Of a DNA stretch of 64,000 bases, positions 1-64,000 are shown one piece after another; positions within the stretch are counted from its first letter, which is position 1; each line of letters opens with the position of its first letter. Below the pieces are notes generated by a model. That model saw only the letters and a list, made by a program, of their open reading frames with translations. It made no database searches and was not told the DNA's origin. Source of the DNA: a virus. The DNA is taken from IMG/VR virus record IMGVR_UViG_3300042945_002173; one strand, given 5' to 3'. The position numbers were made by a program, and so were the translations under genes.

Positions 1-323
1 CCATTTATAATACAATCACTTTGTTGCGAGAAAAAGCAAGAGAGACTTACAATAGAGTTAAACTTGAAAGGTATAACTACTACACTGGAAAGGCACCCAT
101 AGAGGTTTATGAAGAAGAACCGTTCCCATATAAAGTTCGGGACAAAGAGGCATTGCAGAGGCATATGGATGGCGATGAGAAGTTAAGTAAAGTAGAACTC
201 AAAATAAGATACTATGACATTATGTTGAAGTTTTTAGAAGAAGTTATTAAGACTATTTCTAATCGAACATTCCAAATCAAAAATGCTATTGAGTGGCATA
301 GGTTCCAAGCAGGGTTTAACTAA
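1..323 (+). CDS. uvsY: UvsY recombination mediator (5' end lies upstream of the window)
   Basis: YYTGKA...R.FQIKNAIEW.RF..G C-terminus typical of T4-like UvsY; near uvsW. Confidence 0.85.
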   Translation, partial: IYNTITLLREKARETYNRVKLERYNYYTGKAPIEVYEEEPFPYKVRDKEALQRHMDGDEKLSKVELKIRYYDIMLKFLEEVIKTISNRTFQIKNAIEWHRFQAGFN

Positions 324-341
324 ATAAAAATAAAAAGTTAA

Positions 342-1028
342 ATGAAAACTTTTAGAGAGTTTATATCAGAGGCGGGGGCAACTTCTACAAGATTGGGTAT
401 AAGAACACAAGAAATTATTAACCGTTCTCGAAATACTCCAACAAGTTTGTCTGCACCATATACTTCTTCAAATCCAAGTCCACAAGAACTTGCAGATCGT
501 CGAAGAGATTTTGGTAATTTAAAACCTGGACAAACTAGTTTAGATACATTACATAATTTATTCAATTACGCAAAACAAAGAGCACAAGGAATTTATCCAG
601 AAACAAAACATTCGCAAAGAACAAGAGAGAATCCAATTAGAAGTAGACCAACTCCACCAAATGCAGTGAAGACTAGTAGTGGTTCACTCACAAGAACTTA
701 TCAACCAGTTAGAAGCACTCAAAATCCTTTAACTCCTTCTGTTAGAGATGAAAGAAGAGCAGCAGCAGGATCATCTGGTCAAGGTTCAACACCAAAAGGT
801 CCAAAACTTTATAGACAATCTGTAAGTGGCGTTTCTGTTGGCGATGATCCGTTTGCAGTTATAAAATCTGCTAGTACACAACCAAAACCACTCCCCAAAC
901 CCAGAGGAACAAGAGGTGGTTCTTCATCATTACCAAATTTAGGACGTCCTGGAATTGGATTTAAAATGGATGTTGGACATAAACCAGGTGACAGATATGG
1001 AATAAGTGGTATTGGTCTTGCAGACTGA
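342..1028 (+). CDS. Basic low-complexity protein with T4 capsid-targeting-like N-terminus (putative internal head protein)
   Basis: Starts MKTFREFISE (compare T4 IPIII MKTYQEFIAE); late-promoter-like CTAAATA upstream; S/T/P/R/G-rich body. Confidence 0.55.
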   Translation: MKTFREFISEAGATSTRLGIRTQEIINRSRNTPTSLSAPYTSSNPSPQELADRRRDFGNLKPGQTSLDTLHNLFNYAKQRAQGIYPETKHSQRTRENPIRSRPTPPNAVKTSSGSLTRTYQPVRSTQNPLTPSVRDERRAAAGSSGQGSTPKGPKLYRQSVSGVSVGDDPFAVIKSASTQPKPLPKPRGTRGGSSSLPNLGRPGIGFKMDVGHKPGDRYGISGIGLAD

Positions 1029-1050
1029 GAGGCAGAAATGCCTCTTTTTT
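1027..1050 (+). terminator. Intrinsic terminator
   Basis: AGAGGCA-GAAA-TGCCTCT followed by T run. Confidence 0.8.
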
Positions 1051-1052
1051 AT

Positions 1053-1060
1053 TATAAATA
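1053..1060 (+). promoter_or_regulatory. T4-type late promoter
   Basis: TATAAATA about 22 nt before the GIY-YIG gene. Confidence 0.75.
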
Positions 1061-1082
1061 ATATGGGACGGAAAAATGCTCT

Positions 1083-1736
1083 ATGGCATTTATATACAAA
1101 ATAACTAATAATATAAATCAAAAATTTTACATAGGGTTTACAGGTCAAAAAATCCCTATGCGTAGATTTAATCAACACCTATCATCTGCTCGTTCTGAAA
1201 GAAAAAATAATCAACCTATTATCAGAGCAATAAGAAAATATGGGGAAGAAAATTTTTCTTTTGAAATCCTTTTGGAAGGAGAAGAAAAATTTTTACTCAA
1301 TGTAGAAGAACCTAGATTGATAAAAGAACTAAAACCAGAATATAATTCTACATTAGGTGGTGAGGGAATACTTGGATATAAGCATACAGAAGAGACGAAA
1401 ATAAAATGTGGACTATCAACACTAGGTAGAAAAGAAAGTGAAGAGCATAAAAGATGGAGAAGTCAAAAAATTAAAGAAGGTTGGAAAAATCAGAATGTAA
1501 ATAAAAAAATAGAAGTATCTAATAGCAAATTAAATTCCAATAGTCAAAGAATTGAAATTGAAATTGAAGGAATAAAATTTAAAAGTATTAATGATGCTGC
1601 TCGTTGGGCGATGGATAAATATGGTATAGGAAGGAACACCGCAATAAGATATATTAAAGAAGGTCGTTCATTTTCCAACAAAAAACAAATGAATAGAATT
1701 TATGATGGAAAATACAGGTCAACGAAGCACCTCTAA
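1083..1736 (+). mobile_element. Free-standing GIY-YIG homing endonuclease (Seg-like, NUMOD3-type repeats)
   Basis: IYKITN...FYIG, AIRKYG.ENF, YN.TLGGEG, HTEETK; sits directly in front of uvsW. Confidence 0.85.
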
Positions 1737-3198
1737 TGGGCACATTATTATTTCAAAAAAGAATGAAGTTTTTTTACAAGTAAAAGCAGAACCTCATATC
1801 TATTATGAACTAAGAGACGCATTCCAATTTGAAGTTCCTAACGCAAAATTTTCACCAGCATATAAAAATAAATGGTGGGATGGGCGAATTTATTTGTTTA
1901 ATGTTAATACTGGAGAAATATACTGTGGTTTGTTAGACAGATTAACTAAATTTTGTAACGACTACAATTATACTTATGAGTTTGTAAACAATAAGTTTTA
2001 TGGTCTTCCTTTTGAAGTCAATGAAATGATTTCAAAGGAAGGTGTAAAAGATTATATGACTTCTATTTGCAAGTATGCTCCCCGTGAGTACCAAGTTGAG
2101 GGAGTATACGACGCTTTAAAACATAATCGAAAGTTGTTGATATCTCCAACTGCCTCTGGAAAGTCGTTGATGATATATTCGATTGTCCGATATTACGTTG
2201 AGAAAGGACAAAATACTCTGATAGTCGTTCCGACGACATCCCTTGTAGAACAGATGTATAAAGACTTTGCAGATTATGGGTGGGATGTGGGTTCATTTTG
2301 CCACAAGATATATGCGGGTAAAGAAAGAGAAACGGACTCTCAGGTGATCATTACGACCTGGCAGTCCATCTACAAACTTCCCCGACAATATTTTTCAAGA
2401 TTTAATGTGGTCGTTGGAGATGAAGCACACCAGTTTAAATCAAAGTCATTAGTATCTATAATGACAAAACTTTCTGATGCAAAATATCGTTTTGGATTTA
2501 CAGGAACCCTTGATGGCACTCAGACACACAAATGGGTTTTAGAAGGTTTATTTGGTCCTTCATACAAAATCATCAGAACAGAAGAACTGATGCAGAAGGG
2601 TCACGTTGCCAAACTGGACATTAATATTCTTCTATTGAAACACCCACCAAATAAGTTTGAGACCTTTGAGGATGAGGTTCAGTATATTATCAATCACGAG
2701 AAACGCAATAAGTTTATCAAGAATCTTGCCCTAGATCTTAAAGGCAATACTCTGATTCTCTTTTCAAGAGTAGAGGGACACGGTCAACCTTTATACGATC
2801 TCATAAATAAGAGTATCGCAGAAGATCGCCACGTGTTCTTTGTTCACGGTGGTGTAGATACTGAGGACCGAGAAAAAGTCAGAGAAATTACTGAAAAAGA
2901 AAATAATGCAATCATCGTTGCTTCTTATGGCACTTTTTCTACTGGTATTAACATTAGAAATCTACATAATGTCATCTTTGCTTCCCCTAGTAAATCAAGA
3001 ATCAGAAATCTCCAATCAATCGGAAGGGTCCTAAGAAAAAGTGAAAATAAATCAAAAGCAACTCTATATGACATTGCCGATGATATCAGTTATAAATCAA
3101 GAAAAAATTATACTCTTAATCATCTAATAGAAAGAATAAAAGTTTATAACGAAGAAAACTTTAATTATGATATTGTAAACATACCGCTTAAAAACTAA
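1702..3198 (+). CDS. uvsW: UvsW SF2 DNA/RNA helicase
   Basis: SPTASGKS Walker A, DEAH, QSIGRVLR motif VI; start codon uncertain. Confidence 0.95.
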   Translation: MMENTGQRSTSNGHIIISKKNEVFLQVKAEPHIYYELRDAFQFEVPNAKFSPAYKNKWWDGRIYLFNVNTGEIYCGLLDRLTKFCNDYNYTYEFVNNKFYGLPFEVNEMISKEGVKDYMTSICKYAPREYQVEGVYDALKHNRKLLISPTASGKSLMIYSIVRYYVEKGQNTLIVVPTTSLVEQMYKDFADYGWDVGSFCHKIYAGKERETDSQVIITTWQSIYKLPRQYFSRFNVVVGDEAHQFKSKSLVSIMTKLSDAKYRFGFTGTLDGTQTHKWVLEGLFGPSYKIIRTEELMQKGHVAKLDINILLLKHPPNKFETFEDEVQYIINHEKRNKFIKNLALDLKGNTLILFSRVEGHGQPLYDLINKSIAEDRHVFFVHGGVDTEDREKVREITEKENNAIIVASYGTFSTGINIRNLHNVIFASPSKSRIRNLQSIGRVLRKSENKSKATLYDIADDISYKSRKNYTLNHLIERIKVYNEENFNYDIVNIPLKN

Positions 3199-3611
3199 TG
3201 GGAGAAGAGTTTTACGCAGCAATCAAATTAGTAACAGGTGAAGAAATATTTTCTCTAATATGTGTTGATGAGAATGATGGGGATCCTATCATAATTCTTC
3301 AAAATCCTGTCATAATGAAAGTTATTAATAATCATATAGGTCAATACGTAAAAGTAAAACCATGGATGGAAATACCATCTGATGATTTCTTTATTATAAA
3401 ATACGATAAGATCGTTACTATGACTGAAGTTAAAGAAAGTCAAATGATAACCTTCTATGAGAGATATCTTAATGAAGAAGATGTTGATATAGAACTGGAT
3501 GGTAAGGTAAAGATATCAAATAAGATGGGATATATCTCTTCTGTTGAAGATGCTAGAAAGAACTTAGAGAATATTTTTCGTAAAGATCTTAAAGATAATA
3601 AAGAAAGCTAG
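3198..3611 (+). CDS. Conserved cyanophage hypothetical protein (Sm-like, KLVTGEEI motif)
   Basis: Coupled to uvsW by TAATG overlap; usual position between uvsW and g55. Confidence 0.6.
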   Translation: MGEEFYAAIKLVTGEEIFSLICVDENDGDPIIILQNPVIMKVINNHIGQYVKVKPWMEIPSDDFFIIKYDKIVTMTEVKESQMITFYERYLNEEDVDIELDGKVKISNKMGYISSVEDARKNLENIFRKDLKDNKES

Positions 3612-3617
3612 AGTCTC

Positions 3618-3667
3618 ATCTTCAACGGGAACAAAGGGATTCTACTCATAATTTCGTATGTTGTCAA
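3618..3667 (-). promoter_or_regulatory. Antisense sigma70-type promoter with conserved leader (copy 1)
   Basis: Minus strand TTGACA-17nt-TAGAAT-CC-CTTTGTTCCCGTTGAAGAT; same element at 49184-49233. Confidence 0.65.
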
Positions 3668-3724
3668 GTCCTGAAAGTATGGTATAATATACATAACGAA
3701 AATTTATCTACAAAGACCGATGTT

Positions 3725-4252
3725 ATGTCCAAGAAGAAATCAGAACATTATGTAAACAACAAAGAGTTACTTGAAGCATTAATTGTTTATAGAACTAAAG
3801 TTGAAAAATCATACTTGAAGAAGTACGATAAAGATCTCACAAAGCAACCCAAAGAGGAAAGAGCAAAGCACTGGGAAGGTAAACCACCAATCTCTAATTA
3901 TCTGGGTGAGTGTTTCTTGAAAATCGCTACACATCTTTCATACAAACCAAACTTTGTGAATTATATGTTTAGAGATGATATGATCTCTGATGGTATTGAA
4001 AATTGTGTTCAATATATTCACAACTTTGATCCTGAGAAGTCTAAAAACCCCTTTGCTTACTTTACTCAAATTATTCACTATGCTTTTCTCCGTCGTATTC
4101 AAAAGGAGAAGAAGCAACTGGAAATCAAGACCAAGATCATTGAACGAACTGGTTTTGATGAGGTTATGATGGTTGACGATAGCTTGCTTTCTGGAAGCAG
4201 TTCGGACTATAATACAATCAAAGATAACGTTGCCTACAAAACTAACCGATGA
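3725..4252 (+). CDS. g55: Late sigma factor gp55
   Basis: HYVNNKE, KPNFVNY, DMISDGIENC, NPFAYFTQI motifs. Confidence 0.95.
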   Translation: MSKKKSEHYVNNKELLEALIVYRTKVEKSYLKKYDKDLTKQPKEERAKHWEGKPPISNYLGECFLKIATHLSYKPNFVNYMFRDDMISDGIENCVQYIHNFDPEKSKNPFAYFTQIIHYAFLRRIQKEKKQLEIKTKIIERTGFDEVMMVDDSLLSGSSSDYNTIKDNVAYKTNR

Positions 4253-5289
4253 AGGTTGCCATTATAACAGATCAGCATTTCGGGGCCCGTAAATCCTCTA
4301 AGTTTCTTCACGATTATTTCAAAAAATTCTATGATGAAATTTTCTTTCCTTACTTAGAGGAAAATAATATCAAGACAGTTATTGATATGGGCGATACTTT
4401 TGATAATCGCAGATCAATTGACTTATGGGCACTTGAATGGGCAAAAGAAAATTATTATGATCGTCTCCAACAAATGGGCGTTACTGTTCATACCATTGTT
4501 GGAAATCATACTGCTTACTATAAAAATACTAACTCGGTCAATACTGTAGATTTATTGTTAAAGCAATATGAAAACGTAAAAGTCTATTCAGAAGCAACCG
4601 AAGTTAAACTGGATAAACTTAAAGTTCTGTTTATACCCTGGATTAATCAAGAAAATGAGGAAACTACTTTCAAACTTATTCAAAGTGTATCTTGCAAGTG
4701 TGCGATGGGGCACCTTGAACTCAATGGATTTAGAGCGCATCGTGGACACGTCATGGAAGACGGTATGGAAAGCGAACTATTTGACAAGTTCGAACTTGTC
4801 TTCTCGGGACACTATCACACTCGATCGAATAACGGAAAAATCTTCTACCTAGGAAATCCTTATGAGATGTTCTGGAATGATGTGAATGATACCAGAGGAT
4901 TTCATATTTTTGATACTGATACCTTAGAGTTTGAACCAGTTAATAATCCATTCAAACTCTTCTACAACGTTTATTATGAAGATACAAACTATAAACTATT
5001 CGATGCTCGTGAATATCAGAGTAAAATTGTAAAGGTAATTGTTAAAAAGAAGAGCGATCAAAAGAATTTTGAGAAGTTCATTGATAAACTTTATTCTTCT
5101 GGAATTCAAGAACTCAAAATTGTAGAGAACTTTGAAATTCACATAGATGAAGATTTCGAAGTTGAGGAAACTGAAAACACAATTTCTATTTTGAATAGAT
5201 ATATTGACGAATCTGAAATTGATTGTGATAAATCAATTATCAAAGGAATTCTACAAAAAATATACTCACAGGCTTGCGAGGTTGAGTAA
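4249..5289 (+). CDS. g47: Recombination endonuclease subunit gp47 (Mre11/SbcD-like)
   Basis: TDQHFG, GDTFD, GNH, SGHYH metallophosphoesterase motifs. Confidence 0.95.
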   Translation: MKVAIITDQHFGARKSSKFLHDYFKKFYDEIFFPYLEENNIKTVIDMGDTFDNRRSIDLWALEWAKENYYDRLQQMGVTVHTIVGNHTAYYKNTNSVNTVDLLLKQYENVKVYSEATEVKLDKLKVLFIPWINQENEETTFKLIQSVSCKCAMGHLELNGFRAHRGHVMEDGMESELFDKFELVFSGHYHTRSNNGKIFYLGNPYEMFWNDVNDTRGFHIFDTDTLEFEPVNNPFKLFYNVYYEDTNYKLFDAREYQSKIVKVIVKKKSDQKNFEKFIDKLYSSGIQELKIVENFEIHIDEDFEVEETENTISILNRYIDESEIDCDKSIIKGILQKIYSQACEVE

Positions 5290-5576
5290 TGTTTCTTCTC
5301 ACTCTTAAAGATCAAAAAGAAGACGGAGCATACGCTGTTCAAAACCGATATGGGGAAAAAGTTCTTTTCCTCTTTGAAGAAGAAGATGATGCGGTTCGTT
5401 ATGCTTTGATGCTTGAAGAGCAAGAAGATACTGAAATGGATGTTGTAGAAGTCGATGATACACTTGCAATAATGACCTGTAAGCGGTATAATTATAAGTA
5501 TGCCGTCGTTACACCAAACGATATTGTTATTCCCCCGAAATTGAATGATAACCTTTCAAAAGATCCGTTGGCGTAA
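5289..5576 (+). CDS. Hypothetical protein, DUF3110-like
   Basis: LFEEEDDAVRYALMLE resembles the cyanobacterial DUF3110 motif. Confidence 0.5.
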   Translation: MFLLTLKDQKEDGAYAVQNRYGEKVLFLFEEEDDAVRYALMLEEQEDTEMDVVEVDDTLAIMTCKRYNYKYAVVTPNDIVIPPKLNDNLSKDPLA

Positions 5577-7272
5577 TTTTCTTTCTACTGGAAACAGTTT
5601 TACGGAAGTTAATTTTCAGAGCAATCATACAAATCTTATTATTGGTACAAACGGAGCAGGGAAGTCAACCATTCTTGATGCGTTGACTTTTGTTTTGTTC
5701 AATAAACCTTTCCGAAAGATTAATAAACCTCAACTGGTCAACACAACCAATGAAAGAGAATGTGTTGTAGAAGTTGAGTTTACGATCAACACTAGAGAAT
5801 ACCTTGTTCGACGTGGTATCAAACCTTCTGTGTTTGATATTGTTGTGAATGGAACTCCAATGCATCGTGAGGCAGATGATCGTGCAATGCAAAGAATTCT
5901 AGAAGAGAGTATTTTAAAACTAAATTATAAGTCTTTTACTCAAATTGTAATTCTAGGTAGCAGTACTTTTGTTCCCTTTATGCAGTTGACTACTGCTAAT
6001 CGGCGTGAGGTGATTGAGGATCTTTTAGATATTCGTGTATTCTCTGCAATGAATAATATTGTAAAGGATAAACTTCGGGAGAAGAAAGAACAGGTTAAGT
6101 CTTTGGATTTGAAAAAAGAAAATATCAAAGATAAGATGAAGATGCAACAGGACTTCATCGAAGAGTTAGAGAATCGTGGTAATGCCAATATTAATATCAA
6201 CAAAGAAAAGATTATCAAGTTAGATTCTGAAGTTGGTAATTGTTTAAAAGATAATGAAAGTATTCAAGATGATATTGATCTTTTAGTTCAGAAGCAGGAA
6301 ACTCTAACTGGTGCTGGAGATAAGTTAGTGAAACTGAACAATCTAAAAGGTAAACTATCTCAAAAAGTAAGTGTTATTACCAAAGAGCATAAGTTTTTCA
6401 CAGAAAATACGGTATGCCCTACTTGCACTCAGAACATTGAAGAAGAGTTTCGGTTAAATAGAATTACAGACGCTCAAAATAAAGCAAAGGAACTCCAGAA
6501 AGGTTTTCAAGAACTCGAGGAGACTATAAATTTAGAACAGGATAGAGAGCGTCAATTCACAGTTCTTTCCAAGGAGATTACGAAACTCAACCATGAGATT
6601 TCTCAAAACAATACTCGGATTTCAATCAACCAGAGACAAATCCGAGATCTTGAAAATGAAATTCAAACAATTGCCCAAAACCTTGCAAACAGAAATACTG
6701 AGCATGAGAAATTAGAGGAATTTAAAGAAAATCTCCAAAAAACATTCGAAGACCTCTCAAAGAAAAAAGAAGAAATCGTTTATTACGATTTTGCCTACTC
6801 CTTACTCAAGGATGATGGCGTTAAAACGAAGATAATTAAGAAGTATCTTCCGTTCATAAATCAGCAGGTGAATCGTTATCTTCAAATGATGGATTTTTAT
6901 ATTAACTTCCATCTGGATGAAGAATTCAATGAAACTGTAAAATCACCCATTCACGAAGACTTTTCTTACAGTTCTTTCAGTGAGGGTGAAAAAATGAGAA
7001 TCGACCTTGCTCTTCTCTTTACTTGGAGAGAAGTAGCACGAGTCAAAAATTCCGTTAATACTAATCTGCTGATTATGGATGAAGTCTTTGATTCTTCACT
7101 TGATGGATTTGGAACTGATGAGTTTCTGAAAATTATTCGTTACGTGATTAAAGACGCTAATATCTTTGTGATCTCTCATAAGTCAGACCTGCATGACAAA
7201 TTTGAAAGTGTCATAAGGTTCGAAAAGGTCAAGGGTTTCTCCCGTATGATGTCCTCACAAGCACAAGACTAA
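5545..7272 (+). CDS. g46: Recombination endonuclease subunit gp46 (Rad50/SbcC-like ATPase)
   Basis: GTNGAGKST, CPTC zinc hook, FSEGE signature, LIMDEVFD. Confidence 0.95.
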   Translation: MITFQKIRWRNFLSTGNSFTEVNFQSNHTNLIIGTNGAGKSTILDALTFVLFNKPFRKINKPQLVNTTNERECVVEVEFTINTREYLVRRGIKPSVFDIVVNGTPMHREADDRAMQRILEESILKLNYKSFTQIVILGSSTFVPFMQLTTANRREVIEDLLDIRVFSAMNNIVKDKLREKKEQVKSLDLKKENIKDKMKMQQDFIEELENRGNANININKEKIIKLDSEVGNCLKDNESIQDDIDLLVQKQETLTGAGDKLVKLNNLKGKLSQKVSVITKEHKFFTENTVCPTCTQNIEEEFRLNRITDAQNKAKELQKGFQELEETINLEQDRERQFTVLSKEITKLNHEISQNNTRISINQRQIRDLENEIQTIAQNLANRNTEHEKLEEFKENLQKTFEDLSKKKEEIVYYDFAYSLLKDDGVKTKIIKKYLPFINQQVNRYLQMMDFYINFHLDEEFNETVKSPIHEDFSYSSFSEGEKMRIDLALLFTWREVARVKNSVNTNLLIMDEVFDSSLDGFGTDEFLKIIRYVIKDANIFVISHKSDLHDKFESVIRFEKVKGFSRMMSSQAQD

Positions 7273-7418
7273 TGCAAGTCCCCAACCGCTATCATCACTC
7301 TAAGAAGGAACAGAAGCGGAAATTAAAACCGCAAGCACTCCGACAAGCAAAAGCACGCCGCCAAGCACTCAAGAAGCGTCTCCAACAAGGGGACGCTTCT
7401 TTTTTAATAAATATCTAA
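7272..7418 (+). CDS. Small basic protein (48 aa), not in the ORF track
   Basis: MQVPNRYHHSKKEQKRKLKPQALRQAKARRQALKKRLQQGDASFLINI; TAATG-coupled to g46. Confidence 0.6.
   Translation: MQVPNRYHHSKKEQKRKLKPQALRQAKARRQALKKRLQQGDASFLINI
7371..7405 (+). terminator. Intrinsic terminator inside the 3' end of the small basic ORF
   Basis: AAGAAGCGTCTCC-AACAA-GGGGACGCTTCTT plus T run. Confidence 0.75.
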
Positions 7419-7435
7419 AAAAGTGTCTTTTAGAG

Positions 7436-9418
7436 ATGAATAGTAAAGAATATAAAAATTTACAAGAAGCTTATAATTCAATCTATGAGGCTTTAACCGA
7501 TCAGGCAGAATTAGATAAACTTCGTAAGGCATCTGCACAAGCAACGATGGCAGGTCCTTCAAAAGAAGCACAAGCATTGATGAGTGATAGAACTAAAAGA
7601 ATGCTTGGTGCTGATAAGTTGCAAGCAGGCATTGCTGGACAGGAAAGAGTTCAGAGAATGATGAGCGGTACGCCAGAACCTACTTCTACACCAAAACCAA
7701 CTGCACCAACACCTACTAGTACAACTGCTCCTACCCCTAAACCTGCAACGACAGTTAAACCAGGAGATTTTGGTACAACAATGGGTCCTGGACCAACATT
7801 TAAGGGTGGACCAGTTCCTCCTCCAATTCAAAACAAAACTGTCATCAAATCACCTGTTCCTGATAGGAGTGCAGATTATCAGAGAGCTTGGGATAATCGT
7901 AATAATCCACTTGCTAAGGGGCAAATTAGAAATGCTTGGACTAAAATGAGCCCAGAAGAAAAGGCAGCAGCAAAAGAATGGGCAAAGACAAATAATAAAA
8001 ATTGGCAGGAAATGGGGCTTCCCGAACAGAGAGATACTTATGATCAAGTTCTACAAATTCTTTTAGATGAAGGATACTCTGAGCAAGAGTGTAATCAAAT
8101 AATGGTTCAACTTGTGAATGAGGCTGGTCTTGGGGATTTTGTTAAAGCAGTTCAGCAAAGAACTGGTATTGGCAAACCAGGTGTTGGTCCTGGTCAAGTT
8201 GCTAAGAATATTTTGAGAGCAGGAATATCCGATATTCTTGGAACTTCTATTGCAACTGGTTCTACCCCATCATCGGTAAGTGCTGCAAAACCAACTCCAA
8301 CAGTAACATCTTCACCAACGCCAGTTGTTAGAACTTCTACCAAACCTGTTAGAACTGCACCAAAAGGTGCAAATATAGCACCAGATCCTTGGAAACAACC
8401 ATCAACACCTAGAAGTTCTGCAAAACCATCTACGACTACTGCAAGAACTTCAACAACTCCAAAAGCTTTGACTGGTTCTCCAACACCAAGAGCATTATCT
8501 GGATCTCAAACTCGTGCTGCTCTTCCAAGTGGAACACGTGGAGGTGCATTGGTCAAAGGAACACCTGGTGGCGCTATAACTCCCACTGCCAAACCTGGTG
8601 CATTAGTAAAAGTTCAAAAACCTTCTACTCCAACCACAACAACAAGAGCATTACCTGGAACTAACGTCCGTGGACTACTTCCACAGGGAGTTAGAAATGT
8701 TCTGCCAGATCCTTGGAAGCAGGCAACTGATACTGCCTCTGGTGCTAGAAACTTATGGAATAGAGTTCAGCAAGCAGTTAAACCACAAGCACAATTAAAA
8801 CCATCACAGACAAATGTTCGTGGTTTGCTTCCAGCAGCAAAACCATCACCTCAAACTGCGGCAAAACCTGCAACTTCTGTAAGATCACAGCAGTTCCAAG
8901 ATGTCCAAAGATTAAACAAAATGATGAAAGGTGGTTTGATGGGAGAACTACCAAGCACTAAACCAGCATCAAAACCCGCACCTAAACCAACTGGCAATGT
9001 AGATAAGGTAGCACCCAAACCAGCAAAACCAAGTACAAAATTAAAACTTCCTCAGGGACCAGGATCTAACACTTTTGGAAATAGAAAGCAAGGATTCTCT
9101 ATTCCTGGTGGAAGATTGGGTGCTTTTGCCGCAGGTATTCAGGCATATAATACCGCAGATGCAACTCTTAAATCTTCACCTAAGTTACCAACAACTGCAA
9201 AAGATGTTAAAAAAGGTGAAACTTATTATGATCCTTCAACAAGAATAGGACCTTCTCAGAGATTTGCTCAAAGAGAAAAGGTTGGTCCAAAAATTGTTGG
9301 TCCAGGAAAAGTTGGGACTGAGGCACAATCTTTTGATAGAGCTTATAAATCTGCAAAACAAAAAGGTGGTATGGGATCTACGTTTACTTGGAAAGGTAAA
9401 TCTTATAAAGTTGAATGA
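7436..9418 (+). CDS. Large P/T/K/A-rich late protein with shared acidic modules (putative internal virion protein)
   Basis: AATAAATA upstream; LQEAYNSIYE leader; YDQVLQILLDEGY module; long Glu-free basic region. Confidence 0.55.
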   Translation: MNSKEYKNLQEAYNSIYEALTDQAELDKLRKASAQATMAGPSKEAQALMSDRTKRMLGADKLQAGIAGQERVQRMMSGTPEPTSTPKPTAPTPTSTTAPTPKPATTVKPGDFGTTMGPGPTFKGGPVPPPIQNKTVIKSPVPDRSADYQRAWDNRNNPLAKGQIRNAWTKMSPEEKAAAKEWAKTNNKNWQEMGLPEQRDTYDQVLQILLDEGYSEQECNQIMVQLVNEAGLGDFVKAVQQRTGIGKPGVGPGQVAKNILRAGISDILGTSIATGSTPSSVSAAKPTPTVTSSPTPVVRTSTKPVRTAPKGANIAPDPWKQPSTPRSSAKPSTTTARTSTTPKALTGSPTPRALSGSQTRAALPSGTRGGALVKGTPGGAITPTAKPGALVKVQKPSTPTTTTRALPGTNVRGLLPQGVRNVLPDPWKQATDTASGARNLWNRVQQAVKPQAQLKPSQTNVRGLLPAAKPSPQTAAKPATSVRSQQFQDVQRLNKMMKGGLMGELPSTKPASKPAPKPTGNVDKVAPKPAKPSTKLKLPQGPGSNTFGNRKQGFSIPGGRLGAFAAGIQAYNTADATLKSSPKLPTTAKDVKKGETYYDPSTRIGPSQRFAQREKVGPKIVGPGKVGTEAQSFDRAYKSAKQKGGMGSTFTWKGKSYKVE

Positions 9419-9447
9419 ACTATAAATATTTAAAAAGTATTCATAAA

Positions 9448-10092
9448 ATGGAAGCAAAACAAGTTAGAGATTTGATGGAGGCATATGCTTCCGTTTATAC
9501 ACAATCGGAAGAACAAGAAGTCCTTTCAGAAGATCTTCAAGGTGCAGTAGAATCGGGACTTAAAAAAGCTTCTGAGTTTATGAAGACTAATCCTGTTGGT
9601 AAAGCTGTTGGGGCAGTTATTGCTCCTGTTGGAAAGGGACGTGGCACTACAACTAAGGCAGAGCAAGAATCAAAAATTAAATCTAATAAGCAAGAAGATG
9701 TAGATCTATTTGATCTTGTAAAAGGTCATCTGATGGGTGAAGGTTTTGCTGATACCGAAGAAGCAGCACTTGTTATTATGGCAAATATGAGTGAAGATTG
9801 GAAGCAAAGTATCGTTGAGTCTATTGCTCGCGGATCTGCTCCAAATAGTCCAACTGGTACTATCGGTGGTGCTGCTAGTAGAGTTGCTGGTACTTTACTT
9901 CAAAGAGGTGCAGAACTTCTTAAAAAGAATATGCCACAGTCTGGTGGTGGTTATAGCACCAGACCTGGTGATGGTAAGCCTTATAAAGATGGTCCACTTT
10001 GGGGACCAGGTTCTTCTGATGCACCTGTAAGAAAACCAGCTCCCCAAAGAAAACCTCAGGGAGCACCTATGAGAGATGAACCACTTTGGTGA
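9448..10092 (+). CDS. Late protein, modular family paralog
   Basis: TATAAATA at 9421; MEAKQVRDLMEAYASVY leader; DLFDLVKGHLMGEGFADTEEAALVIMANMSEDWKQSIVE module. Confidence 0.6.
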   Translation: MEAKQVRDLMEAYASVYTQSEEQEVLSEDLQGAVESGLKKASEFMKTNPVGKAVGAVIAPVGKGRGTTTKAEQESKIKSNKQEDVDLFDLVKGHLMGEGFADTEEAALVIMANMSEDWKQSIVESIARGSAPNSPTGTIGGAASRVAGTLLQRGAELLKKNMPQSGGGYSTRPGDGKPYKDGPLWGPGSSDAPVRKPAPQRKPQGAPMRDEPLW

Positions 10093-10114
10093 TTAATTTC
10101 TTATAAAACCACTT

Positions 10115-10138
10115 GGAGGTCTTACGACCTCCTTTTTT
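10115..10138 (+). terminator. Intrinsic terminator
   Basis: GGAGGTC-TTAC-GACCTCC-TTTTTT. Confidence 0.8.
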
Positions 10139-10166
10139 AATAAATAAATAAAAAACTATTCGTAAA

Positions 10167-10958
10167 ATGGAAGCAAAACAAGTTAAAGGTCTGATGGAAG
10201 CATATGCTTCTGTCTATGCAAATATTTCAGAATCCCACTTTAAAGTTGGTGATGAAGTTATTTGCAAAGCAAGTGGAATGGAAGGTGAAGTTATTAAACT
10301 TGACAAACCTGATGGTGAAGATGATGAAAAGTACTATACCGTAAAGCGTGAAGACGGTAAGACAATGAAGTATGCGCCGAATGATTTAAAGCTTGCTAAA
10401 AAAGAGAAAGAAGAAAAAGAAGAGAAGGAAGATGTAAAAGAAGCAAAGAATGGTGGAATAAGTGGTTCTTCTGAAACAAAATTCCATAAAAAGTTGGACA
10501 GTTTAGTTCATCATACCTTTGGTAAGAGAAAAGAAGAAAAGGCAATGAAGGAAGAAACTGATGAAGGTGGAAAGCACAAAGAAGGTAAGCATTCTAAGGG
10601 TAAAGAAGAACCTGGTGAAAAGGTAACTGAGAAAGAAGGAAAAGAAAAAGAAAAAGAAGAAAAGGAAATGAAAGAGAGTGCCGATCTCTTTGATTACATT
10701 CTTGAGCACCTAGTTGCCGAAGGTTATGCTGACACCAATAAGGCAGCACTTGCTATTATGGCAAATATGAGTGAAGAGTGGAAGCAAAGTATTGTTGAGC
10801 AGAGTGCTATTGCACAAAGAACTGCATCTGCTGTTGATGATCAAAGAAGAGGTTCTTATGGTATGGCAGATGACCTCAATAAAACTAGAAAGTCTTTGGA
10901 TAAACTAAAGCCTTATCCAAATGGATTTCCTAATGCCGCTGGTGTAAAAGGAGTCTGA
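10167..10958 (+). CDS. Late protein, modular family paralog with SH3/KOW-like insert and E/K-rich region
   Basis: ATAAATA upstream; MEAKQVKGLMEAYASVY; FKVGDEVI..G..GEV; same EGYADT..AAL.IMANMSEEWKQSIVE module. Confidence 0.6.
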   Translation: MEAKQVKGLMEAYASVYANISESHFKVGDEVICKASGMEGEVIKLDKPDGEDDEKYYTVKREDGKTMKYAPNDLKLAKKEKEEKEEKEDVKEAKNGGISGSSETKFHKKLDSLVHHTFGKRKEEKAMKEETDEGGKHKEGKHSKGKEEPGEKVTEKEGKEKEKEEKEMKESADLFDYILEHLVAEGYADTNKAALAIMANMSEEWKQSIVEQSAIAQRTASAVDDQRRGSYGMADDLNKTRKSLDKLKPYPNGFPNAAGVKGV

Positions 10959-10959
10959 G

Positions 10960-11015
10960 TCCACTTTTCAAACTGGCACATAAGAGGGTTTCACCACCCT
11001 CTTTTTTTGTATGAT
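10960..11015 (+). promoter_or_regulatory. Conserved upstream box + terminator hairpin + -10 element (copy 1)
   Basis: TCCACTTTTCAAACTGGCACA, 29 nt, TATGAT; 18/21 identical to the box at 13189. Confidence 0.55.
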
Positions 11016-11037
11016 GGTTCCATAAGAAATCAAACCT

Positions 11038-13188
11038 ATGACTGTCCGCCACGAAATCAAGTCCCAACTTGCCAAACTTCTTGCCACCGAAGACCTTGTG
11101 GTTGAGCACAAGAAGGTGGAGACTGCCTGCTTCAACGTTCATACTCGTGTGTTGACTCTGCCGATGTGGGAAAAGGCAAGCAACACCGTCTATGACCTTT
11201 TGGTGGGTCACGAGGTCGGACACGCTCTCTATACGCCTGATGAGGATTGGTTGAAGGAGCACAAGATTCCGCCACAGTTTGTGAATGTGGTTGAGGATGC
11301 TCGCATTGAGAAACTGATGAAGCGCCGTTACGCTGGTCTCGCCAAGACTTTCTTCAACGGTTACAAAGAACTTGCTGACGATGATTTCTTTCAGATTGGT
11401 GATGACAATCTAGAAACTTATAATCTTGCCGATCGTGCAAACCTGTGGTTCAAGATCGGAAACTATATTGATATTCCGATTGAGCGCGGTGAAGAGACTG
11501 AGATTATCAATTTGATTGCTGATAGTGAGACTTTTGGTGATGTTCTGATTGCCGCAAAAGCACTGTATAAGTATTGTAAGCAAAAGCAACAGGAAGAAAC
11601 TAAAACTAAGATTGATAATTTGGAATCTCAAGATAGTGGTGCTACACAGCATCCTGTTTCGGATTTTATTGATCAGCAAGAAGGTGAGAATGATCAATCT
11701 GAAACTGATACTTCACAATCACCTGTTACCAGCGAAACTGAGCAGGAAAAAAAATCAACTAATTCTAGTGAAGGTGGTGAAAAGAATGAAGAACCAGAAG
11801 TCAAAACAATGGATTCTTTGGAAGAGGCATTGAAAGATCTTGTTAATAATGATGGTTATGAGAATGTCTATCTTGAACTTCCTCAACTTGATCTGAATAA
11901 AGTAATTGTTCCTAATAAGGAGATTCACGATAAGTGTAAAGAATCTTGGGATGGTTTTATTAAAGAACGTGAGTATACCTATGAAGGAATTTTTGGTGAA
12001 GTTGATAAGAAATTTGTAGAATTTAAACGGTCTGCTCAAAAGGAAGTTAATTATTTGGTAAAAGAGTTTGAATGTCGTAAGGCGGCAGATTCCTATGCTC
12101 GTGCCACAACTTCACGCACTGGTGTGTTGGATTGTTCAAAACTTCATACCTACAAATATAATGAAGATATTTTCAAGAAAGTAACCACTCTTGCCGATGG
12201 TAAGAATCACGGTCTGGTATTCATTCTTGATTGGTCTGGATCTATGCAGGATGTGATGATGGATACTGTCAAGCAACTTTTTAATCTTGTGTGGTTCTGC
12301 AAGAAAGTAAATATTCCTTTCGAAGTTTATGCTTTTACGACTGATTATCCTTTGGTGAAATACGATGATAATGGTAAAGCAACTATTCGTGAACTTTCCT
12401 ATAAAAAGAAAGATGGACTCATTCAAGTTGGCGAGTGGTTTTCTATGATGAACCTTCTTACCAGTAAGGTGAATGGTAAAACTTTGGATGAGCAGATGAA
12501 GAATATTTTTCGTCTTGCTGTTTCTTTCCGTTATAATTCTCACTGCTATTATGCTGCTCCTCTGGGTATGAGTCTTTCTGGAACTCCTTTGAACGAATCT
12601 TTGATTGCTCTGCATCAAATTCTTCCCAAATTCCAGAAAGAAAATAAACTTCAAAAAGTTCAGTGTGTAATTCTGACAGATGGTGAAGGTTGTCTTCTCA
12701 AATATCATCGTGAAGTTCAACGCCGATGGGAAGAAGATCCTTATATGGGAACTTCTCATATTGGTCCTAATGCCTTTATTCGTGATCGTAAAACAGGAAT
12801 AACTTATTCTTGTGATTGTGAGTATCACGAATTTACTGATATTCTTCTTCAAAATCTGAGAGATAAGTTTGTTGATATCAATTTCATTGGTATTCGTGTA
12901 CTTGAATCGCGTGATGCTGGATCTTTTATTCGTCGTTACTATGGATACTTTGGACCAGAATATGAAAAAGTAATGACTGCCTGGAAGAAAGAAAAGGCAT
13001 TCACGATTAAAAAGTCTGGTTATCATTCTTATTTTGGACTTTCTGCTGCAACTCTTTCGCAGGAATCTGAGTTTGAGGTTGCAGATGATGCCACAAAAGC
13101 ACAAATCAAATCTGCTTTTGTTAAGAGTTTGAAGACTAAAAAAATGAACAAGCGTATTCTTGGTGAGTTTGTTGAACTGGTTGCCTGA
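11038..13188 (+). CDS. CobT-like protein: HExxH metallopeptidase-like N-terminus plus vWA domain
   Basis: HEVGH, NVVEDARIE, DWSGSM MIDAS, LTDGEG; adjacent to a MoxR-type AAA+ gene. Confidence 0.8.
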   Translation: MTVRHEIKSQLAKLLATEDLVVEHKKVETACFNVHTRVLTLPMWEKASNTVYDLLVGHEVGHALYTPDEDWLKEHKIPPQFVNVVEDARIEKLMKRRYAGLAKTFFNGYKELADDDFFQIGDDNLETYNLADRANLWFKIGNYIDIPIERGEETEIINLIADSETFGDVLIAAKALYKYCKQKQQEETKTKIDNLESQDSGATQHPVSDFIDQQEGENDQSETDTSQSPVTSETEQEKKSTNSSEGGEKNEEPEVKTMDSLEEALKDLVNNDGYENVYLELPQLDLNKVIVPNKEIHDKCKESWDGFIKEREYTYEGIFGEVDKKFVEFKRSAQKEVNYLVKEFECRKAADSYARATTSRTGVLDCSKLHTYKYNEDIFKKVTTLADGKNHGLVFILDWSGSMQDVMMDTVKQLFNLVWFCKKVNIPFEVYAFTTDYPLVKYDDNGKATIRELSYKKKDGLIQVGEWFSMMNLLTSKVNGKTLDEQMKNIFRLAVSFRYNSHCYYAAPLGMSLSGTPLNESLIALHQILPKFQKENKLQKVQCVILTDGEGCLLKYHREVQRRWEEDPYMGTSHIGPNAFIRDRKTGITYSCDCEYHEFTDILLQNLRDKFVDINFIGIRVLESRDAGSFIRRYYGYFGPEYEKVMTAWKKEKAFTIKKSGYHSYFGLSAATLSQESEFEVADDATKAQIKSAFVKSLKTKKMNKRILGEFVELVA

Positions 13189-13245
13189 TCCACTTTAAAA
13201 ACTGTCACAGGGGGCACTTGGTTGCCCCCTTTTTGCTTGTATAAT
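13189..13245 (+). promoter_or_regulatory. Conserved upstream box + terminator hairpin + -10 element (copy 2)
   Basis: TCCACTTTAAAAACTGTCACA, 30 nt, TATAAT. Confidence 0.55.
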
Positions 13246-13277
13246 TACTTTGTTGAAACAAACCACCTAACTACATT

Positions 13278-14381
13278 ATGCCTCGCAAATCTTCCGTGAA
13301 CGACAACCAACTCATTGAATCCATCAAAGAACTTTATGGTTCTGAAATCACCACTGGCGACCTTCGCGGTTTTTGTGCTTCTCGCAGTCTTAACTATCAA
13401 ACTGTTTGTCGCCATTTGGAGAACTACAAGGTTGGTCGTGGTCGTTGGAATCTGGAAGTGACTCCGACTGTTGTAAATAAAATGGAGCAAGCATATCAAG
13501 CTCCCGCTGCTCTCCCTGCTGTGGAACAAAATCTCATTCCTGAAAAAGATGATACCTTCGTCAAGTTTGGTAACTTTGCTGATATTAAAAAGATTATCCA
13601 GTCCCTTCTTTTTTATCCGACGTTTATTACGGGTCTTTCGGGTAATGGTAAAACGTTCAGCGTTGAGCAAGCGTGTGCTCAACTTAAACGAGAACTGATT
13701 CGTGTTAACATTACCATCGAAACAGATGAAGATGATTTGATCGGTGGTTTCCGTCTTGTTGATGGAAATACTGCTTGGCACAATGGTCCTGTGATTGAGG
13801 CACTGGAGCGAGGTGCAATTCTGCTTCTTGATGAAATCGACCTTGCTAGCAACAAGATTCTGTGCCTCCAATCTATCCTTGAAGGTAAAGGTGTCTTTCT
13901 GAAAAAGATTGGTCGCTGGGTAAAACCCGCTGCTGGATTCAACGTGTTTGCCACTGCCAACACCAAGGGTAAGGGTTCTGATGATGGTCGCTTCATCGGC
14001 ACCAACGTTCTCAATGAGGCATTCCTCGAGCGTTTCCCTGTGACCTTTGAGCAGTCCTATCCCGCTCCTGCTACTGAGCAAAAGATCCTGGAAGGCATCG
14101 CTCTGGATCTTGGATTGGAGGATCGTGATTTCTGCAAGCGTCTGGTAGATTGGGCAGACATCATTCGTAAGACTTTCTACGATGGTGGTATTGAGGAAAT
14201 CATCAGCACCCGCCGCCTGGTTCACATTATCCGTGCTTATAGCATCTTTGGTAACAAAGCAAAAGCAATTGATGTTTGCACTGCACGATTTGATGATGAA
14301 ACTAAGCAGGCATTCATTGAACTTTATGATAAGGTGGATGCTGATTTCCAACTTCCTGTTGACCAGGAGCAACAATCCTGA
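13278..14381 (+). CDS. cobS: CobS-like MoxR family AAA+ ATPase
   Basis: GLSGNGKT, LLLDEID, TANTKG, NEAFLERF, ISTRRL. Confidence 0.85.
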   Translation: MPRKSSVNDNQLIESIKELYGSEITTGDLRGFCASRSLNYQTVCRHLENYKVGRGRWNLEVTPTVVNKMEQAYQAPAALPAVEQNLIPEKDDTFVKFGNFADIKKIIQSLLFYPTFITGLSGNGKTFSVEQACAQLKRELIRVNITIETDEDDLIGGFRLVDGNTAWHNGPVIEALERGAILLLDEIDLASNKILCLQSILEGKGVFLKKIGRWVKPAAGFNVFATANTKGKGSDDGRFIGTNVLNEAFLERFPVTFEQSYPAPATEQKILEGIALDLGLEDRDFCKRLVDWADIIRKTFYDGGIEEIISTRRLVHIIRAYSIFGNKAKAIDVCTARFDDETKQAFIELYDKVDADFQLPVDQEQQS

Positions 14382-14436
14382 TAGAATGTGAGGAGGTCAA
14401 TGTGCCTCCTCTTTTTAACCTTTACTATGATTTAAA

Positions 14437-14955
14437 ATGTCAGAAAACTTTGAGAGCACTTACGAAAGTTCTTTGCCCACTTCTTGGAAAGACACCGTAA
14501 TCTTTGGTGGGGAAGGAACTGATACTATCTCCTTTAATGGAGCAGAGGATTTTGTGTATGCTGCACAATCTGTTCCATTCACTTATTTTGGAAATTCTTC
14601 TCCTGATACTATTACTTTTAATCTTAATATGAGTGAAACTAAAAACCATCTTTGGAAATACAATGAGGATAAAATCCTCAAAGATGTGGAAGACTATGTG
14701 ACAAGCACTTATCATGGACACTACTGTGGAGATGAGCAAGGGTATGATGACATTCAAACAATTGATCTGATGGCAGCTAAAAAACTTGCTGCTGGTTTCT
14801 GTCAGGCAAATATCCTGAAATATGGCAGTCGTTATGGTGATAAAGATGGTCGCAATAAGCGAGATCTTCTCAAAGTGATTCATTATGCTATGCTTCTGCT
14901 TCACTTTGATGGTCATTACTCTCGTAAAGACAATGGTCTTTCCGAATTCCGCTGA
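14437..14955 (+). CDS. Conserved T4-like hypothetical protein (DUF3310-like C-terminus)
   Basis: KYNED.IL..Y..STY..HY, NILKYGSRYG.K.G, DLLKVIHY. Confidence 0.6.
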   Translation: MSENFESTYESSLPTSWKDTVIFGGEGTDTISFNGAEDFVYAAQSVPFTYFGNSSPDTITFNLNMSETKNHLWKYNEDKILKDVEDYVTSTYHGHYCGDEQGYDDIQTIDLMAAKKLAAGFCQANILKYGSRYGDKDGRNKRDLLKVIHYAMLLLHFDGHYSRKDNGLSEFR

Positions 14956-14957
14956 TT

Positions 14958-15644
14958 ATGAAACTTAAAGATAAAACTATGAAACTTTCTGACAATACCC
15001 TGACCATTCTCAAGAATTTTGCTGGTATCAACAATTCTATTCTTGTGAAGCAGGGAAACAAACTCCGCACTATCTCTGTTGCTAAGAACATTCTTGCCGA
15101 AGCAGATATTACTGAGGAGTTTCCTCGTAGTTTTGCAATCTACGATCTCAATCAATTTCTGAATGGTCTTGGACTCCACCAGGATCCTGATCTTGATTTT
15201 ACTGAGGATTCTTATCTTAGTATCAAAGAAGGTAAGCGTCGTGTGAAGTATTTCTTTGCTGATCCTAATGTAATTATCTCTCCTCCTGATAAGGACATTC
15301 AACTTCCTTCAACGGATGTGTGTTTTCAACTGGATAGCACTTCTTTGGAAAAACTGGTGAAGGCAGCAGCAGTTTATCAACTTCCTGACCTTTCTGCTGT
15401 TGGTGAGAATGGTGTGATCAAATTGGTGGTTCGTGATAAGAAGAACGATACTTCTAACGAATATGCCATCGTTGTTGGTGAAACTGATGAAGAGTTTACC
15501 TTCAACTTTAAGGTTGAAAATATCAAGATCATCCCTGGTGCTTACGACGTGGTGGTCTCTTCTAAACTTTTGTCACAGTTCACGAATACCAAGTACAATC
15601 TGACCTATTATATTGCTCTGGAACCTGATTCTACATTTGGTTGA
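14958..15644 (+). CDS. g45: Sliding clamp gp45
   Basis: MKLS..T..ILKNFA.IN, IYDLNQFL, YYIALE. Confidence 0.95.
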   Translation: MKLKDKTMKLSDNTLTILKNFAGINNSILVKQGNKLRTISVAKNILAEADITEEFPRSFAIYDLNQFLNGLGLHQDPDLDFTEDSYLSIKEGKRRVKYFFADPNVIISPPDKDIQLPSTDVCFQLDSTSLEKLVKAAAVYQLPDLSAVGENGVIKLVVRDKKNDTSNEYAIVVGETDEEFTFNFKVENIKIIPGAYDVVVSSKLLSQFTNTKYNLTYYIALEPDSTFG

Positions 15645-16156
15645 TGAACATTTTTGTTACTTCTCCTTGGCCTGCTGAGAGTGCTATTTGCCTCCCCGAT
15701 AAGCACATCGTCAAAATGCCCTTAGAATGTTGCCAAATGCTTTCTATTGTGGCATCAGACAAGTGGGGATACGGGTATGGTACTCTTCCTAAGGCAGATG
15801 GAACCCCTTACAGGACCGAGAAAGGAGCATTCCGCAATCATCCCTGTACTAAGTGGGCATTGGAGAGTATCCATAATGCCTACTGGTTAATTAAGTGGGG
15901 GTTGAACTTGTCAGATGAATACTGTTTGCGGTATAATAAAACTCACTCCTGTTATAAAACCCTAGTGGATGCATATTATTTGTTTCCTAAGGGTAAGATT
16001 ACAGAAGTGACTCCATTTGCTCGTGCTATGCCTGAGGAGTGGAAGTTTGACAACACTATTGATACATTTGAAGCATACAAGAAATATATCGCATCCAAAC
16101 CTTGGGTTGCCGATAATTACCTTCGTATGCCTGAAAGAAAACCTGATTGGATTTGA
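15641..16156 (+). CDS. Pyrimidine-dimer DNA glycosylase (DenV)-like protein
   Basis: MNIF...DKHIVKMPLECCQML...HPCTKW...RYNKTH family motifs. Confidence 0.55.
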   Translation: MMNIFVTSPWPAESAICLPDKHIVKMPLECCQMLSIVASDKWGYGYGTLPKADGTPYRTEKGAFRNHPCTKWALESIHNAYWLIKWGLNLSDEYCLRYNKTHSCYKTLVDAYYLFPKGKITEVTPFARAMPEEWKFDNTIDTFEAYKKYIASKPWVADNYLRMPERKPDWI

Positions 16157-16158
16157 TT

Positions 16159-17103
16159 ATGAGCAGTGATTTCCTCTTCGTGGAACGATATCGTCCTCAA
16201 GTAATTGAGGATTGTATTCTTCCTGATGAAACTAAAAAAACATTTAAGGAGTTTGTGGAGAAGGGTGAGATTCCGAATCTTCTTCTCGCAGGACCTCCTG
16301 GTATTGGTAAAACTACCATTGCAAAAGCATTGTGTAATGAGTTGGGAGCAGACTATTATGTTATCAACGGATCCGACGAAGGGCGTTTCCTGGATACTGT
16401 ACGGAACCAAGCGAAGAACTTCGCTTCGACCGTCTCACTTACTGGATCTTCTAAACACAAAGTCATCATCATCGATGAGGCTGATAACACAGGGAACGAC
16501 GTACAACTCCTACTACGGGCGAATATTGAGGCATTTTATAACAACTGCCGATTCATCTTCACCTGCAACTACAAAAACAAAATTATTGAACCTCTTCACT
16601 CCCGATGTGCAGTCATCGACTTCACAATCAAAGGAAAGCAGCGAGTACAACTTGCAGGGAATTTCTTTCAAAGGTTACAATTTATCCTCGATCAGGAAAA
16701 GATTGAGTATGATCAAAAAGTCGTTGCGGAACTCGTATCCAAGCATTTTCCCGATTTTCGACGTGTTCTAAACGAAATCCAGAGGTATTCTACTGGTGGT
16801 AAAATTGATTCGGGAATTCTCGCATCTTTCTCTGACGTATCTGTAAATGAACTTGTTAAATCTCTCAAGGATAAAAACTTTTCTGAAGTCCGAAAGTGGG
16901 TGGTCTCCAACTTGGACAACGACGCTTCTCACCTTCTTCGCAGGGTTTATGACGCCGCTTTTGATCACCTTGTTCCCTCATCTATCCCTGCTGCCGTTCT
17001 TGTTATTGCTAAGTATCAATACCAATGTGCGTTCGTGGCTGACCAAGAAATTAATCTCTTAGCTGCATTGACTGAAATGATGGTGGAGTGTGAATTTAAA
17101 TGA
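16159..17103 (+). CDS. g44: Clamp loader large subunit gp44
   Basis: ERYRP, GPPGIGKTT, IIDEAD, SRC motif. Confidence 0.95.
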   Translation: MSSDFLFVERYRPQVIEDCILPDETKKTFKEFVEKGEIPNLLLAGPPGIGKTTIAKALCNELGADYYVINGSDEGRFLDTVRNQAKNFASTVSLTGSSKHKVIIIDEADNTGNDVQLLLRANIEAFYNNCRFIFTCNYKNKIIEPLHSRCAVIDFTIKGKQRVQLAGNFFQRLQFILDQEKIEYDQKVVAELVSKHFPDFRRVLNEIQRYSTGGKIDSGILASFSDVSVNELVKSLKDKNFSEVRKWVVSNLDNDASHLLRRVYDAAFDHLVPSSIPAAVLVIAKYQYQCAFVADQEINLLAALTEMMVECEFK

Positions 17104-17306
17104 ATCCTTATAAAATCAATAAGGCATCTCTGGTAGAACATCCAGTTAAGACAACTCCTGAAAATGTACGAGAGGCAAATGAAGGTCTCTTTCGTGCAAA
17201 AATGACTCTTCCTGCTGCCGCAAAGCATTGTGGTATGACACAGAAAGAAATGAAACTAACTTTTTTTGAGTATTTGAAGTATAACAAACCTGATTATGAA
17301 AACTGA
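17100..17306 (+). CDS. Small HTH-like hypothetical protein
   Basis: MTLPAAAKHCGMTQKEM resembles a helix-turn-helix. Confidence 0.5.
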   Translation: MNPYKINKASLVEHPVKTTPENVREANEGLFRAKMTLPAAAKHCGMTQKEMKLTFFEYLKYNKPDYEN

Positions 17307-17865
17307 AATTAAATTTGATTTTGAAATGGTTATGGGTGTGGTTGAGTACACTCGCCGTCTTCGGTTTGGTGGGCAAAAATTTAGTCGCGCCATTATGATT
17401 GAAAAGGCAATTGAAAAGACTAGTAAAAATTTGACCTATGTTGGATTGGATGATACTTTAGGTCATGATTTTACTACCAAAGTAAATGGAGAAATTTGGC
17501 GTTTAGAAGCAAAGGGTGCGGATCATTTATTTCAGACTGATAGAACTTTTAATACTGTTAAAATAACTCTTAAAAATTTTCAAGGAAATGTGAATAATAA
17601 TTTTCCTGAAAAAAAGTTTGATGAAATGATTTTAATCGATCAGACTCAAAGGCACATTGGTATCGTATCCTTTGAGGATGCTTTGAAAAATTTTGATCCT
17701 AAAAAAAACCTTAAAAAATCTGGATTGAAGATTGTTGTTGATAAAAGAGATGTTGAGTATATTGCTAAAAATGTTTCTCTTGCTCCTAAAAACCAAGTAA
17801 AAGAACTGTATCACGAAATTGTTGATGAACTTTATAAGTGGGAGGATGAATCTGATGAGTGGTAG
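17296..17865 (+). CDS. Putative PD-(D/E)xK endonuclease
   Basis: IEKAI...GHDF-x10-LEAKG; AT-rich; abuts the methyltransferase. Confidence 0.45.
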   Translation: MKTEIKFDFEMVMGVVEYTRRLRFGGQKFSRAIMIEKAIEKTSKNLTYVGLDDTLGHDFTTKVNGEIWRLEAKGADHLFQTDRTFNTVKITLKNFQGNVNNNFPEKKFDEMILIDQTQRHIGIVSFEDALKNFDPKKNLKKSGLKIVVDKRDVEYIAKNVSLAPKNQVKELYHEIVDELYKWEDESDEW

Positions 17866-17866
17866 T

Positions 17867-18709
17867 ATGAAATCTCTTAAAACGCCATTGCGCTACCCCG
17901 GAGGTAAGTCCCGTGCTTGTGAAAAAATGGGGCAATATTTTCCCGATCTTCGTAACTATGAACAGTTCCGTGAACCATTCCTTGGTGGAGGAAGTGTTGC
18001 AATTTATATCACAAAGAAGTATCCCAACCTAGATATTTGGGTAAATGACTTATATGAACCTCTTGTAAACTTCTGGCAGCAACTCCAGATGTTTGGTACT
18101 GATATTAAAGACAAACTGGTAGATTTAAAGACCGCAAACAATACTCCCGTTTTAGCAAGAGAACTTTTTCTTAAAGCAAAGGAGCAAATCAATGACCAAA
18201 GTTTGCCTAGCATTGATCGTGCTGTGGCTTTCTATATTGTCAATAAGTGTTCTTTCAGTGGTCTCACAGAGAGTTCTTCATTTTCAGAACAGGCGTCCAA
18301 CTCCAATTTTTCAATGCGTGGGATTGAAAAGTTGCCTGAGTATTCTAAACTAATTTCCAAATGGCGTATAACTAACTATTCCTACGACTATTTGTTGGAT
18401 GGAAATATGGGTGCTTTTGTGTATCTCGATCCTCCTTATGATATTAAGGATAATCTCTATGGGCGCAAGGGATCAATGCACAAAGGATTTGATCACGATA
18501 AGTTTGCTGCTGATTGTGATGCTTGCTATATGCATCAACTAATAAGTTATAATTCTGATCAACTGGTTAAAGATCGCTTTAAGAACTGGAAGACAGGTGA
18601 GTTTGATCTAACTTATACGATGCGTTCTGTTGGTGAATATATGCGGGAGCAAAAAGAAAGAAAGGAACTTTTACTGTTTAATTATAATAAAGATTTGTTA
18701 TGGAATTGA
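17867..18709 (+). CDS. dam: DNA adenine methyltransferase (D12/Dam class)
   Basis: LRYPGGKS, EPFLGGGSV, DPPY. Confidence 0.9.
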   Translation: MKSLKTPLRYPGGKSRACEKMGQYFPDLRNYEQFREPFLGGGSVAIYITKKYPNLDIWVNDLYEPLVNFWQQLQMFGTDIKDKLVDLKTANNTPVLARELFLKAKEQINDQSLPSIDRAVAFYIVNKCSFSGLTESSSFSEQASNSNFSMRGIEKLPEYSKLISKWRITNYSYDYLLDGNMGAFVYLDPPYDIKDNLYGRKGSMHKGFDHDKFAADCDACYMHQLISYNSDQLVKDRFKNWKTGEFDLTYTMRSVGEYMREQKERKELLLFNYNKDLLWN

Positions 18710-19080
18710 AGGACTGGTTAAACTCGATCAATCAAACGAAGCAAAACCTGATTGAAGAAGACCCTTCACTTGAAAAGGAATATCCTCCTTATATCATCAA
18801 TCGTTGTTTTTCTGGACACCTTGATGCAGTGATGTTTGCGAATGAAATGAATCGATATCATTTCCTTCCCAAGAAGATGCAGTATGACTTTTTTATAAAT
18901 AGTCTGAGGAAAAAGAAGAGATTTTCTCCCTGGCTCCGTCAAGATAAAATCAAAGACCTTGATTATGTCAAACGTTATTATGGTTATAGTAATGAAAAGG
19001 CAAAACAAGCTTTGAGGATTCTTACAAAAGAACAACTAACATTTATTAAATCGAAATTTGAAACTGGAGGAAAAAAATGA
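18700..19080 (+). CDS. g62: Clamp loader small subunit gp62
   Basis: YPPYIINR, ANEMN, KKKRFSPW, YYGYSNEKA. Confidence 0.9.
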   Translation: MELKDWLNSINQTKQNLIEEDPSLEKEYPPYIINRCFSGHLDAVMFANEMNRYHFLPKKMQYDFFINSLRKKKRFSPWLRQDKIKDLDYVKRYYGYSNEKAKQALRILTKEQLTFIKSKFETGGKK

Positions 19081-19517
19081 GTGTCGTTCAAGAACCTGAA
19101 GTGAAGTGGTCGCCCGATCAAATGGTTGAAGTGGTTCTTAATGAACCTGATGACTTTTTGAAAGTGCGTGAAACTTTGACTCGTATTGGAGTCGCATCAC
19201 GAAAGGAAAAGAAAATTTATCAATCTTGCCATATTCTACACAAGCAAGGTAGATATTATCTCGTTCACTTTAAGGAACTGTTTGCTCTGGATGGTAAACA
19301 TGCAAACCTGACCGTGAATGATGTTCAGCGTCGCAATCGCATTGCTCAACTTCTTGCTGACTGGGGTCTCATCACTATTGTTGATGTAACCAAGATTCAA
19401 GATATTGCTCCACTCAACCAAATCAAAGTTCTTGCTTATAAAGATAAGGGTGACTGGATTCTGGAAACCAAATACAATATTGGTTCCAAAAAGAAGAGAG
19501 TAGAAGAAACCGAATGA
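19077..19517 (+). CDS. regA: Translational repressor RegA
   Basis: DDFLKVRETLTRIGVA, QSCHILHKQGRYY.VHFKELF. Confidence 0.95.
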   Translation: MSVVQEPEVKWSPDQMVEVVLNEPDDFLKVRETLTRIGVASRKEKKIYQSCHILHKQGRYYLVHFKELFALDGKHANLTVNDVQRRNRIAQLLADWGLITIVDVTKIQDIAPLNQIKVLAYKDKGDWILETKYNIGSKKKRVEETE

Positions 19518-19522
19518 TAAGG

Positions 19523-19548
19523 AGCGGGTTACAACACCCGCTTTTTTT
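19523..19548 (+). terminator. Intrinsic terminator after regA
   Basis: AGCGGGT-TACAAC-ACCCGCT plus T run. Confidence 0.8.
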
Positions 19549-19571
19549 ATGCTTCTGTTATAATTATATAC

Positions 19572-19627
19572 GGATGCCGAAAGGGTCCACAAAACACAAA
19601 CTCGCTTTTAAAGGAGCTACTATAATG
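19572..19627 (+). promoter_or_regulatory. ROSE-like RNA thermometer candidate in the hsp20 5' UTR
   Basis: GAAA-loop hairpin, then CTC(G)CTT pairing with AAGGAG (SD); contains UCGCU. Confidence 0.55.
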
Positions 19628-20065
19628 ACTAACCTTGCAACATCGCGGTTTACTGCGTCCGATCTTCCTGCCTTGATGGACAGGATTACTCGTAATAGCA
19701 TTGGGATGGATGAATATTTTGATCGTCTATTCAATCTTCATGAAACTACAACAAATTATCCTCCTTATAATTTGGTCCAAATAAATAATGTCGAATCCCA
19801 TCTGGAACTCGCATTAGCAGGATTCAAGAAAGGAGAAGTCAATGTTTTCACAGAATATGGAAAGCTTTTTGTCGAAGGACAAAAAGCAGATGCCGAAACG
19901 GATAGGACGTTTATCCACAAGGGAGTGGCTCAAAGAAGTTTTAAACGAGCGTGGACTTTATCCGACGACACAGAAGTCCGCGAGGTCACATTTGAAGACG
20001 GACTTCTACGGATCGTACTTGGGAAAGTAGTGCCAGAACATCACGCCCGTAAGGACTATCTCTAA
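19625..20065 (+). CDS. hsp20: Small heat-shock protein Hsp20 (IbpA-like)
   Basis: NYPPYNL, LALAGF, HKGVAQRSF, FEDGLL; SD AGGAG before ATG 19625. Confidence 0.95.
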   Translation: MTNLATSRFTASDLPALMDRITRNSIGMDEYFDRLFNLHETTTNYPPYNLVQINNVESHLELALAGFKKGEVNVFTEYGKLFVEGQKADAETDRTFIHKGVAQRSFKRAWTLSDDTEVREVTFEDGLLRIVLGKVVPEHHARKDYL

Positions 20066-20163
20066 ATAGAATTGAATATCGTCGGCGCGGGGAGCACCTG
20101 GCAAAATCCAGGTTGACTCCCCCTTTTTTTCTTGCTATAATAGTAAAAGGATAGTGAAACCAA

Positions 20164-20508
20164 ATGACTATTAAATTGATGCTCCTGAAAACAGGAGAGA
20201 CTATAATTAGCGATGCAAAAGAAGTCGTTTCTGATGAAGTTGTCAGAGGATATCTTTTGTCAAATCCACATTATGTTGAAACAAAAGAGAAAACGGTTTT
20301 AACTGAAAGTGATAGTGGAAGATCAAATTATGAGATTGATGTTATTCTTACACCTTGGATGATTCTATCTAAGGATAAGAAATTTGTAATTACCTTAGAT
20401 TATGTGGTTACGATTTGTGATCCCATTGACACTGTTATGGAAATGTATTTGAATAAGACTGGAGTTCCATTGCAAGTTGAGGAAAAGGAGGACGAAGAAA
20501 ATGAGTGA
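20164..20508 (+). CDS. Hypothetical protein (Sm-like, LKTGE motif)
   Basis: ORF with TTGACT-17-TATAAT promoter at 20113-20141. Confidence 0.6.
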   Translation: MTIKLMLLKTGETIISDAKEVVSDEVVRGYLLSNPHYVETKEKTVLTESDSGRSNYEIDVILTPWMILSKDKKFVITLDYVVTICDPIDTVMEMYLNKTGVPLQVEEKEDEENE

Positions 20509-20758
20509 TAAAGTTGTAAAATGTATTTTAATCGGTGTTGATGTCATTCTTATTACAGAAATTGTTGAATTAATGGCGGATATTGGTGAACCTGATTGTA
20601 AACTTATTAATCCCTACCGATTTTATGATTTAAATAAAATGGAACCCTGGGTTCAATCATCAAATCAAAAAGAATATATGGTAAGATCAAGTGATATTCT
20701 GACTATTGCTGATCCAAGTCCAGAAGTTATTGAAAAGTATCTTGAACTAACTGCATAA
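20501..20758 (+). CDS. Hypothetical protein
   Basis: GEPDCKLINPY motif; coupled to g43. Confidence 0.6.
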   Translation: MSDKVVKCILIGVDVILITEIVELMADIGEPDCKLINPYRFYDLNKMEPWVQSSNQKEYMVRSSDILTIADPSPEVIEKYLELTA

Positions 20759-23259
20759 TGCGATTCTACACAAACGTTCAAATGGTCGGGGATAACTTTC
20801 TCGTTCGTGGTTATGAAAATGGTCAACATTTTATGACTCGTGAGAAGTTTAACCCGACTCTTTTTGTCCCTTCAAATAAAAAAACTAAATATCAAACTCT
20901 TGGTGGAGAGTATGTTGAATCTGTTCAACCTGGATCTGTTCGTGATTGTAGGGAGTTTATTAAAAAATATGAGGGCGTAGAAAACTTTAAAATCTATGGA
21001 AATACTGGATACATTTACCAGTATATTTCTGAAATGTATCCAGAAGAAGAACTTAAGTTTGACATCAACAAAATTAAACTCACAACTCTTGATATTGAGG
21101 TTGCTTCTGAAAATGGATTTCCTGATGTAGAATCTGCGGCAGAGGAAGTACTGCTGATTACTATTCAAGATTATACTACCAAACAAATTAATACTTGGGG
21201 ATTAGGAAAGTTTAATAATACTCAGAATAATGTCAGATATAGGTCTTTTTCTACCGAATATGATTTATTGAATGATTTCATTAACTGGTGGATGATTGAA
21301 TCTAATACACCAGAAGTTGTAACTGGGTGGAATAGTAAACTGTACGATATTCCTTATCTTGTTCGACGTATTGATCGTGTTCTTGGTGAAAAACTAATGA
21401 AACGTTTGTCACCCTGGGGTCTAGTTACGGAAGATGAAACTTATATCTCAGGTAGGAAACACGTTTGTTATGATATTGGTGGAATTTCCCAGTTAGATTA
21501 TCTTGATCTTTATAAGAAGTTTACTTATAAAGCACAAGAATCTTATCGACTTGATTATATTGCCGAAGTTGAACTTGGACAAAAGAAACTAGATCACTCT
21601 GAGTTTGATACCTTTAAGGACTTCTATACAAAGGGTTGGCAAAAGTTTGTAGAGTACAACATCAAAGACGTGGAACTTGTTGACCGAATGGAAGACAAGA
21701 TGAAACTGATTGAACTTGCTCTTACTATGGCATATGACGCCAAAGCGAACTATGAGGATGTATTCTCCCAGGTTCGTATGTGGGATACGATCATCTACAA
21801 TTATCTCAAGAAGAGAAACATTGTGATTCCTCCCAAAGAACGTTCTGATAAGGATTCCAAGTATGCTGGTGCTTATGTGAAAGAACCCATTCCTGGAAAG
21901 TATGATTGGGTTGTATCTTTTGACCTTAACTCACTATATCCTCACCTGATTATGCAGTACAATATTTCACCAGAAACTCTTTTGGATGAAAGGCACCCAA
22001 ATGTAACTGTTGATAAAATTCTCAATCAACAAACCAATTTTGAATTGTATAAGGATTATGCAGTTTGTGCAAATGGGGCAATGTTCCGTAAGGATGTGCG
22101 TGGTTTTCTTCCAGAATTGATGGAGAAGATCTATAAAGATCGTACCGTCTATAAGAAGAAGATGCTTGCTGCTAAACAGGAGTATGAGAAGAAAAAAACC
22201 AAGGAGTTGGAAAAAGAGATTGCTCGATGTAACAACATCCAAATGGCAAGGAAGATTCAACTTAACTCTGCTTATGGTGCCATTGGTAATCAGTATTTCC
22301 GATATTACAAACTAGCAAATGCAGAGGCAATCACCTTGTCAGGTCAGGTTTCTATCCGTTGGATTGAGAACAAGATGAATGCCTATTTAAATAAAATTCT
22401 CAAAACCGATGAGGTTGATTATGTCATTGCTTCTGATACTGACTCCATTTATCTTAATATGGGTCCTTTGGTTGAAAGTGTATACAAGGGAAGAGAGAAA
22501 ACTGCTCAAAGCGTTGTTTCGTTCCTTGATAAGGTCTGTCAGGTGGAATTTGAAAAGTATATTGAAAGTTGCTACCAAGAACTGGCTGAGTATGTGAATG
22601 CTTATGATCAAAAGATGCAGATGAAGCGTGAGAATATTGCTGAGCGTGGAATCTGGACTGCCAAGAAACGATACATTTTGAACGTCTGGGACAGTGAAGG
22701 TGTTCGTTATGAAGAACCTAAATTGAAAATGATGGGTATCGAAGCAGTTAAATCATCTACCCCTGCCCCTTGTCGCAAGATGATTAAGGATGGACTCAAA
22801 TTGATGATGAGTGGAACTGAGGATGATGTTATTAACTTTATTGATGAGTGCCGCGAAGAATTTAGAAAACTTCCCCCTGAACAAATTGCATTTCCAAGAA
22901 CTGCTTCTGATGTTCGTAAATATCATTCTTCCTCTACAATTTATGCCCAAAAGACTCCAATTCATATTCGCGGAGCACTATTATTCAATCATTATATAAA
23001 GGACAAGAAACTTACTAATAAGTATTCTTTAATTGCTAATGGAGAAAAGATTAAATTCATTTTCTTGAAAAAACCAAATATCATTCAAGAAAATGTGATT
23101 TCTTTCATTCAAGATTTTCCTAAGGAACTTGGTCTTGACAAATACATTGACTATGAATTACAATTTGAAAAGAGTTTTATTGATCCACTCAAATCTATTC
23201 TTGATGCAATTGGGTGGTCTGTCGAAAAAACTGTAAACCTTGAACTCTTTTTTACTTAA
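20758..23259 (+). CDS. g43: DNA polymerase gp43 (family B)
   Basis: DIEV exonuclease I motif, SFDLNSLYP, KIQLNSAYG, SDTDS; uninterrupted. Confidence 0.98.
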   Translation: MRFYTNVQMVGDNFLVRGYENGQHFMTREKFNPTLFVPSNKKTKYQTLGGEYVESVQPGSVRDCREFIKKYEGVENFKIYGNTGYIYQYISEMYPEEELKFDINKIKLTTLDIEVASENGFPDVESAAEEVLLITIQDYTTKQINTWGLGKFNNTQNNVRYRSFSTEYDLLNDFINWWMIESNTPEVVTGWNSKLYDIPYLVRRIDRVLGEKLMKRLSPWGLVTEDETYISGRKHVCYDIGGISQLDYLDLYKKFTYKAQESYRLDYIAEVELGQKKLDHSEFDTFKDFYTKGWQKFVEYNIKDVELVDRMEDKMKLIELALTMAYDAKANYEDVFSQVRMWDTIIYNYLKKRNIVIPPKERSDKDSKYAGAYVKEPIPGKYDWVVSFDLNSLYPHLIMQYNISPETLLDERHPNVTVDKILNQQTNFELYKDYAVCANGAMFRKDVRGFLPELMEKIYKDRTVYKKKMLAAKQEYEKKKTKELEKEIARCNNIQMARKIQLNSAYGAIGNQYFRYYKLANAEAITLSGQVSIRWIENKMNAYLNKILKTDEVDYVIASDTDSIYLNMGPLVESVYKGREKTAQSVVSFLDKVCQVEFEKYIESCYQELAEYVNAYDQKMQMKRENIAERGIWTAKKRYILNVWDSEGVRYEEPKLKMMGIEAVKSSTPAPCRKMIKDGLKLMMSGTEDDVINFIDECREEFRKLPPEQIAFPRTASDVRKYHSSSTIYAQKTPIHIRGALLFNHYIKDKKLTNKYSLIANGEKIKFIFLKKPNIIQENVISFIQDFPKELGLDKYIDYELQFEKSFIDPLKSILDAIGWSVEKTVNLELFFT

Positions 23260-23267
23260 AATATGAA

Positions 23268-23807
23268 ATGATCATTTCGGAACTCAATATACCATTTTAT
23301 CAATTCAAAATTGAAAATTGGAAGGATAAAAAAAATAATCTTCTTGAAATATATTCATCTGTAGAAAATATTCTAACTTCAAAAGATCCAACATCTTTGG
23401 TTTATACTGATTTTGGAATTTCTAAAATTAATTATGTTGGACGTGTAGTTGAGGTACTGAAAGAAGATTTAGAAAAATTTTATTCAGAATCTAAAATAGG
23501 AGAGAGAGTTTCAATAAGTTGCTGGTTTCAAAAATATGTAAAAGGATGTTTTCATTCTCCACATAATCATGGACCTATTGGATATAGTTCTGTATGTTTC
23601 ATTGAATATGATAAAAATGAACATATGCCAACAAGATTTATTTTACCATTTAACAATATAATGACTGGAGAAATAAACGAATATTATCCAAAAAATTTAG
23701 ATGAGGGCACAATTATATTTTTTCCTTCATTTTTAAATCATTATGTTTTGCCTAATAAATCTAATAAATTGAGAATTATTTTATCAATGAATATCAAAAA
23801 ACTTTAA
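23268..23807 (+). CDS. 2OG-Fe(II) oxygenase-like protein
   Basis: HSPHNH, FFPSFLNHYV, RIILSMN. Confidence 0.75.
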   Translation: MIISELNIPFYQFKIENWKDKKNNLLEIYSSVENILTSKDPTSLVYTDFGISKINYVGRVVEVLKEDLEKFYSESKIGERVSISCWFQKYVKGCFHSPHNHGPIGYSSVCFIEYDKNEHMPTRFILPFNNIMTGEINEYYPKNLDEGTIIFFPSFLNHYVLPNKSNKLRIILSMNIKKL

Positions 23808-23821
23808 TATGGATTACTAAA

Positions 23822-23986
23822 ATGGATTTGCCTATTAACGATGAAGAACTGAGCACAATTGTAAGTGCTATGCACCTTGGTGGAGATGTTGCACTTTACC
23901 AAAAACTTAAACTTGTAAAAGAACTTAGGGAACAAGGTTTACCTTATAAAAAAATACTTCGTGAACAATACGGGATGGTAGCATAA
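23822..23986 (+). CDS. Small hypothetical protein (54 aa), not in the ORF track
   Basis: MDLPINDEEL...LYQKLKLV...QYGMVA; TAATG-coupled to uvsX. Confidence 0.55.
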   Translation: MDLPINDEELSTIVSAMHLGGDVALYQKLKLVKELREQGLPYKKILREQYGMVA

Positions 23987-24993
23987 TGGATTTTCTTAAA
24001 GATATTGTAAAAGAAATTGGTGGTGATTACGCACAGATCGCCTCAGAAATTGATGAAACTGAAAGGTATGTTGATACAGGTTCATATATTTTTAATGCAC
24101 TGGTTTCAGGTAGCATATTTGGTGGTGTATCTGGGAATAAGATTACTGCTATTGCTGGAGAGTCTTCTACTGGAAAGACTTTTTTCTCTCTCGCCGTGGT
24201 TAAGAACTTTCTTGATACTTATCCCGATGGTTACTGTATCTACTTTGACACTGAGGCTGCTATCAATAAATCTATGCTGACTGCTCGCAGTATTGACACT
24301 GATAGATTTGCCAGAGTGGAAGTAGTTACTGTTGAAGAATTTCGTAGTAAAGCACTTAAAGCAGTTGATCTTCACTTGAAAAAACCAGTAGATGAACGCA
24401 GACCTTGTATGTTTGTGCTAGACTCTTTGGGTATGCTTTCTACTGAGAAAGAAATTACTGATGCACTAAATGATAAACAAGTTCGTGATATGACTAAATC
24501 GCAACTTATTAAGGGTGCTTTTCGTATGCTTACTTTAAAACTAGGGCAAGCAAATATTCCAATGATTGTTACCAATCACACCTACGATGTTATTGGCGCA
24601 TATGTTCCTACAAAAGAAATGGGTGGTGGTAGTGGTCTTAAATATGCTGCTTCCACGATTATTCACCTTTCCAAGAAAAAGGAAAAGGATGGAACAGAAG
24701 TCGTTGGAAATATTATCAAGGCAAAGACTGCTAAGTCGCGTCTAAGTAAGGAGAATAAGGATGTTGAGGTACGCCTTTATTATGATGAGCGTGGTCTTGA
24801 TCGTTACTATGGTCTTCTTGAACTCGGTGAGATTGGCGGACTTTGGAAGAATGTAGCAGGACGCTATGAGATTGATGGTAAGAAAATCTATGGTAAACAG
24901 ATTCTTGCCAATCCCGATGAATACTTTACCGAAGAAGTAATGCAGCAACTTGATGCTGTCGCGAAACAACATTTCTCTTATGGAACGAATTGA
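23986..24993 (+). CDS. uvsX: UvsX RecA-like recombinase
   Basis: AGESSTGKT, DSLGML, MGGGSGLKYAAS. Confidence 0.95.
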   Translation: MDFLKDIVKEIGGDYAQIASEIDETERYVDTGSYIFNALVSGSIFGGVSGNKITAIAGESSTGKTFFSLAVVKNFLDTYPDGYCIYFDTEAAINKSMLTARSIDTDRFARVEVVTVEEFRSKALKAVDLHLKKPVDERRPCMFVLDSLGMLSTEKEITDALNDKQVRDMTKSQLIKGAFRMLTLKLGQANIPMIVTNHTYDVIGAYVPTKEMGGGSGLKYAASTIIHLSKKKEKDGTEVVGNIIKAKTAKSRLSKENKDVEVRLYYDERGLDRYYGLLELGEIGGLWKNVAGRYEIDGKKIYGKQILANPDEYFTEEVMQQLDAVAKQHFSYGTN

Positions 24994-26359
24994 GACAACT
25001 ATTCTCAGAAATCTTGTATTTAATGAAAATTATTCACGAAAGGTAATTCCTTTTATACAACCTAATTATTTTGAGCAAAGAACTGAAAAAGTAGTCTTTC
25101 AGGAAATAGTAAACTTCATTGTTAAGTATGGTTCTGCAATTACGGTTGAAGCACTTAATATTGAAGTAGAAAATAGAACTGATCTTTCAGATGGAGAAAT
25201 CAAAGATATTCGTGAAATTACAAAATCTTTAAACGATTCTCCTGTTGATTCTCAGTGGTTACTTGATACCACCGAAAAGTGGTGCCGAGATCGTGCCATT
25301 TATTTGGCACTTATGGAATCAATTCATATTGCAGATGGTGAAGATGAAAAGAAAAATCGTGATGCAATTCCATCAATTCTTTCTAATGCACTAGCAGTAT
25401 CTTTTGATAACCATATTGGACACGATTATCTTCAAGATTATGAAGAACGATACGACTCTTATCACAGGAAAGAAAATCGCATTCCTTTTGACATTGAGTA
25501 TTTTAACAAGATTACAAAAGGTGGTCTTCCTAATAAGACTCTCAACATCGCTCTTGCTGGGACAGGTGTTGGTAAGTCTCTTTTCATGTGTCATATGGCT
25601 AGCGCCTGTGTGCTTGACGGACGTAATGTGCTTTACATTACAATGGAGATGGCAGAGGAGAAAATTGCTGAGCGTATTGATGCAAACCTTCTCAATGTTC
25701 CGATTCAACAACTGGTAGATCTTCCTCGTCAGATGTTTGAAACTAAGGTTACAAACATTTCGAAGAAAACTCAGGGAACTTTAATTATTAAAGAGTATCC
25801 CACTGCTTCTGCACATAGTGGTCACTTTAAGGCACTTCTCAACGAGTTGTCCTTGAAGAAATCATTCAAACCAGATATTATTTTTATTGATTATCTGAAT
25901 ATTTGTGCTTCTAGTAGGTATAAGTCTAATCTTTCTGTCAATTCTTATTCTTATATTAAAGCAATCGCAGAAGAACTTAGGGGTCTTGCTGTAGAATTTA
26001 ATGTTCCTATTGTATCTGCCACTCAAACTACTCGCTCAGGTTATGGTAATTCTGACGTCGAACTCACTGATACTTCTGAGTCCTTTGGTCTTCCTGCTAC
26101 TGCCGATCTTATGTTTGCTCTTATCAGCACGGAAGAATTAGAGCAACTTGGTCAAATTATGGTGAAACAATTGAAGAATCGCTATAATGATCCAACTATT
26201 TACAAGCGTTTTATTGTAGGCATTGACCGTGCCAAAATGCGTCTTTATGATTGTGAACAAACTGCTCAAAAAGACATACTTGACAGTGGGCAGGATGAAG
26301 AGTATAATGATTATGAAGACAAGAAACCTAAAAAATCATTTGAAGGATTTAAATTTTAA
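24980..26359 (+). CDS. g41: Replicative helicase gp41
   Basis: AGTGVGKS, IDYLNI, SATQTTR, ESFGLPATAD, KQLKNRY. Confidence 0.95.
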   Translation: MERIETTILRNLVFNENYSRKVIPFIQPNYFEQRTEKVVFQEIVNFIVKYGSAITVEALNIEVENRTDLSDGEIKDIREITKSLNDSPVDSQWLLDTTEKWCRDRAIYLALMESIHIADGEDEKKNRDAIPSILSNALAVSFDNHIGHDYLQDYEERYDSYHRKENRIPFDIEYFNKITKGGLPNKTLNIALAGTGVGKSLFMCHMASACVLDGRNVLYITMEMAEEKIAERIDANLLNVPIQQLVDLPRQMFETKVTNISKKTQGTLIIKEYPTASAHSGHFKALLNELSLKKSFKPDIIFIDYLNICASSRYKSNLSVNSYSYIKAIAEELRGLAVEFNVPIVSATQTTRSGYGNSDVELTDTSESFGLPATADLMFALISTEELEQLGQIMVKQLKNRYNDPTIYKRFIVGIDRAKMRLYDCEQTAQKDILDSGQDEEYNDYEDKKPKKSFEGFKF

Positions 26360-26775
26360 TGGAAACTATTAAGCACGTTGATTTTGATAAGTATGCAGAG
26401 TTTGTGGATGCTGTAACTTCTGATGCATCCAAAGACTTTCTTGCTCTTTCTGACCGTTTGGTCGCTCTTGATGAAAAGGGTGCAAATATTGAGCGTCTTT
26501 TGACCGCTTCTGTTGGTATCAATGCCGAAGGTGGTGAGTTTATGGAAATTGTTAAAAAAATGATCTTCCAGGGTAAACCCTATAATGAAGACAATCGTGA
26601 GCACCTGATTATTGAACTGGGTGATATTATGTGGTATGTTGCTCAGGCGTGTATGGCACTTGATGTGACCCTTGATGATGTGGTTGCTCGTAATGTACAA
26701 AAACTTCTGAAGCGTTATCCTGAGGGTGCTTTTGATGTTTACTTCTCCGAAAACCGTTCTGCTGACGACCGATGA
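26359..26775 (+). CDS. mazG: MazG nucleotide pyrophosphohydrolase
   Basis: AEGGEFMEIVKK, ELGDIMWY, KL.KRYP. Confidence 0.9.
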   Translation: METIKHVDFDKYAEFVDAVTSDASKDFLALSDRLVALDEKGANIERLLTASVGINAEGGEFMEIVKKMIFQGKPYNEDNREHLIIELGDIMWYVAQACMALDVTLDDVVARNVQKLLKRYPEGAFDVYFSENRSADDR

Positions 26776-26957
26776 GTAAAGAAAAGAAAGTAACAATCAA
26801 AATGGATTCTCGTTGTGCAGCAGCAGTTCGTCAAGTTCTATTTGAATCGCAAGTAGGATATACCTATGATGAAGGAAGTGTTCCTCCTCGTATTTCTGAT
26901 ATTCGAACTGTGATTCAAGATATTGATGATAATCTTGCTTCTGTTTTGGGAGTCTAA
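26772..26957 (+). CDS. Hypothetical protein
   Basis: ORF overlapping the mazG stop (ATGA). Confidence 0.55.
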   Translation: MSKEKKVTIKMDSRCAAAVRQVLFESQVGYTYDEGSVPPRISDIRTVIQDIDDNLASVLGV

Positions 26958-26981
26958 ATAAATGACCCTTCGGGGTTTCTT

Positions 26982-27054
26982 GGGGAATTAGCTCAGTTGG
27001 TAGAGCGCCTGCTTTGCAAGCAGGATGTCAGCGGTTCGAGTCCGCTATTCTCCA
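26982..27054 (+). tRNA. tRNA-Ala(TGC)
   Basis: Cloverleaf; CCTGC-TT-TGC-AA-GCAGG; GGTTCGAGTCC. Confidence 0.95.
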
Positions 27055-27057
27055 CTT

Positions 27058-27139
27058 GCCCAAATGGCGGAATTGGTAGACGCGCTGGGTTTAGGTTCCA
27101 GTAGAGTATTCTGTGGAGGTTCAAGTCCTCTTTTGGGCA
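27058..27139 (+). tRNA. tRNA-Leu(TAG)
   Basis: GCCCAAA/TTTGGGC acceptor stem, TAG anticodon, variable arm, GGTTCAAGTCC. Confidence 0.9.
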
Positions 27140-27154
27140 CTAAATATTTCAAAA

Positions 27155-28411
27155 ATGGCAAGTTCTGGTATATTAAACTTCCAGAGAAACTGGCAAGGAA
27201 GTGATCACCAAACTACTGTAAAAAAGACTGTTAGTGTGTTTACTAAGAACGATTCTGGTTCTTTTCAAGCAGCAGGTGCTTTATCACCAGGAACAGAGGT
27301 AACTTATATTGATTCACTAACTGAAAATCATTTAAGAGCAGCATTCAGAACTGCCGATGGTATTGTTTATTATGGAAATGTTGATTATTTTGTTAAACCA
27401 AATTCTTTTCAGGCGCAGGCAATAAGATTGACCCCATCGAGTTTCGGATTAGCAAATCAAACATTTTTTTCAAGTGTTGACTATTATAATAGTATAATTT
27501 CCGCATTAAATTCTAGGAATGATATTCCTGGTGAATTATTTGATTATCTTTATGAATTATTAGATTATGCCTATCAAGGTTATGGTAATTATAATGGTAT
27601 AAAAATGGATAATTTTCCTTGGGGTCCATTGCAAAATTCTTTTGGAGAAGTGATTGGGGCACTATCTTGTGCTAGAAACAGAGATGGTATATTGAGTGGA
27701 ATAGTAAATACTGCTGGTTTGGGTGGAGCATCGATTTATATAGCTCCTGAGAGTGGAACGCTATATGATTATAAATTAATAGTTGGTAATGATGAATATT
27801 TGATATCTGCTAAGTCTGCAAGAGGTGTTTCTAACCAGGTTAAACCTCAATTCGTTATTCCTTATATTACAGAATATAATTTAACTTCAACGACTGAGTA
27901 TAGAGTTCTTCAATCACTGGCAGATGAGAGGGGTAGAAAGTCCACCGTACACGGTCCTTTTTACACTTGGAGAATTATTCAAAGTAACAATGAGATAACT
28001 GATGCTTGTATTGCTGATATAAACGCAAATTATACAAGTGGACCACAATCAAATAAAAAGATATCTGATCCTTCTATTTGGCAGAATTTTGTGAATATAC
28101 ATATTCCTTCTAAAAAAAGTAAATCAAATATAAAAAATGTTACCTATGGTGAAATTAGATATCAATGCGAACAATCTATTGAAAGTTGGTCAAAGAGTGG
28201 AACACAAAATAGGGTCTTGAAAGAAATATTTGAAGTTTTTTTGAACAAATCTAGAGTAATCTATGCTAAACTGGATTTGAACAGGACAACTGGAAGACCA
28301 ACATTTACCGCTTCTGCTGGTGGTGGGACATCTTTGGTAAGAAACCTTTATTTAAGAACATCTAACTATGCGACAAGAACAGACGATAGAATTGGTTTTC
28401 AGGTAAGTTAA
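27155..28411 (+). CDS. Hypothetical late protein, possible PD-(D/E)xK nuclease fold
   Basis: CTAAATA upstream; FGEVIG...YDY-x10-ISAKS. Confidence 0.45.
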   Translation: MASSGILNFQRNWQGSDHQTTVKKTVSVFTKNDSGSFQAAGALSPGTEVTYIDSLTENHLRAAFRTADGIVYYGNVDYFVKPNSFQAQAIRLTPSSFGLANQTFFSSVDYYNSIISALNSRNDIPGELFDYLYELLDYAYQGYGNYNGIKMDNFPWGPLQNSFGEVIGALSCARNRDGILSGIVNTAGLGGASIYIAPESGTLYDYKLIVGNDEYLISAKSARGVSNQVKPQFVIPYITEYNLTSTTEYRVLQSLADERGRKSTVHGPFYTWRIIQSNNEITDACIADINANYTSGPQSNKKISDPSIWQNFVNIHIPSKKSKSNIKNVTYGEIRYQCEQSIESWSKSGTQNRVLKEIFEVFLNKSRVIYAKLDLNRTTGRPTFTASAGGGTSLVRNLYLRTSNYATRTDDRIGFQVS

Positions 28412-28627
28412 ATGGATAAAAATATTCAAGGTTTTATCAAAGAGTTTAAAGGTAAAGAGTTTAAAGACTTTGTATTATTTGTATTTAAAAAAATGCAAAA
28501 AGATATTGATTTAAAAAAGAAAAAGCAGGATAAGGATAAATATATAAAGGTCAGACAAAATTTTTTAAATTATATTATTGCAAACGAAAAAGCAATAACT
28601 ATTGAACTCAATAAGAAATATAAGTAA
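28412..28627 (+). CDS. Small basic hypothetical protein
   Basis: ORF abutting both neighbours. Confidence 0.5.
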   Translation: MDKNIQGFIKEFKGKEFKDFVLFVFKKMQKDIDLKKKKQDKDKYIKVRQNFLNYIIANEKAITIELNKKYK

Positions 28628-29856
28628 TGAAAAGTTTTTTCCAATTTTTAACAGAAACAACTGCTTCCCAACAGGCAGCAAGACTTGGGTTGCAAGGTGA
28701 TGGGCACGGCGGATGGTATGATAGAAAAACGGGAGAGTTTGTCGCAAAGACTGAAAAAGGTAGGTTGAAGTTTTATAATAAGCGTCAAGGAATTGGTAAA
28801 GATCCTGCTCAGACAGAGACTGAAAAGAATATCTCAGATCCAAATTTTGTAGATCCCGTATTACAACAACAGCAAGCACCTGCTCCTCAACCAGTTGCTC
28901 AGGAAGCACCACCTGTAAATTTCCTTCCTGTTGAAAAGACAAAAGGAACATTAACGATTGCATTTGGTCGTTTCAATCCTCCACATCTGGGACATCTTCA
29001 ACTGATGGATACTGCTGCTGCATCGGCAGAGCAAGAAGGTAGTGACTATATGATTATTCCTTCTCGTACACAAGATAAGAAAAAGAATCCCCTTGATGCT
29101 GATACAAAAGTTGCATTGATGAGATCAATGTTCCCTCAGCATAGTGAGAGAATTGTAAATGATGCCAACACCAGAACTATTTTTGATGTTCTTAAAAAAG
29201 CACATAATGATGGATATACGAATGTGAGAATCGTTGGTGGTGCCGATAGAGTGAATGAATTTAACAAACTTGCCAATAATTACAATGGAAATCTTTATGC
29301 CTTTGATAATATTGAGGTAGTTTCTGCTGGTGACCGAGATCCAGACTCTGATGGTGTTGAAGGTCTTTCTGCATCCAGAATGCGTCTTGCTGCTGCTGAA
29401 GGTGATTTCAAAACATTTCGTTTAGGAATGCCACCAGATATGAGACCAAAAGATGCAAGAGCAGTTTTTGATACTGTTCGTGCTGCAATGGGCATTCAAG
29501 ATCAGGTTGCAGAAGTTTGGGAGATTGCACCTAAGTTTGATCAGGGTACTTTGCGCGAAAACTATGTTAGAGAAGCAATCTTTAAGATTGGGCAGTTGGT
29601 TGAGAATCTAAATACTGGTCTTATTGGACGCATTATACGTCGTGGAACTAATTACTTGATCTGTGTCACAGAAGACCATATTATGTTTAAGTCTTGGATT
29701 AAGGATGTGATGGAAGCAAAACTTACAAATAGAAGTGGTGTTCCTGCTGATCAAAGACTTGTTGGAACTGATGCATATCGTGAATATGTTGAGACGATGG
29801 TTCCTGGACGTACTTGGGGAAGACAATTCATAAATAAGTATAGAAAAAGTAAGTAA
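28627..29856 (+). CDS. HIGH-family nucleotidyltransferase ('cytidyltransferase') with capsid-targeting-like N-terminus
   Basis: FGRFNPPHLGH, VGGADR, SASRMR; starts MKSFFQFLTE. Confidence 0.8.
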   Translation: MKSFFQFLTETTASQQAARLGLQGDGHGGWYDRKTGEFVAKTEKGRLKFYNKRQGIGKDPAQTETEKNISDPNFVDPVLQQQQAPAPQPVAQEAPPVNFLPVEKTKGTLTIAFGRFNPPHLGHLQLMDTAAASAEQEGSDYMIIPSRTQDKKKNPLDADTKVALMRSMFPQHSERIVNDANTRTIFDVLKKAHNDGYTNVRIVGGADRVNEFNKLANNYNGNLYAFDNIEVVSAGDRDPDSDGVEGLSASRMRLAAAEGDFKTFRLGMPPDMRPKDARAVFDTVRAAMGIQDQVAEVWEIAPKFDQGTLRENYVREAIFKIGQLVENLNTGLIGRIIRRGTNYLICVTEDHIMFKSWIKDVMEAKLTNRSGVPADQRLVGTDAYREYVETMVPGRTWGRQFINKYRKSK

Positions 29857-29870
29857 TCAATCTTTCCCCA

Positions 29871-31862
29871 ATGAGTAACAATATTTTTGAGGAACTTCCA
29901 TCCAGAAAAGGTGGTGAAGCAAAACCTGGTGCAGATGCTGCTGCTGGCATTGAAAAGAAGGCAAGACAGCTTGTTTATGATTCTCGTTATGAAGTTAAAA
30001 AAATGTTAGCAGGTAAAAGAGCGGATCCTGCATCGCAAGAAAGAATGGTTCTTGGAAGAATTGCTAAATCAACTGCAATTCCTGCTGTAAAGGCAAGAGC
30101 AAGACAAATGGTTTCTAAGAAAGCCGCTGTTGCGGAAGATTTTATTCCTATGATGGAAGATGCTGCTGCAATTAATATTGCAAATGCAATGTTTAAGGTT
30201 TTTGTTGAGGGTGTTGAAGAAATTGTTCCAGATTACTTAGAGGAACTGCACGGACTAGACGACAAGAAATATAAGATTAGAGTTACAGATCCTAAGACTG
30301 GAAACTCTTATGTCAGATATGGAACTCGTGAAAAAATCACTCAACTTAGATCAAAAGGTCTGAAAGTTGAACTCACCGAGTATGGTGAACCAAGAGAGGG
30401 AGAAAAAAAGAGAGGTGAAGAAACTGCACGTGCTACCGGTGGTGGACGCCCTGGTGGTAAAAAACCAAAACTAGATCCAGTTGGCAAGGAAGATAGTGAT
30501 CCAGACAATGATGGTAAGCATAATGATCCAAATGACAAGTACATTATGAAGCGTCGTGCTGCAATTGGTGCTGCCATTGAGAAGAGAAAGACAGTTTCTT
30601 CTTCTTATGAAATGGATGGGCAGATGATTGATGAGAGTGAAATTGGTGATAGAGCAAGAAGAGTTGTTCGTGATCAGCGTCAAGGAGTTCATGGTGATGC
30701 TGATGATATCAAACAAAATATGGATGCGATTAATCTAAATCTTTTGAAGATGAGACCATATGGAGTTAAAGGATTTCCATCTGTTAAAAAGGACACTAAA
30801 AAAACTACACAAGTTGCTCATTTTGAACCAGAGGGTAAATTAGTCGAATCTAAAAAATCTAAGAAGCATAAAAAAACATCCGAACCACGCTGGCAAGATA
30901 GTGATGGTGATGGTAAATGGTATGAACCTGGTGAAGATGTAAAAAAAGAAGATTATCTGTGGGCTGAAGGAACTGATAGTACAGAAGGTCAAGGTAAGAA
31001 AATAAATCCAACCAAAGTTGACAATTATTCTTCTGGTGTTGTTAAAATTTCTCCAGAAGATGGAACTCAAACTATTTCAACTGGACCAAAAGCAGTTTAT
31101 GCACATACTGAACTTGAAGGTGAACTGATTTCTGAAAAAGCAATGAGTAAAGCACAACAGCGTTTTATGGGAATGGTTTATGCCCGTAAAAAGGGTGAGA
31201 TGAAAAAAGGTGAGGCATCACCTGAGGTTGAAGCAGCAGCAAAAGGTATGACCAAGAAAGAAGCAAAGAAATTTGCTAAGACAAAGCACAAGGGTCTTCC
31301 TGAAAAGATTGAAGAATCTGGATATTTTCCATCTAAAGAGTCTCAGAGAGCAGATGAGAAAAAGTATGCATTAAGTCGTGATGGTATGCCAGGACAAGTA
31401 AAACACAGAACAGTCAAAAATCAGACTAAGGTTAATGAAGAGCAGTGCTCATCCGAAGACGAAAAGAAGAAGGACACTCGTGGCGATTATGCAAAGATTA
31501 ACTTGATCAAGAATAAGTTGAGGGCGATGGGTGCTAAGAATCCAATCGTAATGGTTGCTAATGAGAATGTTGAGGCAGGTCCAATTCTTCCTGGTGAAAA
31601 AGGTAAGAGAGTTTATCCAAAGGGCCAAGAACCAAAGGCAACTGGTGCAAAACTTCCCCCCCTTCAAAATGCTGGTTTTGAACCAACAGGTAATGTAATT
31701 TCTGAAAGAGATGATGAACCAGGTGAAGAGGATTGGAGACCAGATGTTCGTGCTCATAATAAAGCAGTAGGATATCGTGGTGGGTATAATAAGTATAGGG
31801 GAACTCGTAAACCAAAACCAGAAAATCCTGGACCTGGATCACAAGCTAAACCAGCAGATTGA
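29871..31862 (+). CDS. Large mosaic late protein (DUF3008-like repeat; probable virion protein)
   Basis: CATAAATA upstream; SKAQQRFMG...KKFAKTKHKGLP; LDPVGKEDSD.DNDG; repeated (H/F)EPEGxxISE linkers. Confidence 0.55.
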   Translation: MSNNIFEELPSRKGGEAKPGADAAAGIEKKARQLVYDSRYEVKKMLAGKRADPASQERMVLGRIAKSTAIPAVKARARQMVSKKAAVAEDFIPMMEDAAAINIANAMFKVFVEGVEEIVPDYLEELHGLDDKKYKIRVTDPKTGNSYVRYGTREKITQLRSKGLKVELTEYGEPREGEKKRGEETARATGGGRPGGKKPKLDPVGKEDSDPDNDGKHNDPNDKYIMKRRAAIGAAIEKRKTVSSSYEMDGQMIDESEIGDRARRVVRDQRQGVHGDADDIKQNMDAINLNLLKMRPYGVKGFPSVKKDTKKTTQVAHFEPEGKLVESKKSKKHKKTSEPRWQDSDGDGKWYEPGEDVKKEDYLWAEGTDSTEGQGKKINPTKVDNYSSGVVKISPEDGTQTISTGPKAVYAHTELEGELISEKAMSKAQQRFMGMVYARKKGEMKKGEASPEVEAAAKGMTKKEAKKFAKTKHKGLPEKIEESGYFPSKESQRADEKKYALSRDGMPGQVKHRTVKNQTKVNEEQCSSEDEKKKDTRGDYAKINLIKNKLRAMGAKNPIVMVANENVEAGPILPGEKGKRVYPKGQEPKATGAKLPPLQNAGFEPTGNVISERDDEPGEEDWRPDVRAHNKAVGYRGGYNKYRGTRKPKPENPGPGSQAKPAD

Positions 31863-31898
31863 TAAATAAGCCAGGACACTCTTCGCACGGAGGCCATT

Positions 31899-32072
31899 AT
31901 GGGCGCAGTAGTAGCAGTGGTAAAACCACTTCTGATTCAGATTGCGACACACCCAGCAGTTAAAAATCTTGTTGTTGAACTTTTAACTAAGTATGTAAAA
32001 TCCACTGATAATAGTATTGATGATGTGGTTCTTGAATTGGTTAAAGAGAAACTCTTTACACCACAAGCATGA
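31899..32072 (+). CDS. Small conserved protein (TDN.IDD motif), not in the ORF track
   Basis: GATAAATA late promoter, GGAGG SD; MGAVVAVVKPLL...STDNSIDDVV. Confidence 0.6.
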   Translation: MGAVVAVVKPLLIQIATHPAVKNLVVELLTKYVKSTDNSIDDVVLELVKEKLFTPQA

Positions 32073-32233
32073 TTACTTGCTTTGTAACTAACTGGGGAGT
32101 AACCATTGTTCTTGGTCTATTACTAACTGCTTCCGAGTGGTTAGCAAAAACAAAAAGATTTGAGGAAAATGGATTACTTGATTTAACAACAAATTTTCTA
32201 AGATTAGTTTTACGTAAAGGAGACCAAAAGTAA
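32069..32233 (+). CDS. Small membrane protein (54 aa), not in the ORF track
   Basis: MITCFVTNWGVTIVLGLLLTASEWLAK...; ATGA overlap; terminator 32218-32248 follows. Confidence 0.5.
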   Translation: MITCFVTNWGVTIVLGLLLTASEWLAKTKRFEENGLLDLTTNFLRLVLRKGDQK

Positions 32234-32286
32234 AGGTCTCCTTTTTTTATAAATATCAATATAAAAGAATTATAGGGTAAGGAAAC

Positions 32287-32847
32287 ATGTCTCTTTGGGG
32301 CAATAAAGATTTAGTTGGACAGGCTGGAACCGTTCAAATCAACCTTTCAACAGAAGTTATCACTGGTACTGGAACTACTTTTGCTACTACTGGATTTACT
32401 GTAAGTGAAGGTGATGTTATTGTAGTTGGTGCTGGCGCAACCTATGGTCACGCAGTTATCTCATCTGTAACAAGCAACACTATTGCATCGATCGCAACAA
32501 CTCAATATTTGATTCCACACCCAACAACTGGAATCATCACAGCAGCATCTTATTTCATTACACAAAGACCTATCTATTCAATTGAAGATTCTGTTTATAA
32601 AGCACCTGATGCAAAATCAAACAGATATTCTTCAGTCTTTGGTGTAGATACGGCTGAGACGACAGTTGCTGGTGTAACCACAGTTGGTGGAAAGGCAGGT
32701 GCTTATAAAGTTGCTCACGCTGGTTGGGTTGGAGTTACTACATATACTGATATGCACGGTAACTTCAGAGTTAAGTCTGAAACGTTAGTTGCTGGAAGTA
32801 TGATAACTGGTGACGCCGTTGATGACACCAGATTCCCAGACGCCTGA
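32287..32847 (+). CDS. Conserved late/virion protein
   Basis: TATAAATA upstream; MSLWG...HAGWVG...RVKSETLVA. Confidence 0.6.
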   Translation: MSLWGNKDLVGQAGTVQINLSTEVITGTGTTFATTGFTVSEGDVIVVGAGATYGHAVISSVTSNTIASIATTQYLIPHPTTGIITAASYFITQRPIYSIEDSVYKAPDAKSNRYSSVFGVDTAETTVAGVTTVGGKAGAYKVAHAGWVGVTTYTDMHGNFRVKSETLVAGSMITGDAVDDTRFPDA

Positions 32848-32856
32848 TAATATGGT

Positions 32857-33228
32857 ATGAGATTTGACGAGTTGAATGAGAGTAATTATTTACTCTTTGC
32901 TATAAAATTCTACAATAATCCTCAGGCAGTCACCAGAGATGATTTTGAGGCAGATCTTAAACGTATTCGTTATATTAAAAGATTGCTGAAAAGATATAAA
33001 AATACTGGTGAGTTGAAGGTTCATTTAATATTGAATCATCTTATCATCTTGTTTAATGTATTTGATGATGCGACAGTTCCTCTTCTTTTTTATCATCTAG
33101 AACAAGATCTTTGGCCAGCAATTAAAAGTTTTTTGGTTTTTCTGAATCGTATTCCAGAATATCCGAGAACTAGAATTAATGAAATTGATTTAGATGATAA
33201 TTGTTTAAAACAACTGCAAACAATCTAA
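32857..33228 (+). CDS. Conserved T4-like hypothetical protein
   Basis: FAIK.Y.NP...DLKR..YIKRLL..Y...GELK..LILNH. Confidence 0.65.
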   Translation: MRFDELNESNYLLFAIKFYNNPQAVTRDDFEADLKRIRYIKRLLKRYKNTGELKVHLILNHLIILFNVFDDATVPLLFYHLEQDLWPAIKSFLVFLNRIPEYPRTRINEIDLDDNCLKQLQTI

Positions 33229-33431
33229 TGGATATCGAAAGAGTTATTGATATTGTTCGTACTCTTAAAGAGGAAAACGGTGGAATGAGTCTTGGTGCTG
33301 GGCAGATTGCTGGAACAGTAGAGGCAGGTGATGATCCCCCAGTTGATTTAAGGAAAAAAAATGCAAGAGGTTGGAATATCTTTTTTAGAGGTCTTGTAAG
33401 ACAAAATCGTAAAAAGAAAAGGAAGTCCTAA
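33228..33431 (+). CDS. Hypothetical protein
   Basis: TAATG-coupled; AGDDPPV motif, basic tail. Confidence 0.5.
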   Translation: MDIERVIDIVRTLKEENGGMSLGAGQIAGTVEAGDDPPVDLRKKNARGWNIFFRGLVRQNRKKKRKS

Positions 33432-33432
33432 A

Positions 33433-33789
33433 ATGTTCGGCAATAATTCTGAGGTTCAACTAGCCGTGCTTCAAGAAAGATTTAAAGCACATGAGCAGAT
33501 TATCGATAAAGTTGATACTGCTATTCAAACTCTAAGTGAGACAAATCAGAATATTTGTAAAATGCTTGCCGTTCATGATGAAAGAATAAGTGTTCAAGCA
33601 AAAGTAGATGAAGATATTTGTAAAAAAGTTGATGATATTGAATTAAAGGTTGATGGATTATATAAATTTAGGTGGCAAGCTGGTGGAGTTATTGCTGTAA
33701 TAGTTGCTCTGATTGGAATCATAAATGCATTTGTTCCCAGACTATTGACTCCTGCCCCTGCCCCTGCTACAATAGAACGAACGAAGTAA
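33433..33789 (+). CDS. Coiled-coil protein with C-terminal transmembrane helix
   Basis: MLAVHDERI; hydrophobic AGGVIAVIVALIGII. Confidence 0.6.
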   Translation: MFGNNSEVQLAVLQERFKAHEQIIDKVDTAIQTLSETNQNICKMLAVHDERISVQAKVDEDICKKVDDIELKVDGLYKFRWQAGGVIAVIVALIGIINAFVPRLLTPAPAPATIERTK

Positions 33790-33801
33790 TATCCTTTCAT
33801 A

Positions 33802-34773
33802 ATGGATTTGGTTGATTCCAAGTATATTGGATTAGTTTCATCACGCCTACAAAAATTTAAGAGGGTCAAAGCGGATCTCTACAACTTCCGCTGTCCTATC
33901 TGTGGGGATTCCCAACGTAATAAAAACAAGGCACGCGGATATATTTACGCAGTGAAGAACAATACCAACTTTAAGTGCCACAACTGTGGCGCTAGTTCGT
34001 CCTTTAATAACTTTCTAAAAGAGATTGACCTTACACTTCATAAGCAATACACACTTGAAAAGTTTAAAGAAGGGCATACTGGTAGAAACTTTGTTGTTGA
34101 AGAACCAAAGTTTGATTTTAAAAAACCAGTATTTAAAAAATCACTGGATTTACCAAAAGCATCTACTAATCCAGTTGCAAAAGAATACTTGGAGAAGAGA
34201 AAACTTGATCCAGAAAAGTTTTACTTTGCTAACAAATTTAAAGAGTGGACTAACTCTCAAAAAGAAACTTTCGACACTATTGGTAGGGATGAAAGTCGCA
34301 TAGTTATACCAATGTATGATAAATCCGATAATCTTATTGGTTTTCAGGGAAGAGCACTAGGTCCAAACTCTGTTAAATATATCACTGTGATGCTTGATGA
34401 GGAGGCACCGAAAATTTATGGACTTAATACAGTCAATGAAAGACTACCGATCTACGTGGTTGAAGGACCCTTTGATAGCACTTTCGTCAACAATAGTGTG
34501 GCTTTGTGTGGTAGTGACGGTGATGTTCGTTGTCTTGAAGGAAGCAGTATTGTTTTTGTTTACGATAATGAACCTCGCAATAGAGAAATTGTCAATCGTA
34601 TTGCCAAATGTGTATCAAGAGGGGAAAAGGTCGTCATCTGGCCAACAGGAATCGTAGAGAAAGACATCAATGATATGGTCCTTGCTGGACACAACATTAT
34701 GGATGTGTTAAAATTAAATACCTACTCGGGTTTAGAAGCAAAAATTAAGTTTAACAACTGGAAAAAAATATGA
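33802..34773 (+). CDS. g61: DNA primase gp61
   Basis: CPICGDS, CHNCG, EGPFDS, DNEPRN, KDINDM. Confidence 0.95.
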   Translation: MDLVDSKYIGLVSSRLQKFKRVKADLYNFRCPICGDSQRNKNKARGYIYAVKNNTNFKCHNCGASSSFNNFLKEIDLTLHKQYTLEKFKEGHTGRNFVVEEPKFDFKKPVFKKSLDLPKASTNPVAKEYLEKRKLDPEKFYFANKFKEWTNSQKETFDTIGRDESRIVIPMYDKSDNLIGFQGRALGPNSVKYITVMLDEEAPKIYGLNTVNERLPIYVVEGPFDSTFVNNSVALCGSDGDVRCLEGSSIVFVYDNEPRNREIVNRIAKCVSRGEKVVIWPTGIVEKDINDMVLAGHNIMDVLKLNTYSGLEAKIKFNNWKKI

Positions 34774-37070
34774 GTAACGGCACCAAAGTTATCAAGAGAG
34801 ACGGTAAAACTGAACTTCTTGATTTGAATAAGCTCCACGTTATGGTGGAAGAAGCGTGTAAAGATCTTGCTGGAGTTTCTGCAAGTCAAGTTGAAATGCA
34901 GTCTGGTATTCAGTTCTATGATGGTATTACAACAGCAGAAATTCAGGAGATTCTAATTCGTTCTGCTTCTGACTTGATCGATTTAGATCACCCTAACTAT
35001 CAATTCGTCGCTGCTCGTCTGCTTTTGTTTGCTCTACGCAAGCAACTGTATGGTCGTATGCACGAATGTCCAACAGTAAAGCAACATGTTCTTCGTGCCG
35101 TTGGTAGGGGTGTTTATGACTCCGAAATCCTTGATTTATATACCGATGAAGAATTTGATAAACTTGAGTCGTTTATCGATCATAGTCGTGACTACTTGTT
35201 CACGTATGCTGGACTTAGACAAGTAGTAGACAAGTATCTTGTACAAGACAGAAGTACTGGCGAACTTTATGAAACGCCACAATTTATGTACTTGATGATT
35301 GCTGCGACTATTTTTTCAAAGTATCCAAAAGAAACACGTTTAGAGTACGTGAGGAAGTACTACGATGCAATCTCCAAGCACAAAATCAACATCCCAACAC
35401 CTATCATGGCGGGAGTGCGAACACCACTTAGACAATATGCTAGCTGCGTCCTTGTTGATGTTGATGACACCCTCGATAGTATCTTTACTAGCGATATGGC
35501 TATTGGCAGATACGTTGCACAGAGGGCGGGGATCGGCATCAACGCTGGTCGCATCCGTGGCATCAACAGTAAAATCAGAGGGGGAGAAGTTCAACACACG
35601 GGTGTTGTACCATTTCTCAAGAAGTTTGAAGCAACTGTCAGATGTTGCACGCAAAATGGCATACGAGGTGGATCCGCGACAGTACACTTCCCAATCTGGC
35701 ACCAAGAAATAGAAGATATTCTAGTATTGAAAAATAATAAAGGAACTGAAGATAATCGTGTTCGTAAGTTAGATTACTCTATTCAAATCTCTAAACTGTT
35801 CTATGAACGATTCATCCGCAACGAAGAGATTTCCCTCTTCTCGCCCCACTCAGTTCCTGGTCTGTATGATGCTTTTGGAACTGATTCTTTTGACGATTTA
35901 TATGTACGTTACGAACGAGATCAGTCTATTCCAAGAAAGACTATCGGAGCTCAAGAATTATTTCTAGATTTGCTCAAAGAACGTGCAGAAACTGGTCGTA
36001 TTTACATTATGAATATTGATCACTGTAACTCTCACTCATCTTTTATTGATAAAGTTGAGATGAGTAATCTGTGTCAAGAAATTACTCTTCCCACTAAACC
36101 ACTTCAACACATTGATGATATTGATGGAGAAATTGCTCTTTGTATTCTTAGTGCCATTAATGTGGGTAAAATCAAGAGTAATGACGATCTTGAAGTTCTT
36201 TGTGATCTTGCCGTTCGCTCCCTTGATGAACTTATTGATTTTCAGGGATACCCCGTCAAGGCAGCAGAAATCGCCACTAGGGCACGACGTTCTCTTGGGG
36301 TGGGTTATATTGGTTTAGCACACTATCTCGCCAAGCACGGCGAGCATTATGATGATCCTGGTGCCTGGAAACTGGTACACGATCTCACTGAAGCGTTCCA
36401 GTATTATCTGATTCAAGCAACTGTAAACCTTGCAAAAGAAAAGGGTGCCTGTGAGTATAGTCACAGAACCAAGTATGGGCAGGGAATTCTCCCAATTGAT
36501 ACATACAAGAAGGACGTTGACGAAATCGTCCCCAACGAGTTAAAATATGATTGGGAAGGTCTTAGAGCACAAGTTAAACTATATGGAGTCAGGAACAGCA
36601 CTCTGTCCGCACAGATGCCATCGGAGAGCAGTTCCGTTGTGTCAAATGCCACCAATGGCATCGAACCTCCTAGGGGATACTTGTCCGTTAAGAAATCGAA
36701 GAAAGGACCACTTAAGCAAATTGTCCCACAGTATCAAACTCTTAAGAACAATTATACGCTTCTTTGGGATATGCCTAGCAATCGTGGTTACATTCATATT
36801 GTTGCTGTTATGCAAAAATTCTTCGATCAAGCGATTTCTGGAAACTGGTCATATAATCCAGAAAATTATCCCGATAATGAAGTTCCTACTTCAGTAATGG
36901 CGCAGGACCTTCTTATGTGCTGGAAGATGGGATGGAAAACAGCATACTATCAAAATACTTATGACCACAAAACTGATGAGGTAATTGAAGAACCAAAACA
37001 AGACCTTCAATCACTTCTTAATGATATTTTGGAGAGTGATGAATCTTCGTGCGATAGTTGCACCATTTGA
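34770..37070 (+). CDS. nrdA: Ribonucleotide reductase class Ia alpha subunit
   Basis: ATP cone, PTPIMAG, SNLCQEI, MPSESSS, C-terminal CDSC. Confidence 0.97.
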   Translation: MSNGTKVIKRDGKTELLDLNKLHVMVEEACKDLAGVSASQVEMQSGIQFYDGITTAEIQEILIRSASDLIDLDHPNYQFVAARLLLFALRKQLYGRMHECPTVKQHVLRAVGRGVYDSEILDLYTDEEFDKLESFIDHSRDYLFTYAGLRQVVDKYLVQDRSTGELYETPQFMYLMIAATIFSKYPKETRLEYVRKYYDAISKHKINIPTPIMAGVRTPLRQYASCVLVDVDDTLDSIFTSDMAIGRYVAQRAGIGINAGRIRGINSKIRGGEVQHTGVVPFLKKFEATVRCCTQNGIRGGSATVHFPIWHQEIEDILVLKNNKGTEDNRVRKLDYSIQISKLFYERFIRNEEISLFSPHSVPGLYDAFGTDSFDDLYVRYERDQSIPRKTIGAQELFLDLLKERAETGRIYIMNIDHCNSHSSFIDKVEMSNLCQEITLPTKPLQHIDDIDGEIALCILSAINVGKIKSNDDLEVLCDLAVRSLDELIDFQGYPVKAAEIATRARRSLGVGYIGLAHYLAKHGEHYDDPGAWKLVHDLTEAFQYYLIQATVNLAKEKGACEYSHRTKYGQGILPIDTYKKDVDEIVPNELKYDWEGLRAQVKLYGVRNSTLSAQMPSESSSVVSNATNGIEPPRGYLSVKKSKKGPLKQIVPQYQTLKNNYTLLWDMPSNRGYIHIVAVMQKFFDQAISGNWSYNPENYPDNEVPTSVMAQDLLMCWKMGWKTAYYQNTYDHKTDEVIEEPKQDLQSLLNDILESDESSCDSCTI

Positions 37071-37080
37071 CAAAACTATA

Positions 37081-37112
37081 AAAACCTATTATTATAAATA
37101 GTAATAGGTTTT
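37081..37112 (+). promoter_or_regulatory. Hairpin enclosing a late promoter upstream of the homing endonuclease
   Basis: AAAACCTATTATTA-TAAA-TAGTAATAGGTTTT with TATAAATA across the loop. Confidence 0.65.
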
Positions 37113-37122
37113 AATAATATCT

Positions 37123-37806
37123 ATGTCTGGACGCATTTATCTAATAACCAATAAAATCAATAATAAAACTTATGTTGGAAAGACAATGAACTCTTTGAAA
37201 AAAAGATTTTATAGTCACTGCTATGATGCCACTAAAAGAAGTTCAACAACATATCTTCATCGGGCAATTAGAAAGTATGGAAAAGACAATTTTATTATTG
37301 AAGAAATTGAAAAATGTGAAGATAATTTAGGTTTTAGAGAAATGTTTTGGATTTCTAAATTAAAACCAAAATATAATCAAACTCTTGGTGGTGATGGAGG
37401 AATTCTTGGATATTCTCATACGAAAGATACAAGAAAACTTTTATCTTTAAAAAGAAAAGGAAAGTTTGTGGGACATAAAAATTCATTCTACAATCAAACA
37501 CATACCGAAGAACAAAAAGAAAAGTGGAGTAAAATGAGAAAGGGACAACCATCTCCTTGTGGATTTGCTGGAAAATCACATAAAGAAGAAAGTAAATCTA
37601 AAACTTCTCAAACACTAAAAAACAATCCAAACATAAAAAGAACCAAAGTATTCCAGTATGATATTGAAGGAAACTTTTTAAGAGAGTTTCAATCTATTAG
37701 TGATGCTGCTAAATTTGTAGAAACAAATCCTTCTAACATTAAATATACCTGTGAAGGAAAATTCAATCACTGTAAAGGATATAGGTGGAGTTATGTTAAA
37801 ATATAA
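37123..37806 (+). mobile_element. Free-standing GIY-YIG homing endonuclease (NUMOD3 + NUMOD1) between nrdA and nrdB
   Basis: IYLITN..N.K.YVG, AIRKYGKDNF, YNQTLGGDG, QYDIEGNFLREF.SI.DAA. Confidence 0.88.
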
Positions 37807-38038
37807 TAGACCTATGAACTTCTTTGAGAAACTCCAAGTTGGTTGGTGGTGGATTGGAGAAATCTTTGATGAATGGTGCTATACTATGAGAAGTGAAGAC
37901 GGAGAGTTCTTTAACTATCTTCAAAGTGATTATGTTGCTTATGAAGAAGAAATGTATTATGAAACCCAAATATTTTTTGGAGGTAAATAGAATGTGTAGA
38001 ATTTTTCCAAAAGTTAATTTAAACGGAGGAGGAAGATT

Positions 38039-39223
38039 GTGAGTCTTGTAAGATTTAAAACAGGTTTGGAGGAAAAACTAATGGTCGAATCAATGACCGT
38101 TTTCAATCCTCAGGAAGTAGATACTAAAAAGCAACCTATGTTTTTTGGTCAACCACTAGGAATTCAAAGATATGATTCTTACAAATACCCAATCTTCGAT
38201 AAACTAACAACACAACAACTGGGTTATTTCTGGAGACCTGAAGAAGTTTCTCTTCAAAAAGATAGGGGTGATTATCATATGCTTCGCTCTGAGCAGAAGC
38301 ACATTTTTACCAGTAACCTGAAGTATCAGGTAATGTTGGATTCTGTTCAGGGACGTGGACCTGGTATGGCGTTCGCGCCTTACTGCTCTCTCCCTGAACT
38401 AGAAGCATGTATGAAGGTGTGGGAGTTTATGGAGATGATCCACTCCCGATCATATACTTACATCATCAAGAATGTTTATTCAGATCCTTCTGAGGTTTTT
38501 GATACTATTCTTAGTGATGATCGTATTGTAGAACGTGCTGTTAGTGTCACTGAGGCATATAATGATTTCATCAATAGTGCTCAGCATTATGGTTCAACTA
38601 ATGAATGGATTCATGCATTAGAACAAGTACCATACGCACAAGAGGCAAGGTATGAACTCAAAAGAAAACTTTTCAGAGCAGTTGCAAACGTTAATATTCT
38701 TGAAGGTATTCGCTTTTACGTCAGTTTCGCTTGCAGTTTTGCGTTTGGCGAACTCAAACTTATGGAAGGAAGTGCAAAGATTATCTCATTAATTGCTAGG
38801 GATGAAAATCAGCATTTAGTCATCACTCAGAATATTCTTAATAAGTGGAAAGAGGGTGATGATCCTGATATGGCACGTATTTGTAAAGAAGAAGAGCAGT
38901 GGGTTTATAAGACCTTTGAAAACGCTGTCAATCAAGAAAAACTTTGGGCAGAGTATCTGTTCAAGGATGGATCGATGATTGGACTCAATGACAAACTGTT
39001 ACAGCAGTATGTTGAATGGATTGCGAACCGTAGAATGAAGGCAATTGGACTTAAACCACTTTATGATATTTCTGCAAAGAATAATCCACTTCCTTGGACT
39101 GAGCATTGGATTAGTTCTAAGGGTCTTCAAGTTGCACCACAAGAAACAGAAGTCGAATCTTATATTGTCGGGGGAATCAAGCAAGATGTTACCAAAGATA
39201 CTTTCTCAGGATTCCAATTATGA
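38039..39223 (+). CDS. nrdB: Ribonucleotide reductase class Ia beta subunit
   Basis: FWRPEE, EMIHSRSY, LEGIRFYVSF, RDENQH, VAPQETE. Confidence 0.97.
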   Translation: MSLVRFKTGLEEKLMVESMTVFNPQEVDTKKQPMFFGQPLGIQRYDSYKYPIFDKLTTQQLGYFWRPEEVSLQKDRGDYHMLRSEQKHIFTSNLKYQVMLDSVQGRGPGMAFAPYCSLPELEACMKVWEFMEMIHSRSYTYIIKNVYSDPSEVFDTILSDDRIVERAVSVTEAYNDFINSAQHYGSTNEWIHALEQVPYAQEARYELKRKLFRAVANVNILEGIRFYVSFACSFAFGELKLMEGSAKIISLIARDENQHLVITQNILNKWKEGDDPDMARICKEEEQWVYKTFENAVNQEKLWAEYLFKDGSMIGLNDKLLQQYVEWIANRRMKAIGLKPLYDISAKNNPLPWTEHWISSKGLQVAPQETEVESYIVGGIKQDVTKDTFSGFQL

Positions 39224-39347
39224 TGAATGGGTAGAACAAGAAATTATTAGTGCCTATAAAGATGCTGCTGAAGCAGATCTTTTTTTATTTGGTGATTACG
39301 ATTACTCTTATGTTTGGAAAGATTCTAAAAGTAACGATGTGTATTAA
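39186..39347 (+). CDS. Small acidic hypothetical protein
   Basis: MLPKILSQDSNYDEW...; overlaps the nrdB end; terminator follows. Confidence 0.4.
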   Translation: MLPKILSQDSNYDEWVEQEIISAYKDAAEADLFLFGDYDYSYVWKDSKSNDVY

Positions 39348-39354
39348 ATTTATA

Positions 39355-39383
39355 GGGGGGATCTTCGGATCCCCCTTTTTTTT
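39355..39383 (+). terminator. Intrinsic terminator
   Basis: GGGGGATC-TTCG-GATCCCCC plus T run; late promoter TATAAATA directly after. Confidence 0.85.
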
Positions 39384-39413
39384 ATAAATATCTAAAAAGG
39401 TAGTCGGTAGGCG

Positions 39414-41453
39414 ATGAAGTCGTTTCAGAATTTTGCATATAATATTGTAGAGGAACCTCGTAAGGCATTTGGCACACCAAGTCGTTTTGACGCACAAGGT
39501 GAACCAATGTATACAAAAAGACCTGGACCAAATGAACCAGGTCGTAGAGCACAGGTTCAAAAATCACCTAAAACAGTTACTCAAGTAAAGGGTGAAATTG
39601 AAGCGGCAAAGAGATTTGCAGGCGCAAGATCTGGTGGATTGGATACTAGAAATGTACCATCTTTTGTAACTCAAAGAAGACAAGAAAGAGCAAGTAAATT
39701 ACTTGGACCAAATCCTTGGGATATGCCAGGTGGTGCTGGTGCTGGTCAAAAAACTTTTGATCGTGGAATGAGAAAACTTGTTCCACCAGCTGGTCCTTCA
39801 AGAGGTCATAGAGAAAGAGCATTTAGAGATTTCATTAATCAGTCATCAAAAGAACTTGGAACTTCTACTGATGAGATCATTGCAAATATGATGAAGGGAA
39901 AATCAGCAACGCCTTTTGCAAGTCCAGTTGCTGCAACACCAGATCCTTGGAAACCATCTGAAACTGCAACAACACCACCAAAACCAAAACCAGTAAGTCA
40001 GGCAGACGTTTCTAAGAAGCAGGCATCATATAGAGCGTCTCAGAAACCTCCATCACCACCTAAGACTGAACTTGGTGGAACTAAAAAAGCAGTATCATTC
40101 TCAACTCCAACTAGATCAAAGACTTCGGTATCACCAAGGACTTCTGTTTTAGATGTTAAGGCAACAGAAGTTCCTGGAACAAAAGTTGCAGAACCAAAAG
40201 CAAAAACATTACCAGGTTTAAAACTTGGTACAGAACCTGCTGGTCCATTAGTATCTAATCGTCCAGGAGAATCAAAAACAATTCGACCACAAAAAGGACC
40301 TGGAAGAACTGGTGTTCTTGGAAAACCAAAAGCTGGGCAAATGGTTGGCGCTAAAATTGAACCAGTAAAAGTTGCCGATGTTACTCCTAAAACTCCAAAG
40401 ATTACTGGTCAAGGCGTTGTAAAAACAAAACCACTTTCTATACCAGCACCACCTAAACCTGTTGTGCAGGCAAAGACTAATTTAAAACCAACACCAGTAA
40501 AGGTACAGAAATCAACAGCATTAAAAATTCCAAGTCCTGCTGCACCAAAAATTAAACCGTTATCTGCTACTAGAACTACACAATCTCAAAAACTTGCTGA
40601 TACCGTAATTAAAGCATCTAAGCAAATTAGATCTGATATTGCAGCAGAAAGAGCATCAGAAAGAGCAAAGATGATGAAAGGTCTTGGCACTGCTGGAAAA
40701 GTTCTTAGTGCTGTTCAGACTGGAATAGAAGCGAAGAAAGGTTATGATATTGCTAAGGCAATGGGTAGTAGTGAAAGAAGATCAATAGGTGCTGGTGCTG
40801 CAAGAGCGATTGGAAGTGGTCTTGGTGGTGTAGTTGGAGGAACACTTGGATCTGTTGCTGGACCAATTGGTTCTGCTGTTGGTGCAACTGCTGGAATAAC
40901 CATAGGATCACAACTTGGATCAAGAGCATATGATGTAATTACTGGTGATCCTAAGAAAAAGGTAACGACTCAGGGTGTTCTCACTAATATTAGAAAGGCA
41001 GTTCCACAAGAAATCAGAGCACAAGTACCTGCAAATGTAAGAAAGGGATTTACTGATTTCGTAAAATCTGCTGGAAAAACTTATGGTGATTGGCAGAGAT
41101 CACAACAAAAAGAAGAATACCAATTAGATGAATTTAATATAAAGACGATTTCTGGAAAATTTGCTAAATCTGCTGGTGCCGAGATTGGAGGTGAAGTTAT
41201 TAAAAAGGCAAGTGGAAATAATCCGATTGTAAGAAAAGCAGTTGATATTGCAACTTCCGGAGTTGGTCTTGGGCGTGTTGCAGGACCTGCGGCTGTTGGG
41301 TATACATTAGGTACAGAAGTACTAGCACCTGCTGCTGTTAAATTGGCCCAACAAAGAAGGCAGGCACAGCAAGCAAGATTAAATCAGTTAGTTCCATCAG
41401 GAAGAACCGACGTTTCTGGAAAACCTGCTCAAATCAGACCATTGAATAGATGA
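39414..41453 (+). CDS. Large basic K/P/T-rich late protein with glycine zipper (putative internal/ejected protein)
   Basis: MKSFQNF..IVEE leader; PDPWK motif; GSGLGGVVGGTLGSVAGPIGSAVGATAG. Confidence 0.55.
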   Translation: MKSFQNFAYNIVEEPRKAFGTPSRFDAQGEPMYTKRPGPNEPGRRAQVQKSPKTVTQVKGEIEAAKRFAGARSGGLDTRNVPSFVTQRRQERASKLLGPNPWDMPGGAGAGQKTFDRGMRKLVPPAGPSRGHRERAFRDFINQSSKELGTSTDEIIANMMKGKSATPFASPVAATPDPWKPSETATTPPKPKPVSQADVSKKQASYRASQKPPSPPKTELGGTKKAVSFSTPTRSKTSVSPRTSVLDVKATEVPGTKVAEPKAKTLPGLKLGTEPAGPLVSNRPGESKTIRPQKGPGRTGVLGKPKAGQMVGAKIEPVKVADVTPKTPKITGQGVVKTKPLSIPAPPKPVVQAKTNLKPTPVKVQKSTALKIPSPAAPKIKPLSATRTTQSQKLADTVIKASKQIRSDIAAERASERAKMMKGLGTAGKVLSAVQTGIEAKKGYDIAKAMGSSERRSIGAGAARAIGSGLGGVVGGTLGSVAGPIGSAVGATAGITIGSQLGSRAYDVITGDPKKKVTTQGVLTNIRKAVPQEIRAQVPANVRKGFTDFVKSAGKTYGDWQRSQQKEEYQLDEFNIKTISGKFAKSAGAEIGGEVIKKASGNNPIVRKAVDIATSGVGLGRVAGPAAVGYTLGTEVLAPAAVKLAQQRRQAQQARLNQLVPSGRTDVSGKPAQIRPLNR

Positions 41454-41726
41454 AATTTTTGTAAGTGTATGCTAGGATGGTGTGGGATACCATACCACAT
41501 TTTTATTATGAAAACTTTTGTTAAGAAAACAAATTGTCTTTTGAAAAAGGAAGCAAAAGAATTTTGTTCTGATATTGTTTATATTTGTAATGGCATTATC
41601 CGTACATTTAAAAAACTATTATTAGAACGTTATTTTATTCTCGGAATTCTAATTGGACTTATTTTGCGGTTTGTTTTTTAGTTCTTCTTTTTTTATAAAT
41701 ATTTTTAAGAAAAAATTTTTAAAAAA

Positions 41727-42272
41727 ATGGGTAACTTATCGTCAAAACAAGTGCTGGATATTCAATCTTTGTATGAAGGAATTTACCAAGATGGACAGGA
41801 AAGCATTGAAAATATATCAGAAGAAGATTTTTGTGATATCTTAGCAATTGAAATTTGCAATGCCCTCATTGAAGAAGGTTTGCTAGAAGGTGAAGTTATA
41901 TCTGAAACTACTATTAAAGAAGGAAAACTAACGTCTGCTGTTAAAAGTGCTTGGGGCGTAATTAAACCAGTTATCAAACAAGTAACAGGTATTGGTACAA
42001 AACCAACAACGCGAGTAGGAAGAGTAATAAGAACAGGTCAAACTCTAGCTACCGGTGCTGCGGTTGTTCAACCAGAAAGAACTTTGAATATTGCTACTGG
42101 AACAGTTGGTGGAGCAGTTAAGGGTGCTTATCAAGGCGCAACTAAACCAACTGGTGGTGGTCCAATAGATGCCGCAGGAAGAGCAATTAAGGCTGCTCAA
42201 GGTCAAGCAGTTCCTGCTGCGGATGACAGGAGAAGAAATTCAAACGGAACTACAACTTGGAGCACTCCCTGA
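41727..42272 (+). CDS. Late protein with acidic leader and basic Gly/Ala-rich C-terminus
   Basis: TATAAATA at about 41694; LYEGIY leader and LIEEG module resemble the modular family. Confidence 0.5.
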   Translation: MGNLSSKQVLDIQSLYEGIYQDGQESIENISEEDFCDILAIEICNALIEEGLLEGEVISETTIKEGKLTSAVKSAWGVIKPVIKQVTGIGTKPTTRVGRVIRTGQTLATGAAVVQPERTLNIATGTVGGAVKGAYQGATKPTGGGPIDAAGRAIKAAQGQAVPAADDRRRNSNGTTTWSTP

Positions 42273-43984
42273 TGAAATCCGAAAACGTAAACGAAGCAAC
42301 TTATACTGGAAAGGTAGTTGTATCCCGCAAAGGTGGAAAACTTGGAGCGGTTCTTATTGATCCAAAAACTGGTAAACCTATTCCAGGATCTTGGAGACCA
42401 GAAAAGGAAGTTCCTGGCGGAATACCACAAGCAAACAAATCTGCCTTCTTTAAAAAGGAGGCAGAGAAAATAAGATCTGCCGAAAAAGATAGATTATCAA
42501 AAATTGATGGGGGGTCTAAACCCCCAGCAGCACCACCCCCAAGACCCTCTAGCACACCACCAGCAGCACCTGCACCTGCCCCTGCTAGACCCTCTGGACC
42601 CTCTGGAACAACCCCTGCACCCGCTCCTACGGCACCTAAACCATCACCAGTAGCGGCGTATATGAAGGCTGCTGCTGATGCTAGAAAGAGCGGAGACCCC
42701 GCTGAGATGGCGAAGGTAAGGGATATGGGTATGGAGATTTGGAGAAAATCAAATCCAAAACTTGCGGCCGCCGCTGCTGAGAGAGAAAGAATTCGTGGAA
42801 CCGCTCAGACTGATAATCCTCTTATGAAAGATATGAGAGGTGGTCTTTCTCTCACTCCTAGTGTTCAGGCACCAGCAGTTAAGAATCTTGGATCTGGGCA
42901 ACAATCACTTTCTCAGAACCCTAATGCAGCAATTGCTGCAACTCCAAAACCACAAGTTCCACCAGTTACTGCAAGTAAAGATGCTACAATGAATAAGACT
43001 GCCGAAACTCTTTCAAAAAATCCACTTCCAAAGAAAACTCAAAAAGAAGCATATGATATTGTTCTAGATTATCTTCTTTCTGAGGGTCACGCTGATACTC
43101 TTTCAGAAGCACATTATGTAATGATGCAAATGGATGCCGAACACATTCAGAATATTGTTATTCAAGAGCGTGCTTGGTGGGATCCAGCTGGTCTTTTTAT
43201 GACTAAGAATGAAAAAGCAGTAGAAAAAGCAAAATCAACTGCAACTGGTGCTGGTGGATCATATAACCCTAACACTGGTAGAACTTATAATCCAACAGCA
43301 AAAGATCAAACAAGAGCAACTGGTGTGATTGCACCAAGAGGTGGTATTGTTGGAACTATGGAACCAGGCAAACCAGAAACTTGGCAGAGATATGCACCAG
43401 GTTCTGATGCTTTTAGAAGACAGAACATTGACAGATATGTAACTGTTCGTGGTCGTGAGCAGCTGCAAATTGATGATCTTGCAAATCGTGCAATGAAAGA
43501 TAAGGCAAAAAGAGATGCTGCTGCCGATGCTGCATTTGATAGAAAGTATGGTGTAAATCAACCATCTGGTGATGAATTTGCAGGCGCTCGTAAAAATACA
43601 AAAACCTTTACACAACCTAGTGCTTCTCCTGCTACCCCAAGACCTAGCACAAGACCTAGCACAAGACCTGCCGCAAAACCAATTGCTACTGCACCAAAAC
43701 CAAAACCTCAACCACCAACCATTCAGTCTAAGAATGTAACTTCTACTGGAACTTCTTATGAAAGAAGAACTCCAACCTCAGCAGAACTTGCCGCCGCTAA
43801 GGCAGCAGGTGGTGGTGAGGCAGGTGTAAAGGCCGCGGTTGATGTTGCCAAATCAAATAAAGTTGCTGCAAAGTCACCAACTCCGGATCTTAAACCAGAG
43901 GCACCTAAAAAGAGAGAAAGTCTTGCTGCTCAGGTGAAAGAACTTCAAACAATGCGAAAAGAAGCAGAAGAAAGAAACAAGTGA
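42272..43984 (+). CDS. Large P/A/K-rich protein, modular family member
   Basis: TGATG-coupled; KEAYDIVLDYLLSEGHADTLSEAHYVMMQM module. Confidence 0.55.
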   Translation: MKSENVNEATYTGKVVVSRKGGKLGAVLIDPKTGKPIPGSWRPEKEVPGGIPQANKSAFFKKEAEKIRSAEKDRLSKIDGGSKPPAAPPPRPSSTPPAAPAPAPARPSGPSGTTPAPAPTAPKPSPVAAYMKAAADARKSGDPAEMAKVRDMGMEIWRKSNPKLAAAAAERERIRGTAQTDNPLMKDMRGGLSLTPSVQAPAVKNLGSGQQSLSQNPNAAIAATPKPQVPPVTASKDATMNKTAETLSKNPLPKKTQKEAYDIVLDYLLSEGHADTLSEAHYVMMQMDAEHIQNIVIQERAWWDPAGLFMTKNEKAVEKAKSTATGAGGSYNPNTGRTYNPTAKDQTRATGVIAPRGGIVGTMEPGKPETWQRYAPGSDAFRRQNIDRYVTVRGREQLQIDDLANRAMKDKAKRDAAADAAFDRKYGVNQPSGDEFAGARKNTKTFTQPSASPATPRPSTRPSTRPAAKPIATAPKPKPQPPTIQSKNVTSTGTSYERRTPTSAELAAAKAAGGGEAGVKAAVDVAKSNKVAAKSPTPDLKPEAPKKRESLAAQVKELQTMRKEAEERNK

Positions 43985-43987
43985 TTC

Positions 43988-44013
43988 AAAGAGGGTTTCG
44001 ACCCTCTTTTTTA
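43988..44013. terminator. Bidirectional terminator between convergent genes
   Basis: AAAGAGGGT-TTCG-ACCCTCTTT plus T run. Confidence 0.8.
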
Positions 44014-44358
44014 TTACCTAGTAACTGATTTCTTAACTAATGCAGTACCTTCTACAACTCTTGTTGTAGTTCCAGTTGGACTGTTTAGTAGTAGATCGTA
44101 AAAATATTTTCCTGGTTTAATAGCAGCACTCTCTGCAGAACTTAAAGAAAGAGTTACTCTTCCAGTTGTTCTGTCATTTGAAAAAGTTACAGTAAAATCC
44201 CCTGCTTTTGAGGAGGATTCATATCTTTTTAGTTGGGAGCAACCACTATACCCAGTTAGATTCATTACTGAATTTGTTTTATCATCCTCCAAAACAAAAG
44301 TCTGATCAAAATCAGTTCCGGTATAGATGACTAAATTTGCAGTATAAGTTATTGCCAT
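44014..44358 (-). CDS. BppU-like Ig-fold structural protein (paralog 1)
   Basis: NLTGYSG.SQLKR...F...GRVTLSL...IKPGKYFYD...VEG; late promoter on the minus strand. Confidence 0.6.
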   Translation of the reverse strand: MAITYTANLVIYTGTDFDQTFVLEDDKTNSVMNLTGYSGCSQLKRYESSSKAGDFTVTFSNDRTTGRVTLSLSSAESAAIKPGKYFYDLLLNSPTGTTTRVVEGTALVKKSVTR

Positions 44359-44378
44359 CGTTTTTTAAATATTTATTT

Positions 44379-46127
44379 CTAACTTAGATCTGTTAGGAAC
44401 GGTGTGATCCAGTCTTCATTTTCATTTTCTACTGCAATAATTGTTATATTTTTTGCTGCAAGTTTTGATACTAAAAGATTGTACGATGCCTGGATAGTTG
44501 CTGTTGTCATGCTACCAGAATTATCAATAAACAATGCAATCTTAGATCCTTCTGGAAGATTATCTATTCCACATATAGTATACCAATCAGATGCAAGAGC
44601 AGTATTTCCACCATCTCTATTGACTTGAACTGGACCAAATGTAAGACCATTTGCATTTTGCCCAATATTAAGAGAGGTATCGTTAATATAAACTGTTTCG
44701 GAAGTTGCTATAACAGTTCCAGTTGTTGAAGATCTTCTAATTTCAATCTGGAATGACTCTAAGCTTTCTGTAGATCTATCTCCTGCAAGTGTTCTTGTAA
44801 TAGTTCCCGTATTACTATTAACTGTAAATGATCCACTTATTGTAGCATCGGTAAAATCTGATGCTGATAGTGTTCCACTAATTGGAAGTATTGTCCAATA
44901 CAGTATTGTGGAATTTGGAACACCGCTTGTTGTAACTGTAAATGTTACTGTTGATCCTTCATTAACAGAAGTTGTTGATGGTACAACACTGTAAGTTGGA
45001 ACAACATCAATGACATTAATAGATTGACTAGTTGCTACAACTGGTCCAGAGGTTGATCCAGTTCTTACAACAAATGTAAAAGATTCTGTATCTTCTGTAT
45101 TAATATCATTTGATATAGTTCTTGTGACTGTTGCAATTCCAGTTGTTGCACCGGTGCCTACGATACTAAAAGAACCAGTAAGTGAATTATTGGAAAAGTC
45201 TGCGGCTTCCATACTGCCGCCAGTGCTGTAGTAAAGTGTAGTTCCATCCCCAACGTTGACTGTATTGACAGTAAAATTGACCGAACCACCTTCATTAACA
45301 GTTGTCGTTGAAGCAGTGAGAGTGTATGTAGGTTGTCCTAGATTAGTGATGAATATTGTACTTGATGTTCCTACAACACTACCACCACTTCCAGAAGATC
45401 CTGTTAAAATATTAACTTCAAATGCTTCAATTCCTTCATTATACGATGAATCACTTGCTATTGTTTTTGTGAAATTTGCATATCCAACTCCACCAGATAC
45501 ACTTTGAACCGCAAAGGAACCCGTTAAACTGTTATCAAGGAAATCTGTACTAGATGCAGATCCAACAATGGAATAGAATAAGGTAGTTCCTGCCCCAACA
45601 TTTGTCGTTGTAACTGCGAAAGATACCGTATTTCCTTCATACACATTTGTCGATGAAGGAGTTATTGTATATGTTGGTGGATCTCCTGGTAAAAATAATC
45701 CACCACCAAGACCAAGAACTGTTAAAGATGCATCGGTCCCAAGTCCAATGGTGGAATTTAATCCATATACTTTATTTCCATATTGAATACCTTGCCCATC
45801 ACCGACAAAGGTAAGTTTGTAACCTCTATAAGATTTTCCTATACCCTCTCCATCAGTCCCAACTCCAATAATAATTGAATCATCTGGAAGTGCAGGCACA
45901 TAAAAAAGTTGTTTTTCTTTTAAAACAGTTGATAGACCAACTCTTTCACCATCATCAAATAAAATAACTCTTGTTACCTGAGATGTATCAACTCCAGAAT
46001 TGATTGTTAAAATAGCATCTTGAATATCACCTAGAATACAAGTCTGTATTCCACTAGTGAATTTTTGTTTATTCGCTCTTAAATACGTTTTAAAAGATAA
46101 TCTATTACTACTAGTTGGATTTGGCAT
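44379..46127 (-). CDS. Structural/tail protein with three Calx-beta-like repeats and a vWA-like C-terminus
   Basis: Three PTY..S.T.V.EG..V.F.V.T repeats; LFIDNSGSM. Confidence 0.6.
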   Translation of the reverse strand: MPNPTSSNRLSFKTYLRANKQKFTSGIQTCILGDIQDAILTINSGVDTSQVTRVILFDDGERVGLSTVLKEKQLFYVPALPDDSIIIGVGTDGEGIGKSYRGYKLTFVGDGQGIQYGNKVYGLNSTIGLGTDASLTVLGLGGGLFLPGDPPTYTITPSSTNVYEGNTVSFAVTTTNVGAGTTLFYSIVGSASSTDFLDNSLTGSFAVQSVSGGVGYANFTKTIASDSSYNEGIEAFEVNILTGSSGSGGSVVGTSSTIFITNLGQPTYTLTASTTTVNEGGSVNFTVNTVNVGDGTTLYYSTGGSMEAADFSNNSLTGSFSIVGTGATTGIATVTRTISNDINTEDTESFTFVVRTGSTSGPVVATSQSINVIDVVPTYSVVPSTTSVNEGSTVTFTVTTSGVPNSTILYWTILPISGTLSASDFTDATISGSFTVNSNTGTITRTLAGDRSTESLESFQIEIRRSSTTGTVIATSETVYINDTSLNIGQNANGLTFGPVQVNRDGGNTALASDWYTICGIDNLPEGSKIALFIDNSGSMTTATIQASYNLLVSKLAAKNITIIAVENENEDWITPFLTDLS

Positions 46128-47596
46128 TATATTATTGCTCCTAACGCTGCTACGGCAAGTACTGTTCCGAGAAGAAGAGTATAATCTTCTGGTGCTGGTA
46201 AGTCTGGATCATACTTTTCTGGAGCACCAGTAGTATACGAAGCAGTAGCTACTTCAATAGGTAAAATTGGGTGCCCAGGTAGATGACCATATCTTAAATT
46301 ATGTTTAGTCTTAACTGCTTGATTCCACCAATCATTTTTGAATAATTCATTATTAGCAGTATACTGAGAATTTCCAATATCTGCACCAGACCAAGCTTGC
46401 CTTATAAATCCAACTTGTGCAGAATAATTAGAACCAACATTACAAACTGTACCTAGAATCACTACTCTTCCAGATATAGGACCAAATTTTGCAAATGGAC
46501 CAAGAGAGTAAGTTGCTTCTACTATTCTTTGTGAAAAACTTGTAAAAGGTCTTGGATAATTTCCTCCACCACCGTAAGTCCAGTTTGATCCAACATTTCC
46601 TGAAACTGAACCATAATTTGGTAGGAAGAAAGTTGGACCAGTTCCAACTTCAATAGAATTACATATAAAATCGGGCATATTTAGCAAGGCTTCAAATGGT
46701 ATAAGACCTCTCTTCACAGCATTCCAGAATAATTCTGGATTTGAATCATAAAGTTCCTGAGGGGTAAATCTTTTTCTGATTGCCATTGGTTCTATGGAAC
46801 CAAGTTGATTATCAGTATATGGATTTCCATTTTCATCTCTCCAAAGACTCCAATCAAATCCTTGAGTTGGATCCGCATTTGGTCTCAATCCATTAAAAAA
46901 TACATTTGCAATAATTCCTATAATACCATCTGCGGTGCTTCTTATGACTGCTTGACCTCCAAATATAACACCGCCAAGTACAACACCAACCATTCCACCA
47001 ATAACATATGGAATAGTTTGTAAGATCGCTCCCACATCACCAGAAGAAGCTCTCGCCTTCAAACTTTCGGGAGGAGAAACACCAAAGTCATTGAGTCCAG
47101 TAAAAACATAAGTGTCATTAATATTTAAATTTCCATTAGCATCCCAACTAAATGCTTCAGGTCCAAGACCAAGATTAAAGAAAAAGTTTTGAACTCCTAC
47201 TAATTCTCTTGGCCCAGTAGCACGATTTTGATATGAGTTATATAAACTTTGTGGATCTGGATCAGATCCCAATGATTGTGCAAATATTGTATTAGTAGAT
47301 TCACTCATAACTGGACTTACAGGATTATTCACAGATCCATATCCATCTACACCTTGATATGATATTTGTTGATGATAATATTGTGCAAGTCCCAATACTG
47401 CTGTTACTATACCCTCTGCTTGATTTGATAGTGTAATTTGAACTGTCGGATCTACCACACCTGGTTCAAATACATATTTTCTAATTTCATCACCAATACT
47501 TTGTATTTCTCCTTCTGTCAAAATTAGATTTGAATATGTGTGTGTTTCTGTATCATCTGGTAATATACCACCATTTGGAAAACCTGTTTGTGACAT
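46127..47596 (-). CDS. Hypothetical protein
   Basis: 489-aa ORF with internal and C-terminal hydrophobic segments. Confidence 0.55.
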   Translation of the reverse strand: MSQTGFPNGGILPDDTETHTYSNLILTEGEIQSIGDEIRKYVFEPGVVDPTVQITLSNQAEGIVTAVLGLAQYYHQQISYQGVDGYGSVNNPVSPVMSESTNTIFAQSLGSDPDPQSLYNSYQNRATGPRELVGVQNFFFNLGLGPEAFSWDANGNLNINDTYVFTGLNDFGVSPPESLKARASSGDVGAILQTIPYVIGGMVGVVLGGVIFGGQAVIRSTADGIIGIIANVFFNGLRPNADPTQGFDWSLWRDENGNPYTDNQLGSIEPMAIRKRFTPQELYDSNPELFWNAVKRGLIPFEALLNMPDFICNSIEVGTGPTFFLPNYGSVSGNVGSNWTYGGGGNYPRPFTSFSQRIVEATYSLGPFAKFGPISGRVVILGTVCNVGSNYSAQVGFIRQAWSGADIGNSQYTANNELFKNDWWNQAVKTKHNLRYGHLPGHPILPIEVATASYTTGAPEKYDPDLPAPEDYTLLLGTVLAVAALGAII

Positions 47597-47597
47597 C

Positions 47598-48188
47598 TTA
47601 GATTAGTGGTGAGACGTTTACAGTTGTTTCATTCAAGAAATTATCAGGACAGGCGAGAAGAATGTAATTATCATTATTTACACTATTTCCAAATCCAACT
47701 GTTGTTGGTTGTAAAAGATAAAAAGTCCTGTTGGGGTATGAAGATCTAAACTGTCCCCATAAAGTCCCCATTCCAGACGCAGAAGTATTGCTATTTTCGT
47801 CGATCACTGCAATACAAAGTCTTTGAGCACTTGTTGGTGTTGAGAATGAGCAACCAGTTGAAATACCAGCACGTGCATTGATTGTTCCTTCAACAATAAT
47901 TCCTTTATCACCATTTGGTTTTGTCATCAAAATATCATAAACATATCTCCCAGGTTTAAGACGTGCTGTTGTCCAACTCGGAATAGATATTTTTATTTTT
48001 CCATTTTTACGGTCAGTAAAACCAACAGTAAAACTTACAGCAGTTCCACTGTCTCTATGCTTTCTGAGACTCGATGCTGCACTGTATCCAGTAAGATCAA
48101 TAACCTTTCCACCACTTTGATACAGATCATAAGTCTGCACAAAATCTGTTCCGATATTAATGGTAAGGTTATTTACATATACGGACAT
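47598..48188 (-). CDS. BppU-like domain protein (paralog 2) with C-terminal extension
   Basis: DLTGYSAASSLRKH...LKPGRYVYD; tail RLCIAVIDE. Confidence 0.6.
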   Translation of the reverse strand: MSVYVNNLTINIGTDFVQTYDLYQSGGKVIDLTGYSAASSLRKHRDSGTAVSFTVGFTDRKNGKIKISIPSWTTARLKPGRYVYDILMTKPNGDKGIIVEGTINARAGISTGCSFSTPTSAQRLCIAVIDENSNTSASGMGTLWGQFRSSYPNRTFYLLQPTTVGFGNSVNNDNYILLACPDNFLNETTVNVSPLI

Positions 48189-48205
48189 CGTTTTTTAAGT
48201 ATTTA

Positions 48206-49150
48206 TTATGTATATGAATAATATCCAGATACAACTAAATCTCTAAGTCCTATATACAAATCATCTGACGGAGATTCCCAACTTCCATCAACATCCGATT
48301 GAACAAATATTACACCATTTCCTATTTTCTCATAAGCAGCAGTATATCCACTACCAAATTTATAAAGACCATAAGCACCATTTAATTCAACATAGTTTGA
48401 AGCACCACTGGTCATTTCCGGCATTAATGTACTTGAAGTTGCTTTTATGAGAGTTGTGGCACTATAAGCTTCATTTGAACCAGGATTTGTTAATCTCATA
48501 ACAGTTCCTAATAGTTCAAGAACTTGATTTGACTGGGTTTGATTTCCGCAGGATGTATGTTCTCCCCTAAACCAAACAACACCCCCATTTATAAGGTATT
48601 GATGAATAGCATCAATATTTTGCTGAACAGTTGCTACAGTATTTGGTATACTTCCACAAGCGGAATGATATCCAAAGATAACAACTCCATAATTTCCTAT
48701 TGTATTAATTGTAGCATCTTCAAGTACATTATTTCTTCTTCCCTGATCTCCACCACTGCCAGGTGCATTAGTTATTGCCCCCCATTTTTTATCATAAACA
48801 GTTTTTATGCAACCAGTAGAAATATCCTCCGTTGCTAATACATTACCCTCTATAACTATATTCTTCTTATTTTCAGTATCTGTGAATAAAACATCATAAA
48901 CATATCTTCCTGGTTTAATCTCTGCCGTTACCGTTGACGCTAACGATACTCTTATTCTTCCGTTTGCTCTATCAATGAATCCAACATTAAACTTTGCGGT
49001 TGGAGTCAAACTTTCTGGGTGCTTGCGGATATAAGAAGACGCTGCATATCCAACAAGATTCAAAGGAGTTCCATCAACATTATCCAAATAGAAGTCCCTT
49101 GAAAAATACTCCCCCGTATTGATAGTAATATTATTGACGTATACCGCCAT
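48206..49150 (-). CDS. BppU-like domain protein (paralog 3) with variable C-terminal domain
   Basis: MAVYVNNITIN...NLVGYAASSYIRKH...IKPGRYVYD; late promoter at about 49170. Confidence 0.6.
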   Translation of the reverse strand: MAVYVNNITINTGEYFSRDFYLDNVDGTPLNLVGYAASSYIRKHPESLTPTAKFNVGFIDRANGRIRVSLASTVTAEIKPGRYVYDVLFTDTENKKNIVIEGNVLATEDISTGCIKTVYDKKWGAITNAPGSGGDQGRRNNVLEDATINTIGNYGVVIFGYHSACGSIPNTVATVQQNIDAIHQYLINGGVVWFRGEHTSCGNQTQSNQVLELLGTVMRLTNPGSNEAYSATTLIKATSSTLMPEMTSGASNYVELNGAYGLYKFGSGYTAAYEKIGNGVIFVQSDVDGSWESPSDDLYIGLRDLVVSGYYSYT

Positions 49151-49183
49151 ATTATAACTCTTTATTGAATATTTATCAACCCC

Positions 49184-49233
49184 TTGACAAACACTCAAAA
49201 CATAAGTAGAATCGCTTTGTTCCCGTTGAAGAT
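49184..49233 (+). promoter_or_regulatory. Sigma70-type promoter with conserved leader (copy 2)
   Basis: TTGACA-17nt-TAGAAT-CG-CTTTGTTCCCGTTGAAGAT. Confidence 0.65.
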
Positions 49234-49261
49234 AAATAATAGCTCATAAAGATCTTATAGT

Positions 49262-49711
49262 ATGAGTTATGAAAACCCTTGGAGATTCAATGGGGAAATT
49301 TTTGAGTCTTCTGATATTCAAGATAATTTTGGTTTTGTATATCTTATATCTTGTAATAAGAATAATCGTAAATATTGGGGTAGGAAGTATTTTTGGTCTT
49401 ACCGCACACCAAAAGGTAAATCTAGAAGAGTTAAACAAGAATCTGATTGGAAGAAGTACTACGGATCTTGTCCAGAACTCAAAGAAGATATAAAAAAGTA
49501 TGGTAAAGAGTTTTTCAATAGAGAAATTATAAGTCTTCATAAGACAAAGGGTGATTGTAATTATGAAGAAACAAAACAACTTTTTCTAAATAATGTGTTG
49601 AAAGAATCTCTTGACGACGGATCGCCTGCGTACTACAATAGCAATATTCTAGGCCGCTATATGCGAAAAGATTATGGTAACTTTGGAACAGACTCTTCGA
49701 GAGACGCATGA
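49262..49711 (+). CDS. Short GIY-YIG-family nuclease conserved in T4-like phages
   Basis: GFVYLI...KYWGRK, ESDWKKYYGS, F.REI, YNSNI. Confidence 0.7.
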   Translation: MSYENPWRFNGEIFESSDIQDNFGFVYLISCNKNNRKYWGRKYFWSYRTPKGKSRRVKQESDWKKYYGSCPELKEDIKKYGKEFFNREIISLHKTKGDCNYEETKQLFLNNVLKESLDDGSPAYYNSNILGRYMRKDYGNFGTDSSRDA

Positions 49712-49862
49712 TTGGGCAGTTGACCGTATTCATACTCTCTGTGAGAAAAATATTGAAGATGCCCGTGCGATCCAAACCGAATTTTGTGAGTGGTTGGATC
49801 CTGAAATTGTAGAGCATGATATTTTCTCATTAGAATACATAGGAGAGGAAGATGACACTTGA
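49674..49862 (+). CDS. Hypothetical protein
   Basis: ORF overlapping both neighbours. Confidence 0.5.
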   Translation: MVTLEQTLRETHDWAVDRIHTLCEKNIEDARAIQTEFCEWLDPEIVEHDIFSLEYIGEEDDT

Positions 49863-50523
49863 CCTTCACAACTTTTTCAAGTATTACGACGAAAACAATT
49901 CAAATCACGTAGCAGCAGTTCAATGGTTAGAAGATAACCTTCCTGCTGAATTCTTAGATGATGCTGAGACTGATTGGATTGGAATGTATAGAACTAAACC
50001 ACCAACTCCAGAAGTTCTTGCAGTTCCCTACTTCAATCAAGTAGATAATTATAGAGATGCACACAGAACTTGCAATAGTTCATCGTGTGCTATGTGTCTT
50101 GCTTTCCTCAAACCAGGAAGCATTAAAGGTGATGATGAATATGTCAAGAAAGTATTTGCGATTGGCGATACGACTGACCATGCGGTACAGACAAAAGTTC
50201 TCGCAGGTTATGGTATTAAGTCACACTTTAGTTACAATCTTTCTTTTGCTGATATTGATAAGAGCCTTGATAGAGGTAAACCTGTTGTTATTGGTATTCT
50301 CCATCGTGGTTCTCTATCTGCTCCTACTGGTGGGCACATGTGTGTAGTCATTGGTAAGACACCAGATGGCAAAGGATATTACATCAACGATCCATATGGT
50401 TCTCTCAACGATAACTATACTGGTCCTGTAACGAATGGTAAGAAGACCATTTACACCAAAGCAGTTCTCAAGCACCGGTGGTGCCCAGGAGGCAATGATG
50501 GATGGGGAAGAATCTTCGATTAA
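49852..50523 (+). CDS. Peptidase C39-like protein (putative cell-wall peptidase)
   Basis: VPYFNQ, TCNSSSCAM, GGH..V..G, INDPYG. Confidence 0.75.
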   Translation: MTLDLHNFFKYYDENNSNHVAAVQWLEDNLPAEFLDDAETDWIGMYRTKPPTPEVLAVPYFNQVDNYRDAHRTCNSSSCAMCLAFLKPGSIKGDDEYVKKVFAIGDTTDHAVQTKVLAGYGIKSHFSYNLSFADIDKSLDRGKPVVIGILHRGSLSAPTGGHMCVVIGKTPDGKGYYINDPYGSLNDNYTGPVTNGKKTIYTKAVLKHRWCPGGNDGWGRIFD

Positions 50524-50621
50524 TTTTAAGAGAAAGATACTTAAAGTAATTAAGGATCTGACTAATAACGGTAAACACAAGGAAGCAAACGATCTTTATC
50601 AAAGGTATTTCGGAGGTAACA

Positions 50622-51293
50622 ATGGCAAGAATTGATCTACACAACTTTTTTAAATTTTACGACGAGAAAAACCCTAATCATGTAAAAGCAGTTCAGTGGT
50701 TGGAAGATAATTTACCAGTTAAGTATCTTGAAGATAATGTTGATTGGGCAGAAATTTATCGCGGAAAAAAGGGTAATGCGGCACCAGCATCAGCACCATC
50801 TGCTGCCGCTTCTGTATCTGGTGGTGACGATATGCCTATGATGGGTCTAAAACTCATCAAAGAGTTTGAAGGATGCCACCTTAAAGCATATCCAGATCCT
50901 CTGACTGGTGGACTTCCAATCACAATTGGTTGGGGTTCTACTCGTAAGAAGGATGGATCGCCATTTCATATGGGCGATACCATTACTCAGGCAGAAGCAG
51001 ATGAATTACTGATCAGTCAGTGTAAGAATCAGTTTCTTCCTTCACTTCGTAAGATCCCTCATTGGAATGAAATGTCAGATGGAAAAAGAGGCGCTCTGCT
51101 CAGCTTTGCTTATAATCTCGGCGCTGGTTTCTACGGTGGTGATAACTTTAATACTATTACTAAACGCCTAAAGAATAAAGAATGGGACTTAGTTCCCGAT
51201 GCTCTTTATCTCTATCGCAATCCTGGTTCAAATGTAGAAGCAGGTCTTGCTCGTAGAAGAAAGGCAGAAGGTGAAGCATGGAAAAAAGGATAA
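50622..51293 (+). CDS. GH24 lysozyme (endolysin)
   Basis: IKEFEG..L.AYPD...TIGWG, ALLSFAYNLG, GLARRR.AE. Confidence 0.9.
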   Translation: MARIDLHNFFKFYDEKNPNHVKAVQWLEDNLPVKYLEDNVDWAEIYRGKKGNAAPASAPSAAASVSGGDDMPMMGLKLIKEFEGCHLKAYPDPLTGGLPITIGWGSTRKKDGSPFHMGDTITQAEADELLISQCKNQFLPSLRKIPHWNEMSDGKRGALLSFAYNLGAGFYGGDNFNTITKRLKNKEWDLVPDALYLYRNPGSNVEAGLARRRKAEGEAWKKG

Positions 51294-51436
51294 ATAGTTA
51301 AAATCAATACTGATTCCTGATCTTAACTGGTCTGAATCTACATACCCCGAGTCCTCTGGACTTGGTGAATACTTTACTTTTAAACAAAACTTCGGTTTGT
51401 TTCGTTTAGTACACACTGAGTCATAGAGGACTTTTT

Positions 51437-53608
51437 ATGTCTTACGCTAAGAAGGCGCTTGTTTTAGCGTCTGCTCTTTTAATGGGAGCACCAACTGCAT
51501 TTGCAGATACTATTTCTGGTACAGATTTTGAGTCTGGAAATACCTCAGGTTGGAATACTGGAAATCAAACAGGAACATTAGACAGCACAATCACTGGGCA
51601 GGGAACTGGTGTTAGTGTTGTCGATAATCCAGTAATCTTCAATGCACCCTCTCACGGAGCAGTAGGAAGTCCAACTCTCCAAGATGGTTCTCCTAACCCA
51701 TACCACGCACCCGCAGTAACACCAACAACTTGGGAGTTTGCTCCTTATGGAGATGCTGGTGCTGCATTGCAACCAAATGGTCAAGCAACATTTAACCAAG
51801 CAACAGAAGCACTTGGATTAACTGCGGCAGAAAACCAAGCAATCAAAGATCTTCTCATCCAACAACAACAAGCATCTGGATTAGGAAATCCAAATCCAAC
51901 TGATGCTGCTTGGATTACAAAGTCAGTGACTTTGCAAACTGGAACAGTTTATACAATGTCTTGGAACTACATTGGAACTGATTATGTTCCTTTCAATGAT
52001 GGTTCTATTACATCACTTGTTTATCAAGGAACAGGTTCATCTCCAACAGTAACAGTTAATAATCAACTTCAAAACTATGCACTGCTTGGGTTTACTAATC
52101 CTGGAACTGGTGACTATTCAACTGGAACTTATGGTTCTACTGGATGGCAGTATTCAACATATCAAGTAGGTGCTGATGGAGATTATCTCTTAGGATTTGC
52201 AGTATTCAACCTCGGAGACACTGCATTATCACCAGTTCTCTTAGTTGATAGTCAGCCTGGAACTACAACACAGAATGGTCAAGCATTTACACCTGTTGCT
52301 CCAAACAATCCAGATGCACCATCTGTTGATGAAGTAGCACCAACCCCAACTCCTGAACCTACACCAGAACCAGAACCCACTCCAACACCTGAACCAGAAC
52401 CTACCCCAGAGCCCACACCAGAACCAACCCCTGATCCAACTCCAACTCCTGAACCTACCCCAGAGCCCACACCAGAACCTACTCCTGAACCCACACCAGA
52501 ACCTACTCCTGAACCTACACCTGAGCCCACACCAGAACCTACTCCTGAGCCCACACCTGATCCCACACCAGAACCCACTCCTGAACCAGAATCTCCAACA
52601 TTATTAAACTCTGTAACTGTTCCTGCACCAGGACTTCCAGTTGTTGTTACTACTGAGGTTACTCATACAGCATCTGAAAAAGATGGAGTTCAAAAGATTA
52701 GAAGAGATTTTGCAACTACAAGTCAAACTCCTTTATTACAGCAAGATACTTATAGTGATGGAACTGTTATAAGTTCATTACTTCTTTCTGTTGATACAAA
52801 CAATACTCACGATGTTCTTTCTGGACGTATTGATCAGCACGAAGTTTTAGATAAGATTGGTGGTGGATTACAAAATCTTTTCATTCACGAACCATCTCAA
52901 CCAACCACAGATAAAGTAAGAGTATTCAGCAACAATTATTATGCTTGGTCTTATGGTGACTATGGATACACTGGTAAGTCGTTGATTATTGGTGGTGGAT
53001 TAGAAATTGATATCAAACCAACTTGGACTATTGGTGGTCAGTATAATAATGTGAATATTGATTTAGGTGGTGTTGATAGTACTTCTAGTCTTGTTAAGGG
53101 TCATTATGGTTTCTTTAATATGTTCCGTGGAAATACATTCTCACTCTTAACTAATGCTGGTTTCTCTCAGAACAAATATAATGTATCAAGAAATGTTCAG
53201 GGTATCTTTAATAATGAAAGTTCAACACAAGGAAAAGAATGGTTTGTAAATAACAGATTATTCTGGCATCTCAATAAGAACATAACTTCATTTGTTGGAT
53301 ATACCGTTGGTAATTACCAGAGAGATGGTTTTACTGAAACTGGTTCTATTCAATCAAGAAGAACCGTAGATACTATAAACAAAACTTCACATTCTGGTGA
53401 GGTTGGTCTAAATATTTCGCATCGTTTTGGTGGTAAGAAGAAGGATTTATTCGGCATAACTGTCGGTGGTTCTTATGAAACCAGCGGAATGATCGAGGCA
53501 AATGCTTCTGTTGATTATAAGGAAATGATAATTATTGAAGGAATTCATCAAATTAATGATGGGGTTTCTAACACAGCAGTATCTGCAAAGGTTAAATTTA
53601 AGTTCTAA
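51437..53608 (+). CDS. Autotransporter-like outer-membrane protein with Pro-rich linker
   Basis: Signal peptide, (PEPT)n stalk, amphipathic beta-strand C-terminal domain ending VKFKF. Confidence 0.65.
52339..52590 (+). repeat. Coding tandem repeat (PEPT/PTPE)n
   Basis: About 12-nt units such as CCTGAACCTACA / CCAGAACCCACT. Confidence 0.9.
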
Positions 53609-53645
53609 AATCCTAAATATTACAGACTTCATCACACGGACACTG

Positions 53646-53984
53646 ATGGACAAGAAAAAGGAGAATGCTTTGGGGCAAGTGATTCGTATTGCCATCCTTG
53701 GATGGTCTGCTGCTCTTCTTACCGCTAGTTATGCTGGGGCTCTATCCAAGATGGACCCCACTTTTATTGCGACTGTTTTTACTGCCTCTGCCGCAACCTT
53801 TGGAATTAATACTATGAAGAAAGGTGGAGATGAAGAAGATGAAAAAAAAGCAGAACCTAAAAGGGAAGAGTTTGTAGAAACTCCACCAGAACCACCTGCT
53901 CCCGAAGCAGCAGCTCCATCTCTTGAAGAAAGAGTTGAAGCTCTTGAAGAGGGTCAAGTTCAACCACGTACTCCAGGAGCATAA
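53646..53984 (+). CDS. Two-TM membrane protein
   Basis: IAILGWSAALLTASY and DPTFIATVFTASAATFGI; CTAAATA upstream. Confidence 0.6.
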   Translation: MDKKKENALGQVIRIAILGWSAALLTASYAGALSKMDPTFIATVFTASAATFGINTMKKGGDEEDEKKAEPKREEFVETPPEPPAPEAAAPSLEERVEALEEGQVQPRTPGA

Positions 53985-54097
53985 TGTCTAAGTCACCAAA
54001 CAAAGGTAAGAAAGGTTCTGCTGGTGGAAAACAATCCAAGCAGAACCAGGGAAATGCTACTGCTAAGAAAGCGAAGAACGGTGGTAAGAAAAAGTAA
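53984..54097 (+). CDS. Tiny K/G-rich basic peptide (37 aa), not in the ORF track
   Basis: MSKSPNKGKKGSAGGKQSKQNQGNATAKKAKNGGKKK; AGGAG SD, TAATG coupling. Confidence 0.5.
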   Translation: MSKSPNKGKKGSAGGKQSKQNQGNATAKKAKNGGKKK

Positions 54098-54106
54098 TGA
54101 GGTTTT

Positions 54107-54298
54107 ATGCCACGTGAATGGAATACTCCAATTCGGCAACCTTGGAATCCTGTAATTAAAAAATGCCTTGATGCTGTTGATGAACACGTCAAGGCATATA
54201 TTAAAACAGGAGATGACTGGCACTTATCACAAGCAGAAATATTAAGAAAATATGTAAAAGATCTGAAAGTTTGGATACATAAAGAGGAAGGATGGTAA
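54107..54298 (+). CDS. Hypothetical protein
   Basis: GAGG SD; MPREWNTP.R.PWN. Confidence 0.55.
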   Translation: MPREWNTPIRQPWNPVIKKCLDAVDEHVKAYIKTGDDWHLSQAEILRKYVKDLKVWIHKEEGW

Positions 54299-54405
54299 TA
54301 TGGACGAATTTCCTTGGGGTGTTTTTATAATATTATCTTGTGGACTTACTTTTACTGCATACATCATTTACTACATATTAAAGTTAGCATCTGAGGAGAT
54401 GAAAG

Positions 54406-54618
54406 ATGAAACATCTGAGTCTAATTCTATCAATCACAAGTCTAGGCATTAGTGCTGCTATTGGCGTGGGTGCTTATATCACTTACCAGAAAGCACAAAA
54501 AATTCTAGATAATCCAGAAGCATTTGTTGGTGCTGTTGTAGAGAAGCAAGTCACCAAAGCATTTGAGAAACTACCTATCCCCAAACTAAATACTGGGAGT
54601 ATTAAGTTTCCTTTCTAA
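54406..54618 (+). CDS. Small membrane-anchored protein
   Basis: N-terminal hydrophobic helix. Confidence 0.5.
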   Translation: MKHLSLILSITSLGISAAIGVGAYITYQKAQKILDNPEAFVGAVVEKQVTKAFEKLPIPKLNTGSIKFPF

Positions 54619-55031
54619 TGGACAATAAAGATCCCTATATCTACAGAATACGTCAAATTCATAAGGTTGTAGATGGTGACACTATTGACGCTGATATTGA
54701 TTTGGGTTTTGATATCTCCCTTACTAAGAGAATTCGTCTTGCTGGTGTCGATACCCCAGAAAGTCGCACAGCAGATGCGAACGAAAAAAAATACGGACTC
54801 GAATCAAAAGAATGGTTGAAGCATCGTTGCGAAGGTGCCAAAAACATTCTAATCAAGACGGAACTTCCTGACTCCACAGAAAAGTATGGAAGAATCATTG
54901 GTCATCTGTTTATCAATGATGAACCAACTTCACTCAATGATCAGATGATTTCCGAAGGATATGCTTGGAATTATGATGGTGGTACAAAGAAGAAGAACTT
55001 TGCCGAACTTGATGCAAAGCGTAAGAAGTGA
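54618..55031 (+). CDS. Staphylococcal nuclease (thermonuclease)-like protein
   Basis: VVDGDTID, RIRLAGVDTPE, KYGR. Confidence 0.85.
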   Translation: MDNKDPYIYRIRQIHKVVDGDTIDADIDLGFDISLTKRIRLAGVDTPESRTADANEKKYGLESKEWLKHRCEGAKNILIKTELPDSTEKYGRIIGHLFINDEPTSLNDQMISEGYAWNYDGGTKKKNFAELDAKRKK

Positions 55032-55225
55032 TTTACTTTAATATTGTAAGACTATTCTTAATTATTTGGAGTGCCCTAATGATTTCTGCTGTGGAATCTG
55101 TTGCGATTCGTACAGAAGGTCAAGTAGAACTTGAAAGTACAAGTAGAGATGCATATGCAAAAGTACTTGTTCTTGCTGTTGGTTCTTTTCTTGGTGATGC
55201 TGCCTTTAAGTTGAAGAAAAAATGA
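55028..55225 (+). CDS. Small membrane protein
   Basis: Two hydrophobic segments. Confidence 0.4.
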   Translation: MIYFNIVRLFLIIWSALMISAVESVAIRTEGQVELESTSRDAYAKVLVLAVGSFLGDAAFKLKKK

Positions 55226-55555
55226 AAAGAATATCTTTACATTTTTTAATTTTAGCAAGACTCCTAACTCACGATGGAATAATACTTGAAAATAGAAGAC
55301 CTATTCCTAAAAAACAACCGCCAGAAGTTATTCGTTTTGTTAGGAGACCAGCACGAAGAGGGCGCAAAAAATCTTTACAATTTGATACTAGTTTGTTAAA
55401 TAGTAAAGATTTGTTTAAGGTGTTACAAAATGACCACGGCACCAGCAAAGGATAAACGTAAAAAAGAGAAGAATAATATTTTTCTAGAAATTCTTTATAA
55501 CGTTTTAGTTCAGTTACCAGTTCTAGTGATTGGATGGATTATCACACAATTTACA

Positions 55556-56386
55556 TCAGAAAGATAATCTGGCAGATAATTTTTTAGCAATTTTTTTAGC
55601 AGGGGCAAAGAGAGGTTTAAATCTTTCTTTGCCTTCTTTTGTGAACTTATCTTTGATTACATCGTCAATAATGATTTTATTATCAATCTCATAGAGAGCA
55701 TTGATTTCAACTTGGTCACGAATATATTGCTCTACATTAGTTACTTGTTCTATTAAACGAGTTCCTTCGGCAGAGTATTCAAAAACATCTACATGTCCAC
55801 CTTCTGCTAGGACATAATGTAGTACTGGCTTTACTTGTTTGATTTTAATCTTAAACTTATTCTTTGTTGCTTCTTTGATGATTGGTTCTGCTGCATTCTT
55901 CAAAGCATTCAGAACAGTTGTTGATGCTATTGTAGCAGCAGTCGTTACTACTGCGACAGCACCAGCCGTAGCAACAAGAGAAGGGTCAGGTAAATTAATA
56001 TCGACTCCATAAACACTAAAAGTTGTTGGTGTTGTTGTTGGTTTGTCTGCTGGTATTTCAGCAATGGGTGTTTGAGTAGGAGGGGTTTGAGCAATCTGTG
56101 GAAGTTCAGGAGGGGGAGTAGGATCTGGAAAACCTCTACTTTTTTCTTGTTGTTCTTGTTCTTGTTTTTGTTTTTCTGCTTTTACGGCAGCATCAAATTC
56201 TTCTTGTGTTGGAACATTGATGACTGGATAATTGATTGATGGATTTGTAATATTAATAACTGGTACTTCCAATCCACGAATAAGTGGTTGTTGTGTAGTT
56301 TGAGTAACAGGAGGTTCTATTGTAGGTATGATTCGTGGAGAATCAATTTTTACTGATTTGATTGGTTGTATTTCCATTGACGACAT
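55556..56386 (-). CDS. Hypothetical protein, Pro-rich with a central TM helix
   Basis: LVATAGAVAVVTTAATIA; last gene of a 4-gene minus-strand operon. Confidence 0.6.
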   Translation of the reverse strand: MSSMEIQPIKSVKIDSPRIIPTIEPPVTQTTQQPLIRGLEVPVINITNPSINYPVINVPTQEEFDAAVKAEKQKQEQEQQEKSRGFPDPTPPPELPQIAQTPPTQTPIAEIPADKPTTTPTTFSVYGVDINLPDPSLVATAGAVAVVTTAATIASTTVLNALKNAAEPIIKEATKNKFKIKIKQVKPVLHYVLAEGGHVDVFEYSAEGTRLIEQVTNVEQYIRDQVEINALYEIDNKIIIDDVIKDKFTKEGKERFKPLFAPAKKIAKKLSARLSF

Positions 56387-56957
56387 CCTGTACTCGTGGA
56401 TACTTCACAACAACATCAGCACAAATTTTAAAATATGGACTTTCTGGATGGAAACTAATTCCATTTTTAATCGCTTCACCACATTTTAATAATCTTACAA
56501 GTTCAAAATCAAGTCTTGCTTTATCTGCTTCTGCTTGTTGTCTTGCAATTTCTACTTTAGCTCTTGATTTACAGATCTCAGTAAGACTTCCATCAAGTGG
56601 GAAGTTAAATCCCATTGAAAATCCAGCATTTCCACTATGAGATTGATATTGTGATGGATCTGCTCCCCCATTTAGACTTCCTAAAATGAAAGGAGAGAGA
56701 CTCATTGTTGGACCTTGACAACTAACTCCACTACCGAAAGTATTCATGGCGTAAGGACCTTGTAACACCTGAACTGCCTGGTTTGTAACATTACCAGTGG
56801 CAGATGCCGAAGGTCCTGCTATATTTGTATTGGATGGAGCTTGTTGTGCTTTACTTCTACTCGAACCTGCAAGTGTTAATAATAGTATAGTTGCTATTGC
56901 GTAAAGACTGATACTGAGTTTGTTGTTGAATCTTGTGTAGTGGTTCTTTCTATCCAT
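56343..56957 (-). CDS. Secreted hypothetical protein
   Basis: Signal-like segment; GNVTNQAVQ, SCQGPT, four Cys. Confidence 0.6.
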   Translation of the reverse strand: MDRKNHYTRFNNKLSISLYAIATILLLTLAGSSRSKAQQAPSNTNIAGPSASATGNVTNQAVQVLQGPYAMNTFGSGVSCQGPTMSLSPFILGSLNGGADPSQYQSHSGNAGFSMGFNFPLDGSLTEICKSRAKVEIARQQAEADKARLDFELVRLLKCGEAIKNGISFHPESPYFKICADVVVKYPRVQDVVNGNTTNQISKN

Positions 56958-57259
56958 GTTTCCTTAGCCACCCCAGGCCCAAGTGTTGTTTCACTGAACT
57001 GGAACGGAGCACCTTGAGTCATAACGCTATAATTAGCACCAGGCGTAGGAGTACCAGGAATATTGATATTCGTGCCTGTGACTGTATAAGATGTCCCAGT
57101 GGTATATTCTATTTGTTTAATCGTCTCAACGATTTCTGTGCGTGTCTTAGTTTCTGCTGTGATTGTTCCTCTGGTAAAATTAGGTACAACACTTTCAGCA
57201 TATGCAGGAGTACAAATGACTCCCGCTGCTAAAAGCAGAACGGGAGTTATGTATCTCAT
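56894..57259 (-). CDS. Secreted hypothetical protein
   Basis: Signal peptide ending AYA; VVPNFT.G; C-terminal SVFTQ. Confidence 0.6.
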   Translation of the reverse strand: MRYITPVLLLAAGVICTPAYAESVVPNFTRGTITAETKTRTEIVETIKQIEYTTGTSYTVTGTNINIPGTPTPGANYSVMTQGAPFQFSETTLGPGVAKETWIERTTTQDSTTNSVSVFTQ

Positions 57260-57720
57260 TTGAATACACTTAATTCGATTGTTCTTTGTGCTGTTGCAGT
57301 TGTACCAGGACCACCAGCAGTTACGCTAGGAACGCCAGTTCCACTTAGAGAACCTGCAAGAGAACCTTTATCTCCTGCTAACTGAGTAGTAGAATTCCCA
57401 TAAAGGTTGGGAGAAGCAATAACTCCACCAGAGACCGACTGAGTGGTGACTGCTGTATCAGCAGCGCGTTGAGTTTCTGAGAAAGTAAATGCTTGACCGT
57501 TTGTATCAATGCCATATGAACCTGCGCCACCAACTCCACCAAGAGTAGTAACGTCAATATTTGTACCTGAAACAGAATAGGAAGCACCTACTCTTTCGGT
57601 TTGAATCGCTGCACCCTGAACACCAAGTTGAACGGAATCAGTAATTTTTGATGTAATTTCAGCAGCACCAGCAGGATTAACTAAGAATAATGTAGAAAGG
57701 ACTAAAAGAACTTTCTTCAT
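57256..57720 (-). CDS. Secreted hypothetical protein
   Basis: MKKVLL...AGA signal; beta-rich; C-terminal SVFK; CTAAATA upstream on the minus strand. Confidence 0.6.
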   Translation of the reverse strand: MKKVLLVLSTLFLVNPAGAAEITSKITDSVQLGVQGAAIQTERVGASYSVSGTNIDVTTLGGVGGAGSYGIDTNGQAFTFSETQRAADTAVTTQSVSGGVIASPNLYGNSTTQLAGDKGSLAGSLSGTGVPSVTAGGPGTTATAQRTIELSVFK

Positions 57721-57931
57721 TTTTCTTGAGTAATAAACACTACAAGTATTTAGCACAACCATTTTTAGAAGTGGTCTACTTGACAAATCCTAAATAAAAA
57801 CTTAATATGGAAAATCCCATATCAGGGATTTTATTATGAGTCTGTGATGTGACATTAGAGCCGTGGAAGGTGCCCTTCGAGAGAGGTGGTGTACCCCCCT
57901 TCTATACGGATGTAGAGTTCAATTAATTTTA

Positions 57932-58564
57932 ATGCAAAACATCTTTACTGTAGCCCTGCCCCTTCTGGCATCGGTTACAACCAATATGGCAACACTGCCT
58001 GTATTTCCTCCTTTGACGGCACCACCAGCGCCATTTTCTGTTGTTAAGGAGTTTGAAACTACGACAGCGATCCGAGAGGTTGCTCCCGAAAAGCCAAAAG
58101 AGAAAAGGCTAATTTGTAAAGGGTGTTCAGAACATGAACAACTTGCCTTGGATTATTTCCAAGATCAAGGAATTAAAGACAGAAACGCCCTTGCTACTAT
58201 CATGGGCAATATTAAGCAGGAATCTATGTTCGTGCCTAATATTTGTGAAGGTGGTAGCAGGACTCAGTACCATCACTGCGGTCGTGGTTATGGACTGATC
58301 CAATGGACATCTGCCGATCGTTATTATGGATTGGGTGATTTTGCTAAGAAGTTTGGTGGTTCTCCATCAACACTTCCAACGCAACTTCGTTATCTGACGA
58401 ATGAAGTTCAATGGAAACGAATCGAAGACCGAATGAAAACTCCTGGTAAGTCTATCGATCGCTACATGAACTATGCGTACAGTTGGATTGGTTGGGGCAT
58501 TCATGGTGCTCGTACATCTTATGCTCATGAATATGCTAACCGACTGATCACGGTAGAAGTTTGA
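57932..58564 (+). CDS. Phage tail lysozyme-like (Phage_lysozyme2) cell-wall hydrolase
   Basis: ALATIMGNIKQES, GYGLIQWT. Confidence 0.75.
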   Translation: MQNIFTVALPLLASVTTNMATLPVFPPLTAPPAPFSVVKEFETTTAIREVAPEKPKEKRLICKGCSEHEQLALDYFQDQGIKDRNALATIMGNIKQESMFVPNICEGGSRTQYHHCGRGYGLIQWTSADRYYGLGDFAKKFGGSPSTLPTQLRYLTNEVQWKRIEDRMKTPGKSIDRYMNYAYSWIGWGIHGARTSYAHEYANRLITVEV

Positions 58565-58633
58565 CAAACTGAATAGGTGAGGGGGGCTTGACAGATGCCC
58601 TCCTCCCATCTATAATAAACAAGTGATTCAATT

Positions 58634-58707
58634 GGACCAGTAACTCAGTGGACAAGAGTATCCGCCTTCTAAGCGGTTAGCCGTAGGTTCGAATCCTACC
58701 TGGTCCG
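58634..58707 (+). tRNA. tRNA-Arg(TCT)
   Basis: Cloverleaf; CCGC-CT-TCT-AA-GCGG; promoter TTGACA-17-TATAAT at 58588-58616. Confidence 0.92.
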
Positions 58708-58734
58708 TTGGAGATTTATTCTCCAAATTTATAA

Positions 58735-58806
58735 TCCACAATGGCGCAGCGGTAGCGCAGATGACTGTTAATCATTTGGTCCCTGGTTCGAATCCAGGTT
58801 GTGGAG
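58735..58806 (+). tRNA. tRNA-Asn(GTT)
   Basis: TCCACAA/TTGTGGA acceptor stem; GTT anticodon. Confidence 0.92.
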
Positions 58807-58886
58807 TAGGGAGAACTAGAAATGTCTGGGACTTCCTCTAAATCCTAAGTTTACTTAGGTCGGGGATTTGATCACCCCCGCTAGTT

Positions 58887-58958
58887 GCCCTTGTAGCTCA
58901 GTGGTAGAGCGCGGCTTTTGTAAAGCCGATGTCGCAAGTTCAAATCTTGTCGGGGGCT
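58887..58958 (+). tRNA. tRNA-Thr(TGT)
   Basis: CGGCT-TT-TGT-AA-AGCCG. Confidence 0.9.
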
Positions 58959-59012
58959 TGACATAATATTCATTATGTCTTATACTTTACAAGTCCGTGT
59001 GAAGTGAAGTGC

Positions 59013-59084
59013 TGAGAGTGAAGCCAAAAGTAAGGCACCCCGACAAGGGATACAGTAGAAGGATGCGAAACCTTCCACTCTCAC
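59013..59084 (+). ncRNA. tRNA-like RNA with degenerate anticodon arm
   Basis: TGAGAGTG/CACTCTCA stem, GCC/GGC arm, GAAGG/CCTTC T-like arm; upstream promoter TTGACA-17-TATACT. Confidence 0.45.
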
Positions 59085-59087
59085 ATT

Positions 59088-59159
59088 GCGGAGTTAGTTC
59101 AGTGGTAGAACGCTATCCTTCCAAGTTAGATGTCGTCGGTTCGAATCCGATACTCCGCT
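59088..59159 (+). tRNA. tRNA-Gly(TCC)
   Basis: GCGGAGT/ACTCCGC acceptor stem; TCC anticodon. Confidence 0.92.
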
Positions 59160-59280
59160 TATAAAACCAAAAAGCTTGACTGATCCCAAAGAAAATGTTA
59201 AGATAAATACCGTGATCAATCGTGCCGCAACTACTTGCACGATTTTCACTATGTCGTTTAGTACTAAAAACAAATTTTTT

Positions 59281-60774
59281 ATGAAACTCAAACAACTGAT
59301 GCTTGCACCTGTTGCTCTGGGAATGGTTGCTCCTGTTGCTGCGAATGCCGCAGATCTGAATATGGCAGCAGTCAACCAATACTCTTCTGAGCAGGTTACA
59401 AGTGTCTCACAACTGTCTGATGTTCAACCTTCGGATTGGGCATATCAGGCACTCAGCAACCTTGTAGAGCGTTATGGTTGCGTTGCTGGTTATCCTAACG
59501 GCACCTATGGTGGTGGTAAGGCAATGACCCGATTTGAGGCAGCAGCACTTCTGAATGCTTGCCTTGACCGTGTAACCGAAGTTACTGATGAACTTCAACG
59601 TCTTGCAAAGGAGTTTGCTGATGAACTTGCAGTAATTCGTGGTCGTGTAGATAAACTGGAAGCAAAAGTGGGTGCTCTGGAAGCAACTCAATTCTCCACC
59701 ACTACCAAACTGAAAGGTGAAGCATCTTTCGTTCTTGGTGGTGTTGATAATGCTTGGGTTCCTGGTAAGGATGCCAGTACCAATGTAGGCAATACTGCTT
59801 TCAATTACGATCTTCGTATCAATCTTGATACTTCTTTCACTGGAAAGGATCTTCTTCGCACTCGTCTGCGTTCTGGTAATTTCTCTTCTCAACCCTTTGG
59901 TTCCAGTTCTTCACTGTTCAAACTGGATAAGGCAGAGAGCACTGCTGATGTAGTTAAACTGGATCGTCTGTATTATAGTTTCCCTGCTCTTGCTAAGGGT
60001 GTAACTCTGACTGCTGGTGCTCTGGTTCGTAACACTGAGATGACCTGGATTCCTTCTGCTTATAAGTCGGATGTTCTGGACTTCTTCCAACTTGCTGGTG
60101 CTCCTGGTGTCTACAACAAGGCAACTGGTTCTGGTTTTGGTGCTCAATGGGTGCAAGGTAAGAAAGGTTTTGTTGCTGGTCTGAACTATGTTGCACAAGG
60201 TGGTTCTGATTCCACCAAAGGTGAGTTTAACGAAAAAGGTGCTCTGAACACTCTTGCTCAGATTGGTTACCGTGCTCCTAATTATGGTGTTGCATTCGGT
60301 TATCGTTATGGTACTGAAGGCACTCGTGTTCGCACCTTCAATGGTGTTCTGGGTTCTTCTGGTGCTCTTGCTCCTGGTCAAACCTCTAATGGTTATGCTC
60401 TGAGTGCTTACTGGCAACCTTCCAAGTCTGGCATCATTCCTTCTGTGAGTGGTGGTTATGGTTGGAATACTGTAAGTCTGAATGCCGAAGGTGAAGCAAC
60501 TCCTAATGGCGCTACCGATTCGCAAACTTGGTACGCTGGTCTCCAGTGGTCTGATGTACTTGCTAAGGGTAATTCTGCTGGTTTTGCTATCGGTCAGCCT
60601 GGTAATGCAGAAGGACTTACTAAGGAAGCAACTATGTGGGAACTGTTCTATAAGTATCGTGTGAGCGACAACATCACTGTTACTCCTGCAGTGTTCTATG
60701 TTTCGAACAATCAGGCACTTTCGGATACCTCTTCCAACTATGGTGGTGTAATTCAAACTACCTTCCGTTTCTGA
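59281..60774 (+). CDS. Cyanobacterial SLH-domain porin (Som/OprB-like)
   Basis: Signal peptide, SDVQPSDWAYQAL..LVERYGC SLH, QFSTTTKL.GE, C-terminal TTFRF. Confidence 0.92.
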   Translation: MKLKQLMLAPVALGMVAPVAANAADLNMAAVNQYSSEQVTSVSQLSDVQPSDWAYQALSNLVERYGCVAGYPNGTYGGGKAMTRFEAAALLNACLDRVTEVTDELQRLAKEFADELAVIRGRVDKLEAKVGALEATQFSTTTKLKGEASFVLGGVDNAWVPGKDASTNVGNTAFNYDLRINLDTSFTGKDLLRTRLRSGNFSSQPFGSSSSLFKLDKAESTADVVKLDRLYYSFPALAKGVTLTAGALVRNTEMTWIPSAYKSDVLDFFQLAGAPGVYNKATGSGFGAQWVQGKKGFVAGLNYVAQGGSDSTKGEFNEKGALNTLAQIGYRAPNYGVAFGYRYGTEGTRVRTFNGVLGSSGALAPGQTSNGYALSAYWQPSKSGIIPSVSGGYGWNTVSLNAEGEATPNGATDSQTWYAGLQWSDVLAKGNSAGFAIGQPGNAEGLTKEATMWELFYKYRVSDNITVTPAVFYVSNNQALSDTSSNYGGVIQTTFRF

Positions 60775-60796
60775 TAAACCACTCATAAGTTGAGTG

Positions 60797-60824
60797 AAAG
60801 CACCCCAGAAAGGGGTGCTTTTTT
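60797..60824 (+). terminator. Intrinsic terminator
   Basis: AAAGCACCCC-AGAAA-GGGGTGCTTT plus T run. Confidence 0.85.
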
Positions 60825-60834
60825 ATGAAACCAG

Positions 60835-60867
60835 AACCTTAACCAAATCTTAGTGGACTTTAAGGTT
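60835..60867 (+). promoter_or_regulatory. Putative Pho box upstream of pstS
   Basis: CTTAACCA-AAT-CTTAGTGG-AC-TTTAAGGT, roughly 11-bp periodic PyTTAA repeats. Confidence 0.5.
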
Positions 60868-60918
60868 CTCTTCCAGTATTATTACTTACGAAGTCAATTC
60901 ACTTCCAAAAAACTTTTT

Positions 60919-61881
60919 ATGAAACTCAAAAATCTTATTGCTATTGGTCTGGTTGCTGCTCCTGCTGCTGCTCTTGCTGGACCTGCTCTGAATGGTGCTG
61001 GAGCTACGTTTCCCGCCCCAATTTATCAACGATGGTTCCAGGATTTTGCTTCGTCTACTGGAAATCGTGTTAATTACCAATCTGTTGGTTCTGGTGCTGG
61101 TGTTCGTCAGTTCATCGCTGGGACCGTCGATTTTGGTGCGTCTGATGAACCGATCAAAGCATCGGAAGCAGCAAAGGTGAAGCGTGGTGTCGTTCAAATC
61201 CCTATGGTGGGTGGAACGATTGCTGTCGCTTATAACAAACCTGGATGCAAACTAAAACTGACCCAGAAGCAAACCGTTGATGTATTCTCTGGACGCATTA
61301 AGGATTGGAAAGCACTTGGTTGCTCCGCTGGTCCTATTCAAGTGGTGTATCGTTCTGATGGATCTGGAACTACCTTTGCATTCACCAACTCTCTGGATGC
61401 ATTCGGTGGTTGGGCTCCTGGTGTTGGTAAGGCAGTCAAGTGGCCTACTGGTGTTGGTTCAAAAGGTAACGAAGGTGTTGCTGGAACCATCAAGAACACT
61501 GCTGGTGCGATTGGCTATGTGAATACTGGATTTGTTCGTGCTAACAAACTCCAAGCAGCAGTTCTTCAAAACAAGGCAGGTAAGTTTGTTGGACCTTCTG
61601 CTGCAACTGGTTCTGCTGCTCTGAATGGTATTACTCTGGATGCAAACCTTGCTGGCGAGAACCCCAATCCTGCTGGTGTAAATGCATATCCCATTTCTAC
61701 TTTGACTTGGATTCTTGCTTATAAGAAAGGTAATGGTGCAAAGGCAGATGATATTCGTGCCGCTATTAACTATGCTCTAAGCACAAAGGCACAATCTATT
61801 GCTGATGATCTTGGATATGTTCCTCTTTCTGGTAGCGTTCTGAACAAAGCACGTCTTGCTGTTGGTCGCATCGGTAACTGA
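60919..61881 (+). CDS. pstS: Phosphate ABC transporter substrate-binding protein
   Basis: GAGATFPAP.Y, YQSVGSGAG, DFGASD, RSDGSGTT, GNEGV. Confidence 0.96.
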   Translation: MKLKNLIAIGLVAAPAAALAGPALNGAGATFPAPIYQRWFQDFASSTGNRVNYQSVGSGAGVRQFIAGTVDFGASDEPIKASEAAKVKRGVVQIPMVGGTIAVAYNKPGCKLKLTQKQTVDVFSGRIKDWKALGCSAGPIQVVYRSDGSGTTFAFTNSLDAFGGWAPGVGKAVKWPTGVGSKGNEGVAGTIKNTAGAIGYVNTGFVRANKLQAAVLQNKAGKFVGPSAATGSAALNGITLDANLAGENPNPAGVNAYPISTLTWILAYKKGNGAKADDIRAAINYALSTKAQSIADDLGYVPLSGSVLNKARLAVGRIGN

Positions 61882-62266
61882 CATACATAGGGGGGTTGAC
61901 AAAACCCCCTTTTTAATGTATTATAGATAACGAGTTAGGAGGTTTATGTCTCTTATTTCCCAAACAGACCGTCAAATGGTCATTGAGGCGCTTGAATACT
62001 ATATTCATAAACTAAAAGAAGATAATTGTACAGAAGCATCAATTTATGCATATAATACACTTCTTCGTTGGATAGAACTGGAGTACTTTAAGAATGAAAA
62101 TTAATCTCTGGTTCTGCATTGAAATGAATCAATGGCGTTGGACTCTGACAGATGACCATCGTCCAATTATCAAACAAGAATCTGGGCAAAGGGAAAATCT
62201 CCGTGACGCTATGAATGATGTAGCAAATACAGTTGAATATCTTATGAGTCAATCTTGACTTTTTAT

Positions 62267-62338
62267 GGGCGATTGGCGCAGCGGTAGCGCAGCTGCTTTA
62301 CACGCAGACGGTCATTGGTTCGAATCCGATATTGCCCA
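62267..62338 (+). tRNA. tRNA-Val(TAC)
   Basis: CTGC-TT-TAC-AC-GCAG; GGTTCGAATCC. Confidence 0.92.
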
Positions 62339-62383
62339 TTATAAATATTTAAAAAAATTGAAGAAGTATAACTGATTATACAA

Positions 62384-62641
62384 ATGGAAAATTTAAGAAT
62401 CAGATGCCGCTCCTGTGGAAAGGAGTTAGAGGGGCATCCTACGAAAACTGTGTCTTGTGGTTGCTCTAATATGGCATCCATTCGTGGTGATAAGATTTCA
62501 GCAGTTGACTTATCTGCTGTTATTATGTTAAACTCTTATGGTCATAAATCAAAACCTGGTGTTCTTACTAACGAAGATCTTGCCTTCCAAGAGGCAAGAA
62601 GACAACGTAAAGTAAGACGTTTAGATTTTGAAGTCCGTTGA
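62384..62641 (+). CDS. Zn-ribbon hypothetical protein
   Basis: CRSCG...SCGCSN; TATAAATA upstream. Confidence 0.6.
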   Translation: MENLRIRCRSCGKELEGHPTKTVSCGCSNMASIRGDKISAVDLSAVIMLNSYGHKSKPGVLTNEDLAFQEARRQRKVRRLDFEVR

Positions 62642-62652
62642 GGACTTTTATT

Positions 62653-62739
62653 GGAAGCGTGGCAGAGTCCGGTTTATTGCGTTTGTCTTGAAAACAAATG
62701 AGGGTAAGACCTCCACTGGTTCGAATCCAGTCGCTTCCG
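62653..62739 (+). tRNA. tRNA-Ser(TGA)
   Basis: GGAAGCG/CGCTTCC acceptor stem; TTTGT-CT-TGA-AA-ACAAA; long variable arm. Confidence 0.92.
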
Positions 62740-62997
62740 TTACAAATATTACAAAATTTTAGATTTTCTTAATCTATATTTTTGTATCAACACAAACTTG
62801 ACATAGTACAAATACCCACTAGCATAACTAGTAGTATTCAACCTAAACCCTATGGATCAGCGCACCTACGATAATTGGGTGAAGATCAAGGAGACTTTTG
62901 AAGCCTCTGGGAACATGGATAATATGTTCTATAAGAGAGCAGTCGAAATAGTCAAAACCCGCAGAGATCCTCTTGCAAAGTTTCTTGGAGATGAGAA

Positions 62998-63204
62998 ATG
63001 ATGGAACCATTTGATGATGATTATGTAACTCGCACAGAAGTGCAGGAGATGATCGATGCAGCAATACGACGACACAACCGTAATGCTTCTATCATTAGTA
63101 TGTGCGTCGGTTGGGTGGTTCTTGCTTTATTTGCTGAGGGACTTTTAAGGTTGATAGGCGTCATTCCACCAGTTTTGCCATGGTTAAACATTACCCTGAA
63201 ATAA
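62998..63204 (+). CDS. Small membrane protein
   Basis: MIDAAIRRHNRNASIISM followed by a TM helix. Confidence 0.55.
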   Translation: MMEPFDDDYVTRTEVQEMIDAAIRRHNRNASIISMCVGWVVLALFAEGLLRLIGVIPPVLPWLNITLK

Positions 63205-63553
63205 TAGGAATCTTTTTCCTTCTGGTGTTTGCTGCCACTATGTTCTATCAAGGAACTTGTATTATGAGAGGTCAAAGAGGATATTCACTCAGAGATTATA
63301 TGAAACAAGAAAGTTCAAGTATGCGTAAACGAATAGAAGAACTTTTAAAGGACAAATGATAACTTTAACCGAAGAAGATTTGCAAGAGTTGCAAGAAAGA
63401 GTCATGCGGCAAAAAATGGAAGAGTTATTTGAAGAACCATCTACTTATGAGGATGAGAAAGATGATTAAAACTTTTATATCTTCACTTTTACTTTTTAGT
63501 TCTATTGCATCGTTCATTTATTGGGGACTTACACACGCATATCCAGGAGTTGT

Positions 63554-64000
63554 ATGAAAGTAGGATTAATCGGACTAGGACGGATGGGAGAAGGAATGTC
63601 CCGTCGAATGATGAAAGCAGGTATTGAGGTTTGGGGTTATAGGAGGAATTATGAGAAAGCACAAGAAGCATATGAAAACGGATATGTTAACGGTGTTACA
63701 ACTTCTATACAAAGCCTTGCTCAGGTAGTAAAACATACTCAGAGTGGAGTATCAGACAAATATGGACCAGGCATCTTTATGATGGTTGTACCAGCAGAAA
63801 CAGTAGAGGAGACAATCAATGAGTTACTACGATATTGTGACGAAGGAGATATTATTATTGATCATGGCAATAGCAATTTTAAAGACAGTAGGAAAAGAGC
63901 AGAACGTTTGGCAAAGTTGGGTATCCAATATATTGATTGTGGCACTAGCGGTGGTGTTTATGGTCTGGATCGTGGATACTGTCTTATGGTTGGAGGTGGA
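63554..64000 (+). CDS. gnd: 6-phosphogluconate dehydrogenase (5' part; runs off the window)
   Basis: MKVGLIGLGRMG, MMVVPA, IIIDHGNS, DCGTSGG, LMVGG; AGGAG SD. Confidence 0.93.
   Translation, partial: MKVGLIGLGRMGEGMSRRMMKAGIEVWGYRRNYEKAQEAYENGYVNGVTTSIQSLAQVVKHTQSGVSDKYGPGIFMMVVPAETVEETINELLRYCDEGDIIIDHGNSNFKDSRKRAERLAKLGIQYIDCGTSGGVYGLDRGYCLMVGGG

Follow-up and report, generated by a model that had tools for sequence, protein, structure and literature searches.

A probable host-type promoter class marked by a two-block box in T4-like cyanophages, with one member antisense at the junction with the late sigma factor gene g55

Replication origins of phage T4 are few per genome, and one of them, oriF, is located at uvsY. 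T4 origins use MotA-dependent middle promoters, combine a promoter of this MotA type with an AT-rich unwinding element and, to our knowledge, have no conserved transcribed box. MotA, AsiA, Alt and Mod time early and middle transcription in T4; they are absent from T4-like cyanophages, the cyanomyoviruses being without alt, mod, motA and asiA, and the early genes of these phages are thought to use unmodified host polymerase (PMC2984593). The late motif of cyanophages is NATAAATA (PMC2984593).

Two further kinds of phage promoter are relevant here. The PeSLs of the T4-type phages RB49 and phi1 are defined by a stem-loop and occur many times per genome, in hyperplastic regions beside ORFans (Arbiol et al. 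2010, PMC2839356). According to the account of Kammerer et al. (1986) given in PMC12464699, strong phage promoters can differ 10- to 25-fold in output depending on their initial transcribed sequences. Here we describe a promoter module that occurs at two loci of a T4-like cyanophage, and compare it with these systems.

Two copies of one module in the window

The window, by which we mean the whole 64-kb stretch of DNA analysed, has a T4-like cyanophage as its source, and positions 3000-4400 show ~75% DNA identity to Prochlorococcus phage P-SSM2 over uvsW, a 'methylamine utilization' gene, gp55 and gp47. The first-pass annotation had described a promoter-plus-leader element in two copies, and the sequence features on which that description was built were recovered (Table 1). 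A 29-mer occurs twice, at 3618-3646 on the minus strand (copy 1) and at 49205-49233 on the plus strand (copy 2), with one C/G position as the sole difference; none of 100 shuffled controls had any 29-mer match. TTGACA-17-TAGAAT precedes both copies, matches 11 of the 12 hexamer bases and is the top or joint-top promoter-like site of each region, and the distance between the -35 and -10 hexamers falls within the 16-18 nt of sigma-70-type promoters. While the promoter spacers of the two copies agree at only 8 of 17 positions, the 19-mer described as transcribed, which we call the start-site box, is identical. No further box-promoter copies were found in the 64-kb window besides copies 1 and 2. 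A box-like site lies at 13236-13262 on the plus strand, where TATAAT-TA-CTTTGTTGAAAC, without the central bases and without a -35, follows a terminator hairpin and precedes cobalt-chelatase-like genes.

Table 1. Features of the two loci, in window coordinates
Feature	Coordinates	Strand	Remarks
Copy 1 antisense -35, TTGACA	3662-3667	minus	invariant in 45/46 sampled loci; ~2 bits per base
Copy 1 antisense -10, TAGAAT	3639-3644	minus	17 nt past -35; TA[G/A/T]A[A/C]T in 45/46 relatives
Copy 1 start-site box, CTTTG-TTCCCG-TTGAAGAT	3618-3636	minus	two conserved blocks, four variable central bases
g55 promoter, TTGTCA-16-TATAAT, TG extension	-35 3661-3666, -10 3683-3688	plus	
Sm-like gene, 137 aa	3198-3611	plus	PF16243 E 6e-11; phrog_471 E 2e-38
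g55, late sigma factor gene	3725-4252	plus	75% DNA identity to P-SSM2 gp55 region
Copy 2 promoter, TTGACA-17-TAGAAT	-35 49184-49189, -10 49207-49212	plus	11/12 matches
Copy 2 start-site box, identical 19-mer	49215-49233	plus	follows -10 after CG; predicted start G 49219
Late-promoter-like GATAAATA	49231-49238	plus	overlaps box 3' end; kept in copies at copy 2 locus
Leader hairpin, ATAGCTCATA...TATGAGTTAT	49239-49270	plus	10-bp stem enclosing ATG 49262-49264
149-aa GIY-YIG protein	49262-49711	plus	PF19835 E 1.4e-51; phrog_447 E 7e-64

On the minus strand of copy 1, the -10 is followed by CC and then by the 19-mer CTTTGTTCCCGTTGAAGAT (3636-3618). As originally reported, no ORF lies downstream on this strand and the promoter aims at the 3' end of the uvsW operon. 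The final gene of that operon is the Sm-like gene, annotated as 'methylamine utilization'; its stop codon lies 6 nt from the box, and an antisense transcript would target its 3' end. Copy 1 has the arrangement of a cis-antisense RNA gene, namely a promoter opposite an annotated gene and without an ORF of its own. Beyond copy 1 the minus strand holds only weak terminator-like sites, the nearest ~240 nt off at 3379-3365. Toward g55, the sharing of sequence between the two opposed promoters was also borne out, as the g55 promoter -35 (TTGTCAA) and the antisense -35 have 5 of 6 bases in common. The g55 product gives a Sigma70_r2 match slightly under the Pfam cut-off.

A 10-bp inverted repeat joins the Sm-like coding sequence (GTTGAAGATG, 3546-3555, encoding Val-Glu-Asp-Ala) to the box (CATCTTCAAC, 3617-3626), and would let RNA of either strand fold back over the Sm-like stop codon. 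Fold-back of the antisense RNA through the 10 bp between the box and GTTGAAGATG was rejected as a feature of the wider family; it is confined to close relatives.

Copy 2 stands ahead of an ORF, 49262-49711, that starts 29 nt downstream. The encoded 149-aa protein consists of a SegE-type GIY-YIG domain and little else, with no DNA-binding domain. Its gene is single-copy and has counterparts with 49-82% identity in P-SSM2, S-SRM01 and three IMG/VR viral-contig genomes, which marks it as conserved and sets it apart from sporadic homing genes. The box module precedes the orthologous GIY-YIG gene in 21 distinct relatives, across which the stem of the leader hairpin is retained and its loop is variable; the whole leader of copy 2 folds with -10.8 kcal/mol (z -1.38). 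Copy 2 is, as predicted from this arrangement, a host-type promoter of the conserved GIY-YIG gene, the start codon of which would be buried in the hairpin. The TAGCT noted 6-7 nt past the box is present at both copies, and arises from different local causes: at copy 1 the pentamer is read off the Ser-stop codons of the Sm-like gene on the opposite strand, and at copy 2 it belongs to the start-codon hairpin, as its 5' arm.

Two neighbouring features are recorded here. Back to back with copy 2, at 49151-49179 on the minus strand, is a promoter-like TTGATA-17-TATAAT with a late-type GATAAATA; its TTGATA hexamer is 4 bp from the copy 2 -35, and the site faces a tail-fibre-assembly-like late gene (48206-49150, phrog_3304). 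A GIY-YIG homing-endonuclease-like gene of 217 aa (1083-1736, plus strand; PF01541, phrog_314 E 2e-31) is found immediately ahead of uvsW, 1.9 kb from copy 1. This gene looks like an insertion because P-SSM2 and S-SRM01 have no counterpart there, and its protein is distant from the 149-aa protein encoded at 49262 (27% identity over 110 aa).

A promoter family in cyanophage genomes

The two copies had been described as a duplicated pair, and this claim did not survive comparison with other genomes: they are two members of a family that recurs across hundreds of cyanophage contigs, with ~3 copies per genome and at least six different downstream contexts. The family module can be written as TTGACA-17-TAnAnT-NN-[C/G]TTTG-N6-TT[G/A]AAGA. 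The exact 19-mer was found in 30 IMG/VR viral contigs, in every one of them behind TTGACA-17-TAGAAT-C[C/G/T]. When the six central bases were freed, the degenerate box was found at more than 117 viral loci, with 145 instances among the matches listed; in 123 of those 145, TTGACA and the -10 are separated by exactly 17 nt, and the others are mostly one base off. The promoter is present in fixed register in 148 of 169 distinct box contexts, and the remaining 21 are coding coincidences, 16 of which are one homologous site in uvsW. Exactly three copies were counted in each of two complete genomes, of 213 and 236 kb, where a reversed control pattern gave none. Fifteen of the 19 bases that are identical in the window are near-universal in the family; the other four are shared in the window's lineage. 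Variants of the central hexamer are TTCCCG, TTGGGT, CTAGGG, TTAGGT and others, and a close relative of copy 2 (locus L142) has the same flanks around a CTAGGG centre. Downstream of the module are the Sm-like 3' end in antisense, the GIY-YIG gene, a DNA methylase gene or other ORFs, the 3' end of a second gene in antisense, and short units with a strong terminator ~50 nt on.

A search for promoter plus box in one genome per species, covering 185,579 species, returned four matches, none of them cyanobacterial; one is a misbinned cyanophage contig and three are apparently due to chance. The contig in question (L248, PCAW01000007.1) is filed in a 'Methanobacteriota archaeon' MAG and carries uvsW, the Sm-like protein, g55 and g47 together with the box, its proteins being 70-86% identical to those of the window. 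It is a misbinned cyanophage fragment.

We sampled the g55 locus through the neighbouring Sm-like protein alone, at 71-96% identity, which yielded 46 distinct intergenic sequences. Conservation in relatives, proposed earlier as a check on the element, was found: the antisense TTGACA-17-TA[G/A/T]A[A/C]T-NN-[C/G]TTTG-N6-TT[G/A]AAGA is present at the copy 1 locus in 45 of the 46. It always points antisense into the Sm-like 3' end, and nearly every copy has its box 5-6 nt from the Sm-like stop codon. The hexamers are kept at 45/46 loci while the spacer drifts, as in sigma-70-type promoters under conservation. The sense promoter of g55, TTGTCA-16/18-TATAAT, with its -35 one base off the antisense -35, was seen in 41 of 43 distinct relatives. 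In cultured phages, the strict box occurs at the g55 locus of S-SM2, S-SKS1 and S-SRM01, and in Syn9, S-PM2, P-HM2, P-SSM4 and P-SSM2 the antisense TTGACA-17-TAnAnT is retained and the box is degenerate (CACTG-TCAGGG-TTGAAGGG in Syn9), so that the antisense promoter is present in all 8 cultured phages examined. Phages known to have transcript-start data are Syn9, for which Doron et al. in 2016 reportedly gave the starts, and S-PM2, and both are without the strict box. In the literature searched, neither the box nor an antisense promoter at g55 is described.

The family data make it probable that T4-like cyanophages have a conserved class of host-type (sigma-70-like) promoters, recognisable by a two-block box across the predicted start, and that both copies are members of it. 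The same data bear on whether the pair is instead a by-product of DNA mobility, either a cassette copied by recombination in the manner of a PeSL or the relic or target of a GIY-YIG enzyme, without function at copy 1. A GIY-YIG gene follows copy 2 and the second one (1083-1736) lies 1.9 kb from copy 1; however, the copy 2 gene is single-copy, conserved and without a DNA-binding domain, and copy 1 is found in 8/8 cultured phages examined, the majority with no endonuclease gene at that site. The idea of a homing site was rejected in view of the conserved, GIY-YIG-only protein at copy 2 and of the occurrence of copy 1 in phages without nearby endonuclease genes. The module has a strong sigma-70-like promoter, as PeSLs do, and in some relatives a GGGGG...CCCCC-TTTTTT hairpin spans the module -35 in a PeSL-like way (PMC2839356). 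This polyG/polyC stem-loop is present in some relatives of copy 2 (e.g. L003, L020 and G002) and absent from both window copies. The copy-2-like flanks of L142 around four changed central bases suggest an exchange of patches between copies, and variable bases before the box match between both loci in two lineages. Against a mobile cassette, copy 1 keeps the same place, orientation and register to the Sm-like stop in 45/46 relatives, and there are only ~3 copies per genome, at core loci; the three copies in each of the two complete genomes lie at conserved loci and not in hyperplastic regions. We regard an origin of the pair in DNA mobility as most unlikely.

The window has host-type promoters with a PeSL-like arrangement elsewhere, at 20080-20145, 58588-58616 and 61896-61930, in which a hairpin of a G-run and a C-run with a T tract lies over the -35 (e.g. 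GGGGGGTTGACAAAACCCCCTTTTT). None of the three has the start-site box.

The start-site box and its possible action

Within the family, the -35, the -10 and the two blocks [C/G]TTTGTY and TT[G/A]AAGA have near-maximal information content, the promoter spacer and the four central bases have little, and the register of the box to the -10 is fixed. Under normal spacing, transcription is predicted to start at the G of [C/G]TTTG, which at copy 1 is the G at 3632, 7 nt past the -10, and at copy 2 is 49219; the box would then extend from about -4 to +15. A pyrimidine run followed by G should fix transcription start at that G. From its position at about -4 to +15, the box would therefore be expected to act in cis on initiation.

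A hairpin in the box, through CUUUG/UUGAAG pairing, was considered and discarded as unstable (-0.5 kcal/mol, z +0.96). Rfam searches, run at the gathering threshold on the window plus six related loci and relaxed to E ≤ 1 for positions 3300-3800, returned only tRNAs and one chance match. The central bases usually differ between copies of one genome, and therefore look like a spacer between two blocks that are about one helical turn apart. Because there is no hairpin and no Rfam family, the module is absent from hosts and the centre is spacer-like, we place the action of the box on DNA, at initiation. It may be a determinant in the initial transcribed region that affects escape or pausing, as in T5 N25. 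Alternatively, the two blocks, about one helical turn apart, may form an operator for a further factor.

Polymerase-DNA contacts from +3 to +15 are usually not sequence-specific. The conservation of the box would be unusual for a purely intrinsic effect, since polymerase contacts in this interval rarely read sequence, and this counts against the simplest form of our explanation. A weak similarity, nAnAnTnTA[A/G]G, also runs ~10 nt beyond the box across unrelated contexts, which would fit an RNA-level element or shared ancestry. As for known operators, the NtcA consensus is GTA-N8-TAC; compared by eye, the box does not appear to fit the consensus of the cyanobacterial NtcA, Pho box, HLR1/RpaB or LexA operators. 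The rRNA antiterminator boxA is GAACCTTGAAAA (bioRxiv 10.1101/2021.01.08.426015). It shares TTGAA-A with the box, a post hoc match in which the preceding bases are not conserved, and which may serve as a weak lead.

Weak covariation was seen between box positions -6 to -3 (the dinucleotide ahead of the box plus its first two bases) and +4 to +7 (the last four central bases), with ACCT/AGGT, CGCT/AGCG and AGGT/GCTT as examples. In a shuffle test over 46 combinations, which ignores relatedness, p was ~0.004, and the covariation is absent from the window's own variant.

This covariation tolerates G/T pairs and favours the transcribed strand, as would be expected if the box were an RNA-level 5' tag or seed, read by a protein or by complementary RNA, on a small regulon of phage RNAs. 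The regulon would consist of the antisense RNA at g55, the leader of the GIY-YIG mRNA and short terminated RNAs, with the Sm-like protein as a possible reader, and some family members would be trans-acting small RNAs; a conserved regulatory sRNA pair had been the second suggestion of the first-pass annotation, and a regulatory RNA may yet apply. We consider this reading, the main alternative to ours, doubtful, though not implausible. A strong intrinsic terminator ~50 nt past the module in several relatives (L244, which is the third copy of genome G001, and L052, L066, L072 and L082) predicts RNAs of ~70 nt; these loci have the promoter and the intrinsic terminator that mark a trans-acting small RNA, and neither window copy has both. 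Copy 1 always adjoins the Sm-like-domain gene, and the similarity that extends ~10 nt beyond the box in unrelated contexts fits a tag as well. However, the first block ([C/G]TTT) would be upstream of the start under normal spacing, yet is as conserved as the second, and the box has no stable fold and no matching Rfam family. Since copies in the same genome have different central bases, a continuous seed is also unlikely.

In the relatives with the third box promoter (L244, G001:146781-149806; L052, L066, L072, L082), ~50 nt separate the module from the terminator AACCGTCC...GGGCGGTTTT, beyond which are a TATAAT and then a helicase-like gene; the helicase gene is absent from the window. The predicted ~70-nt RNA is not in Rfam.

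A broader proposal, which we advance tentatively, is that the box defines a dedicated regulon of ~3 transcripts per genome (the g55 antisense RNA, the GIY-YIG mRNA and a short terminated RNA), in which an operator or 5' tag would be read by a phage or host factor and would time gp55 together with the shared -35. The Sm-like protein is one candidate reader of such a shared operator or tag. If this proposal is true, the regulon and the shared -35 together would work as a molecular timer for production of the late sigma factor gp55. The box also offers a handle for finding co-regulated transcripts, including probable small RNAs, in cyanophage genomes or metagenomes. If it were a mere determinant of promoter strength, the module would still be a portable strong promoter for marine cyanobacteria.

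The g55 junction and its relation to known systems

In RNA-seq of P-HM2, g3, uvsY, uvsW and PHM2_128 (the gene before g55) are late genes, and g55, the next gene and g47 are middle genes (PMC5082946, S2 Table). The back-to-back promoter pair therefore marks the boundary between a late g3-uvsY-uvsW-Sm operon and a middle g55 operon. Promoters with such near-consensus -35 and -10 hexamers should be read by host RNA polymerase until the late sigma factor of the phage takes control, and the antisense arm of copy 1 would be expected to fire early, alongside g55. Since the -35 is common to the antisense and g55 promoters, two polymerases should be unable to occupy both at once, and we infer mutual exclusion at the shared -35 from this geometry. 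The RNA made from copy 1 would be non-coding and would run into the late operon from its 3' end; the likely roles of copy 1 would be to set the level or timing of g55 transcription and to insulate the operons by convergent transcription. At copy 2, the same module would act as an early promoter of the GIY-YIG gene, with the translation start masked by the leader hairpin. Of the mechanisms considered, the evidence favours a cis-acting promoter or antisense switch at g55, which we regard as the probable one. In a metagenome scan with the transcribed part, 50 contigs were found and none ended at the predicted start, a count that has no bearing on transcripts.

The first-pass annotation had instead suggested that the two copies are transcription-primed origins of the T4 oriF/oriG type, at which an R-loop primes the leading strand and is later removed by UvsW. 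Copy 1 has no ORF to express and adjoins uvsW-uvsY, the copies per genome are few, comparable to the number of T4 origins, and the DNA downstream of both window copies is AT-rich. However, that downstream DNA is not shared among family members: it can be the 3' end of a coding sequence, the hairpin-bearing leader of an ORF or, within 50 nt, a GC-rich terminator. There is no shared AT-rich unwinding element downstream of the module, nor a common unwinding region of any kind, copy 2 plainly serves a protein gene, and other members meet a GC-rich terminator within ~50 nt, so the suggestion could not be upheld. The promoter is of the sigma-70 type and not of the MotA-dependent middle mode, and cyanophages are without motA and asiA (PMC2984593). 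The GC-skew inflection expected of an origin was not seen at 3.6 kb either; skew follows gene orientation, and its turn near 49 kb coincides with a strand switch. An origin at either copy is very unlikely.

In almost every cyanomyovirus examined, a near-consensus host-type promoter stands head to head with the promoter of the late sigma gene, over the same -35. This shared -35 arrangement is a testable candidate for part of the cyanophage timing mechanism.

Among the systems introduced above, T4 oriF/oriG resemble the present locus in having a promoter whose purpose is non-coding, in the neighbourhood of uvsW/uvsY, in a T4-type phage. The cyanophage module differs in that it is of the sigma-70 type, its box is conserved and its downstream DNA is not shared. 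With PeSLs it has in common a repeated sigma-70-like promoter module at unrelated loci of a T4-type genome, with hints of exchange between copies; it differs in having ~3 copies, at core loci, and in being defined by the start-site box. The start region of T5 N25 has TTGA near +7, and TTGAAGA at about +8 in the cyanophage box is similar in sequence and place. The cyanophage box is a discrete, family-wide element at ~3 promoters per genome and would be read by cyanobacterial polymerase, whereas the T5 effect is a property of single promoters. In the description available from PMC12464699, N25 is likewise a phage promoter of the sigma-70 type and close to consensus, with its first 15-20 transcribed positions functionally part of it. 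Finally, CfrI of S-PM2, as Millard et al. (2010) are represented in PMC2984593 and PMC12197685, is also a non-coding antisense RNA; it covers the 3' portion of a gene and has a link to an endonuclease gene. According to the same two sources, CfrI is located at psbA/F-CphI and the RNA was detected experimentally, whereas the antisense RNA of copy 1 is predicted, and its element lies at the Sm-like/g55 junction and is far more widely conserved.

Follow-up and report, generated by a model that had tools for sequence, protein, structure and literature searches.

Three genes lie in tandem on the plus strand, flanked by gp46 and a CobT-like gene and with nrdB also among the neighbors, in a genome that is that of a T4-like cyanomyovirus (Table 1). 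The window, by which we mean the whole stretch of DNA analyzed, is 64,000 nucleotides long. It matches the DNA of S-SRM01 over only 120 bases, at the gp46 end, and in related phages the gp46/cobT locus holds between zero and three copies of the genes described here. The initial annotation had given each of the three genes its own late promoter, and we could locate boxes that resemble late promoters in sequence 19–25 nt upstream of all three ATGs. Such boxes are strongly associated with the family as a whole: in viral contigs, 100 of 125 family genes have one upstream, compared with 111 of 645 background ORFs. Judging from these boxes, the three genes are predicted to be transcribed late, as are those of T4-type internal proteins.

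Table 1. Features of the three-gene locus and of related genes elsewhere in the window.
Feature	Position	Strand	Description
Terminator-like hairpin	7371..7401	+	ends the gp46 unit; 13-bp stem, then T run; gene 7436 box directly 3'
Late-promoter-like box AATAAATA	about 7406..7413	+	22 nt upstream of gene 7436 ATG; repeat family D3
Gene 7436	7436..9418	+	660 aa: leader MNSKEYKNLQE|AYNSIYE, Pro/Thr-rich spacer, short-form module, 431-aa basic cargo
Short-form module, gene 7436	8033..8122	+	residues 200-229, LVNE end; 7.8 bits against the long-module profile (8033-8110)
Cargo, gene 7436	8123..9415	+	431 aa, basic, rich in Pro/Thr/Lys/Gly, two PDPWK motifs; 48 homologs
Late-promoter-like box TATAAATA	9421..9428	+	overlaps end of gene 7436; 19 nt upstream of ATG 9448
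Gene 9448	9448..10092	+	214 aa, inside longer ORF 9415-10092; leader, conserved spacer, module, 90-aa cargo with PLW end
Module, gene 9448	9703..9819	+	39 aa, IVE end; profile 76.8 bits
Terminator-like hairpin	10115..10132	+	after gene 9448
Late-promoter-like box AATAAATAAATA	about 10139..10150	+	upstream of gene 10167; repeat family D3
Gene 10167	10167..10958	+	263 aa: leader, insert, module, 52-aa cargo with KGV end
Module, gene 10167	10683..10799	+	39 aa, IVE end; profile 81.2 bits
Cargo, gene 10167	10800..10955	+	52 aa, no Glu; homologous to residues 255-304 of the 29871 polyprotein (E 3e-7)
Terminator-like hairpin	10982..11003	+	after gene 10167
Cytidylyltransferase-like protein	28627..29856	+	PF01467; starts MKSFFQFLTE
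Polyprotein-like gene	29871..31862	+	663 aa; repeated linkers ending [IV]-x-E
Basic protein	39414..41453	+	679 aa; TATAAATA at 39383-39390; N-terminus MKSFQNFAYNIVEE resembles MKTYQEFIAE; syntenic with PSSM2_211 (MKSLSQFIIE...)
Leader-like gene	41727..42272	+	N-terminus SLYEGIY; TATAAATA at 41694-41701; N-terminal part of P-SSM2 PSSM2_212
Basic protein	42272..43984	+	570 aa; module 43046-43159 (55.6 bits); matches the rest of P-SSM2 PSSM2_212, T4-GC207

All three proteins start with an 11-residue peptide ending L-x-E|A, in which L-x-E occupies residues 9–11 and is followed by Ala. The shared leader that had been described is evident from the cores LQEAYNSIY in gene 7436 and LMEAYASVY in both gene 9448 and gene 10167, and of 231 full-length family proteins, 194 have the leader motif; in 162 of these it starts at residue 9, which places Glu at position 11 before an Ala. 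Genes 9448 and 10167 are also conserved in DNA: the repeat at 9432–9501 is 87% identical to 10151–10220, and that at 9739–9828 is 86% identical to 10719–10808. Over the whole blocks the leader is 84% and the module 78% identical, so that the term near-identical in the initial annotation was somewhat overstated. Directly past the GTTGAG (Val-Glu) codons the DNA identity of the two genes collapses, and the similarity of protein and DNA alike stops exactly at the module-terminal Glu. The insert of gene 10167 includes a stretch rich in Glu and Lys as well as a small SH3-like element, with a weak MSSS SH3-like match, under the family cut-off, at residues 27–51.

The module itself is an acidic segment of 30–39 residues ending in [IV]-x-E. 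Among the recurrences claimed for it, those in genes 9448, 10167 and 42272 are found by the profile and that in gene 7436 is a short variant, whereas a profile search of 41727–42272 gave no match. We regard the copy in gene 7436 as real despite its low score, because the short form is conserved in 48 homologs that have the same cargo after it and N-terminal parts of varying length. A profile search for copy number and cargo diversity had been suggested, and it retrieved 3,839 protein clusters from metagenomes, with one to three modules per protein and highly varied cargo. As 2,444 clusters match at E ≤ 1e-10, a chance origin of the module is excluded. In 185,579 prokaryote genomes the profile found three matches only, all on small contigs of metagenome-assembled genomes, and 68 of 83 module loci carry other T4-like cyanophage genes; the module family is very large, unnamed and restricted to phages. 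Two or three modules, with basic segments between them, are present in 73 of 270 stored family proteins, and the expected [ILV]-x-E end is found in 278 of 337 modules (I-x-E in 269). Searches of Pfam and NCBIfam with the proteins of the window, and of the ESM Atlas, yielded no named family, and solved structures gave no match to the module profile below E = 1. In PHROGs, gene 9448 matches phrog_3708 (residues 71–128, E 4.5e-6) and phrog_22522 (residues 62–128, E 2e-4), which cover its module region and carry no annotation or described function, and neither is matched by genes 7436 and 10167; the module has therefore already been clustered among phage proteins. S-CRM01 has four module copies as well as gp21, and RefSeq labels its g291 and g292 hypothetical.

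What follows the modules is basic and highly variable. Segments after or between modules, about 57 residues long, have a net positive charge in 95–98% of cases, as the initial annotation led us to expect, and the modules are acidic in every case. Family cargo is rich in Gly, Pro, Lys and Arg and poor in hydrophobic residues. The protein of gene 7436 has a net charge of +52; the run of about 270 residues free of Glu that had been noted after its LVNE amounts to 274 residues, between residues 229 and 504, and [ILV]-x-E occurs in this protein only at residues 9, 16, 195, 210 and 227. When module pairs at least 85% identical are compared (n = 4,069), the next 30 residues are at random-level identity in 91%, and about 207 distinct tail starts are found among 418 modules, which bears out the prediction that cargo is shuffled rather than conserved across relatives. 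Every prediction of the initial annotation that could be tested at the level of sequence agreed with what it expected. A given cargo can itself be well conserved, as that of gene 10167 is 74–98% identical in 16 proteins with differing leaders, inserts and module variants. It also has a copy in the 29871 polyprotein that starts right after a linker ending ...MIDE, and a DUF3008 domain in the same polyprotein likewise begins right after an [IV]-x-E linker. Two suggestions about cargo were rejected. The PDPWK motif is not evidence of a cargo common to genes 7436 and 39414, because direct comparison of the two gives low-complexity similarity only (E 0.016), and a PARP-domain cargo, indicated by a match in one member that was not located among ten long members, was dropped for the weakness of that match (E 5e-4).

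A conserved N-terminal part joined to a hypervariable C-terminal part is also what would be seen if the phage encoded RiPP precursors, in which a variable core follows a leader, as in the picocyanobacterial peptides with Nif11 or NHLP leaders, and single family members have weak Pfam matches to Frankia_peptide and NHase_alpha. The proteins of the window, however, match no RiPP leader family, and with a Cys content of 0.03–0.05% and lengths of 25–125 residues or more, up to 431, the cargo is poor in Cys and long for a RiPP core. Neither the multi-module architecture nor late-promoter control fits such peptides, and the genes nearby are those named above, with no maturase, so we consider this explanation extremely improbable.

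Three helices are predicted in the module. In the fold of gene 9448 they span residues 87–98, 104–113 and 116–127, with a pLDDT of about 82 in the module; the full-length fold has a mean pLDDT of 58.8 and is of low confidence outside the module, and a two-copy fold of residues 78–130, made with an alignment, reached 0.39 where the mark is 0.42 and is counted neither for nor against self-association of the module. The first two helices resemble the LisH pattern (PF08513), and in Pfam 5 of 148 family members have a weak LisH match of about 13 residues on the first helix (best E 3.5e-6). The module could accordingly be an interaction or oligomerization domain with a LisH-like first helix pair, belonging to late proteins that act in the infected cell without being packaged and whose tails are disordered and fast-evolving. 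Its high conservation and confident fold speak for this, as does the existence of proteins with little else, such as PSSM2_140 (51 aa, ending ...TIVG) and 52-aa ORFs in four viral contigs, and of members in which the module is C-terminal and the larger part lies upstream. On the other hand, LisH has nothing that corresponds to the third helix or the I-x-E end, the proteins of the window show no LisH match in Pfam at E ≤ 1, and the tails form discrete conserved families that are recombined and do not merely drift. An interaction domain would moreover leave unexplained the break at Glu, the fixed 11-residue L-x-E|A peptide and the pattern of acidic constant and basic variable parts, and we think it quite unlikely.

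The closest known system is the set of internal proteins of T4, whose capsid targeting sequence (CTS) is 10 residues long, MKTYQEFIAE, and is cut after its Glu, L/I-x-E being the motif of the gp21 protease; the internal proteins in the T-even phages form a diverse set with only the targeting sequence in common (work from 1994, cited in PMC3012670, and Mullaney and Black 1996, cited in PMC9026906). Similarly, the genes described here appear to be late, they encode an N-terminal peptide of 10–11 residues ending L/I-x-E before a small residue, their predicted mature products are basic, and diverse cargo sharing only a constant tag varies between related phages in the manner of cassettes. The T4-type gp21 protease is found in this phage group, being present in 16 of 16 cyanomyoviruses compared (Sullivan et al.). 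The likeness has its limits. We detected no homology to IPI, IPII or IPIII, and no internal-protein family was matched in Pfam, PHROGs or NCBIfam. The leaders, MEAKQVRDLME and MNSKEYKNLQE, have no sequence similarity to the T4 targeting sequence, which they resemble only in length and in the L-x-E|A end. T4 has no equivalent of the acidic three-helix module of 39 residues, which is a second constant part here. Many of the proteins are polyproteins with two or three modules, and the family, for which packaging and processing are predicted, is with 3,839 clusters much larger.

A second comparison can be made with the head propeptides and the ejection or inner-body proteins of the giant phages phiKZ, 201phi2-1 and SPN3US. 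There a gp21-like protease cleaves many of the head proteins behind the Glu of a three-residue motif, and several redundant cleavage sites lie in the propeptides. The part before the module resembles these propeptides in its excess of [ILV]-x-E sites, at 2.35 per 100 aa where 1.32 are expected; the cargo is not enriched but slightly depleted (0.55–0.59 against 0.67–0.69). The giant phages nevertheless belong to another lineage, the motif is S/A-x-E in phiKZ, and their propeptides are not one shared, portable and conserved module.

We suggest, at about even chances, that the best fit is for the three genes to encode late-expressed precursors of internal head proteins that are targeted to the prohead and processed by gp21. 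The leader and acidic module would bring the protein into the prohead core during its assembly, where they may also neutralize the basic cargo, and the gp21-type prohead protease of the phage would then clip both off. This would free small basic peptides of about 50–90 residues, or of 431 for gene 7436, which may remain with the DNA in the head and are probably ejected along with it. Conservation of the DNA at promoter, leader and module may allow cargo to be exchanged by recombination, and at a given locus related phages would therefore differ in their sets of cargo. As for the prohead-targeted polyproteins of the initial annotation, the module family, the basic shuffled cargo, the break at Glu and the late promoters are borne out, and from these we infer packaging, cleavage, ejection and the role of the cargo. 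We count in favor of internal proteins the promoters, the leader, the break at Glu, the shuffling and charge of the cargo, the polyproteins, the restriction to phages, gp21 and the CTS-like tags described below. Counted against are the absence of the module from the four phages with accessible virion proteomes (S-SM1, S-PM2, Syn9 and S-CREM2) and from the virion-detected clusters in Table S8 of Sullivan 2010, the dissimilarity of the leader to the CTS, a module with far more length and conservation than a clip-off tag would require, the module-only members, the C-terminal modules, the slight depletion of [ILV]-x-E in cargo, and the predicted cut site, which in the predicted fold falls within the third module helix. 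Modules that stand alone or lie at the C-terminus speak against a role solely as an address tag.

Stand-alone modules would make sense if they were components of the core, and the family could accordingly consist of accessory proteins of the prohead core or scaffold, which enter the prohead, act in assembly through module and tails, and are then degraded and expelled or kept inert. They might build the core, control head size or balance charge for DNA packaging. The T4 core proteins gp22, gp67 and gp68 are likewise cut into peptides at many L/I-x-E sites, the cargo looks disordered and is Lys/Arg-rich like a DNA counter-ion, and multi-module proteins could cross-link a core. The family is, however, not universal: neither of two module profiles had a match in S-SM1, S-PM2, Syn9 or S-CREM2. 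Patchy presence and a locus copy number of 0–3 fit accessory cargo better than assembly parts, and the strong sequence conservation of individual cargo types suggests a specific function. We therefore see a scaffold role as unlikely.

Returning to internal head proteins, we would go further only tentatively, to a picture that we hold somewhat less probable than its negation. In aquatic T4-like cyanomyoviruses, leader and protease-terminated module would together form a portable two-part address system by which hundreds of different small basic peptides, and now and then a folded domain, are loaded into the head to be delivered to the host, with the conserved DNA as a recombination handle and the cargo pool as a large reservoir of injected early effectors, e.g., anti-defense factors. 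In lakes and oceans, T4-like cyanophages rank with the most abundant viruses, and a full-text search of the literature for cyanophage together with capsid targeting sequence or internal protein found only papers on T4 and other non-cyanophages, none of which describes internal head proteins of cyanophages. If the reading is true, it would account at one stroke for an unnamed family with several thousand clusters, and there would be a sequence rule to predict mature virion peptides, a natural tag to load foreign proteins into cyanophage capsids and a catalog of candidate injected effectors. The turnover of cargo between close relatives would then suggest an arms race with host defenses, and the cassette principle seen in the internal proteins of T4 would be ancient and have been elaborated into polyproteins.

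CTS-like tags are found on basic proteins outside the three-gene locus, namely on gene 39414 of the window, PSSM2_211, PSSM2_213 and S-CRM01 g33 (MRTFESFLAE), and also on the cytidylyltransferase-like 28627 protein. Orthologs of the 28627 protein start with MKKFSAFLNE in S-SM1, MKKFSAFLSE in Syn9 and MKSFSQFLTE in P-SSM2, and the S-SM1 ortholog, cluster T4-GC190, was detected in virions with 25 peptide counts (Sullivan et al. 2010).

The three ORFs, their leaders, the shared module and the DNA repeats described in the initial annotation were all found in the window. This observation is confirmed and its interpretation is partly supported, the best-supported reading being that the products of the late genes 7436, 9448 and 10167 and their relatives, laid out as an N-terminal leader, an acidic module and a variable basic cargo, are precursors of internal head proteins. 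Upstream of each ATG, at a distance of 19–25 nt, is a TATAAATA or AATAAATA box, and exact copies of TATAAATA occur eight times in the window, all on the + strand. Taken together, boxes and terminator-like hairpins give the order terminator, promoter, genes 7436 and 9448 (the latter with its own box), terminator, promoter, gene 10167, terminator. The leader and module DNA of genes 9448 and 10167 had been called near-identical; the similarity is real (84% identity in the leader block, 78% in the module block), but near-identity does not extend over the whole blocks. The final 57 nt of the module contain three mismatches only, and identity collapses directly 3′ of the module's Val-Glu codons.

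Coordinates of the features discussed (window positions unless a locus or phage is named)
Feature	Position	Observation
Terminator-like hairpins	7371-7401, 10115-10132, 10982-11003	Frame the gene units
Three-gene locus	Between gp46 (5545-7272) and CobT-like 716-aa gene (11038-13188)	
Module copies, genes 9448 and 10167	9703-9819, 10683-10799	Profile 77-81 bits
Module copy	43046-43159	Profile 56 bits
Short-form module copy, gene 7436	8033-8110	Profile 7.8 bits only
T4-like tag, gene 39414	39414-41453	N-terminus MKSFQNFAYNIVEE
T4-like tags, P-SSM2 PSSM2_211 and PSSM2_213	In P-SSM2; PSSM2_211 is syntenic with gene 39414	MKSLSQFIIE; VKTYQQFNE
T4-like tag, S-CRM01 g33 (219 aa)	L023:36132-36791	MRTFESFLAE, then Ala
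Cytidylyltransferase-like protein (PF01467)	28627-29856	N-terminus MKSFFQFLTE, T4-CTS-like

A module profile built from 37 copies was used to scan the window. The recurrence proposed for the module holds for genes 9448 and 10167, for the copy at 43046 and, as a short form, for gene 7436, while the weak copy suggested in 41727-42272 was not upheld, gene 41727 giving no match to the profile. We consider the weak copy in gene 7436 genuine because the same short form, ...YDxVLExLLxEGY[ST]xxExNxIMVxL[VI]NE, precedes the 431-aa cargo of this gene in all of its 48 homologs; the stretch separating leader and module in these homologs varies in length between zero and about 280 residues. The protein indeed lacks Glu from residue 230 to 503, as had been noticed, and contains no [ILV]-x-E site beyond the VNE at 227-229. 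Gene 10167 carries in its insert (10245-10319) a small SH3-like element (PF20297 MSSS, E 0.003, a weak match below cut-off), which recurs in family members with different cargo (P0026, P0120, P0360).

The leader motif lies inside the first 45 residues of 194 out of 231 full-length members and starts at residue 9 in 162 of these, so that the protein opens with an 11-residue peptide ending in L-x-E, followed by Ala-Tyr. The module is acidic in every case (median net charge −0.2 per residue) and is predicted to form three short helices (pLDDT about 82), the remainder of gene 9448 being modelled with low confidence. As expected from the three genes, family modules end in [ILV]-x-E (278 of 337; I-x-E in 269), and those that do not mostly end in ILD, followed by Glu in the examples seen. 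Two modules are present in 71 and three in 2 of 270 stored proteins. Sites of the form [ILV]-x-E are enriched before the module (2.35 per 100 aa; expected, 1.32) and are slightly below expectation in the cargo.

Several features speak against the module being purely an address tag, namely the existence of module-only proteins (PSSM2_140, 51 aa; 52-aa ORFs in four contigs), the C-terminal position of the module in some proteins, with the larger part ahead of it, its very strong conservation, and the modelled structure, in which the predicted cut would fall within helix 3. For these reasons we keep two alternatives open: the proteins could belong to the core or act in assembly and not be effectors that are ejected, or the module could be a LisH-like interaction domain of late proteins that are not packaged. 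Stand-alone module ORFs of 51–52 aa were seen at L018:2063-2218 (PSSM2_140 of P-SSM2) and in loci L067, L073, L077 and L090; in four viral contigs a 52-aa ORF lies 4 nt upstream of a module gene of 461–586 aa, directly after cobT. They may be genes in their own right or parts of a gene that is split or recoded.

The cargo is basic almost throughout the family, as first described, with a net positive charge in 98% of segments between modules (median length 114 residues) and 95% of those after the last module (57 residues). Gly, Pro, Lys and Arg are abundant in it, hydrophobic residues make up about 19%, and there is hardly any Cys; the C-termini ...KGV and ...PLW were seen repeatedly. The near absence of Cys and the length of the cargo, as well as the nature of the genes nearby and the lack of any match to a leader family, lead us to disfavor a reading of these proteins as RiPP precursors. 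Cargo is also shuffled among relatives: in 4,069 module pairs with 85% identity or more, the next 30 residues show random-level identity in 91% and an ungapped identity of at least 40% in about 9%. Tail families starting with SIARGSAPNSP, TIAGGGYTPNP, QMTINVADVKG, ADSVEAMRA or AKYGTKAGR recur in combination with different leaders and inserts. Sixteen proteins with widely divergent N-terminal parts and module variants share the 52-aa cargo of gene 10167 at 74–98% identity, and a copy of this cargo is found inside the 663-aa protein encoded at 29871-31862, right behind a linker ending in MIDE (E 3e-7). In the same protein a DUF3008 domain (residues 424-479) starts two residues past a linker ending in ISE. 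Thus, cargo units are conserved, bounded by [ILV]-x-E, and borne on more than one kind of carrier. Linkers matching [AS][HS][FYT]E[PML][DET]G.[LMV][IV].E separate the units of the 663-aa protein, whose sequence suggests a second type of polyprotein cut by a protease.

The window derives from a T4-like cyanomyovirus (Kyanoviridae). Its gp46 homolog shares 85.6% identity with gp46 of the freshwater Synechococcus phage S-SRM01 and 72–82% with the homologs in S-SKS1 and P-SSM2; a DNA-level search of the isolate collection with the window found no relatives. At the gp46/cobT site S-SRM01 has a single hypothetical gene and P-SSM2 has other small genes, and related contigs have 0, 1, 2 or 3 module genes with differing cargo. 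In the closest relative, locus L027, all three genes are present, with identities of 84%, 80% and 56%. At least two family genes occur in 41 of 80 viral loci, and further recurrent sites are found downstream of nrdB (28 loci) and adjoining the cytidylyltransferase gene (10 loci). The profile search proposed in the initial annotation, run exhaustively, revealed a large family: 3,839 clusters, defined at 50% identity, match with E <= 1e-3, and 2,444 reach E <= 1e-10. No named match to the module or the proteins was found in Pfam, NCBIfam, solved-structure sequences or the ESM Atlas, the module occurs in PHROGs only in two families, both of unknown function, and the 632 relatives of gene 9448 of similar length have neither names nor Pfam domains. 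IMG/VR holds at least 567 confirmed stretches with the module, and 68 of 83 fetched loci bear further genes homologous to T4-like genes of the window. Just three confirmed module loci were found in 185,579 prokaryotic species genomes, and each lies on a small contig from a metagenome-assembled genome; locus L024 can be recognized as phage DNA by its gene order of gp46, module gene, cobT. Whole-record scans gave four copies each in S-SRM01 and S-CRM01, two each in P-SSM2 and DSL-LC02, and none in S-SM1, S-PM2, Syn9 and S-CREM2.

In T4, the prohead protease gp21 cleaves head proteins after L/I-x-E, and the internal proteins bear a capsid targeting sequence (CTS) of 10 residues, MKTYQEFIAE, which is removed by cleavage and is enough by itself to bring foreign proteins into the head; it is the sole common part of the diverse internal proteins of T-even phages. 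gp21 is present in 16 of 16 cyanomyoviruses compared and was detected in S-SM1 virions (Sullivan et al.), and S-CRM01 also has it. Among the tags that we found, that of S-CRM01 g33, a basic, Pro/Lys/Thr-rich protein encoded between the terminase genes gp16 and gp17, is most like the T4 CTS. The cytidylyltransferase-like protein suggests a packaged enzyme, because its tag is kept in orthologs (S-SM1 MKKFSAFLNE, Syn9 MKKFSAFLSE, P-SSM2 MKSFSQFLTE) and purified S-SM1 virions yielded 25 peptide counts for the ortholog cluster T4-GC190 (Sullivan et al.). This is indirect experimental support for T4-style capsid targeting in cyanomyoviruses, by a tag other than the family leader. Full-text searches for cyanophage CTS or internal proteins yielded only papers on T4 and other non-cyanophages, none describing such cyanophage proteins. 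Large basic proteins encoded in a conserved cluster downstream of nrdB (window 39414-41453; L017:738-4655, PSSM2_211-213) have T4-tag-like N-termini (MKSFQNF... besides the two P-SSM2 tags in the table), and a C-terminal region resembling a glycine zipper was seen there as well (PF13488, a weak match).

The proposal of prohead targeting and gp21 processing is consistent with every sequence test that we ran, and we infer the packaging and processing steps from prohead entry on. Leader and module would carry the precursor into the prohead core, where the acidic module may additionally mask the basic cargo; gp21 would cleave behind Glu11 and behind the Glu that ends the module (residue 124 in the gene 9448 product, 211 in that of gene 10167), and the basic cargo would remain with the DNA. 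Such an arrangement would be a variant of the T4 internal-protein/CTS cassette system, from which it differs by a second constant element, by its layout as polyproteins and by the very large size of its cargo repertoire: a T4-like cassette system with added elements, in an ecologically dominant phage group.

Elsewhere in the window, ORFs 1083-1736 and 37123-37806, the latter between nrdA and nrdB, have GIY-YIG-like N-termini (...IYKITN..., ...IYLITNK...YVGKT) and a TATAAATA box before each, and are probably homing endonucleases. About 16 overlapping copies of a repeat with a 12-nt period (52315-52623) lie within the 723-aa ORF 51437-53608 and code for a tandem four-residue protein repeat, and several tRNA-like segments at 58665-62327 have GGTTCGAATCC in common (repeat families D7 and D19).

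Follow-up and report, generated by a model that had tools for sequence, protein, structure and literature searches.

The homing-type endonuclease genes I-TevI, I-TevII, I-TevIII, segB and mobE produce a masked early RNA and, from a nested promoter, an open late RNA (PMC2988022). A second arrangement found in T4-type phages is the promoter-early stem-loop cassette (PeSL), a repeated unit in which a stem-loop is embedded in a strong early promoter and which mediates gene shuffling (PMC2839356, PMC4122927). An antisense RNA, CfrI, has been detected experimentally in the cyanophage S-PM2 (Millard et al. 2010, as summarized in PMC2984593). T4-like cyanophages lack MotA and AsiA, and what sets the timing of their genes instead is an open question (PMC2984593). 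These phages are among the most abundant viruses of the sea.

Here we describe a promoter-leader element that occurs twice in a T4-like cyanomyovirus, beside the genes for the late sigma factor gp55 and for a SegE-like GIY-YIG nuclease (copies 1 and 2, respectively). From its anatomy, conservation and pairing potential, including some compensatory changes, we infer its promoter activity, start sites and timing. Copy 2 is probably a duplicated sigma-70-type early-promoter cassette, read by the host RNA polymerase and joined to a T4-type translational mask on the nuclease. A search of the literature for this element, the sequence itself included, returned no description.

Genomic context

The window, 64,000 nt of IMG/VR record IMGVR_UViG_3300042945_002173, comes from a T4-like cyanomyovirus. 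Its nearest isolates are the Synechococcus phages S-SRM01 (~80% identity) and S-SKS1, and the Prochlorococcus phage P-SSM2. At its left lie uvsW, an Sm-like gene, gp55 and gp47, followed by a long plus-strand replication block; plus-strand genes start again at 49262, after a short minus-strand tail-fibre-like block (Table 1).

Table 1. Positions of the two copies of the element, their parts and their neighbours in the window
Feature	Position	Strand	Details
uvsW	1702–3198		left part of the window
Sm-like gene	3198–3611		between uvsW and gp55; PF16243
Copy 1	3618–3667	−	-35 at 3667–3662; -10 at 3644–3639; predicted +1 G3632; leader to 3618
gp55 promoter	3661–3688	+	TTGTCA-16-TGgTATAAT; back-to-back with copy 1
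gp55	3725–4252		left part of the window
Tail-fibre-like block	44.0–49.15 kb	−	short
Late-promoter box of divergent tail-fibre-like gene	49170–49177	−	GATAAATA; ATG at 49150; phrog_3304
Copy 2, sigma-70-type early promoter	49184–49212	+	-35 TTGACA 49184–49189; 17-nt spacer; -10 TAGAAT 49207–49212
Copy 2, start-site module	49213–49233	+	CGC discriminator 49213–49215; TTT; predicted +1 G49219
Copy 2, transcribed start	to 49233	+	GTTCCCGTTGAAGAT; 19-mer 49215–49233 identical to copy 1
Late-promoter box	49231–49238	+	GATAAATA; overlaps the last 3 nt of the repeat
Inner hairpin	49239–49270	+	ATAGCTC 49239–49245 with GAGTTAT 49264–49270
SegE-like GIY-YIG nuclease gene	49262–49711	+	149 aa; Pfam PF19835, E 1.4e-51, residues 7–129
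Outer helix, 3' arm	49286–49296	+	TTCAATGGGGA; codons F-N-G-E; partner is leader 49220–49230

Two database names in these gene neighbourhoods are doubtful. Phage records and phrog_471 label the gene at 3198–3611 'methylamine utilization'; its Pfam match is Sm_like PF16243 (E 6e-11), and judging by this match its product may be an RNA-binding protein. The SegE-like GIY-YIG family is labelled 'NAD synthetase' by phrog_447 and by the RefSeq record of S-SKS1 (positions 2559–3020 of locus L001), and Pfam finds a GIY-YIG nuclease domain only. Further GIY-YIG homing-endonuclease genes of the window are at 1083–1736, overlapping the start of uvsW, and at 37123–37806, between nrdA and nrdB, the latter with NUMOD1 and NUMOD3 domains. 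Neither carries the promoter-leader element.

Other repeats lie to the right of the nuclease. The segments 49859–49962 and 50632–50735 are 74% identical as DNA and encode an N-terminal module (MxxDLHNFFKxYDExN...) that is duplicated in common between a C39-like peptidase and a phage lysozyme (genes 49852–50523 and 50622–51293), as if one targeting or anchoring domain served two lytic enzymes. A long repeat with a 12-nt period at 52315–52623 forms a (T/E)P-rich linker within a 723-aa, secreted-looking protein (51437–53608). The eight tRNA genes are in two clusters (26982–27139 and 58634–62739), and early-type promoters precede several tRNA genes of the right-hand one. Three further early-type promoters (20113–20141, 58588–58616 and 61896–61924) have a stem of a G-run and a C-run with a T-run around the -35, for example GGGGGGTTGACAAAACCCCCTTTTT, and by their sequence are compact terminator-promoter composites of the PeSL kind.

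The repeated promoter

The initial annotation had reported a second copy of the element in opposite orientation some 45.5 kb from the first. This was confirmed: the longest inverted repeat of the window has its arms at 3618–3668 (minus) and 49183–49233 (plus), each of 51 nt and 80% complementary. The 19-mer CTTTGTTCCCGTTGAAGAT occurs exactly twice (3618–3636, minus; 49215–49233, plus; 0.01 expected by chance), and the two copies agree at 28 of the 29 positions of a 29-mer. Within the window TTGACA-N17-TAGAAT is likewise found only at copies 1 and 2 (0.04 expected), and a scan with the covariance model of the family (see below) returned these two alone, with E-values of 1e-14 and 3e-12. A candidate third site of the 19-mer at 11350 has three mismatches, lies inside a coding sequence and is without a promoter; it was set aside as chance.

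The repeated unit consists of a near-consensus sigma-70-type promoter, with 11 of 12 consensus matches in both copies, a discriminator and the first 15 transcribed bases counted from the predicted start; G49219 (copy 2) and G3632 (copy 1) were placed via promoter geometry. Its earlier description as 'promoter-plus-leader' captured a real repeat but left the main feature, the near-consensus promoter, unnamed.

Copy 2 had further been described as flanked by two divergent late promoters. The late motif reported for cyanophages is NATAAATA (PMC2984593), and GATAAATA boxes are indeed present on both strands. The box alone is not enriched in the window (7 found against 4.1 expected; 15 of 100 shuffles reach this number). 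The plus-strand box is supported by its near-invariance across 64 related nuclease leaders, and the sole basis for the minus-strand box is that it precedes the ATG at 49150 by 20 nt. This box is a neighbour outside the repeat, not conserved beside the element in S-SKS1 or S-SRM01. Neither the pair of divergent late promoters nor the strand switch is a conserved part of the element. The position of copy 2 at a strand-switch point, also pointed out earlier, is incidental; the genes upstream of the element in these two phages are co-directional with it.

A predicted translational mask on the nuclease start

The plus-strand late box directly adjoins the 5' arm of the inner hairpin, whose 3' arm contains the G of the ATG (49262–49264) and codons 2–3. 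In the 64 related nuclease leaders this hairpin is the only RNAalifold consensus structure, with 97.8% of cells paired against 35–42% when the partner is slid, and the Ser codon, AGT or AGC, retains G:U or G:C pairing. An RNA from 49245 onward, after the late box, the late start being placed by T4 spacing, is predicted to form no hairpin on the AUG.

A second helix is predicted to enclose the inner hairpin in this window, in which leader and nuclease codons 9–12 form 11 bp. Its 6-bp core, GUUGAA/UUCAAU, is kept in 85–98% of the 64 sequences, and in 7 of them a synonymous TTC-to-TTT change swaps G:C for A:U; the distal part is paired in just about half. Since the helices hardly vary, the two together are not significant against column shuffles (63/500). 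Roughly half of the nuclease leaders form the outer helix poorly or not at all, those of the S-SKS1 type being entirely without it, and nonetheless retain the leader, which counts against the mask.

As read from the sequence, the order early promoter, leader, late box, hairpin, AUG would be the known T4 design: a homing-type endonuclease lies downstream, the initiation region is predicted to be occluded and a late RNA would be without the 5' arm. In the mechanism that we propose, a SegE-like GIY-YIG nuclease module, itself mobile, would obtain its early transcript from the cassette at 49184–49233. In this RNA the leader would pair with codons 9–12 and the inner hairpin would bury the AUG, so that the nuclease would be transcribed early and not translated. 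From the late promoter at 49231–49238, transcription would begin no earlier than the 5' arm of the hairpin, which would leave the late mRNA open and translatable. This scheme would be that of I-TevI, segB and mobE of the T-even phages. It had been argued that the nuclease, having its own late promoter, has no need of the leader. That argument is not supported, as an early RNA that is deliberately untranslatable belongs to the known T4 design, and the leader itself is predicted to form the 11-bp outer helix.

The 3-nt overlap between the repeat and the late box also bears on a very different reading. The operator of I-TevI in T4 overlaps the late promoter of that gene, and 15 of its 20 positions agree with the homing site (PMC2988022). 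By analogy the 29-mer might be a binding site of the nuclease, copy 2 serving as an I-TevI-like autorepressor operator over the late promoter and copy 1 as a cleavage or homing site. The match of the copies at all positions but one, and the insertion of the nuclease gene directly behind the element in either orientation, would suit such a role. However, the 149-aa protein has its catalytic domain at residues 7–129 and no other Pfam domain, and a search of Pfam for a DNA-binding domain found no NUMOD, zinc-finger or helix-turn-helix. The gene is also 45 kb from its supposed target, and the gp55 copy, near-universal as it is, changes in sequence from phage to phage and in most genomes is unlike the nuclease copy. 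We regard this role as very improbable.

The nuclease cassette in related phages

Unbiased samples of 79 gp55 loci and 80 nuclease loci were drawn via neighbouring proteins. The element, with the same promoter architecture as copy 2, precedes the SegE-like GIY-YIG nuclease in 78 of the 80 nuclease loci, and the remaining two are cut by contig ends. The nuclease behind the element occurs in either orientation among relatives; the S-SRM01 protein is 46% identical to that of the window. Among loci with a C39 peptidase gene at least 95% identical to the window's, the cassette is present in 42 and absent from 24, the latter having other upstream genes. Given this presence and absence at near-identical loci and the two orientations, the cassette behaves as a mobile promoter-plus-nuclease module. 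In one locus (L074, IMGVR_UViG_3300042691_007870) a forward nuclease remnant of ~100 nt lies behind the element and is followed by a complete inverted copy, which suggests turnover of the nuclease at this site.

In relatives with co-directional upstream genes, the nuclease copy has a G/C stem and a T-run around its -35 (GGGGCTTGACAAGTCCCCTTTTTT). Copy 2 reads CCCCTTGACAAAC at this place and has neither a stem nor a terminator-like site, since the gene upstream of it is divergent.

Distribution of the element

A pattern scan of uncultured viral contigs for TTTGTYYCCGTTRAAGAT found at least 118 loci, a sample biased by the pattern; among the matches listed, 112 of 120 leader matches stand behind TTGACA-N17-TAGAMT. 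The family consensus is TAGAMT-NNN-TTTG-N6-TTGAAGAT. Besides the gp55 and nuclease loci there is a third locus type, in which the element precedes a ~411-aa helicase and a terminator-like hairpin and another TATAAT come after the leader.

A covariance model was built from 74 variants. It finds three copies in S-SKS1, four in S-SRM01, two each in S-PM2 and S-SCSM1, and one strong match each in Syn9 (123675–123738, minus) and P-SSM2, and gave no match in T4; the named and uncultured genomes have one to four copies each. A single sequence model thereby marks three conserved loci in T4-like cyanophage genomes. In Rfam 15 the window matches tRNAs only, neither copy of the element giving a match, and six helicase-type loci gave nothing credible (E up to 1).

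The locus types resemble one another from the -35 as far as about +30. Within this stretch lies TAGCT, whose complement at gp55 forms the final codon and stop of the Sm-like gene, an indication that the copy at gp55 came first and gave rise to the others by duplication. The element would then form a small conserved family of early-promoter cassettes in T4-like cyanophages, probably spread by duplication of the gp55-antisense copy. Strict concerted evolution of copies within a genome was considered and rejected, as it fails in S-SRM01 and in the genomes G003–G007 and G009; concerted copies do hold in this window, between two S-SKS1 copies and in S-PM2.

Conservation of the 19-mer in relatives, on which the initial annotation had made its reading depend, is thus extensive: the leader persists across hundreds of related contigs, at loci of three kinds that are unrelated to one another. 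It is therefore more than an accidental mRNA leader. To this extent the suggestion that the element itself is the function stands, and the accompanying claim that the leader is not needed is unsupported.

The shared 5' end might act as RNA instead, as the seed of regulatory RNAs that pair in trans with the coding starts of the nuclease and helicase and restrain their translation. The source would be either the gp55-antisense RNA or a short, terminated transcript of the helicase copy, where the terminator-like hairpin and second TATAAT make an RNA of ~65 nt plausible. Each of the three locus types has a complement of the leader core GUUGAA at a distance of 65–105 nt downstream (nuclease, UUCAAU; helicase, UUCAAC; antisense to the Sm-like gene, AUCUUCAAC), and the window's two copies share identical 5' ends. 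However, leader changes (GCUAGGG, GCUAGCG) are not followed by the nuclease codons, and pairing shrinks to 6 bp; the mean leader-target duplex energy is -10.6 kcal/mol against -10.2 and -9.5 kcal/mol in controls; the gp55-antisense RNA has no conserved fold or supported helix; and no Rfam family matches. We consider a trans-acting seed unlikely. Pairing of the leader with downstream sequence was also dropped as a general reason for its conservation, its mean duplex energy being barely better than that of controls.

The gp55 locus

Copy 1 is predicted to drive antisense transcription through the Sm-like gene towards and into uvsW. In 78 of the 79 unbiased gp55 loci a promoter of this type, likewise antisense, lies between the Sm-like gene and gp55, and positional homologues of copy 1 are found in Syn9, S-PM2, P-SSM2, S-SKS1, S-SRM01 and S-SCSM1. 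The promoter of gp55 itself is back-to-back with it; TTGTCA-N15-18-TANNNT is present in 67 of the 79 loci, and 54 of these also have an extended TG. Since the antisense promoter and that of gp55 have overlapping -35 hexamers on opposite strands, the two should compete. The near-universal gp55-antisense copy looks new. Its predicted transcript overlaps the Sm-like gene.

RNAalifold predicts no pairs in the gp55-antisense RNA, and no ORF lies downstream. A 10-bp helix seen in this window (GUUGAAGAUG with CAUCUUCAAC) was dropped as a general feature: across 49 relatives 68.6% is paired, shuffles giving 67.3%, and 42 of the 49 have a U-U mismatch. The translational mask does not explain the presence of the same module at gp55.

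In the Pelagibacter phage HTVC008M (NC_020484.1, ~80237–80300; locus L355, 400–460, minus) an antisense TTGACA-17-TATAAT stands beside gp55, followed by a palindrome, AGGCATGTGCCT, centred on the predicted start. With this positional analogue, the back-to-back arrangement at gp55 extends beyond the cyanophages.

The antisense transcript of copy 1, the masked RNA of copy 2 and the terminated RNA of the helicase type would all be non-productive RNAs from early-type promoters, and any of them might be an R-loop primer of replication, as at T4 oriF and oriG, the copies being origins that flank the block of replication genes. Copies 1 and 2 point outward from a 45-kb replication module, as do those of G001, one of the genomes with several copies, and of S-SKS1. 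Copy 1 adjoins uvsW, the T4 homologue of which removes origin R-loops. The transcribed starts of many relatives are very G-rich and C-poor, for example GTTAGGGTTGAAGAGAGGGG, and a hairpin of the non-template strand tolerates G-T pairs. However, the transcribed starts of the window's copies are not G-rich, GC skew follows gene orientation only, and T4 has no match to the covariance model. Syn9, moreover, has only one origin predicted by skew (PMC2984593). In the GC skew and in the G-richness of both starts, no sign was seen of an RNA that stays hybridised to the DNA. We found no support for a role as origin, and no evidence against it either; such a role seems improbable.

The start-site module

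Conserved at every locus type are both promoter hexamers, the TTTG of the predicted start and, from +8 to +15, TTGAAGAT. Bases +4 to +7 vary, as do the three or four that follow the -10, yet the two stretches stay complementary to each other. The arms at -6 to -3 and +4 to +7 covary as ACCT/AGGT, CGCT/AGCG, CACC/GGTG, AACC/GGTT and ACCC/GGGT, and longer pairs are AAACC/GGTTT, AACTC/GGGTT, ATCTC/GAGGT and, in P-SSM4, the 7-bp ACTGTAT/ATACAGT. HTVC008M has AGGCA-TG-TGCCT at the corresponding place beside gp55. Exchanging left arms between elements weakens the fold of the top strand from -2.26 to -1.24 kcal/mol (0 of 500 permutations), and the covariation score is 0.33 against 0.15 in shuffles (0/500). 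Within one genome (G001) the arm pairs differ from copy to copy, and each still matches. Judged by its G-T pairs, the fold is favoured on the top (non-template) strand, and the discriminator has a G+C content of 66%, compared with 41% at other TTGACA-N17-TANNNT sites.

With its 5' arm placed before the predicted RNA start, the inverted repeat cannot be a feature of the element's own transcript or of an mRNA leader, unless promoter geometry misplaces the start. The covarying, start-centred inverted repeat looks new, and the conservation of the start-site module at three kinds of locus is not explained by the mask mechanism. Our best guess is that the module is a promoter-level control feature common to the promoter class.

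More specifically, the module could be a regulatory element at the level of DNA or polymerase, composed of the GC-rich discriminator and the start-centred inverted repeat, which would form in the non-template strand of the open complex or be bound by a factor. It could confer special timing or sensitivity, such as early shut-off, stringent-like control or dependence on supercoiling; at gp55, with its overlapping -35 hexamers, it could act in an early-to-late switch through promoter competition or through antisense interference with the Sm-like gene and uvsW. The covarying arms with both tests, the matching pairs within G001, the HTVC008M repeat and the discriminator composition all speak for it. 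The stems, however, are just 2–7 bp long. The large AGG..CC class has 2 bp only, and both window copies are essentially without a hairpin (0.0 kcal/mol), the inverted repeat being almost absent. Most covarying cells derive from two states, which could reflect few inherited events, and no candidate binding protein was identified. We are aware of no sigma-70 promoter under the control of a non-template hairpin centred on its start. We hold this specific role to be rather unlikely; it is compatible with the mask at copy 2 and would place function in the promoter module.

A broader possibility, which we put forward tentatively, is an undescribed promoter class of T4-like cyanophages and a related pelagiphage, defined by a start-centred inverted repeat followed by TTGAAGAT. 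Its ancestral copy would fire antisense and back-to-back with the gp55 promoter; the module, and not a leader RNA encoded by it, would be a device for early-to-late control or an origin primer, and would have been copied to nuclease and helicase genes. A near-universal, strong antisense promoter that overlaps the -35 of gp55 and has a structured start site is a testable candidate for part of the timing circuit.

Other explanations of the conserved bases were tried and discarded. Pairing of AGAC (-10) with GTCT (+1 to +4) is lost in TAGAAT variants and was treated as a lineage correlation. Sites of host factors (NtcA GTA-N8-TAC, Pho box, LexA box and RpaB HLR1 repeats) do not fit the conserved bases. 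A leader mini-ORF, AUG-AGA-NNN-UAG, exists only where the leader reads GATG, and hence is not conserved.

In the loci collected, about a quarter of the TTGACA-N17-TANNNT sites outside the family have a hairpin directly after the -10, for example GGGGGT..ACCCCC or AGCATC-AAA-GATGCT. Repeats centred on the start may therefore be more general among the early promoters of cyanophages.

Comparison with known systems

An account of copy 2 by known kinds of element, an early-promoter cassette plus a T4-type mask, is a good first approximation. As in the masks of the T-even phages (I-TevI, I-TevII, I-TevIII and segB) and of Aeh1 (mobE), an early promoter lies upstream of a GIY-YIG gene, a hairpin hides the initiation region and a late promoter yields an RNA without the 5' arm (PMC2988022). 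Copy 2 differs in that the AUG itself is buried and not the Shine-Dalgarno sequence, in that a second, outer helix uses a leader common to unrelated loci, and in that the upstream promoter is part of the cassette and not of the host gene; the timing at copy 2 is inferred. A core regulatory cassette has here been reused by a mobile nuclease.

The T4 R-loop origins oriF(uvsY) and oriG(34) resemble the element in having a pre-late promoter whose transcript need not encode protein. They use MotA-dependent middle promoters, unlike the promoter class of the element.

Like CfrI, copy 1 and the inverted-nuclease variants are predicted to give an RNA antisense to the 3' end of a gene next to a homing-endonuclease gene. 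CfrI belongs to another locus (psbA/F-CphI) with no common sequence, and the RNA of copy 1 is a prediction.

The PeSLs of RB49/phi1 and KVP40/nt-1 share with the element a near-consensus sigma-70 promoter that is repeated within a genome and tied to variable or mobile genes; copy 2, with its 11 of 12 matches, has the strong sigma-70-like promoter of a PeSL. The nuclease copies of relatives also share the G/C stem-loop and T-run around the -35, and the presence or absence between near-identical flanks. The presence and absence of the cassette and the inversion of the nuclease would fit shuffling between copies. In contrast to PeSLs, which number dozens in hyperplastic regions, the element has one to four copies per genome at fixed loci, and what is conserved in it follows the -10, comprising the start site together with the initial 15 transcribed nt. 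Copy 2 is without the G/C stem-loop, or terminator stem, that defines a PeSL and stops transcription arriving from upstream, and another copy of the element is an ORF-less antisense promoter inside a core gene block. With these differences, the PeSL is the closest described concept for the copy 2 cassette.
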